Assembly: GCA_008632985.1 (NCBI GenBank) | Contig: QPGO01000234.1 | Span: 62,001 to 92,448 of the forward strand | Origin: Psammoneis japonica | Taxonomy: Eukaryota | Direction of reading: 5' to 3' | DNA length: 30,448 nt | In this document: positions 1-30,448 of the stretch, piece by piece | How positions within the stretch are numbered: the first letter of the stretch is position 1 | Layout: each line of letters starts with the position of its first letter | Program-made: the position numbers and the translations under genes | The notes under the pieces: generated by a model | What the model saw: only the letters and a program-made list of their open reading frames with translations | Told to the model about the DNA's origin: nothing | The model's database searches: none

Positions 1-776
1 CACGTCGGAATGGCCAGACTAGGCTGATAGTTGGGCTTTCCGTACTTGGCAATCACTGCTGCTGGGCCCTTGCGGTCCTGATATTCGTGCTCGACATTAG
101 GGTCTTGGTTTTCAACTATTAATTCAATCGCATTGTCCAGTTCCTCCTCGCCCAACAGAAACATGTAGGCACCAAGGTTGCAGGCTTCCATGGCCCCCGG
201 TCCGCCTCCAGATGCCACCAAAAAGCCGTTTTTCGCCAGTCGGTGAGCCATTATCGCGACCTCACGGTATGCCGAAGTAGTACGTTTGAGCTGGTGGCCT
301 CCCATGATTGATACCACGGACTTCCCCTCGAGATAATCAAACAGAGCGTCTTGCATAAAGTGATCGTGAATCTGCATTGCCAGCTTTGCATTGAGAGATG
401 TTTTCTCTAGATAAAACTTGTAAATATTTGCATCTGCCTCCTCCAATTCGTCTTGCGTGTACATGAAGGAGCGAAACGCCTTGAACGGAACGTAATCTGG
501 TTGCTTGATGACACGAGCACCACGAGCCCGCATTTCGTCATCTGAGATTGGAATGTTGCATCCGTAAAAGACTGCGCCCTTGAAATTAAACTTATCCCAC
601 ATATCCTTCACTTGCTCATCGTTAAAGTCAATATCAGTAAACGTCCAGCCATCAAAATTGATATCCGATGGACTGCCTTCGAACTGGCGAATCTCAAGCA
701 GAAACTCCTCCAGTGTTTCAATTTCTCCCTCCCCGTTGGATCCCTGGAAAGGCACATTTAAAAACGAATCATTCAT
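1..776 (-). CDS. LOG/SLOG-family Rossmann-fold nucleotide-binding protein, 5' part only (runs off the window)
   Basis: Manual translation from ATG 776 (in-frame TGA upstream at 816-818) is open to the window edge: MNDSFLNVPF...SVVSIMGGHQLKRTTSAYREVAIMAHRLAKNGFLVASGGGPGAMEACNLGAY...SLAIPT. GGGPGxMEA is the LOG/SLOG motif. Absent from the ORF track because it is truncated. Confidence 0.88.
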   Translation of the reverse strand, partial: MNDSFLNVPFQGSNGEGEIETLEEFLLEIRQFEGSPSDINFDGWTFTDIDFNDEQVKDMWDKFNFKGAVFYGCNIPISDDEMRARGARVIKQPDYVPFKAFRSFMYTQDELEEADANIYKFYLEKTSLNAKLAMQIHDHFMQDALFDYLEGKSVVSIMGGHQLKRTTSAYREVAIMAHRLAKNGFLVASGGGPGAMEACNLGAYMFLLGEEELDNAIELIVENQDPNVEHEYQDRKGPAAVIAKYGKPNYQPSLAIPT

Positions 777-1150
777 TTTGGTATAGAGGCGACGCTGCGA
801 CCAATAATGTATGCATCAAGGACTCTTTCATAAGCTGGAGAGACGTTTATCTTGCTGTGTTGTTGTCATGTTGTGATAGTGTGTATGAAACGATTTTGGT
901 GTTGCTGATGCGTTGCCGCGTTTTCAGTCGTGCCTATTGTTGGATGGAGTTCTCATCCGCCATTCAGCATTTCTTCAACATTCAGGTATGAATAATTGGA
1001 ATGAAAAGTGCTCACAAAATTTTCAACATCTCGCATCTCGCATCCCTCTCTTGGAAGTAACCTTACCTGGTAATATTTTCAACATCCCTTATTCTCAAAC
1101 CTGCGTTCTCGCTTCAAAGCTTTTAGTAATCCTCTCTAGAGTAGAAAGAA

Positions 1151-1174
1151 AGAGAGAGAGAGAGAGAGAGAGAG
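1151..1174. repeat. (AG)12 microsatellite
   Basis: Directly visible AG dinucleotide run. Confidence 0.95.
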
Positions 1175-1568
1175 TCTATCACAGCATCTCATGTGGTTGT
1201 CAAACTTTGTAATCCCGAAACCAAACCGCCCGGAAGGTGAAATCGCTCGTCAAAACGCGCAGCGTAGGAATGTCGCGCTCAACTACCGTATGGCAGGGTT
1301 TGCTGGCAGAGTAAGAGGTGACCTGCCATGAGGTGTGGAAAAAAAGGCAGCCACTCTCTGGAGAATGCATCTAGAGAGAAATATGGTAGTGGTTCTATGT
1401 AATGGTTGTTACTGAAATAGCGAAATAGGCAGCCATACCATAATATGTACAGGGATTTTACGCAGGAGAGATGTAGCACTTTTTCTTTGGGCATTTTCTT
1501 TTCTTTCACATGTATCGGCGGTCTGTTTGAAGGTATGAACATAGTCGTTTCTGACCCCAAACTAGCCC

Positions 1569-2444
1569 TCACTCCATGTCCCCATCTTCAAGCTCATGCA
1601 TAGCTTGCTCGACTTCTGGCTTGAATTCGTGGTGGAAAAGATGGTGATTCTCTTCCTGCTGTTCGGGTTTCTTTACCTTGCCACGAACGAATGCGGTCTT
1701 TTTTCCCTTGGCGCTAACGTTTGCTGCTTCTTTCTCGTGCTTTTCGCGCTCGTGGAACAATGTGTCGACTTCGTCGTGAACAACCTTCTCGACAGCGTGC
1801 TCTACTTCCTCGACGGCATGGAGTACTTTCTTCTCTGCGTTTTCCACGGCATTAAATAGCCTGTTCTCAGCCACTTCATAGTCGTCAGGCTCGTTCTTCT
1901 TGCTCACGTTCTTTACCTTTTTGATATCATCCGATTCAGCGGCGTGCTCGTGTCTGTCTCGACAAGCGCAAAAAGTTCCACAAAATTGTGAGCGTGAGGT
2001 ATGAGATTGAATCCTTATCACAAGACGAGATCCTCGGGTATTCCACAGTAGACGGTGAACGATAAAGGACTTACTCGGAATGAATTCCCATATGGTAGGG
2101 TCCTTTCGAGCTGACGTTCTTCACCTTCTTTTGGTCCTCTTTTTCGTCTAGTTCGTGTCTGACCAAAACAAAGAGGCACAGTCTATGAGTTAGTAGCGAT
2201 AAGGCACAAAGGTCAGTCAAAAGGGACCAGTATCGGGGCGACCTCGATCCAGAGCAATCAAAGAGCTCTCATGTGTTGCCTTCGTCGTCGTGAGAAATGC
2301 CAACAATCCGGATCCAGGTCCCGAAAGAACTCACTTGTGGAGACCAAAATCGTACGGAAACAGCGAAAGGTCTGGCGCTCCATAGTATCGAGGCTCAAGA
2401 GCAGCAACGCTAGAGAGGAGGACGGCGGCAAGAATTGTCTTCAT
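1569..2444 (-). CDS. Secreted His/Glu/Lys-rich protein of unknown function, 3 exons (2444-2335, 2158-2075, 1953-1569; 192 aa)
   Basis: Signal-peptide-like start MKTILAAVLLSSVAA. Introns GTGAGT..CAG and GTAAGT..CAG join in phase (110+84+385=579 nt). KKVKNVS is repeated in exons 2 and 3. Confidence 0.8.
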
Positions 2445-3012
2445 GGTGACGGATTTTGATGTTGGTATTGTGTTGTTTGGATTGATTTTGGATTCTTTTG
2501 AGAAGCATCGCGTAGTCGCGACGAGGGTGAGAAAGAAAAGATGCCCGCATTCAAAGTACGATACTGAATTTGTGTAGAATTTTACGTACGGTAACGCGAA
2601 CCCGTGTCAGCTCTCCGCAAATCAGATGACACCGCTGTGATGGCGGGGTTCTGTCTTCAAACCGACGACGCTCCTTCTTGTGGTTGTTGACGTCACCAAG
2701 GTCGCACTGAATCTCATTCGTGGATGAAATGCGAGCCGAGAACTGGCCGAGAATGGTGTCGTTTGCTACCGCGGGCATCCCACCGGTATAGTTAGTCTCT
2801 CTATAGTCTCTAGCTAGAGAGGTAGTCCGCAAGAGAAGCTGCTCCCTGCTTCTATTCTACCGTAGCTAAGCTCTCTAGTCGAGATCGTGGAAAGATAGGC
2901 TAGCCGAAGCTGTTTTAGACACTACTTTGACTTTTTTCTTGAAAGAGCTGAATCGCGCCTTTCCTTCACTGCGATGATTATTCAAAGCGCACAAAACTCA
3001 CTACCAGTGACG

Positions 3013-3879
3013 TCAAATAACACCGACAGCATCCGTAACATCGCATGCAGCCCACCAGGTTTTGAAGTCCTCGTACGTGAGCTCTCCGTTATCGGTTTTT
3101 ACAATCTGCAAAAAAGCGGCCTCGATCTCTCTCCGATTCAAGTCCATGCCCAGACTTTGCGTTAGGTATTTGAACTCCTGTACGTTTAAAGTTCCAGAGC
3201 CGGTTGAATCTGACTCGTGAAATTTTGCAGAGAGCGTATGCTCCGAGTAAAGTTCCTTGCGGAGATCTGAGAGCTTATTGGATGCCTTACGACCAACAAC
3301 AATGTACGTGATGCCGACTATACAAAGAAACACACCCGTGCAAAGATTCAAGAGGGTTCTCTACATTCATTCAGGAAGAGAAGGTTAAGTTACGTAGGGT
3401 ACAAGAATGTCATACCAACAAGTCATAACGGAGCTCACCTGAGAAAACTGAAGGGTTCCAGCAAAGAAGTACAAACAGCCGCGTCCCCAAACGAACTTGG
3501 AAAAAAGAAAGTACTTGTTCAGGAAGTGTTCTAGTCGTTGTGGCTTGGGAACCCTTTTGCTTTCCAAAATTATAATGATAAGCCCCAAAGCAAACGTGTA
3601 AATGTTCAAAAGAGCTGAAAACAGTTGAAAAGAAAACACATTTCGCAGAAACTCAATGGAGCTTGCAACCGTCAACGTGATTCCTCCGAGGAGAGCAAGC
3701 AATCGGATCGACACATCCCCGTCACTGGCCATCTTTTTGAGCTCTTCTGCTTTTTTCTTGGCAAATGCCCCAGCTTTTTCGGCATTCTCTTTCGTCATGG
3801 CCTTTGTTGCCATACCTTGAACGGCATTGAGCCCTTGCAACCCCGAAGACAGCGGGGTGCTTTCACCCGGTTCGTTCAT
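3013..3879 (-). CDS. COPI-associated (TVP15-like) membrane protein with C-terminal EF-hand pair, 2 exons (3879-3439, 3360-3013)
   Basis: Four hydrophobic segments with the motif FLFSKFVWGRGCLYFFAGTLQ. Phase-0 intron GTGAGC..TAG. EF-hand-like loops DSTGSGTLNVQEF and KTDNGELTYEDF. Confidence 0.82.
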
Positions 3880-4290
3880 TTTCTCGAAGTTTGAAACGGC
3901 TCTCGAACTCGTGTTGAACCTTGAAAGGGGAGAAATCAAGTTCCCTCTGCGATCGATAAGACTTTGAGGGATGCCGTATCGGTAAACAACAATTGCTTAG
4001 GAGGAACAATGGGATTGACGGGAGCCGCGTTGTGACATCGTGGAGCGTGGACGGACAAGGTCATACGACTGAGATTTAGGATTCGCAGAAAATCTTGGAT
4101 CTTTTTTTGATTTTTGATCTTTTTTACTGAATCTCAGAATCGATCGAGGGACAGACGACGGAGTGAAAATCGCGCCTGCCCCCATCAATCTCAGCCCATT
4201 GCTCCAACGTCCAACAACAAATGGAAAACACAGCGGTGGCAACACATGTGACATCATCTGTGAGATAGTGAACAGCAAATGTGTTCTACA

Positions 4291-4324
4291 ACACAGCTTC
4301 AACACAAACACAGCTTCAACACAA
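4291..4324. repeat. Perfect 17-bp tandem duplication (acacagcttcaacacaa x2)
   Basis: Copies at 4291-4307 and 4308-4324. Confidence 0.9.
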
Positions 4325-7300
4325 ACTTAAACTGAAATCCCCAGGAGGCTGCACACATCAGCCACACCAGCAAGTCTGAAAAACAGCAAGGTCTCTTGCT
4401 TGCTGTGAGAGCACACAATGCTGGCAGACTCTGTTTTTGAGAAAGATTGATGGTTCCTGTCATTGTTTCATGCCAAATTGTGAGGTGAGGGCTGCTTTTT
4501 GGGGGGCTCAACATGGAGGGGGGCTCGCAGGAGGGTGTGAAGGAGCTCCCTAACCCTGAGACAAGCTGCCTTCTCTCTGACACTCTGAAGCTCTTCTTGT
4601 GTGGCAGGAGGGGCAGGAGCAAGTTGCTCCTCTCAAACAAAGGAAATGATGAGCATCTGATGTGCCACCAAGCCACAAATTCTACCAACCATGAGCAGCA
4701 GCAGAGAACAAAATTCCCCAGCAGCTTTTGCACCTCTTGGCAGCATGCAAAACCCTCAGCTGTGTTGAGGTGGCAAGAATGCATTTTCTCAAGACTGTTC
4801 TTTTGTACACCTGCCTGCATCAATTTGGAAATGTGCTCAGTTTGTGCTCTGGGCTGGTCAACCTGCTTTTTTTTTGCTGCCATTGCTGCAGCCAGTGCTG
4901 TTGTGCCACCAACGAGTGTTGCAGCTGGTGTCTTTTGCAGTGCTCTGCTCCAGAGAGTTGCTCATCTGGGAGAATTTTTTGTCTCTGAAAGCCTGCATCA
5001 GCCCACCATGACAACCACAGCTGATGCCAGCATCCCAGCTCTGAACCTGCCAGCTGGAGCAAATGGGTGGGGACAGCGAGCTCATGCTCAAGTCTCTGCA
5101 GCCCTGGTGCTCCCTGTGTCTTTTGCAAAAAGCCCAGGTGTGTCACCCTTGCTGTTCCCAGGGCTGGAGTCAATCAGCACTGGCAAAATTTTTTCCTCCC
5201 AATGACCCAAATGCTGCAGCATGAATGATGCTGGTGTGTTGTCCAAGGCAACAGCCCATCATTGCTGATGACATGCAGGAGAGTGCAGCGCAGCTCTCCA
5301 TCACAAATTTCTTCTTTGTTGTTTTACCCAAGCAAGAAGCTGTGACAAAAAGGGCTTGTTTTTTGCCTCTGCAGTCTTTCTTGCCACTTCCCTCACATTG
5401 TCATGAAGCATGTTTTGAGCACACAAAGCCATGGGTAGAAAGCTGCCAAGAACTTTGCCAACTTCCTGCTCAATCCTTGCACAGGGACCACACAATGTCC
5501 CCAGCAAGCTTCAACCATTTTCTCAACACACTGGTGTGATGGTTGATGTGTGTGCACAGTGCAACAATGCCAGCCATCATTGCAATCATGACCAACATGC
5601 CAACAGTGTAGCTTTGTGTGTGTGTTGCATCCTTGAAATTGTCCATTTCATGTGAGCACATGATGAGATGGTGTTGCAGCTGCTTGCCAAACTGATGACT
5701 TCAAATGAAGACATCATGATCTTGTGTTGGTGACAACTCACCCACTGTGGTGATGGCTGGCCATGGCCACCCAATGGAAGAAACAAAAGACAGTCTGGAT
5801 GCAAGCAGAAGATGACCTTCTCCTGGAGACTGCTTGCAAATGACAATGTGATCACAACACAGGAGTCAGCAAACTTGACTGGGGTGAAAATGCCCCTGCT
5901 GTTCAAGGCAAAGCCACCTGTGATTGTGCAGTGAGATTGAGAGAGATCCACACTGCAGGGAATTGTTTTGTTGCTGTTGATGAGGTTTGGCAGTTGCACT
6001 CCCCTTGACATGAACAACCCTGTGCTGCTTGCCGATCTTGACAATTGGGTTGCCTGCAAAGCAAAGATGTGTCATCAGAGTGCCCCAGATTTTTGATGCC
6101 ACCATCTCCAATGTGACCCTCCTCATGATCCCAGAGAACTTGTCAGCACAGCAAATGGCGCCCTTCTCAGCCATTCTGCTGCTGCCAACTCCATTGCAAC
6201 TGCAAATGACAGCTCAATCCCCATTGACAAATTTGGAGCTGCCACAAAGGCAGCAAGAGGATGCAACTGCTTGGAGTTCTTGTCCAGGCTGCACCACACA
6301 GGGACTTGACACATTGCATGTGGATGCAGAGCTTCTCACAAAGAGGCTGTGTTGGGGTGCACTGACTCAGAGCAAAAACTTCTAAAGAAACACCCTGGTC
6401 ACCAGAATTTGCTTTGCAGCATTGCATGCATGTCAAACCAAGGTCCCCTGTTTAAAAAGACCCTTGTGTTTCTGTCTTCCTGGTGCATGATCTCAAGGTG
6501 ACTGGAGATTAGACTGCACAAGGGCGCAATGCCACAAGAATTGTTTGCACATCAGCAGCTGTTTCCCAGCAAATTGGGGTGACCAATGTTGCACCAAAGG
6601 ATGCTGAGTTGGCAAGCACCTCCTCTGAAATTGATGCAGCGGTGGCAGGTCTGGCTCCAATGGTTGTGTTTGTGACTTGCTGGCACATTGTGTGCTTCAA
6701 AAAATGGAATTTCAAGTAAAATCAACATCAAACAAATGGCAACCAAGTGGCAATCCAGCAGCACTGGTGGTTTTGGTCTAAGAAAAAGACAGCAGTGCTG
6801 GTGCCTTTTTACTTTTTTCTTTGCCCCAGAAGCTGGTGTTTTCAGGATGTCTTTTGTGGGACATGGCACTTAAAACCAGGAACATGGGCACCCTTTCTTG
6901 CTTTCAAGCTTTCAAGTCATGTGACAATTGGTGTTGAAAGCAAGCTGGATTTTGAATGGCAGCTGGGAGTGGACCAGAGGAACTCAATGATTTGTCCAAC
7001 AAGCAAAAAACAAAACCCACAGGATTGTGTGGCACAGCAAGTTGCCAGAGAGAAAAGCTTTCAACACAACAATGTCTTGAATCATTTTGGATGCAAAAGA
7101 GCAGCAGTGTGACAGTTTGCTCCTTAAATTGGCTCCACAGGTTTCATTTGGCAGGCAGAAGTGCAAAACATTGATGTCCATTCACTCTGGTTGGTTTGGC
7201 AGAGCAGCTGCAACAATGGGGTGATGCCCACCTCAGTCATGACTGCATGTTGGAAGCTGCACATCACAATGCTGCCAATGAACAACATCTTGGTTGTGAC

Positions 7301-10300
7301 AAAGAAGGCAAGTTGCTGGTTGCATTGTTCACTCAGTGTCAGTTGTGCACTGAAAATTGCATGAGCCCACTCATCTCCACTTGTCATTTCTCTTTCTCAT
7401 GAGCAAATGATGACCACACAACAGATGTCAAAATCAAAAAGTGGCATTGTTGGGTTTGACTGGTGCCTGCACCTGCTTCTTGCTCATGTGGTTTGACAGC
7501 ACAGTTGGCAGCTGGTTTGTGTGGAAGGTGCAGCAGCACAAGCACCTGCAACCAAAGGTTGTCAAATCAGCACCACATGCAAGAATGACTTTTTCATGTT
7601 CTCTTAAAATCACTGCTGATGTGCAGCAAAGCCCTCCAGATCACACTCATTCTAAATCAGTTGTGCAAATCTGTCTCTGCAGAAATTCCTCCATTCTGAG
7701 TTGCACAATGTGCAACTTTCAGCAACACTCTCAATGCACATGAAGAAGGCTTGGCATGTGACTTCAGTGCAAAGCAAAGTCCGGTCTTGGTTGACTTCTT
7801 CCCACCCACTTCTCAATTTTCACTTTTCCTCTTTCACAACAAAAACCCAGCATCCCATCCATCCAACAAAACACAACGAAGTGAGGCCATGAGTTGAGTG
7901 TCCCATCCAACATGCTGTGCTGTCTGTTGCCACAAAAACAATCTTGAAACTGAGTGGTGGAGGTGAGTGCGTGGCAGTGCATGGCACAAAACTGGTGCAA
8001 ACTTGTGGCAGTTGATGCAACTCATTTTGAGCAAGGGACACATGACCTCAACAGACTTAAAAAACAGGAGTTGTGGGGAGCATGGCTCTGTGTTGTTGAA
8101 GCTGATGCACCGTGCTTGTGCTTCCACATTGTCACTTTTCACATTGTTTTGAAGATGCCACAAGGGACATCAGATGCCACCATGCAGCCCAACATGCCTT
8201 GCATCATCTGGTGCGGCATTGTCAGACTTGAAGCTGGGAGCCACAGCTCTTGAGTGTGGCTTTGCAAGGTGCAAAAATGAGCTGCACTTGCCCACCTGGT
8301 GCAAGCTGCCTCACAAAAGATCTCCAGATGACCAAACTCATGCAGAAGCAGTGCCAAGGAGCCAGCAGAAATGCCAAGAAAGTCCAGAACATCCAGAAAC
8401 TGCACAGAATTCAGTGCAGAATCAGTGCCAGGGATGTCAAATGATGATCATGAAATTTAGTGCTTTTTTTGGCATTTCTGCTGGTGCCCTGGCACAAATT
8501 TGTCACTCCGGAGTTCTTTTTTGCAGGGCAGCAAGCTCTGTTTTTCTTTCTTTCTTGTCATTCAAAAGGCAAGATGTGGGGTGCGCAAAGGTGCGTGCAC
8601 AATCCAATGTGCTGTGTTCCATTGGAGCTGATGATGTCTAACTGCCTTCTCAAAACAAGCAAAGATGGGCACACTGCAAACAGCAGAAAAGAGCCATCCT
8701 TGCCAAATTCCAATGACATGACCGCTTTTTAGCATTTTTGTCTTTTTCACTTTCTTGTCATTCAAAACAGATGCTGCATGCCTGCAAGCTCAATCAAAAA
8801 ATGCTTGAGCAATGGCTCTGTGTTTTGTGCTCATTCTGCCAACCTTGTGCTGTTTTTTTTGTGTGATTCAAGCAGGAGTCAAGAACTTTGATCTCACAAA
8901 TCATTTGAGGGCATTGGCGCCACTTTGATGCCATGGCTCAACTGACTCAGAAGGCTGCAATGGGACACCCAGAGGGCAAGCCAATGGATCTGTTGGTTGA
9001 GCCAATGAAAAAAAGAACAGCAAACAAAAGCTGTCAAAATGAGCAAATGGGAGAGCTGCAAAACAGTGGACAAAGTGGCTGTCTGGCCATTTGCTTTTGA
9101 AATGAAGTTGACAGCAGCAACAACAGTTGTTGAGAAGCTTGGCCAGTGGACTCCTTCAAATGGCCATGATTTGTCATGTCTTTCCTGCAGGATGACTTGC
9201 ATGGAACAGTCAGGTGATCTGGAAAATCAGCCTTGCATGAGAGCGCAAGCAGCTCACTTTTGTTGCATGGACACTCACAATTTTTTTGCTTGCAGGCCTT
9301 CTTCTGCCCTGGTCTGGCACACAGGGTTTTGCTGCATGGTGCTTCAGGCCCAAAACCAAGTCAGCCTTGCCTCCTCAAATGTTGATGACTTTGGTCAGGA
9401 GTTCACAAGAGCAAGAATGGAGAAAGAAGTAAAATGCAGGGTGGGGACAACAAGAACAGCACACAGCACAACATCACATGCCAACTCAAAGTGTTGCCAA
9501 AAGGCACTGCCACATGCCATGACACAAGTGGCATGCCAACCTGAAACAGACCAGAAGTTGTGTTTCACCCTCAACAGTGCTGTGGTTTGCAGCAGCCCAA
9601 GCATCATTTGATGTGATGCATGTTGGACCCATGGCAAACCTGGCTCAAAGTCTGAGGGACACAACAACAGTTCAAAGCTCAGCGGCACCACTGGAGATGT
9701 GAGCCACCCATGGAACAAATTGTCACAAGCTCTGGTTGTCCTCAAGAAGCCACGGCATTGTGAAAACTCACAACCCATTGAACAACATGTCTTCACAGAA
9801 GGCATTGTCAACTGCCATGAAATTTTCTTCCAAACGGTGGAGCATGGAAAAACAAGAGATGGCACTGCTCTCACAGCTCAATTGCTTCCACCTCTCCCAC
9901 CCTCTGTCCTTCCATCCAACTGTGGGGTTGGGAGAAGGCACCTGCAGCACTGGCAATCTGCTGCATGTAAAAAAAACAAATCCAGACATTGGGTGCTGTC
10001 ACTCCATTGCCAGCTGAGCTGACACTGGCTCACCCACACTCCCAAGGACACTTCTTCAATGCAGCAGGAGCTTGCAGGGGACTGGTGGCCAGAATGGGTG
10101 CCACCAGAAGGTGACACCCCACCAAGACAACTGAAAAGGAATGACTCACATGAGGGATTTGTTGCATGCTTGTTGATGACAGCCACAGAAGGCATGCCAC
10201 AACTGCAAAGGACAAATGCAGTCAGACAGGTTTTTAAAATGGTCCACAAAAGGAGCCTTGAAAGCAAGATGAGCAGGTCATTGGAGAAATCATTTGTTGC

Positions 10301-10301
10301 A

Positions 10302-10700
10302 CATGGAAACAGCACCAGGTCTTGCACAGAAAATCCAATGGGAGCAGCAAACAGATGACAGTCAAATGACATCACAAGATGACCTTGTGTTCTTTGCTGA
10401 AAAGGACAACAACAGAAGCAGCATGTTCACCCCAAAGAGCAAAGGACTTGATTGGATGGCAGAGAAAAGAAGTGGGGTTGAAGACAAACTGGCAAGGACA
10501 AAAGCACCAGTCTGGAGAAGTGACACATGGATTGTCAGTGGCAATGCATGGAAACAATGCCAGATCTTGCACAGAAATGCTGATGGGAGCAGCAAACAGA
10601 CAACAATCAAATGACACACTTTCACCCCAAAGAGCAAACGAAACAGCTGGCAAGGACAAAATCAGTCCGTTGAAGTGACACGCAGATTGTCAGCAGCATC
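10302..10700. repeat. Diverged tandem duplication (~10302-10546 and ~10547-10700, second copy with deletions)
   Basis: Shared blocks: catggaaaca..tcttgcacagaaa..atgggagcagcaaacaga..tcaaatgaca; ttcaccccaaagagcaaa; ctggcaaggacaaaa; gaagtgacac...gattgtcag..gca. Confidence 0.85.
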
Positions 10701-13163
10701 TGCGGATCCGTGCAGAATTTGTGCAACCTGTGTGGAAAATTTTCTGAGTCAGCAGAAAATTGCAAGAAATGAAAACCAGTGTGCAACCAAAAGGCCACAA
10801 CACCCATCATTTTCCACTGATGAACATTGCTCATCATGGTGCAACAAGGATGCACCACTGGCAAACATGGACAGAATGGGCTTTTTGGAGCCAAATTGAC
10901 ACCTTCTGAGAAGGGCAACATCAGTGCAAGAAGTTGTGTAGAAACCCACATAAAAGCTGGGGGCATGCAGCTGACATCAAAAAGCATCTGCTGCACGTCA
11001 GATTGCACCCAAGGATTGAGTGCAAAAGACAAAAGTGCTGGACTCATGTCATGCTCAACCATCTCAGATGGCACAGTGCAGTTGCTTGACATTCAAGAAA
11101 ACAGCTGTGCAGCATCTTCCCCCTCATTTTGTCTCTTCTAATTTGAGCAACAGTGCAATTGCAGTCATTGGCAATTGGTTCTAAACAAGAAACAGTGACA
11201 AACTTGTGACACCACAGAAAAGAGAACAGTGTGCTGGAGCAAGGCTGTGGCTGAGTTGTTGAAAGAGCCATGCATTGTGCACTTGCCTCAATTTGAACAT
11301 TCTGAACTTGAGCAAGTGAAGCTCACAACCCAGCATGTGAAGATGGTCATGCTGCTGAAACCAAAAAAATGTGCCATTGTTTTCATGGCACTCATGCTCC
11401 TGGCATCAAAGTGTCATTGATGGTTGAAAATCATGTTTGCAAGGTGGGGCAACCAAATTGGACTTTGTTGCTGGACCAGAGATTGTCCACAATTTTGAGG
11501 AAGTGCTGGTGCATTTGCAATGACAAAGCATGTCATCATGCTGTGAAAAATCTTTGCTGCCCCAAAAACACCCCCCTCGGTTCTGAAGTTCAGGCTCATG
11601 TGGGGCTGAGGAGAGACCTCTTGAGCCTTTCTTTGGGCCAGCTCACTCCCTGGCAACAGTCTGTGAGTCAACAAGGCCCAGAAGAAGATGGCAATGTTTC
11701 ATTGTTTTCTTTTTGATTGGCATGGGATGCACGCTTGAGCTGGATGTCTGACAGCTGTTGATGACATTGCGCAAAACATGAGAGCAACCTCACAACAAGA
11801 AATTGTTTGCATCAGATTGAAGTGAAAAAAAAAAGAGCAAGTCATCATCCAACAAGCAGTGCAAGGGCAGCCCTTCTTTTGAGAAGAAAATGAATTGAGA
11901 CAGAAGCAAATGCATTGATCTGGAAGCTGAGTGTCCCACCCATGCCAACCATGGTTGCGTGTGGAAAGAATTTGCAGTGTGGATCCAGTTGCGAGCACAA
12001 GCCACCATTGCCCCAAGCAAGACCTCTGGGCAATGGTGGTTGTGGTGACCAAAGAGGCCATGGCAGCTAACAAGGTCAAGAATGTGGCTGCATCCCCCAT
12101 TGAAGAAATGATGATGGCAGTGATGCCTGCCACTTGCAGTGCCAAAAACACTTGAAGACCTGGCAATCTGGCTGGATTGGCTCCTCCCAGTGATCAGAGC
12201 ACAGCTTTCCACCATTTTGATGACACAAGAGATGGGTGTGGATGTGATCAAGGTGGTTGTGGTCCTCACAGCAAACAGCTGCTTGCACAGGTTTGCACTC
12301 TTGAGTCTTTCCTTGGGATGCCTTCCCCCATCTTGAGGCGAGCATGCTGGCGACATGTCCTTCCAAATTGCAGCTGCAGCCTGTGATTTGATTCTGTGTG
12401 TTCTGCTCAAAAATGCAGGGCTGCTCCCTGCTGAGTTTGACAAATCTCTGAGCAAACTGAGATGGATCCATGGCACACTGGCAGAGCGTTTCATCATGCA
12501 TCATGCACGCAGCTGCTGCGATTTGACGTGTGTTGGCTCAAGAATTTCCTCTCGTGCAAGCTGGCATCAACTTGAACTTTTGACACAGCATGATGAAATG
12601 GCTCGACTTGAAAACAGTCATGAAACAATTTTGCCATTGGAAAAGAGACAGCAGAGTCAGCTGGATGTGTTGTGGACAACAGCACAAAAAGGGCAACGAA
12701 GAATGTGAAGAAGGACTTCAGCACAAGGGGAGAGAGCTGCACCTCGGATGCTGAGCATGGCAAGGTGTCTCCATCAGAAGCGCAGCAGCTTAGCATCATT
12801 TGTAAGAAGAACAAAAGGCAAAATTGCAAGCAGCATTGCCTCAACATTCTACTCCATTGTTTGATGGCAGCGCCTTGGCAAAACACTGGGCAAAAAGATT
12901 CCCAATTGCGCGCAGGCAGAGCTTGGCGTTTTAGCGCCCACTGTGCTTTCACACAAAATGCCATACTAAGTTATTACACACAACATGAATGAATATATTT
13001 AAACAAGGGCGATGATTGTCCGTTGTCCGCGCTCACATTTTGCAGTGCATGTTCTCAACGGACCCACCACCAAATAAAAAATACTCCTATGCATCGTCTC
13101 CAACACCCCTTGGTTCATTGAAAGGTATCTCTATCACTACAGCGCTCTTGAACCATTATTGTC

Positions 13164-14189
13164 ATGCCGATAAAGAGACCTAGAAGACTGAGAATATGCG
13201 TTGCTTTCATCTCTTCCGTCGCGTACACCATCTACTTTCAATACAACCTTGAACACTCTGTACTCGAAGGTTCATCGAGGAAACAACACAATGTTTATCT
13301 CGATGTCCCAGTTCATTCTTATAGTGCTCGCACATCATCCCTTCATAATACCGCAGTGAACTCAACAAGGCCTCGATATGTTCCCTTTTTTGTCGGAGGT
13401 GGCCAAGGTACAACGGGGACAAATTCTATGCACAAGGCAATGTGCGAGCTTGGAATTCCGTCTGTCCATTTCAAATCCGCTTGCTTCAAAGATGCAAAAA
13501 GTGGAAATGTTCGAAGCAAAGAAGCAGAGGAAGGTATCGAATGGCACTATCGAGTAGTAGATGACGTGATTGCATCAAAGTTGTGCTTTGTGGATCAGAA
13601 CTGTTCGTTTGCGCAAGGGATAAGAATATTGGAAAGCCTGAAATACAACGTGGCGAAGGTTGTGACCAGTGGCCTAATGGCGGTGCATGATACTCCGTAC
13701 CCGTACCTGTTGCCATACATATTGGAAGTGTTAGAAAAGGAGCAGGGAGGTAGACCGATCATTCTCTATTCCGAGAGAGACATAGACGAGTGGGTAACGA
13801 GGCGGACAACAGGTCATCCACGCCTTACTGTTTTGAGACATGACGAACATCACGCTTTTGACTACAGTTATTGGTTACGGATTTTTCAAGAAGGTGGTCC
13901 AGAAGAAAAATGTCATAATATATTTCATAGCTACGCTCAGCATCGGTCTTCCAGAGAAGCTGAGCAAGAATTTTTAGAGTACTTCAAGAAAGCTGCTACC
14001 CACCAACATGAAGCGGTTCTTGCGTTGAAACCAGACTTTCGAATCAATCTATTCATTGCCAACCCTCCATTGAACACGTCAATGTTGGCCACGGAAATAA
14101 GGAATGCGACAGCTACAAAATTTCCCTGGGAGAAATATCCTCAATTTGGAACATCTTTAGAGAATGGTAAACGAAACATGAGAAGGTAG
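13164..14189 (+). CDS. Type II membrane (Golgi-type) P-loop sulfotransferase-like protein, 341 aa, intronless
   Basis: Basic N-terminus plus one transmembrane anchor. PAPS-binding-like loop VGGGQGTTGTNSMHKAMCELG, then AVHDTP and ILYSERDIDEWVTRR, as in Sulfotransfer_4-type proteins. Confidence 0.8.
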   Translation: MPIKRPRRLRICVAFISSVAYTIYFQYNLEHSVLEGSSRKQHNVYLDVPVHSYSARTSSLHNTAVNSTRPRYVPFFVGGGQGTTGTNSMHKAMCELGIPSVHFKSACFKDAKSGNVRSKEAEEGIEWHYRVVDDVIASKLCFVDQNCSFAQGIRILESLKYNVAKVVTSGLMAVHDTPYPYLLPYILEVLEKEQGGRPIILYSERDIDEWVTRRTTGHPRLTVLRHDEHHAFDYSYWLRIFQEGGPEEKCHNIFHSYAQHRSSREAEQEFLEYFKKAATHQHEAVLALKPDFRINLFIANPPLNTSMLATEIRNATATKFPWEKYPQFGTSLENGKRNMRR

Positions 14190-14484
14190 TGGTCTTGAGA
14201 GCGGCAATGAACACGTGGCTTAAAGTAGGCATAGGTAGGCTGCTGAGTCAACATTGGATCAATCGCGCGACTAAAATAAACTAACATATATGACATGTAC
14301 TATAAAATGTTCACTCTGGCGTTTCGAGAGGATACCAGCAGACGTATGTACTGATGCCTGCTATCGAATCGCTTCGCTGATACTCATTCGAATAAAGAAC
14401 GCAGCACTTACGGTTTTCGGACAATCATGGCTTTACGTAGAAGGAAAGAATCACGGCATCTGATTCTCGACGGAGTAGCTTAGT

Positions 14485-17400
14485 TTAGCAACCTGACCTG
14501 GTTGAGCACTCCTTTGGACAAACCTCCGACATAACTTTACCGGTCTTTCGTTCAGTCAGGTCACAGAACTTATTCTGGTTCTTTGCTATCCGGGAACAGG
14601 GTACAAGCCTGATCATGTGAGGAGATTTTCCCACACCGCTGTACTCTACTAAAGTTGTGGGATCATTGTCACAGCGAGGCCCAGATCTAGGCTTTGGTCG
14701 TGGGATTTCTTCCTTTCCACAACCCGTAACAGTGGAACACTGATCTGAGCAGACATCCGACATCTTTTCGCCGGTAATTCTTTCTTTCAAGTCACAGAAT
14801 TTGGGCTGGTTCCTTGCAATCCGACTGCAAGGGACCAGTCTGATCATATGAGGACTTTTCCCCTGGCGGATGAACATACAAATGAAGGATACGGCATGAT
14901 GAGTGGTCATCAAAATTATTGAGTGGTCATCAAAATTATTGCATGCACTTGGAAGAGACTCACCACTCCAGTGTATTGTACCAATCTCTCGGGATCATTA
15001 TTACATGCCCCTAGTTTGTCAATGCCAGAAGGTTTTGTCAATTGAGGATCTGTGGGCTTCGGAGTGGGCTGAGGCGTTGGCTTTAGGGTAGGAGGGGGCG
15101 TTGCTTTGTAAGTAGGAGGTGGCGTTGGTGCTGGTCTACTGGCCGATCCACCGTCACTACATCCCGTGACCGTGGAACACTGGTCTGCGCATACTTCTGA
15201 CATCTTCTTACCAGTCAGCTTTTCAGTCAAGTTACAGAATTTTGGCTGGTTCTTTGCAATCCGACTGCAAGGGACCAGTCTGATCATATGGGGACTTTTC
15301 CCCTGGCGGATGAACATAAAGGATACGGCATGATGAGTGGTCATCAAAATTATTGAGTGGTCATCAAAGTTATTGCATGCAGTTGGAAGAGACTCACCAC
15401 TCCAGTGTATTGAACCAATCTGGCTGGATCATTATTGCACGCCCCTAGTTTGTCAATGCCGGAAGGTTTTATCAATCGAGGATCTGTTGGCTTCGGAGTG
15501 GGATGAGGGGTTTGCTTGTGAGTGGGTTGAGGCGTTGGCTTTGGAGTAGGGTGGGGCGTTAGCTTTGGGGTAGGGTGGGGCGTAGGAGGAGGCTTAGGAG
15601 AAGGCGTAGGAGCTGGACCTGTATCGTTGTCACCACCATCAGCGCCGCAACCCGAGATTAATGGGCATTGGAGTGGACACACATCCGCGATCGTTTTGCC
15701 AGTGATTCGTTCCTTCAAATGACAGAATTTTTTGGGATTCTTGGCAATTCGAGCGCATGGAACTAGCCTAATTTCATCAGGATTGAGGCCAACTCCAGTA
15801 TATTCCACCAGAGTTGCTGGAGAATTATCGCACCCTATAGATAAACCTTTTGGCTTCGTAGAAGTTGGTCTATCACCTTCTCCAAGTAAGTCAACCGTGA
15901 CAGTCATAGTACTGCTTACTTCACCAACTTCAATGCTGATTCCAGTCCATTTTTCTTTCCCTGTAGAGTATGAGTTGGTGTTTGGGTAGCGCGATCTCCC
16001 ACCACCGTTCTTCATTATTCCGTCGGGGCCGATGCTATAAGCGATTGACGAACCCTTGAGGTACTTTCTGGATGGATCAAATTTAAAGAGATCCGTTTCG
16101 TCACCCCAGTTCTCATTCTTCTCGAGGTGGTACTCACCGTCAGCTTGCAACAATGCTACACGGTAATGTTTGTACGGCCACGCGGTGTCACCTGGATACC
16201 CTTGAGATTTGTGGCTGATGTGCGACATAGTTCCTGTTTCGTCAATGTGCCAAATTGCTATTCCACCCCTGTACTTTGGAATGCCGGCGCGATCATTCAG
16301 CTCAGCATCAAAACCACACCCATATTTATGTTCGATAAGGAGATACTCGTTGTTTGGCATATTGTGAGTGATTTTGTATACCTTATCGAACGAGCAAGAT
16401 GGACCAACCTTGAGGACTGTTGACTTGGTAACTTTTTCCACATTGACCCAACGGAGCGACAACTTGCACCAAGCTCCGAGAAGAGGGGGAAACCGCTGAT
16501 TTCCTCCCCACCCCCATGCTTGTCCTAAATATAGAGAAAGTTGCCATGAAAATTGCATAGTCAGAAGAACTTTTCGAGGAACGCATGAAACATTGATAGA
16601 TGCTCTCACCCATCATATCAAATTTCCCGACACCTGTTGAATCAGTGTCGTATAGATCAGGCAGTCCCAGAAAGTGACTACATTCAAGCATCAAAAGCTG
16701 ATCAGAGAACCTAGCTCGTCGACACATCAGTGATACCAACCACGACACTCCACGCTGAATCACTTACCTACACTCGTGCGCTATCACGCCTGAATGTTCA
16801 ATCATAAAAGGCTGATTAGAGAACCAAAGATCTTTGAAACAAGTGATGCCAATCATGCCACTTCACTCTGAAAACCTTACCAATGTGCGCTATTTCCCAC
16901 CTCGTTCCTTTCCCTTCAGGAGGGCAGCTCCCCCAGATACCAGAAGCAACGTAGTATCGGTCAATTGTTATTCCATCCTTGCTCCTGAAGAACTTGCCGT
17001 TGTGTGCGTGCGACCATATTCTCTGTTCAATGCTTTTCTTCGTATTTTCACAATCAGCACCGCCGAACTCCGAGCCCGCTCCTGAGTGCAAAACAACGAC
17101 GGCGTCAAAAAACTTGTTTCCATCCCTATCAAACTTTCTCAAATCAATGTCGCGTTTATTATCAAGATAAGTCATGGCTGCTCGCCATGTCTCGAGGGTA
17201 CCTGGCCGTGCCAGACCCCTTCTATCACCGACTGCATGCGCTTCTGTGAATTTCACTGGTATCCACGGAGTCACGATGGTTTTCAATTTGAATCTTCCAT
17301 AGGAATTCTGCAAAAAGACATCGGCGACCGAACCGGTAGGAGCGATGTTGCTCTTGCCCGTAGTCCCGCCAACTTTGTTAAACAGAGTGTCGTAATCGGT

Positions 17401-17901
17401 TGTTGTTGGCAAATCACGAGATGCGTGGTCAGAAAACCTCACCATCACGGCAAGATTTAGCAGCTCGCAAGGATTGGACTTTGAACTTTGAAAGTTGCAT
17501 AGTTTGCTTCCCGGGACCTCCAGTAGCCCCCGGTGCTCGACGGTATGATCAAATTCGGAATACGGAGACTTGGTATGTTCCATGTCGTCTTTGCTGTCGT
17601 CAGTCAGATGGGGTTGTAAACCGAGCTTTTTCGGATTCGCTTTCCCAACTCGTGCCCCACTCGAAACAAGAACGCCACTTTCTTTTCGAGCATAGACATA
17701 CCATCCCCGTGTATCTTGAATGACTGTGTAGCCTTTCGGATCCTCCGTCCAACTGTAAAACTCATCCCCTAGCAGTTTGAGAGGAGGGGTTTCAGACCCG
17801 TCGGGCTGCTGATATTTTGAAGGTGTCGGATTTGCGGGGATGGCAAAGCAGCAAGCAGCCAAAGCCGCCGCAAGAAATAGCCACAACGTGATTTCTCTCA
17901 T
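14485..17901 (-). CDS. Secreted M6-family (immune inhibitor A-like) zinc metalloprotease with four C-terminal Cys-rich modules; 6 exons (17901-16881, 16789-16768, 16677-16610, 16524-15398, 15302-14964, 14862-14485; 984 aa)
   Basis: Signal peptide; pro-region QPDG..LLGDEFYSW; VVLHSGAGSE and IWSH motifs. Spliced IGVIAHECSHFLGLPDLYD (HExxHxxGxxD), FDMMG Met-turn, EYLLIE and GIAIWHIDE. All five GT-AG introns join in phase (2955 nt). Confidence 0.92.
14488..15832 (-). repeat. Four copies of a ~62-aa six-cysteine module separated by Pro/Thr linkers (15647-15832, 15159-15439, 14719-15005, 14488-14673)
   Basis: Consensus C[DN]N[SD]PxxLVxY[ST]GVGxxPxxIRLVPCxRIAxNxxKFCxLxExxTGxxxx[DE]VCxxxCxxxxGC. Copies 2 and 3 each carry a near-identical intron. 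Confidence 0.92.
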
Positions 17902-18399
17902 GGTTCTTGCAGTTGCACGAGAGAAAGTGTGGATGATTACAACTGAAAAAGTGCGTGCGGTCATTTTTTCAAAGAGTGTGCCTGTTCGGGGAAAATTTAG
18001 GAAATTTAGAAATTTGAAGTGTATTAGGCAGACATACTGAACAATATGTTTGAATCAATTTATGTATGTTATAAATTAAGATTATTTAAGAGCATGTTAT
18101 TTTCGTATCGTGTCCGTATGACCAAGACAAAGTGAAAAAAGTTTAGCATGGAAATTTTTGTTCCGACCTCCGTCCTATGATATTTTATGCTTTTACACAC
18201 GTCATTTCTACGAGGTTGTATATAATGTAATTATGAGCAGCAGTTTGAACGGACATTGGCATTCTTTGATATATAAACTTTTGAATAAAGATAGGGTAAT
18301 GTACCGGTGTTGAATGACCTAGGGAATGACCGCTTTCGTCGTGTTCCCCCCTCATTTTTTACGTCGTTCCGGCACCCAGCACCCGCCAATAATTTGAAG

Positions 18400-19390
18400 G
18401 GTCCAATCCAATCCAATGAGCAACCACAACGACAAGCTGTCCACAGAGGTCCAGGAGACATGCGTAACAAGGTCTTTGGTCATGGCACTTTATTCAGTGC
18501 TCTGAATGTGCAAAACCAAACACTGCGTCTGGCAACCAGCAGAGGTCCTTGAAACAATGTGCAAAAAACAACAACAGCCCAAAAATCATCTTGTTTGGGT
18601 TTGTGCACAGTGTGGCAATGCCTCAAGCACCAAATTAAGAGATGGGCATTGAGCAGTTGCAAAGATTGCTGCTGTCGCTGGCAGCTGCAAACAAACTGCT
18701 TCTGAGCTGGTGCGCACCACACACCACAATGGGGCATTTTGTTGCATCATGATGTGTGTGCACACTCAATTTTCTCACAGCATGCTCTCATCATTTCATG
18801 CCATTGTGGACACCCAGTGCTGCACACAAGACAAAATGTGCCGAGGAAGAAGTTTGAGAATCACCCAAGTGCTCAACAAGCTCTTTTCTTGCTCTTGCAG
18901 CACTTGGCTTCTTTGTGCTGGTGAGAGTTGTGATGCACTGTGTGTCTGTCATGTTCATGGCACCAGCGCACACAAGACATCATGTGCGCTGTGTTTTTGA
19001 CAAAATGAAATGTGGGCCTCAGGTGTGTTGCCCTGCTGCAGCCAGGGCTCAAGCCCAATCAGCAGCACGCTGAAACCAAACCACTGAGATTGTGCAGAGC
19101 TGTCAACTTCAATCTTTTTTTTCACAAGACACGCCAATTTTTTTGTCTCAGCACAGCCAATCATTTTGTCTGCTCTCTGCTGCCCACTGCAGCTTTCTCG
19201 AGAGAGGCCAAGCTTTCATCATCTTTCATTTTTCCCTGTCAAAACCTGTGTGATTTTTTGCTTGAGGAAAGAACTTATAGAGACTCTCTCTGCTGTAGAG
19301 GGTGTGGCAGCTGGGCTAGTTGACCTTGTTGTGGAGAGAGAGCATGGACGAGGTTGGATGCTGATTGAGCAGCCAAGCAGCAGTCGCACG
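18400..19390. mobile_element. Small TpA/CpG-depleted decayed repeat island
   Basis: Same CA/TG-rich, TA-poor signature as 4.2-12.9 kb, lying between two divergent genes. No termini or domain recognised; boundaries approximate. Confidence 0.6.
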
Positions 19391-19518
19391 GTTCGGCCAT
19401 GCGCGCACATGATGGAAAACGCGCGGATTCTGGTTCAAGCTGATGTCATCAAAGCGTACGATTCTACATACGTAATAGTCTCGTAGGAACCGTACTAAGA
19501 GAGAAAAATAGCCTGAAA

Positions 19519-21247
19519 ATGGCGGGAAGCGTCTTGACAGAACACACCAACACACCAACAAAAGCACAACACCTCGAGACGGTCGAGAAGTTGGGAAAGA
19601 TGGCGGCCCTCAATCGCCCTACCGAGGCGACGTATGTTGTCCATGAAAATGTCACGGCTGATACAGCAGGTAAAGTGGCCTTTGAATTGATGATCGAGTG
19701 TCAGTAGTTGAAAACCAGCTTTTGTATTGTTGAGGCGATCTTTTGATGACTGCCTTTTTTCCTGCGTCAGAACCTCGTACTGTTCTACCGAGAATTCTCC
19801 GCGGAAGAATTAGCGGCGTTGATTTTGATGTGCAGACTTACCCCGTTTTGTGTTTTCTTGATGCTTTCCTTACTTTGTAGACCATGAGGATCACACATTC
19901 TGGTAAGTTTCGTGAAATGTGACTCCCACGACACGTGCTCGCAAAAGGAAAATCTAACAAGTTACTGCTTTTGTGTTCTTTTTCAGTGGCATTATGTTTC
20001 CTGTCAAGTGCAAGGAGCTTCTACCTCTGGATCATGTTGTGATTCATAGCATAGCTGTACGGGGTCGTTTAGGTCCATTGACCGTGTGGGTCTCCAACGA
20101 AGACCAGCCAGCTTTCGGCAACAACAACAACGACGGCCGGGTGCGGGTTCCTCTCTCCCCACGATTCTGGACAAAGGTTTACGAGAAGACCCATAAGCCC
20201 TCGGTGCGCACATTCAAAGAATTAGATCTTCGAAGCAATCCCGTTGTTCTCCGACCTGGACAAATGCGTGTCATTTACATTCACTCTACTCTGGAAGGAG
20301 ACGAGGCGATTGTGTATGATAATCGTCGTTCCGATCGTACCTACAATGATTCGCTCCTCTCCATATTGCCCGGACGCGCCCATGTTTCGGAAACGGTCTT
20401 TGGAACGCAGCCCATTTGGGGCTGGGGAAACGCGTGGAGAGACAATCGCGAGTTTGTCGGACGCATTGAATTCGGGGCCGTGTACAAGCTCTGGAATCCA
20501 GTCACGGCCAATCGATTTGGGAGCAAGTTCCAAAGTTTGGTGCGAACCCTGTTTCTTTGTCAGCGTCGCTGGGAAAGTCCCTGGAGCAAGTTGCCAGATG
20601 ATTGCATCTTTTACATTATCAACATGTTACGGTGGGACTGGGCCGACGATACTCCGCAAGACATGCGGGAGCTCCGAAACAGGAGAAAGCTGCGGCTGCG
20701 TGAGGAAGCGGAGGAGGCCGAACGCATGGCTGCTGTCCAAGAAAGTGAGCAGAATGCACAAGAATCTGCCCCACCCGTGGCCTCAATGCCCACCGATGCT
20801 GTGGGGGAAGAGTCCCAGGCCGGTTGCTGCTCCAAAGCCTGCCGTCAGTCCAAAGAGGATGATAACGACAGTGACTACATCGATGCTGACGACGATCAGG
20901 ATGATGATGACGGAGATGAGGACTACGTTGATTCAGAAGCCGGCGAAGAAGACCATGATGCAGAAATGCAAGAAGCCCTAGTTGTCGAGTACGAAGAGCT
21001 TGCCGACGAAGATGAGGGAGACGACGATGACAGTGAATGGGACGAAGACCCCGATTACAACGCACGCGTCGACATGTTTGTCTGCAGAGACGATAGTTCG
21101 GACGAGGAGGATGCCGCCGACGACGATGCAGCTCACGAGCAGACAAGAAGAGAGTGGATGCGCCGTCAGTTTGCGAGGATTCATGTCTTGAGGGCCTTGG
21201 CTGCCTTGGATGACGGTAATGCCGTTGTAGATATGGATTTTTCCTAG
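19519..21247 (+). CDS. Hypothetical protein with long acidic C-terminal tail, 3 exons (19519-19669, 19881-19902, 19987-21247; ~477 aa; alternative start at 19600)
   Basis: Introns GTAAAG..TAG and GTAAGT..CAG join in phase to give ..ENVTADTADHEDHTFCGIMFPVKCK... Long open exon 3 with a globular domain followed by a D/E-rich tail. Confidence 0.8.
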
Positions 21248-21400
21248 AGCTTGGGCGACGACAAGTTTTTACATGATTTGATTGTCCATTAGAGATGAAA
21301 ATTTAAATAGTAGTACATGTTGTATACACTACACGCTTTTCTTGCCAATCAGCATTACTAATAAAAGTATGAGGTTGTTGGTTCTTGTCTGCTTTACCAG

Positions 21401-22780
21401 CTACCTCATCCATCTGCGATTCCGGCGCCGATTGTACCTTGACGTTCTTGCGTTTCCTTTAAACATGCTTGCGCTGTGTCCTCCTCGAGCGCCTTTTACG
21501 CCGTCCACGAAAAAGTGAGCATCCTGGAAAACATCTTCATCCTCGTAATGTACGCAATCAAGATCCGGCTGAGCCGTATTTTCTTGAACAGTTTGGAGAT
21601 GCCGTGAAGAAAAACGGGAGTCTTGGGGAGTTTGGGGACTCACTGACGGTGAAGAACTGCCTCGCTTCCTGAGCACCTCTGCGTACGATTCAGACAAGGT
21701 CTCAGAGGTGAAAGTAACGACAGACGAAGTCTCCGACATTAATTCCCAGTCACTCTCGTCAACGTCTAAAATACTGTCGCCACAGACGGTGTAGCTCAAC
21801 TCGCTGGCTTCATCGACATGATCGATCCTTTCGAACTCAAGTTCAATTACTTGCTCTGATGTGGACTCATCCGATTCAAGCCCTTCGTCTTCTACTTCTT
21901 CCTCTCCACCAATACTCTCATCCTCGTCAAGACTACATTCGTCACTGAAATAGTCTTCAATGTAGCTGACTTCAGGAAAGGGGTTAAAATCATCGGATGT
22001 GTTGAGCATTGGTAGACTTTTCTTCTTCTTTGTCCTCTTTGTTGTCATCACATTGGCGTTGGTTGAATGTTGCGCTTGACGAAAAAGGAAAGCGTTGACT
22101 TCCTTGACAGCCAAAGCAAGGCGCTTGGATGTAGGAGAGACAGCCACAAAAGATGCCATGCTAAAAATTTCTTCCATGGTATGCTCTTTCTTGCAAACAA
22201 CATCTTTCACTTGTCGATTCAAGGAATTGCTGACACACCACCTAAGGTCTGCTGGACCAAAGTATGGGTTGTTTCCAAGGAGCTTGAGCCACATTTGAAA
22301 GGAGTATCTTGCGTCTTTTCCAAAGCTGCGACGTTTCTTGATCAGCACAACGAGATACGAGAGAAAGGTCTTTACTAGCAAGCAATGCCCTGCATGAGCC
22401 GCATAATAGAACGCGGAGCGATCCTTCATATCCGGTGTAAAGAGAATCTGAACCAAAATGCTGAATTTTTCCTGGAAGGAGGTATACGGTGCAAAACTGC
22501 AACTCATCATGTAGGCACGTTCGATCGCCAAACCCAACTGTCCTTGTTTCGCGGCGGTTGTGAGTTGGACCATACCTGGATGGGAGCGAGCTTGCTGAGA
22601 AAAGAACGATTTATATTCCTCCCTCAAACTTGCGCGTTTGAGTCTCTTTTCGGTTTTGGTCAATTTCTTAGGCGGCTTGTTGTTTGTTGAGGGCGCGTGA
22701 TCAACATGTCGCTGCGGAGGTTGTTTGTAAACGACTCCGTCCCTTGAATACCCAACCACGGACTGGGGTTGTTTCACCAT
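21401..22780 (-). CDS. Hypothetical protein with one ankyrin-like repeat and an acidic low-complexity region, 459 aa
   Basis: Long ATG-started ORF with normal composition. PDMKDRSAFYYAAHAGHCLLVKTFL resembles an ankyrin repeat. Confidence 0.78.
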   Translation of the reverse strand: MVKQPQSVVGYSRDGVVYKQPPQRHVDHAPSTNNKPPKKLTKTEKRLKRASLREEYKSFFSQQARSHPGMVQLTTAAKQGQLGLAIERAYMMSCSFAPYTSFQEKFSILVQILFTPDMKDRSAFYYAAHAGHCLLVKTFLSYLVVLIKKRRSFGKDARYSFQMWLKLLGNNPYFGPADLRWCVSNSLNRQVKDVVCKKEHTMEEIFSMASFVAVSPTSKRLALAVKEVNAFLFRQAQHSTNANVMTTKRTKKKKSLPMLNTSDDFNPFPEVSYIEDYFSDECSLDEDESIGGEEEVEDEGLESDESTSEQVIELEFERIDHVDEASELSYTVCGDSILDVDESDWELMSETSSVVTFTSETLSESYAEVLRKRGSSSPSVSPQTPQDSRFSSRHLQTVQENTAQPDLDCVHYEDEDVFQDAHFFVDGVKGARGGHSASMFKGNARTSRYNRRRNRRWMR

Positions 22781-23561
22781 GGTGACTTAATCTTACTCGC
22801 TCGAGCCTTTTTCTCGTACTCGTCTGAAAAATAATGTGAGATGGATATCAGATATAAAATAGCAGACACACCGCGCGCGGTTTGAGTCATGCATCGGTTT
22901 TCATCGCGGCGCGTCACGACTGAGTCTCTGTTTTATTGTTTTGTTTTCGATTGTGTTCCAACATTGATTTAGCTTGCTCTCTTTTGCAGTAACGACATTT
23001 ACTGGTTGGTTGTTAGCATCTCAGCTCAGACGCGGTTTGGAATGACAACACACCGCGTTTCGATCGCAAAAGAAGTTCAAAGTTCAAAGTTCTCAGACGT
23101 GCGTCCGTCATACGTACGTAGCATGTGTCGTTTTGGCGCGTACCGGTACAGTAGGTCGCGCGACACCGGTTAACTTGCGGTTACAGGAATAACCACCGCT
23201 GATTGGGGGGCGCGCTTCCCCCTGACGTCACGGGTTAACCGCGCTAACCGGGGGGAGTCCTCAGTGGTTCCTGCCCGTAGGAGGCCGGCGCCGGAACCAC
23301 CCCCGGAACCGGTTCCCGGACCCCGGACAGGCCTGTGGTTGGTGAAGATAAGAACCTTCAGAACGCGACAAGACACAAAATCTGCTTGTCGAAATGTTGT
23401 TTCTCCCCACTCGTGTGTCAACACAATTTGAAACGACTCCACTTGTCGACCACCCCAAGTGAGCATTTGATTTCAAAAACCTCTTTTCTTTTGATGGTGA
23501 GGTGGGTGCAACCCAAAAGACGATCCCTCGAGGCCATCATGATGAGAAGAAGAGACCCAAG

Positions 23562-25159
23562 ATGGCATCTCAGGTCTCCACAGGAGACTTGTTGGCCCAA
23601 ACCATCGCACCACCCAAGGTGGATGGCACTTGTGTCACTGAGTGGAATGCATGCAAAAGGTGGGTGGACGAATCGCCGGCTCTGTCAGGGCCGCCTCACT
23701 TGACGCAAGACCAGGTCGACCGGCACTTCTTGGAGGTGGTGTTGAAACGAGACGTCACGCCAAAGTTGGCCAAGCGTGTCATTTGGTCACTGCAGCATTG
23801 TTCATCTTGGGAGGAGCACAAACCTCCCAATCCAAAATTCGTTGTGAGATCAGAGGCAGTTGACGTCACTCTGGTGGCACACAAGGAGCAATGCACCCAA
23901 AATTTGCTCACTGCGTTTGTGTCAGCTCATGACAAGCTGCCTGTGGATGCTCTGTCTTGTGTTGCTGAGGACAAGACATTGAGTTGTGTTGTTCAATCTG
24001 CTGCTTGGAAGAACTTGGCAGTGTCATGGACCAGCTGCAGCCAGACCATGATGCGAGGCGATCAGCTCTGACTTGCACGGCATGCGGACATTCACCATGA
24101 CGAAACTCACGGCCCCGGCAACCCAAACGAATTGGTCGCACGTCCAATGACAGCTCTGATTGAGCAACGGTTTGCAGGCAAACAAGGTTCCCACAAAAAG
24201 AGAGCAGCAGGCATGTGGCGGCACCGCGACTGGAAGCAATGCGGAACTGGCATGAACGCTGCCGTCGCCGCCTGCAGGTTTCATGGCGATGCGGAAATCC
24301 ACTTCGCACATCAACATGATGGATTCTCGGACTGGTGCAAGCATGAACAAGTGGGTTGGAAAACATCAGACACGCACCGCAAGGCATGCCAACGGGTGCA
24401 CAGGGCAACAAAGACGTTGTGGGCAAAGTGTGCTCACCTTGCACCGCCGGCATCGATTCCAGCAACATGGGCGGGGCGACCAAGCAAAACATTGAGCAGC
24501 AGACGAAACATGGAAAAGATTCACTTGACGTCTCATGCTCACCTGAGATCCCTCCACAAGTGCAGTTGATTGCCGCCAGGTTCTCCAAGCTGCATGGGGA
24601 GAAAGTTTGCTGCATCCCTCGCACCAACATGTCCTTCGGCGAACCAGTTCCCGGAAAACCAAATGTTGCTGACACTGAGTTGGCAGAGATGACATGGCCA
24701 AGACTGCCTGCATGGAAACAACAACACAATGTTGGTCATAAGTGGCCATGCGGTGCAAACTTTTTATGTGGGACCTTGCCTTTTTTTGCTCGCGTCCTGT
24801 GCCAAGACGGTGTCCACTGGGTCACGGAGTGTCCGCAGCACGAAGCATCCCATCTGTTGGTTCATGTTTTTGGTGGCAGATGCATTGAGTGGGCCAGGGA
24901 CAGGCTTCAAGAGATGGCTGGCATGGATGCTGCGGATGAAGATGCGATTCAAAATCTGAACATTGCTGCCCAGTCAGCATTCTCTTCGGTTCGTACCAAC
25001 ACACAGGTTCTGGTTGGGAAAATGGATCGCCTGTCAGCAGAAGTTCAAAATTTCACCAACATTGTTCTGAGGCAAAACCAGCAGCAATGACAGCAGCAAC
25101 GTGAGCAACAGGAGCAGATGCAGAGTGTCAGAATGGCTGTGAGCAGTCAGAATGCGATT
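23562..25159 (+). pseudogene. Crypton/Ndc10-type tyrosine recombinase pseudogene, N-terminal and catalytic part
   Basis: Motifs QTMMRGDQL*L (catalytic R; TGA 24069 probably from CGA), GMWRHRDWKQCGTG, KCAHL/(R)TAG (1-nt frameshift near 24441), TKH...LDVSC (expected catalytic Y read as TGC at 24536), and FFARVLCQDGVHWVTECPQH. Family assigned from recalled motifs, not from a search. Confidence 0.8.
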
Positions 25160-25274
25160 TAGACACGTGCCGCACTGGATTTGAATCTGTGGGCACAACA
25201 TCGTACGAGCGATGGTGGTGTTCGCACAACACAAATTTGTGTGCATCATGATCACAGAGCGCAAATCATAAATT

Positions 25275-26055
25275 TCAGAAAAATTCAGAAAGAACCAACA
25301 CCACACAACGCCGCTCTAGCAGCCAATGGCAAACACATCGACGACGTTGTCTGGAACTGCCGACGACTGTTTCAGGAGAGCAACTTGTCGATGTCCACAT
25401 GAGTGAAACTGGGAATGCTCTCACCCTTTTTCTTGGCATTTGGATCGGGCGTTTCACCTCAGACATGGACAGGTTCTGATCCATGTGCTTCGCACCGAGA
25501 TGCCAAGCTAGAGCCGACCAGCCCATTTGATCCAGCATCACTTTTGACCTCGGGTGCAGTTGCAAAAGCAGTTTGACCACTTTGTTGGATGCTCCACAAG
25601 TGGCTGTGCATTGCAGTGGGAGTGCTCCATGCATCGCATCATGCAAAATCACGGCACGGGGTGGAACTTGTTGAGGAATGTCTGGAAAAGGCATTTCAGG
25701 AAGTGAGAATTCAGATGCAATAAACCCTGGGGATGGGTGGACACCAGAATGTCAAAAATCTGATCAACTTCCTTGCCGGGTGGCCTCCGACATGCCCAGT
25801 GAAGAGGCAGACGTCCTTTGGAATCCGCCGCAACACAAGCAGCCTCTGGACCCAAATGACAAAGAGCTGCAATGACCAAATGTGGTGCAGAGAGGACAGC
25901 AATTCGGTGCAGCAAGTGGTTTCAACAATGTGCTGAAGGAGTCCACCCAGTGCTGCCTTTTGAAGGAGTGCATGGAACTTAGAAAGGTCGATTTGCCTCT
26001 GATGAGTTCTAGAGAAACATGAGCCTGCAGTTGTCCAGGACAATGTCTTCTTCAA
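25275..26055 (-). pseudogene. Ankyrin-repeat protein pseudogene (diatom-type 'G.LPLH.AC' repeats)
   Basis: Frameshifted pieces LGPEAACVAADSKGRLPLHWACRR, ILVSTHPQG and HDAMHGALPLQCTATCGASNKVVKLLLQLHPRSKVMLDQMGWSAL. Confidence 0.75.
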
Positions 26056-26126
26056 TTTGCTCCTGTGGCTAAATTATTTTTGACATGTGCTCAATTGTGG
26101 TGTCATCAACAAGTGTGCAAAATTAA

Positions 26127-26632
26127 GGATGGATCTACGTGCTGCGGTCTAATTTAAAATGGCTCGCATTTCCCGCACTTCACCGTGTTGTTTGGACCTG
26201 CCTCGGAACACCCCCGAACACTCATGCATTCGTCAAACCCTCATGCCGGCGGGGGCTGTTAGACGGCTATAAGAGCTGCACATTCAGTGCTTCAAATGCC
26301 ACTTGTCGACCCATGCCCTCTTGTCAGGTCGAAAAAACCGCCAATTTTCGCTAAAATCGGGCTTCTTGTGGGAGATTGGTGGTGACTTTCCGGGAAATGC
26401 AGACAAGTGGCATTTGACTGGCTGTGGACTTATCTGCAGTCGTTGTGGTAAAAGTCGTGCATGGTCACACCTGTCGTTCAAGCATTCCAGGGTGTCTGGC
26501 GAACGGACAAAGTTCGACCGATCGCTGAAATTTTTTTTTGCGAACGCGCGCGCATTCACTACGATGCATCCGGGTCATTTTTATAAAAATTATGAGCTCC
26601 CAAAAAACAGACCGCAGCACGTAGATCCATCC
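26127..26632. mobile_element. 506-bp non-autonomous DNA transposon (MITE) with 24-bp perfect TIRs and TTAA target-site duplication; Kolobok-like
   Basis: ttaa-GGATGGATCTACGTGCTGCGGTCT (26127-26150) ... AGACCGCAGCACGTAGATCCATCC (26609-26632)-ttaa. A TTAA TSD with RR..YY termini fits Kolobok rather than piggyBac (CC..GG). Confidence 0.9.
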
Positions 26633-26636
26633 TTAA

Positions 26637-27957
26637 GAGGGCGGTCCAGAGATCGCCTGGCACACTTTTTACACAGAAACTGCCAGAGAGCCAATCACGT
26701 GCATTCCTGCACAGACGCAGCACAAAACAGAAAGCATGGCACTCCATCACGCGACCTCACGACGACACCACCTGACGACAACGCATCAAAATGGCGTCGT
26801 CCGCATCTTTCTGCAGCTCCTCTTTCACTTGCCCGATTGCTCCAAAAGGGCCAGGGGAAGCTGACAAGCTTTCTCTTGCAACACAGCAATGCAAACAAAA
26901 GTTGTTTTTTGTTCCAAAATCTCAGAATGCAGTGCAACCGATTGTCAAGGCGAACTCGCACGTTGGTGGCAACAACACCAGTCAATGTTCACTCTAGAAC
27001 AACAATGGAGACGTGATGCCCCAACAAAATAAAGTCCATGCCCCCATGACAAATTTTAAAGCTAGTTCTTCTTGTTGGCATGCAATCTTTAGCTGCTTTT
27101 TAGACTTGACAAAATGATCATCTGCCCCGGCTGTCACCCTCTGAGTTTGTTGCATTGGCCAACAAATTGGGCAAGCAAGCCACACATTTCTAGCTTGCAA
27201 ACTGCCTTGCAGCCAAAAGAAGCAATCTAAACCTTCAGAACAGCCATGATGCACTGGTCTGCCGAATCAAACTCCGCATCACCAAGTGGAGGCGGGGAGA
27301 ACCATTGTCAAAAATGCACTGTGACGGATCTGAGCTCTTGAGAGCTTGTCCAGCTTTTGACACCATGGCCCCAAATCACCACATTTGTCATGAAGTCAGC
27401 CTGATGCTGTGTCTGTGACTTTGCCTTGTTTTGGAAATGCCGCGGCCATCACATTGCAGAATTGACATTCTTGACAAGGAAAAGTGTTTCTGGGACACCT
27501 TGCGATGACGGAGACCCTGCAGAACAAAAGAACAATGTAGAAAGAGACAACACATGTAAGTCAAACGGGTGTCAATGTATGAAGCCTCAACAAAACACAC
27601 AGCATGAATGGTGGTGCACAAGGTTGGTCGTGATGCAACAGAAGCGACGCTGTCAACGCGAACCTTCAGTGAGAATTTTCACCATCAGCCACCCATGTGA
27701 ACCTGTGTGCTCTCGAGCTTGTCACATGCCTTGTGCTGTGACGCAAGACATTCCGTTGAGAGTACACTACAAAGCACCTCAGAAACAACCGCATTTTTGA
27801 AATCGGCGAAATGCCATTGTCCGTGTCATTTTGCGTCGCGAGCCAGAAAACACTCCCAAAAACTGTTCTGCAGGGCAAAATGCACTGAATCTACACAGAT
27901 TTGGGTTGTGCCAGGCCACGTAGAAAATGAACGGGCCGAGAACTGTGGTGCGCCCAC
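26637..27957. mobile_element. 1.32-kb TTAA-flanked element with imperfect TIRs, decayed
   Basis: Left end GAGGGCGGTCCAGAGATC versus reverse-complemented right end GTGGGCGCACCACAGTTC (13/18). Both ends carry subterminal GCCTGGCACA. TTAA at 26633-26636 and 27958-27961. Confidence 0.65.
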
Positions 27958-28199
27958 TTAATTTAGCCACTGACATGCAGTTTTCAAGAACTGGGCCGCA
28001 TCTGCTCTTTGCCATCGTCGTTTTGTCGGGTGTCTCGTGTTTCAGCGCGTGCGGAAGTGGGCCAAAACAATCAGTCGAACTAGTCAAGTGTCTTGCGAAC
28101 ACCAAATTTATCAATTCTTTCAAATCTGCACAAAATTGATTGCGGAATGGTTTCTGCGGGATGTTGTGCCCATGGAATCCAACTCGCGCGCGCATCGTT

Positions 28200-28613
28200 C
28201 AGCATCTGCCTCCGCCGCCGTCAGGTGCTGCTCAACCACACTTTCCAAAAGAAATGCCAAAGACAATGACCAAAATGTTGGAGGAGCACCTGGAGTTTCA
28301 GTTGGAACAGTGCAAAGGAGTGAGCAAAAAGAATTGGCAGGGTGGGGTCACCATGCAGCTCAGTCGTCGTTCTCACCTGTGTGGCTTAATTCTGAAACGG
28401 TCTGAGCGAGTGCGTGGTTTTTCAGACCGTGCCGCTGTGCTCCAGGAATCTGCAAGGCTGATTGATGAGGAGAGAGATGCCATGTCACTCAGACAATTGC
28501 ATGACATTTCCAAGGCTCAACCCAGTGATGCCAAGTGCCGCAAGGTCGACCGCTCCCAAGGACCGAAGAAAAGATCGCGTCGCACCCAACCTCTCCCATC
28601 GGAAGATGTGTGA
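28200..28613 (+). pseudogene. C-terminal (GCR1_C-like DNA-binding) part of the Crypton recombinase
   Basis: PHFPKEMPKTMTKMLEEHLEFQLEQCKGVSKKNW..LSRRSHLCGLILKR..ARLIDEERDAMSLRQLH follows the GCR1_C-like pattern and is in frame with the 25157 junction. Confidence 0.68.
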
Positions 28614-28699
28614 GGTTGAAGGAGGTCGAGCGTTTTTTGTGTTTTTGTAACTCTGTGGCCCCTGCATTTTTTGTTTTCAATTTTTCCAATCCTCCTGTG

Positions 28700-30448
28700 T
28701 AGACCCCCAGTGAAAAGTGTGCCAGAAGAAAGGCCAAAAGCCGGTCAAGCCGCTGCTTTTGTTGTCTCACAACATTTGACGTCGCGTCATCGGATCACTT
28801 GGGTGTCAGGGGTCACGTGAAACAATCGGACATTTGTTGATCGTGAATGAAAAGTCCTCAACAAATGTTCTTTTGTCGTCTCTGATTGATTGATGTCCGG
28901 CTTTTAAGCAAAAAGAGCCCACGCAGGCTTTGGCACTGCTGTGCGCGGCAACCGGCACTCACCGAGGCCCCAACCCCCAGGCTCCGGAGAGCCTGGTCTA
29001 CATGAGATCAAGAGCACAGGATGGTGGCGAGAGCGACCCGCCGCATGCCTGCATGAATGGGTGCTGCAACTGTGCTTCTATTTGTCGCGCGTGTCGAGTC
29101 ACGTCGGCCTTCAGATGCGCTTTCAATTTTAAGGGCGGTCATCCCCGCGTTTGTCCCAGAGAATTGCCGTGGCATTTGAGTGAGGACATTTGCAGTGTTT
29201 GTTTTTGAATGCAAAAATTGCAGCATTTGCATTCACCCCCGATCGCGCATGAAAACGAGAACACTCAGGCACCGTGATCGAAGCACGACGATGACGGCAA
29301 TGTCGGCATGGCTCCAAAACGCAGTGGTCCGTCCACAAACATTTGATGTGCATGTGACCTTTGATGCACAACGAACATAAAATGGGTGAGAGTTGGCAGA
29401 CGGACCACCTCCGCCACTGACTTGCACTGCATTGTGGCTTGATGTTTTCACCACGGTGAAGCACGGTGGTGTGAAGTTCAAGAAAAATCACGCAAATCAC
29501 GAGCTGTTCAGTTGAACTCAAGCTAAAAAAGCAGCAAATGACCCCCCTTGATTCAGCTCCTGAAAAGTCGTCAGCTTTGATCACTCTCTCGTGTGACATT
29601 GTGCGCACATTTCCACACGATCATTTTGTGTTTTTCCTTGTGCAAAATGTCAGTTGTGGCTGATGCAACATTTTCGAATGATTCCCATCATGACAAAAAC
29701 AGCAGCTCCATTGTCAGTGCACACAACAATGGCCCTTGCTTGCTCCTCTCATGTCTCTTTCCTGCTGCTGTTGTCCCATTCACACTGCATGGACTTGCTC
29801 CCTCCTCAGAAGCTCGTCAGGAGGTGCGCACAATGGCTCTTCAACTTTCCACAAAAATCTGAGTTCTTGAACTTTTGCAAAGATTGACAGACTGCAGCTC
29901 ATGCAGCAGAGAAGCTTGCATGCTCATCGGTCATGCTGACTCAGCCAGGTTGATGCCAAAGATGCATGGCATGAACCCTGCACCATGCATCTCTGAGACA
30001 TGTCACCTTTTGTTCCAAAAAAAAGTGACGAGCAATGTGCTCTTCCCTCACCATCATCACAGTGTTGTCACACTGAAAAGAAGAAATGCAAGACATTGTG
30101 GTTTGGTTCCAAAGCTCACATCTTGCCTCTCTCATCCTCCCTGGATTGGTTGCCAGCAAAAAAGTCTGCACTTGCAAGCTGCAGGCTCTCTCCAATGCTG
30201 AAATCCCACCTGCAGATGACCCGCCGTGCCTGTCAATGAATCCTTTGCCAGTCTCCTGAGCTGCTTTAAGAAAGTCAATCTCCTTGAAGGCATCTCAGGA
30301 GGCAAGGTGACTGGCTTTGATGGGATGGGCTTTGGAGACCAGAGCTCAATCTTTGTGTTGTCTCCTTTGACCACCAACATTCAAACTTCTTCCTTTCTTG
30401 ATGCATTTCAGCCCTGGGCAGGAGCTTGCAGCACTGACATGAGACACA
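28700..30448. mobile_element. Continuation of TpA-depleted decayed repeat DNA, unidentified, running off the window
   Basis: TpA is nearly absent. CpG is retained to ~29.5 kb and becomes sparse afterwards. Confidence 0.55.

Follow-up and report, generated by a model that had tools for sequence, protein, structure and literature searches.

Surviving TpA steps in TpA-depleted islands of Psammoneis japonica suggest a hypermutation process that prefers T-A-pyrimidine

TpA-specific hypermutation of foreign DNA has been on record only since 2026. In Bigelowiella natans, foreign DNA undergoes TpA-to-TpG/CpA hypermutation (Mettrop et al., bioRxiv 10.64898/2026.01.13.699255). [quoted passage not shown] According to the preprint's main text, these clusters are mostly unannotated, and a single-copy NCLDV insert is affected. 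No other report of TpA DNA hypermutation was found among the literature matches listed. Fungal repeat-induced point mutation (RIP) likewise disables unwanted DNA through transitions at particular dinucleotides and leaves islands of altered composition at the kb scale, as does hypermutation of the TCG type in transposons of basidiomycetes. RIP, as described, changes C to T at CpA, which makes TpA, and requires duplicated sequence.

Deaminases provide a second term of comparison. ABE shows a 'YAC' preference. Editing sites of bacterial TadA are described as carrying UACG, and fungal ADAT-type mRNA editing has U at -1 with A/G enriched at +1 (PMC10027721). ADAT/TadA-type deaminases, among them BjADAT2 and the ABE variants of TadA, are reported to contact the flanking bases on both the 5' and the 3' side, and BjADAT2 to deaminate both A and C in DNA; in E. 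coli, it preferred to hit A in GAA and C in TCG (PMC10354150).

The window analysed here, a stretch of 30,448 nt from P. japonica, contains three TA-poor zones, D1 to D3 (Table 1), which differ in their degree of depletion and in the involvement of CpG. Over 4200-12950 (~8.7 kb), D1 retains 35 TpA, close to the count of about 34 in the original prediction, at an o/e of 0.06. CG o/e is 0.10 in the same interval, CA reaches 1.79 and TG 1.94; the flanks have TA o/e of about 0.55-0.58 and CG o/e of 0.86-1.00. The edges of D1 are sharp, both in the list of TA positions and in the sequence itself. Nine 1-kb bins in succession (4001-13000) have TA o/e of 0.03-0.17, CA+TG o/e is 1.52-2.42 in each 250-bp bin from 4251 to 12750, and the islands fall within the thresholds used for the B. 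natans clusters. D3, which continues past the end of the window (its statistics are for 23300-30448), is patchy, with TA o/e of 0.35-0.44 at 26001-26750, 27001-27250 and 27751-28000. Outside the islands, the dinucleotide shares (TA 4.2%, CA+TG 14.0%) resemble those given for nuclear CDS of B. natans (4.1% and 13.7%; 10.64898/2026.01.13.699255). Apart from its high-copy segment, which has 70-nt internal repeats at 10302-10371 and 10547-10616, D1 is near single-copy depth. In contrast to RIP, the process recorded here destroys TpA, makes CpA/TpG, and affects an island that is mostly near single-copy and in which purine/pyrimidine coding brings out no hidden repeats.

Table 1. Coordinates of the features discussed, in positions of the window
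Feature	Position	Strand	Basis or description
TpA-depleted island D1	4130..12960	.	TA position list and sequence at edges
CpG-depleted core of D1	4240..12340	.	34 CG, about 4 per kb vs background 53 per kb
Sole RTAY survivor of D1 (GTAC)	4805..4808	.	T at 4806
Double-hit site	9523..9524	.	window CA, DNA run X1 TG
High-copy segment within D1	10006..11339	.	A-rich; summed contig depth about 1090-1930 vs about 60 elsewhere
Mini-island D2	18470..19275	.	2 TA, CG about 12 per kb, CA+TG o/e 1.7-2.2
Zone D3	23280..30448	.	60 TA, TA o/e 0.13, CG o/e 0.65, CA 1.52, TG 1.63

The steps that are missing from the islands can be accounted for by those in excess. In the D1 core, 37.9 TA and 49.0 CG are lost per kb (86.9 together) and 92.8 TG+CA are gained; in D3, the corresponding values are 45.6 lost and 56.4 gained. 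Both strands are used alike: D1 contains 1035 CA and 991 TG, the TG share is 0.49 with an autocorrelation within noise, and a search of the islands for strand-coordinated clusters of TG or CA found none. The islands are probably the result of in-place conversion of TpA to TpG/CpA on both strands, almost to saturation. They resemble the clusters described for B. natans in showing only transitions, from TpA to TpG/CpA, on both strands and at the kb scale. Sharp edges and orphan ORFs would also be expected if the DNA had been imported from a donor natively without TA and CG, or if selection acted against these steps. Such an origin is nevertheless barely credible, as losses equal the TG+CA gains, residual TA and CG have been converted differently in two lineages, and the three zones are unlike in degree and in CpG effect. 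Moreover, we know of no genome signature with a TA o/e of 0.06.

Pol eta prefers WA, targeting both TA and AA, and mixes transversions into its products. Error-prone patch repair of this kind, perhaps set off by deamination of CpG cytosines, would explain why the depleted step is a WA motif and why CpG and TpA are lost from one and the same island. However, TA alone is depleted among the NA steps of D1 (AA 1.23, GA 0.92), and AA, the other WA motif, has o/e values of 1.23-1.26 inside the islands vs 1.10-1.25 outside. In the mass balance, the gains of TG+CA make up for the TA+CG lost, so that transversions can have contributed little, and both D3 and the segment 12341-12950 have lost TA without comparable CpG loss. 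The comparison with Pol eta that the original prediction had called for therefore turns out negative. In B. natans, a single mutation among the 231 new ones reported was other than A-to-G/T-to-C (10.64898/2026.01.13.699255), so at most one C-to-T can have occurred in the two viral regions. We regard Pol-eta-like repair as very improbable.

The TpA steps that remain in D1 have strongly biased flanks. YTAR accounts for 20 of the 35 (CTAA 8, TTAA 7, TTAG 5), 14 are mixed, and a single one is RTAY, in agreement with the original prediction of roughly 19 YTAR and one RTAY; the six examples that it listed (4328, 6383, 6453, 7125, 8058 and 11139) are all YTAR. Undepleted DNA of the same window (576 TA) contains 90 YTAR, 311 mixed and 175 RTAY sites (chi2 41.5, p=1e-9; Fisher p=8e-8 for YTAR and 1.5e-4 for RTAY). 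D3 constitutes an independent replicate, its 60 survivors being divided 27/29/4 in the same order (p=1e-8). Among survivors, TTAA and ATAT stand at 17:0, against 21:39 in the background; for pure G/C flanks, CTAG vs GTAC is 7:4, against 24:47, a difference that alone is not significant (p=0.09).

Could this bias arise with no context preference at all, from base composition, poly-A/T runs or re-created TA? Survivors are indeed rich in A at +1 to +3, many of them lie in T-run/A-run settings, and some RTAY or TAT survivors could have been re-created. Yet each of the corresponding nulls fails. A mononucleotide null is rejected in D1 (p=1.6e-5) and D3 (p=1.4e-4). When sites in A/T runs are dropped, with the three zones pooled, the bias persists for runs of at least 4 (34/32/5 vs background 81/284/172, p=1.5e-11), at least 3 (22/27/5 vs 58/249/172, p=1e-8) and at least 2 (7/18/5 vs 24/144/172, p=1.7e-4). 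A back-mutation null derived from the flank shares of TG and CA predicts 7.8/19.1/8.1 for D1 and is likewise rejected (p=1.7e-6 in D1, 1.9e-5 in D3). AAA/TTT density in the island is just about 20% over background, background TA steps have a similar proportion of YTAR in long ORFs (45/312) and outside them (44/252), and the products of mutation, discussed below, are independently asymmetric. The original prediction had named agreement with background after correction for composition and A/T runs as the outcome that would overturn it; in this window the survivors depart from background throughout (p<=1.7e-4), and the absence of any preference is very unlikely. The remaining TA steps are probably true survivors, whose flanks record the local specificity of the mutator.

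This specificity was quantified with a half-site model fitted on 97 survivors from one window. As a proxy for the ancestor it took the tetramer frequencies in 13.5 kb of DNA nearby, most of it genic; all loss rates depend on this proxy, and by base at +1 they are 2.06 for T, 1.59 for C, 0.64 for G and 0.22 for A. A pyrimidine at +1 thus raises the rate about fourfold over a purine (1.78 vs 0.41; LRT 75.6, p=3e-18). This effect is visible in each large zone separately, the rate for T at +1 being 3.56 in D1 and 1.54 in D3. A term for A at +2 further improves the model (p=1e-7): loss at TAAA and TAGA is near zero, and TAG followed by a base other than A does decay (rate 1.21). The survival index of TACG (0.071, vs 0.048 for TACC and 0.049 for TACT) may be confounded by separate CpG decay. 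The flank rule is graded rather than exclusive, and it extends past the tetramer, as positions +2 and +3 matter. The T-A-pyrimidine target put forward in the original prediction is therefore supported by survivors, products and lineage differences, but not as a strict rule confined to that trinucleotide.

The products of mutation were compared at mixed sites, which combine one TAY and one TAR half. Products of a hit on the TAY half (YTGY+RCAR) outnumber those of a hit on the TAR half (YCAY+RTGR) by 625:403 in the D1 core (p=1e-5), 48:21 in D1b (p=0.003), 62:31 in D2 (p=0.004) and 397:305 in D3 (p=0.02), as compared with 468:453 in the background. It follows that the base adjoining the mutated pair counts, and not the base beyond the T. 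The gain of TGN per background TAN is 1.27 for C, 0.56 for T, 0.52 for G and 0.23 for A; without TGTA, the value for T becomes 0.94, as worked out from the TGNN rows. In D3, the product ratio falls short of what the survivor rates would lead one to expect: with CpG-derived products allowed for, 63-74% of products fall at the TAY half, vs about 85% predicted from the loss rates of this zone.

Where DNA contigs from the same organism depart from the window, they do so mostly within the islands and by transitions at CG and TA steps. In D1, seven differences from DNA run X1 are linked to TA, five of them at TAY. By half-site, five events fell on 21 TAY and two on 59 TAR (p=0.012); the direction of change is assumed at five sites, the double hit excepted. 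Both of the others are at TAG, one of them in TAGA, which the model treats as near-immune. At the double-hit site, the two different products imply an ancestral A-TA-C that was hit on opposite strands in the two lineages, in both cases at a TAY half-site. TpA mutation is ongoing in the islands. Continuing A-to-G/T-to-C change at TpA, a trait of B. natans, is thus seen here too, in the mass balance and in the seven TA-linked differences.

These data also bear on RNA editing. On the 5' side, the preference of ADARs falls off in the order U>A>C>G, and G is favoured at +1. Had the transcript of a retroelement undergone ADAR-like A-to-I hyper-editing before being reverse-transcribed and integrated, the T before the mutated A would fit, as ADARs favour U at this position (10.64898/2026.01.13.699255). 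A single edited transcript would, however, give TA-to-TG on one strand, whereas CA and TG are equally frequent here and intermixed. In addition, TAG half-sites are hit less than TAY, AA is not lost, the island is mostly near single-copy depth with in-place changes going on in two lineages, and the ORFs searched contain no reverse transcriptase or other Pfam domain. We thus give this scenario hardly any weight.

The survivors, products and lineage differences make it likely, in our view, that a near-saturating TpA to TpG/CpA process preferring T-A-pyrimidine has operated here and is recorded in the flanks of the survivors. The A:T pair changed would be that of an A with a 5' T and, by preference, a 3' pyrimidine, in the order T, C, G, A at +1; an A would be protective at +2 and, to a lesser degree, at +3. 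Owing to this flank preference, YTAR would decay slowest, especially in a T-run/TA/A-run setting, and RTAY fastest, especially ATAT. The most likely agent, to which we give about an even chance, may be a polynucleotide adenine deaminase that works on DNA and reads about 4-5 nt around the target A; the island DNA would be marked as silent or foreign.

A-to-G at TAY and T-to-C at RTA are indistinguishable by sequence. TET/JBP-like oxidation of T yields 5-hydroxymethyl- or 5-formyl-uracil, which mispairs with G. If the T of R-T-A were modified in this way, T-to-C would result, and all of our results, being symmetric, would fit such chemistry equally, as would the restriction to transitions. On the other hand, neither our data nor the main text of 10.64898/2026.01.13.699255 contains a pointer to thymine modification, the precedent in DNA is one of adenine deamination, by BjADAT2 (PMC10354150), and the candidates named in the same preprint are ADAT2-like and ADAT3-like. 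We consider thymine-directed chemistry unlikely.

The likeness to TadA suggested in the original prediction is sustained in part. T/U lies directly 5' of the target A, as in TadA and ADAT2-ADAT3. At +1, C is favoured here but T at least as much, and G, which follows in the UACG of TadA, is not preferred at +2. The likeness to the UACG of TadA is thus partial and the link weak. Fungal ADAT editing, with A/G at +1 (PMC10027721), is the opposite of the pyrimidine preference seen here.

The original prediction is silent on CpG, which has been lost from the same islands, within different limits. About 90% of the expected CpG in the D1 core and about 78% in D2 have been lost to TpG/CpA; loss in D3 is small, and the CpG-poor core of D1 is narrower than its TA-poor zone, 12341-12950 being TA-poor with CpG partly kept. 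CpG changes are frequent among the lineage differences, and surviving CpG are enriched for GCG half-sites. A second process would convert CpG to TpG/CpA in the D1 core. The losses in this core and in D2 resemble methylation-linked CpG decay; the narrower CpG-poor zone of D1 and the mostly kept CpG of D3 do not. Co-located yet separable CpG decay suggests that the inserts are also cytosine-methylated or cytosine-deaminated. It is tempting to imagine a single DNA deaminase of A and C, similar to amphioxus ADAT2 and aimed at silent foreign DNA, that writes both footprints, one by a T-A-Y(-not A) rule for TpA to TpG and the other by CpG to TpG conversion sparing GCG. The footprint of 4-5 nt would then be a relic of anticodon-loop reading, and TA and CG loss would represent early and late stages of one eukaryotic DNA-editing defence. 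We hold this to be unlikely.

The original prediction does not say so, but the TpA process itself is already in print. The main text of the preprint gives neither a flank preference nor CpG loss; the words 'trinucleotide', 'context', 'flanking' and 'CpG' are absent from it, and the +1/+2 rule and CpG co-depletion are accordingly not stated there (10.64898/2026.01.13.699255). The flank rule (T, C > G > A at +1, A at +2 protective, strands equal and unclustered) provides a test for candidate enzymes, since oligonucleotide assays should reproduce it. It speaks against signatures of the ADAR, fungal ADAT or Pol eta kind, and the strict UACG of TadA is not observed. From it one can further predict the TA steps that old inserts will retain, which may aid in dating and finding islands.

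As to the content of the islands, self-comparison in purine/pyrimidine code, which is proof against transitions, revealed no hidden paralogues linking them, and an ordinary repeat search of the window found local repeats only. Pfam searches gave sub-threshold matches only for 25 ORFs of D1 and nothing useful for 19 ORFs of D3. One match in D1, to a Clostridium-enterotoxin family (E 0.017; 15 bits vs a cut-off of 25 bits), was taken as noise. An atlas search yielded ankyrin-like noise. The D3 ORF at 23908-24735 has no match among 5.8 billion proteins, and that at 26273-27016 none among 1.84 billion representatives; searches for tRNAs and Rfam families gave no hit in the islands. Contigs of run X2 are absent over 4003-13340 and 18010-19343, missing cover that is not evidence. 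The flanking genes, one of which is M6-metalloprotease-like with a best homologue that is 55% identical, show spliced joins in run X2.

We confirmed the original prediction that the TpA sites surviving in the depleted island are mostly of YTAR type, and replicated the bias in a second zone. The 35 survivors of the large island D1 comprise 20 YTAR, 14 mixed and a single RTAY site (GTAC, 4805-4808), and all six positions first cited as examples are YTAR. The 576 TA of the undepleted DNA of the window fall into 90 YTAR, 311 mixed and 175 RTAY sites (D1 versus undepleted DNA, chi2 41.5, p=1e-9), with class shares that are alike within and beyond long ORFs. The TA-poor zone at the end of the window, D3, lay outside the original finding and was used as a replicate; its TpA sites (27 YTAR, 29 mixed, 4 RTAY) are biased in the same way (p=1e-8 versus undepleted DNA). 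A mononucleotide null was rejected for both D1 (p=1.6e-5) and D3 (p=1.4e-4). The bias is not an artefact of A/T runs in the three depleted zones pooled, as it persists when TA touching runs of at least 4, 3 or 2 are dropped (p=1.5e-11, 1e-8 and 1.7e-4, respectively). Alternatively, the present sites could have been re-created by C-to-T or G-to-A changes, in which case they would copy the flanks of island CA and TG; this predicts 22-23% YTAR-type and 23-27% RTAY-type sites and was rejected in D1 (p=1.7e-6) and D3 (p=1.9e-5). The A/T flanks mostly carry the Y/R shorthand: TTAA and ATAT stand at 17:0 in survivors versus 21:39 in background (p=6e-7), and CTAG and GTAC at 7:4 versus 24:47 (p=0.09).

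Survivor counts are blind to the choice between a pyrimidine 3' of A and a purine 5' of T because both are one statement on opposite strands. YTAY sites and their complement RTAR, which have one half of each kind, discriminate by their products: YTGY and RCAR arise if the A before Y was struck, YCAY and RTGR if the A before R was struck. The product of the TAY half is over-represented in all four zones examined (see table). In D3, where CpG decay interferes little, the excesses are ~149 for YTGY+RCAR versus ~65 for YCAY+RTGR, and product densities, with CpG-derived products allowed for, place 63-74% of events at the TAY half; survivor rates predict ~85%, so that the products agree in direction with a smaller effect. 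The gain of TGN per background TAN depends on the +1 base (C 1.27, T 0.56, G 0.52, A 0.23), and that for T rises to 0.94 in the TGNN rows with TGTA excluded, since TGTA itself gets destroyed.

Depleted zones and other features of the window. Losses and gains per kb are relative to 13.5 kb of undepleted sequence elsewhere in the window; Fisher tests are against background.
Feature	Position	TA lost per kb	CG lost per kb	Sum	TG+CA gained per kb	YTGY+RCAR	YCAY+RTGR	Fisher p	Remarks
Background						468	453		
D1 core	4240-12340	37.9	49.0	86.9	92.8	625	403	1e-5	
D1, beyond core	12341-12950					48	21	0.003	
D2, mini-island	~18470-19275					62	31	0.004	2 TA; CpG-poor
D3	~23280 to window end	33.3	12.2	45.6	56.4	397	305	0.02	TA o/e 0.13; CpG mostly retained, o/e 0.65; per-kb values for 23300-30446
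TA-linked differences in D1	5609, 6474, 6611, 6706, 9523, 9524, 9726								X1 vs window
High-copy segment in D1	10006-11339								A-rich; summed contig depth ~1090-1930 vs ~60
Tandem repeat units	14488-15560								160-245 nt, 66-87% identity; over three adjacent minus-strand ORFs
Repeat-bearing ORFs	14485-14913, 14916-15347, 15350-16609								minus strand

A multiplicative model, in which TA survival equals exp(-(k1+k2)) with one k for the half-site (TA and its 3' bases) of each strand and ancestral tetramers are set at background density, gave a kt of 1.78 for Y versus 0.41 for R at +1 (LRT 75.6, p=3e-18). The same order was obtained for D1 alone (2.18 versus 0.52) and D3 alone (1.48 versus 0.27), and by base kt is 2.06 for T, 1.59 for C, 0.64 for G and 0.22 for A. 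The reach extends further 3': A occupies +1, +2 and +3 in 43, 52 and 39% of survivor half-sites versus 22, 26 and 27% in background, and a term for A at +2 improves the fit (p=1e-7). Loss at TAAA and TAGA is not measurable, while TAG followed by non-A has a kt of 1.21. Half-site survival indices are highest for TAAA (0.42), TAAG (0.41) and TAGA (0.40), and lowest for TAGG (0.015), TATC (0.039) and TATT (0.045). The proposed TAY target is supported as a roughly fourfold preference, graded rather than strict, with a footprint longer than the tetramer.

Nine consecutive 1-kb bins (4001-13000) hold TpA at 0.03-0.17 of expectation, versus a normal ~0.5-0.7. The dinucleotide counts of 4200-12950 (TpA 35, o/e 0.06; CG 51, o/e 0.10; CA 1035, o/e 1.79; TG 991, o/e 1.94; the remaining twelve at 0.81-1.37, with GC at 1.37) demonstrate that a CpG deficit accompanies the TpA deficit in D1 and that both resurface as TpG/CpA. 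CpG loss looks like a second process, separable from TpA loss because the CpG-poor core (~4240-12340) does not fill the whole TA-poor zone (~4130-12960). CG density falls from 53 per kb in background to ~4 in the core and ~12 in 18500-19260. The 58 CpG survivors of the CpG-poor zones (28 RCGY, 22 mixed, 8 YCGR) differ toward RCGY from background (163, 388 and 167, respectively; p=7e-5); among half-sites, GCG is the one spared, with a survival index of 0.23 versus 0.07-0.09 for the others, and GCGC is the commonest surviving tetramer.

Contigs of X1, a DNA run of the same organism (depth ~60), span the islands and their edges. Their differences from the window lie mostly within islands and are there transitions at CG or TA steps, ~13 of them, besides the TA-linked ones, being CG versus TG/CA; both processes thus appear to be still running. 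Positions 9523-9524 read CA in the window and TG in X1; an ancestral TA was therefore struck on one strand in one lineage and on the other strand in the other. Taking TA as ancestral, an assumption at every site except this double hit, the small numbers available give 5 events in 21 TAY half-sites versus 2 in 59 TAR half-sites (p=0.012); one TA-linked event falls at TAGA, near-immune according to the model. TG and CA are equally common (TG share 0.49) and intermixed, with autocorrelation within noise. This balance is consistent with numerous independent events spread over both DNA strands, and disfavours an origin from one edited transcript that was reverse-copied to DNA. Unlike the transition-dominated differences within islands, the five X1 differences in the first 1.1 kb (195-950) are four transversions and one G-to-A, and may be assembly errors or another kind of variation.

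A precedent exists in mutation-accumulation lines of Bigelowiella natans, where two viral inserts hold 231 of 302 new mutations; 230 of these 231 are A-to-G or T-to-C, all stated to be on TpA, and an ADAT2-like deaminase was proposed as the agent (10.64898/2026.01.13.699255). That genome has 124 clusters of TpA-poor, CpA+TpG-rich windows, and the islands described here count as such clusters under the same thresholds; background values are also similar to those of B. natans CDS (TA 4.2% versus 4.1%, CA+TG 14.0% versus 13.7%; 10.64898/2026.01.13.699255). The words 'trinucleotide', 'context', 'flanking' and 'CpG' do not occur in its main text (10.64898/2026.01.13.699255), and no other report of TpA DNA hypermutation was among the matches listed in a literature search. 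The phenomenon being already described, the window is therefore a new instance with a new, testable refinement: as far as the accessible text goes, the flank rule and the co-decay of CpG are apparently unpublished.

The flank fingerprint was expected to discriminate between mechanisms, and it does separate the candidates, with an exact match to no characterised enzyme. Pol eta targets TA and AA, with transversions; its signature is disfavoured, as AA is untouched in the island and the mass balance leaves scant room for transversions. The suggested likeness to TadA is weak. Bacterial TadA prefers UACG (PMC10027721). The islands share the requirement for T at -1; at +1 C is favoured, but T is equal or better, and G at +2 brings no advantage. 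Fungal ADAT-type mRNA editing, with U at -1, is enriched for A/G at +1, opposite to the islands (same source, PMC10027721), and amphioxus ADAT2 acting on E. coli DNA selects GAA for A and TCG for C, the former not being the context of the islands (PMC10354150). The most plausible candidate for the agent is an adenine deaminase reading T at -1 plus several 3' bases; T-to-C chemistry at RTA, instead of a change of adenine, is also compatible with the sequence.

Searches of the islands for Pfam families, homologues, tRNA and Rfam families found none. No hidden repeats joining the islands were found and therefore duplication is not the trigger. Most of D1 is at flank depth; its only high-copy segment has internal 70-nt repeats, and the X1 contigs there show numerous joins and loose ends; it could be a minisatellite or a dispersed repeat. 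The flanks carry spliced eukaryote-type genes for a COPI-associated protein and an M6-metalloprotease-like protein. The mini-island lies between the latter gene and the next, with 7 differences from X1 within its 0.8 kb. A second run, X2, acts like RNA in 1376-3962: its contigs skip 1954-2074, 2159-2334 and 3361-3438, segments bounded by CT..AC (GT..AG when read on the minus strand) that are introns of two minus-strand genes, one of them very deeply covered (~740). The minus-strand ORFs at 14485-16609, for which no Pfam match was found, may form a repeat-domain gene family. Finally, a 10.8-kb X1 contig aligns to 15674-17852 at ~16-18% differences, which implies that the region of the M6-metalloprotease-like gene has a putative diverged paralogue at another genomic locus.

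Follow-up and report, generated by a model that had tools for sequence, protein, structure and literature searches.

Fungal RIP converts C to T mainly at CpA, thereby creating TpA, and needs duplication of its target. APOBEC enzymes convert C to U on DNA, yielding C to T or G to A, and ADAR enzymes convert A to I on double-stranded RNA and are less context-strict. Cryptons, the mobile elements relevant to the locus described here, have short (4–6 bp) terminal direct repeats and are without TIRs or LTRs.

A closer counterpart of the present locus is very recent and known from one preprint. In the chlorarachniophyte Bigelowiella natans, integrated viral and TE-like DNA undergoes hypermutation of A:T to G:C at TpA only (bioRxiv 10.64898/2026.01.13.699255, 2026). 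Two viral inserts together gave 231 de novo mutations, of which 230 were A>G or T>C, all at TpA, and the mutation rate of the inserts was ~1000 times background. Clonal lines followed with Illumina data acquired the mutations in place, within single-copy DNA, and no C>T excess was reported in the hypermutable regions. The preprint further describes 324 TpA-depleted CDS, among which DDE and reverse-transcriptase domains are over-represented, and 124 clusters of TpA-depleted windows, draws the analogy with RIP itself, and proposes, by inference, an ADAT2-like deaminase as the candidate enzyme (10.64898/2026.01.13.699255). The signature is therefore in print together with mutation-accumulation data, whereas an earlier sequence-only reading of the locus knew of no characterized system of this kind. 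Hypermutation of foreign DNA in this manner would represent a first case of chromosomal genome defence based on A to G instead of C to T changes.

By its dinucleotide signature, the process recorded in the window analysed here, a whole stretch of 30,448 nt, is apparently of the same kind as that in B. natans. The target is TpA only with TpG and CpA as products on both strands, affected DNA is placed in blocks beside normally evolving genes, the long-term signature is a low ratio for TpA with a high ratio for CpA+TpG, and single-copy targets and TE-type proteins are found among the targets in both cases. The two differ in that purging in the window has reached saturation, with 0 TA left in 1.39 kb and a TpA rho of 0.05 across 8.5 kb; a mutating viral insert of B. 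natans retains 3.3% TpA (10.64898/2026.01.13.699255). The target in the window is a Crypton DNA transposon, and the words 'Crypton', 'tyrosine' and 'CpG' are absent from the accessible text of the preprint; moreover, CpG is co-depleted in the window, fully so in two blocks. The window adds the saturated end state, a Crypton DNA transposon as a target, a test based on Tyr codons, the co-loss of CpG and the finding that the process is not triggered by copy number, and would broaden the known taxonomic distribution of the system if its species differs from B. natans.

It is probable that the window contains a dead Crypton copy that was mutated to saturation by a locally targeted, TpA-specific transition process. 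Each TpA would become TpG or CpA, that is, A would change to G on either strand, and TAY (Tyr) codons would become TGY (Cys) or CAY (His). Neighbouring intergenic or mobile DNA would have been purged by the same process in sharp-edged blocks, with adjacent genes spared. Sequence comparison shows which way the change ran, that it is specific to one dinucleotide, that both strands were affected and that the targeting was block-wise.

TpA-purged blocks in the window

Observed/expected ratios (rho) were calculated in the standard form; the formula in the preprint (10.64898/2026.01.13.699255) is given as an image. A rho scan of the window revealed sharp-edged purged blocks adjoining normal genes:

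23351..24738, no strand: TpA-free stretch; 0 TA, 62 CG, CA+TG rho 1.66
23351..30448, no strand: block D, TpA-poor; 59 TA, rho 0.13; CpG rho 0.65; CA+TG rho 1.58
4330..12790, no strand: block B, 8.46 kb; 28 TA, rho 0.05; 44 CpG, rho 0.09; CA+TG rho 1.86
18637..19275, no strand: small purged block; 0 TA; 8 CG, rho 0.22; CA+TG rho 1.93

Dinucleotide counts in the 1388 nt of the TpA-free stretch gave no TA (rho 0.00) where 76.7 were expected from base composition and 58.8 at the TA frequency of normal window DNA (4.24%; Poisson P(0) = 2.8e-26). The nearest flanking TAs, at 23349 and 24739, enclose a gap of 1390 nt that is the longest within the window. CA (153, o/e 1.57) and TG (134, o/e 1.77) were the only two steps in excess, and CG was at an o/e of 0.65. 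These counts confirm the absence of TpA with about 60 CpG left that was noted in the sequence-only reading, and its statement that TpA occurs freely in neighbouring genes holds because adjoining genic DNA showed TA rho values of 0.54–0.63 and CG values of 0.81–1.05. The accompanying claim of CpG retention stands only in part: although 62 CG remain, the dinucleotide is not untouched, with a rho of 0.65 compared to about 1.0 in the adjoining DNA, and at six of the 20 listed differing sites CG is present in other copies of the element where the window copy has CA or TG. Nor does the stretch stand alone as first presented, since it is one of several purged blocks (4330–12790, 18637–19275 and 23351–30448).

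Block B occupies the whole gap between a COPI_assoc gene (3388–3996, minus strand) and an ORF starting at 13164 (plus strand), and the small block sits between two divergent genes. Block D extends past the window end (30448). Its summed contig depth in run X1 was mostly 1200–5400 versus 51–62 in unique flanks, and it therefore consists of multi-copy repeat DNA. Under the thresholds of the preprint (10.64898/2026.01.13.699255), windows 4001–13000 gave nine consecutive matches, which form a cluster, and matches within block D were obtained for windows 24001–26000, 27001–28000 and 29001–30000.

The process is independent of copy number. The mutation was originally described as repeat-targeted, but purged segments 11116–12449, which is part of block B, and 18637–19275 were at single-copy depth in run X1; repetition is thus not required. 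A 0.4-kb tandem duplicate (86% identical) in genic DNA was not purged, and self-comparison of the window detected no repeats common to different purged blocks. The hypermutable viral insert of B. natans also is single-copy (10.64898/2026.01.13.699255).

The purging of single-copy blocks and the sparing of a duplicate distinguish the window from fungal RIP, which it resembles in the saturating, context-specific transitions imposed on mobile or foreign DNA and in the inactivation of the element. Moreover, TpA is destroyed in the window and CpA/TpG are created. RIP-type ratios in 23351–24738 were 0/69 for TpA/ApT and 287/176 (1.63) for (CpA+TpG)/(ApC+GpT), and RIP is ruled out by the first value and by the excess, not depletion, of CpA and TpG. 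The decay of methylated CpG to TpG/CpA is matched by CpG loss in the purged blocks (rho 0.09 in block B, 0.22 in 18637–19275 and 0.65 in block D), but is unable to remove TpA, whose loss is complete where CpG loss amounts to about one third. The earlier dismissal of RIP and 5mC decay was therefore justified as neither can produce the pattern.

A or T outside TpA was spared. The rho for AA+TT was 1.20–1.25 in purged blocks versus 1.13–1.18 in normal DNA, AG+CT was not raised (0.88–1.13 versus 0.93–1.06), and AT also was unchanged, such that all three resemble normal DNA. These values bear on error-prone repair, in which T:G mismatches arising from 5mC deamination would recruit non-canonical mismatch repair with Pol-eta-type A to G changes at WA. 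WA is the hotspot motif of Pol eta, and CpG decay and TpA loss do coincide in the same blocks. However, WA includes AA, and neither the loss of AA/TT nor the gain of AG/CT predicted by the WA to WG changes put forward in the sequence-only reading was seen; TpA has gone completely where CpG is down by only about a third; and the hypermutations described in the preprint were all at TpA with none alongside C>T (10.64898/2026.01.13.699255). A repair origin is very unlikely. GC-biased gene conversion was considered separately and rejected: block B has a GC content of 0.475, similar to the DNA on either side, and A/T was left intact outside the TpA context.

Evidence for mobile elements in the purged DNA comprises the Crypton relic and the multi-copy state of block D. 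Six-frame read-throughs of 3400–12701 matched no Pfam family in block B, with COPI_assoc at the edge as the only match, and because no recognisable mobile-element protein is present in 4330–12790 or 18637–19275 the term 'foreign DNA' is unproven for these two blocks. No relatives of ORFs 21401–22780 and 15350–16609 were found among viral contigs, which lends no support to a viral origin of these neighbouring genes, and a word-indexed protein search with ORF 21401–22780 gave no match.

The Crypton relic and the direction of change

The assignment of the TpA-free stretch to a Crypton gene was borne out. The encoded protein is a tyrosine recombinase of Crypton type whose frame is broken; 152 homologues were found at E<=1e-3, and its full-length relatives are ~700 aa. 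When 12 relatives were scanned, nine matched NDC10_II at E<=0.01, with eight at or above the Pfam cut-off, and two gave a weak match to Phage_int_SAM_4. A homologous ~700-aa tyrosine recombinase with NDC10_II and SAM-like integrase matches in the relatives is a likeness to Cryptons (Kojima and Jurka, 2011; PMC3212892), as is the multi-copy state of the window element in its genome, and the central part of Cbf2/Ndc10 is similar to, or derived from, the CryptonF recombinase (PMC3212892). Pfam searches with the window's own Crypton frames and a six-frame read-through of 23000–30448 matched no family. A word-indexed protein search with the Crypton read-through returned nothing and protein P0001 matched only itself, and a PDB sequence search with alignment A1 of the Crypton relatives gave no match. 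The gene is split between two frames:

23463..24569, plus strand: recombinase frame, N-terminal part and core (homologue search, relatives alignment); Tyr codons = 0
24347..25090, plus strand: continuation of the recombinase in another frame (copies comparison, relatives alignment)

Peptides quoted in the sequence-only reading, for example LQHCSSWEEH, are present in these frames. An in-frame TGA at 24069–24071 falls in a column that is mostly Arg among the relatives, indicative of a CGA to TGA type change. Other copies have one extra C after 24440; the window copy therefore bears a 1-nt deletion, and the resulting frame break falls inside a conserved H-x-x-R stretch of the relatives. The Crypton catalytic tetrad R-H-R-Y (PMC3212892) is not intact, as a column in the 24347–25090 frame with Tyr in 44/44 relatives has Cys in the window copy. 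Thus, with an in-frame TGA, a deletion and every Tyr replaced, the window copy differs from Cryptons in being dead, and is a relic and not an active member.

The fate of Tyr was assessed by alignment against 44 relatives of at least 560 aa. All nine majority-Tyr columns, among them that with Tyr in every relative, have Cys (six) or His (three) in the window copy, with Tyr kept in none. Other majority residues were mostly retained (W 9/11, G 10/14, F 7/11), and the 17 majority-Arg columns included CpG-type outcomes of Gln (two), stop (two) and Cys (one). The window copy also was compared with other copies in contigs from the same sample, at 20 listed differing sites in 23351–30448 from 40 listed among 1257 overall, such that the spectrum is a sample. 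All contigs covering positions 23496, 23535, 23541 and 25609 have TA where the window copy has TG or CA, and all contigs covering six other sites have CG where it has CA or TG. Because the Tyr columns read Cys or His and other copies carry TA, the direction of change is from TA to CA/TG, which bears out both this proposal and that of Tyr to His or Cys replacement (TAY to CAY or TGY) in the sequence-only reading. CA and TG outcomes were intermixed with no runs (z +0.85 to +1.31), and therefore both strands were mutated site by site, also as anticipated. The TpA-free stretch displays the saturated end state in which TpA, Tyr codons and TAA/TAG stops are all absent; as no TpA is left, no TAA or TAG stop is possible. 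The replacement of Tyr by Cys or His provides a simple alignment-based detector that is applicable to any genome.

A moderate under-representation of TpA is common, and normal window DNA itself has a TA rho of only 0.54–0.63. Inherited composition, in which the family would always have been TA-poor through UpA selection in RNA or acquisition from a TA-poor donor, is nevertheless the least credible of the explanations considered. The loss of Tyr at nine of nine conserved positions, one invariant among 44 relatives, destroys the recombinase and therefore is not selected composition. Copies in the same sample have TA where the window copy has TG/CA, and a metagenome search with alignment A2 yielded one relative locus (L001) with an ordinary TA rho of 0.64 and CG rho of 0.78. 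This search produced the single locus and no second purged copy. At Tyr columns, further Tyr-free database fragments (P0135 and P0096) carry Cys or His, and some of these columns show the outcome opposite to that of the window copy, suggesting that the events were independent. Tyr-free Crypton fragments with Cys/His hint that the process may act on many independent copies, possibly in more than one organism.

An assembly or base-calling artefact, such as long-read miscalls at modified bases, would be compatible with two observations: at the listed sites of 23351–24738 the letters of the window copy are absent from contigs, which have the family majority letters instead, and the runs containing the sequence are all from one sample. 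Set against these, a 3935-nt run X1 contig equals 10909–14843 with two differences and spans ~1.9 kb of block B, and 65% of sampled 31-mers from 21000–30448 occur in run X1. Moreover, the restriction of Tyr replacements to Cys or His and the independent Tyr-free public protein fragments fit real mutation, and in the preprint it was Illumina data that yielded this signature (10.64898/2026.01.13.699255). Thus, an artefact is extremely improbable. Confirmation in reads, proposed as a check in the sequence-only reading, is incomplete for the exact copy at 23351–24738 in the Logan contigs, and only block B (10909–14843) is bridged by one contig.

Editing of double-stranded RNA by an ADAR-type enzyme, followed by reverse transcription and reintegration, likewise is hardly tenable. 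A U/T upstream of the edited A is an ADAR preference cited in the preprint (10.64898/2026.01.13.699255), and related copies appear to be transcribed, as run X2 contigs that are RNA-like lie on 23962–24341 and 28175–28553; none of the sequencing runs listed as containing the sequence is labelled RNA. In opposition, Cryptons are DNA transposons without reverse transcriptase (PMC3212892), single-copy intergenic blocks have been purged in place with sharp edges, the specificity for TA is absolute with AA, CA and GA untouched, and the clonal B. natans lines were observed to acquire their mutations in place within single-copy DNA (10.64898/2026.01.13.699255).

Candidate chemistry and the loss of CpG

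The TpA-specific process preferred here may operate by deamination of adenine to hypoxanthine in 5'-TA-3' by a TadA/ADAT2-like enzyme, potentially one directed to chromatin that is foreign or silenced. The sequence-only reading named a TadA/ADAT-like DNA adenine deaminase first among its candidates, and an enzyme of this type is also the proposed candidate in the preprint (10.64898/2026.01.13.699255). APOBEC and ADAR restriction is comparable in that editing is turned against viruses and repeats, but differs in that the substrate in the window, a DNA transposon and single-copy intergenic sequence, must be chromosomal DNA.

An alternative chemistry is thymine oxidation, whereby a TET/JBP-type dioxygenase would convert the T of TpA to 5-hydroxymethyl- or 5-formyl-uracil that pairs with G, leading to T to C changes and thus to CA on one strand and TG on the other. 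5-Formyluracil is mutagenic, and thymine hydroxylation with a preference for TpA occurs in some protists. On sequence grounds the symmetric outcome is the same as that of adenine deamination, and 5-methylpyrimidine logic could link TpA with methylated CpG, which were lost together in 4330–12790 and 18637–19275. However, CpG was lost partly and TpA wholly in the Crypton; the two losses are therefore not tightly coupled. Furthermore, deaminases only are discussed in the accessible text of the preprint (10.64898/2026.01.13.699255). Thymine oxidation is accordingly improbable.

CpG loss is partial in the Crypton (rho 0.65) and near-complete in block 4330–12790 (rho 0.09). The process described in B. 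natans does not explain this loss because no C>T excess was seen in the preprint (10.64898/2026.01.13.699255). The removal of CpG may instead be due to a second, slower process, deamination of 5mC in silenced DNA. It is conceivable, if rather doubtful, that one targeted machinery turns TpA (by A to G changes) and CpG (by C to T changes) alike into CpA/TpG, either as one dual A/C DNA deaminase or through one chromatin state; dual loss of this type would account for the near extinction of the two dinucleotides in the blocks of 8.5 kb and 0.64 kb. The co-loss of CpG would point either to a link with DNA methylation and silencing or to a deaminase of dual specificity. The TA+CG+CA+TG steps together numbered 230–252 per kb in all blocks even though TA+CG were nearly gone, and this constancy is as expected from transitions of TA and CG to CA/TG.

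Dinucleotide depletion in discrete blocks

Dinucleotide counting detected no TpA across 23351-24738 (1388 nt) and 62 CpG (observed/expected ratio, o/e, 0.65), in agreement with the sequence-only reading that TpA was missing here and ~60 CpG remained. The nearest TAs outside this TpA-free stretch are at 23349 and 24739; nowhere else in the window are consecutive TAs as far apart as this 1390-nt gap. From base composition, 76.7 TA would be expected in the stretch; at the rate at which TA occurs in normal DNA of the window (4.24%), 58.8 would be expected, for which the Poisson probability of finding none is 2.8e-26. The only dinucleotides in excess were CA (o/e 1.57) and TG (o/e 1.77). Sliding windows combined with per-block dinucleotide counts revealed that the stretch is one among several purged blocks in the window.

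Purged blocks and intervening DNA (rho, observed/expected dinucleotide ratio)
4330-12790: block B, 8.46 kb; TA 28 (rho 0.05); CG 44 (rho 0.09); CA+TG rho 1.86
18637-19275: small purged block, 639 nt; TA 0 (rho 0.00); CG 8 (rho 0.22); CA+TG rho 1.93
23351-30448: block D, 7.1 kb, reaching the window end; TA 59 (rho 0.13); CG 288 (rho 0.65); CA+TG rho 1.58
Intervening genic DNA: TA rho 0.54-0.63; CG rho 0.81-1.05; CA+TG rho 1.06-1.21

Block B occupies the whole gap from a COPI_assoc gene (3388-3996, minus strand) to an open reading frame (ORF) starting at 13164 (plus strand). Pyrimidine-purine steps (TA+CG+CA+TG) numbered 230-252 per kb in all blocks and therefore the extra CA and TG account for the missing TA and CG, as with transitions. 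The frequencies of AA+TT, AT and AG+CT did not change in the purged blocks. Mutagenesis of the Pol-eta type (WA->WG), which the earlier reading listed as a candidate, is disfavored by the unchanged AA/TT. GpC was elevated in 4330-12790 and 18637-19275 (rho 1.36 and 1.62 versus about 1.0), which is what conversion of GTA to GCA and of TAC to TGC would produce. The intergenic region that includes the TA-free 18637-19275 also contains a nearby TA-rich segment (18001-18500; 38 TA in 500 nt).

The Crypton relic and its tyrosine codons

The window's own Crypton frames produced no match in Pfam or in a word-indexed protein search. When the read-through of 23463-24569 served as query, an exhaustive HMMER search recovered 152 proteins at E<=1e-3, including 72 at <=1e-10, and full-length relatives are about 700 aa. 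Among 12 relatives scanned, nine matched NDC10_II at E<=0.01, eight of which reach the curated cut-off, and two matched Phage_int_SAM_4 weakly. Cryptons carry an R-H-R-Y tetrad, and Cbf2/Ndc10 has a central part similar to the CryptonF recombinase (Kojima and Jurka 2011, PMC3212892). This resemblance and the domain matches of the relatives support a Crypton-type tyrosine recombinase as the predicted product of 23351-24738. The peptides cited in the earlier reading were located in frames 23463-24569 and 24347-25090 (both plus strand). An in-frame TGA at 24069-24071 occupies an Arg column of the relatives, a CGA->TGA type change, and other copies have one extra C after 24440 in contigs aligned to the window. 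The window copy therefore has a 1-nt deletion which explains the frame change. Judged by the stop codon, the deletion and the loss of all tyrosines, the copy is dead.

The two window frames were aligned with 44 relatives of at least 560 aa; 150 matches were listed, and the remaining 106 were omitted as fragments. All nine majority-Tyr columns have Cys (six) or His (three) in the window copy and Tyr is kept in none, including one column with Tyr in 44/44 relatives. A single transition in TAY gives either TGY (Cys) or CAY (His), precisely these two residues. Majority residues were kept at 9/11 Trp, 10/14 Gly, 7/11 Phe and 7/11 His columns; 7 of 17 Arg columns were kept, with Gln (2), stop (2) and Cys (1) as CpG-type products. 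Thus, the proposal that His and Cys at expected Tyr positions reflect TAY->CAY/TGY is borne out, and inheritance of the unusual composition is contradicted by the same nine columns.

Copy number, related copies and neighboring genes

Three sequencing runs of one sample from one study (X1-X3) were examined with contigs aligned at 80% likeness over 10449-30448. X1 depth was 51-62 over unique DNA and 1200-5400 in most bins of 23122-29791, which shows that this interval is mostly multi-copy DNA, the depth figures not being a copy number. A unique X1 contig stops at 23212 and the repeat therefore begins about there; its first ~140 nt, left of the TpA-free stretch, retain 4 TA. Directly left of that stretch, 23100-23350 is CpG- and GC-rich and contains recurring motifs that resemble GGTTAAC and CCGGAACC.

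Of 1257 differing sites, 40 were inspected, 20 of them inside 23351-30448. At four of these 20 (23496, 23535, 23541, 25609) every aligned contig has TA and the window has TG/CA, and at six (23383, 23687, 23868, 23890, 24578, 26967) all aligned contigs have CG and the window has CA/TG. Measured against its own family, the window copy has therefore undergone loss of TA and of some CG. The exact letters of the window Crypton copy were absent from the displayed contigs at the listed sites. All aligned contigs together presented 897 transition places versus 332 transversion places. The 150 listed library matches have a median Tyr content of 3.3%, and P0096, P0115 and P0135 are Tyr-free. Residues at Tyr columns are C, F, C, H and N in P0135 and H in P0096; at two columns the outcome in these library fragments is unlike the window's (His versus Cys, Cys versus His), the result expected when one TAY codon is hit independently in different copies. 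The closest relative of the window recombinase among the listed matches, P0001 (170 aa, source 'lgn', one 3160-nt contig; 59% identity), contains just one Tyr among its 170 residues but numerous Cys and His, and has Cys where the window copy has His. Probably this protein, too, comes from a hypermutated copy that was called as a gene.

X1 depth was single-copy at 11116-12449, inside block B, and at 18637-19275. A tandem duplicate within genic DNA (14719-15126 and 15159-15560, minus strand; ~409 nt, 86% identity) has 13-16 TA per copy, normal CG and no hypermutation. The assertion that repeats are targeted is not sustained, as single-copy DNA was purged and the genic duplicate was spared. CA and TG outcomes were interspersed in the purged blocks without an excess of runs (z +0.85 to +1.31), and so both strands were struck site by site instead of one strand in a sweep, in accord with the earlier view that both are affected. 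The process is neither repeat-dependent nor processive. ADAR editing followed by retro-copying is disfavored on two grounds: a DNA transposon was targeted, and single-copy DNA was purged in place. One 3935-nt X1 contig matches 10909-14843 with 2 differences, so that reads confirm the absence of TA and CG from the part of block B it covers. This contig, the Tyr -> Cys/His protein pattern and the Illumina data of a preprint on Bigelowiella natans (Mettrop et al., bioRxiv 10.64898/2026.01.13.699255) argue against a sequencing or assembly artefact, which is disfavored.

Five long ORFs (341-459 aa) adjoin the purged blocks and are putatively lineage-specific or foreign genes.

Long ORFs
13164-14189: weak Sulfotransfer_4 match
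15350-16609: no relatives among viral contigs
16816-17964
19973-21247
21401-22780: no match in the word-indexed protein search; no relatives among viral contigs

None of the five has a convincing Pfam family. An X2 contig (19640-21251, plus strand; depth 181) skips 19902-19985 (84 nt, GT..AG), a segment that an X1 contig enters. X2, labelled 'DNA?', thus has the behavior of RNA; the gene here is expressed and spliced, with ORF 19958-21244 as its second exon. A further X2 contig at 28175-28553 (minus strand, 19 differences) leaves out 28287-28373 (87 nt, CT..AC, or GT..AG when read on the minus strand); the TpA-poor repeat has a related copy that is transcribed and spliced. Other X2 contigs align to 23962-24341 (380 nt with 33 differences) and to 25573-26020.

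Relation to Bigelowiella natans and mechanism

Searches on RIP-like and TpA terms retrieved C->T systems only; a phrase search with follow-up recovered one paper on the process, the B. natans preprint. In mutation-accumulation lines, 231/302 nuclear point mutations fell in two integrated viral regions, of which 230/231 were A>G or T>C. The GC-biased changes were all on TpA, producing TpG or CpA, at ~1000x the background rate in some lines only, and the larger region is single-copy. The genome has 324 TpA-depleted coding sequences, among which DDE and reverse-transcriptase domains are over-represented, as well as 124 clusters of 1-kb windows with depletion of TpA and enrichment of CpA+TpG (10.64898/2026.01.13.699255). 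With the preprint's thresholds, 4001-13000 forms a 9-window cluster. The finding is real and the core inference of TpA-specific A:T->G:C hypermutation was right, as evidenced by the Tyr columns, the TA in other copies and the block limits, but its kind, thought to be uncharacterized, is already known from this single preprint.

The process comprises block-limited, TpA-specific transitions that affect chromosomal DNA on both strands, do not depend on copy number and have run to saturation. We infer that a TadA/ADAT2-like enzyme, directed to foreign or silenced chromatin, would deaminate adenine in a 5'-TA context. Such a deaminase was the first candidate of the sequence-only reading, and an ADAT2-like adenine deaminase is the hypothesis advanced for B. 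natans (10.64898/2026.01.13.699255). Thymine oxidation to 5hmU/5fU cannot be distinguished from adenine deamination on sequence. The words 'CpG', 'Crypton' and 'tyrosine' do not occur in the available part of the preprint's text, whereas here CpG and TpA are both near extinct in 4330-12790 and 18637-19275. The simplest reading of the CpG loss is that deamination of 5mC in silenced DNA acts as a second process, slower than the first; ~1/3 of CpG was lost from the Crypton versus all TpA, and the preprint describes no C>T excess in the mutating regions. Alternatively, one dual A/C deaminase may act on both TpA and CpG. New from this locus are an end state at saturation, a Crypton as target, Tyr -> Cys/His as a diagnostic, evidence that speaks against dependence on repeats, and the unreported CpG co-loss. 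If the source species is that of the preprint, what is seen at this locus is of a kind already covered there, perhaps also in the supplementary tables; if it differs, the range of the system is widened.
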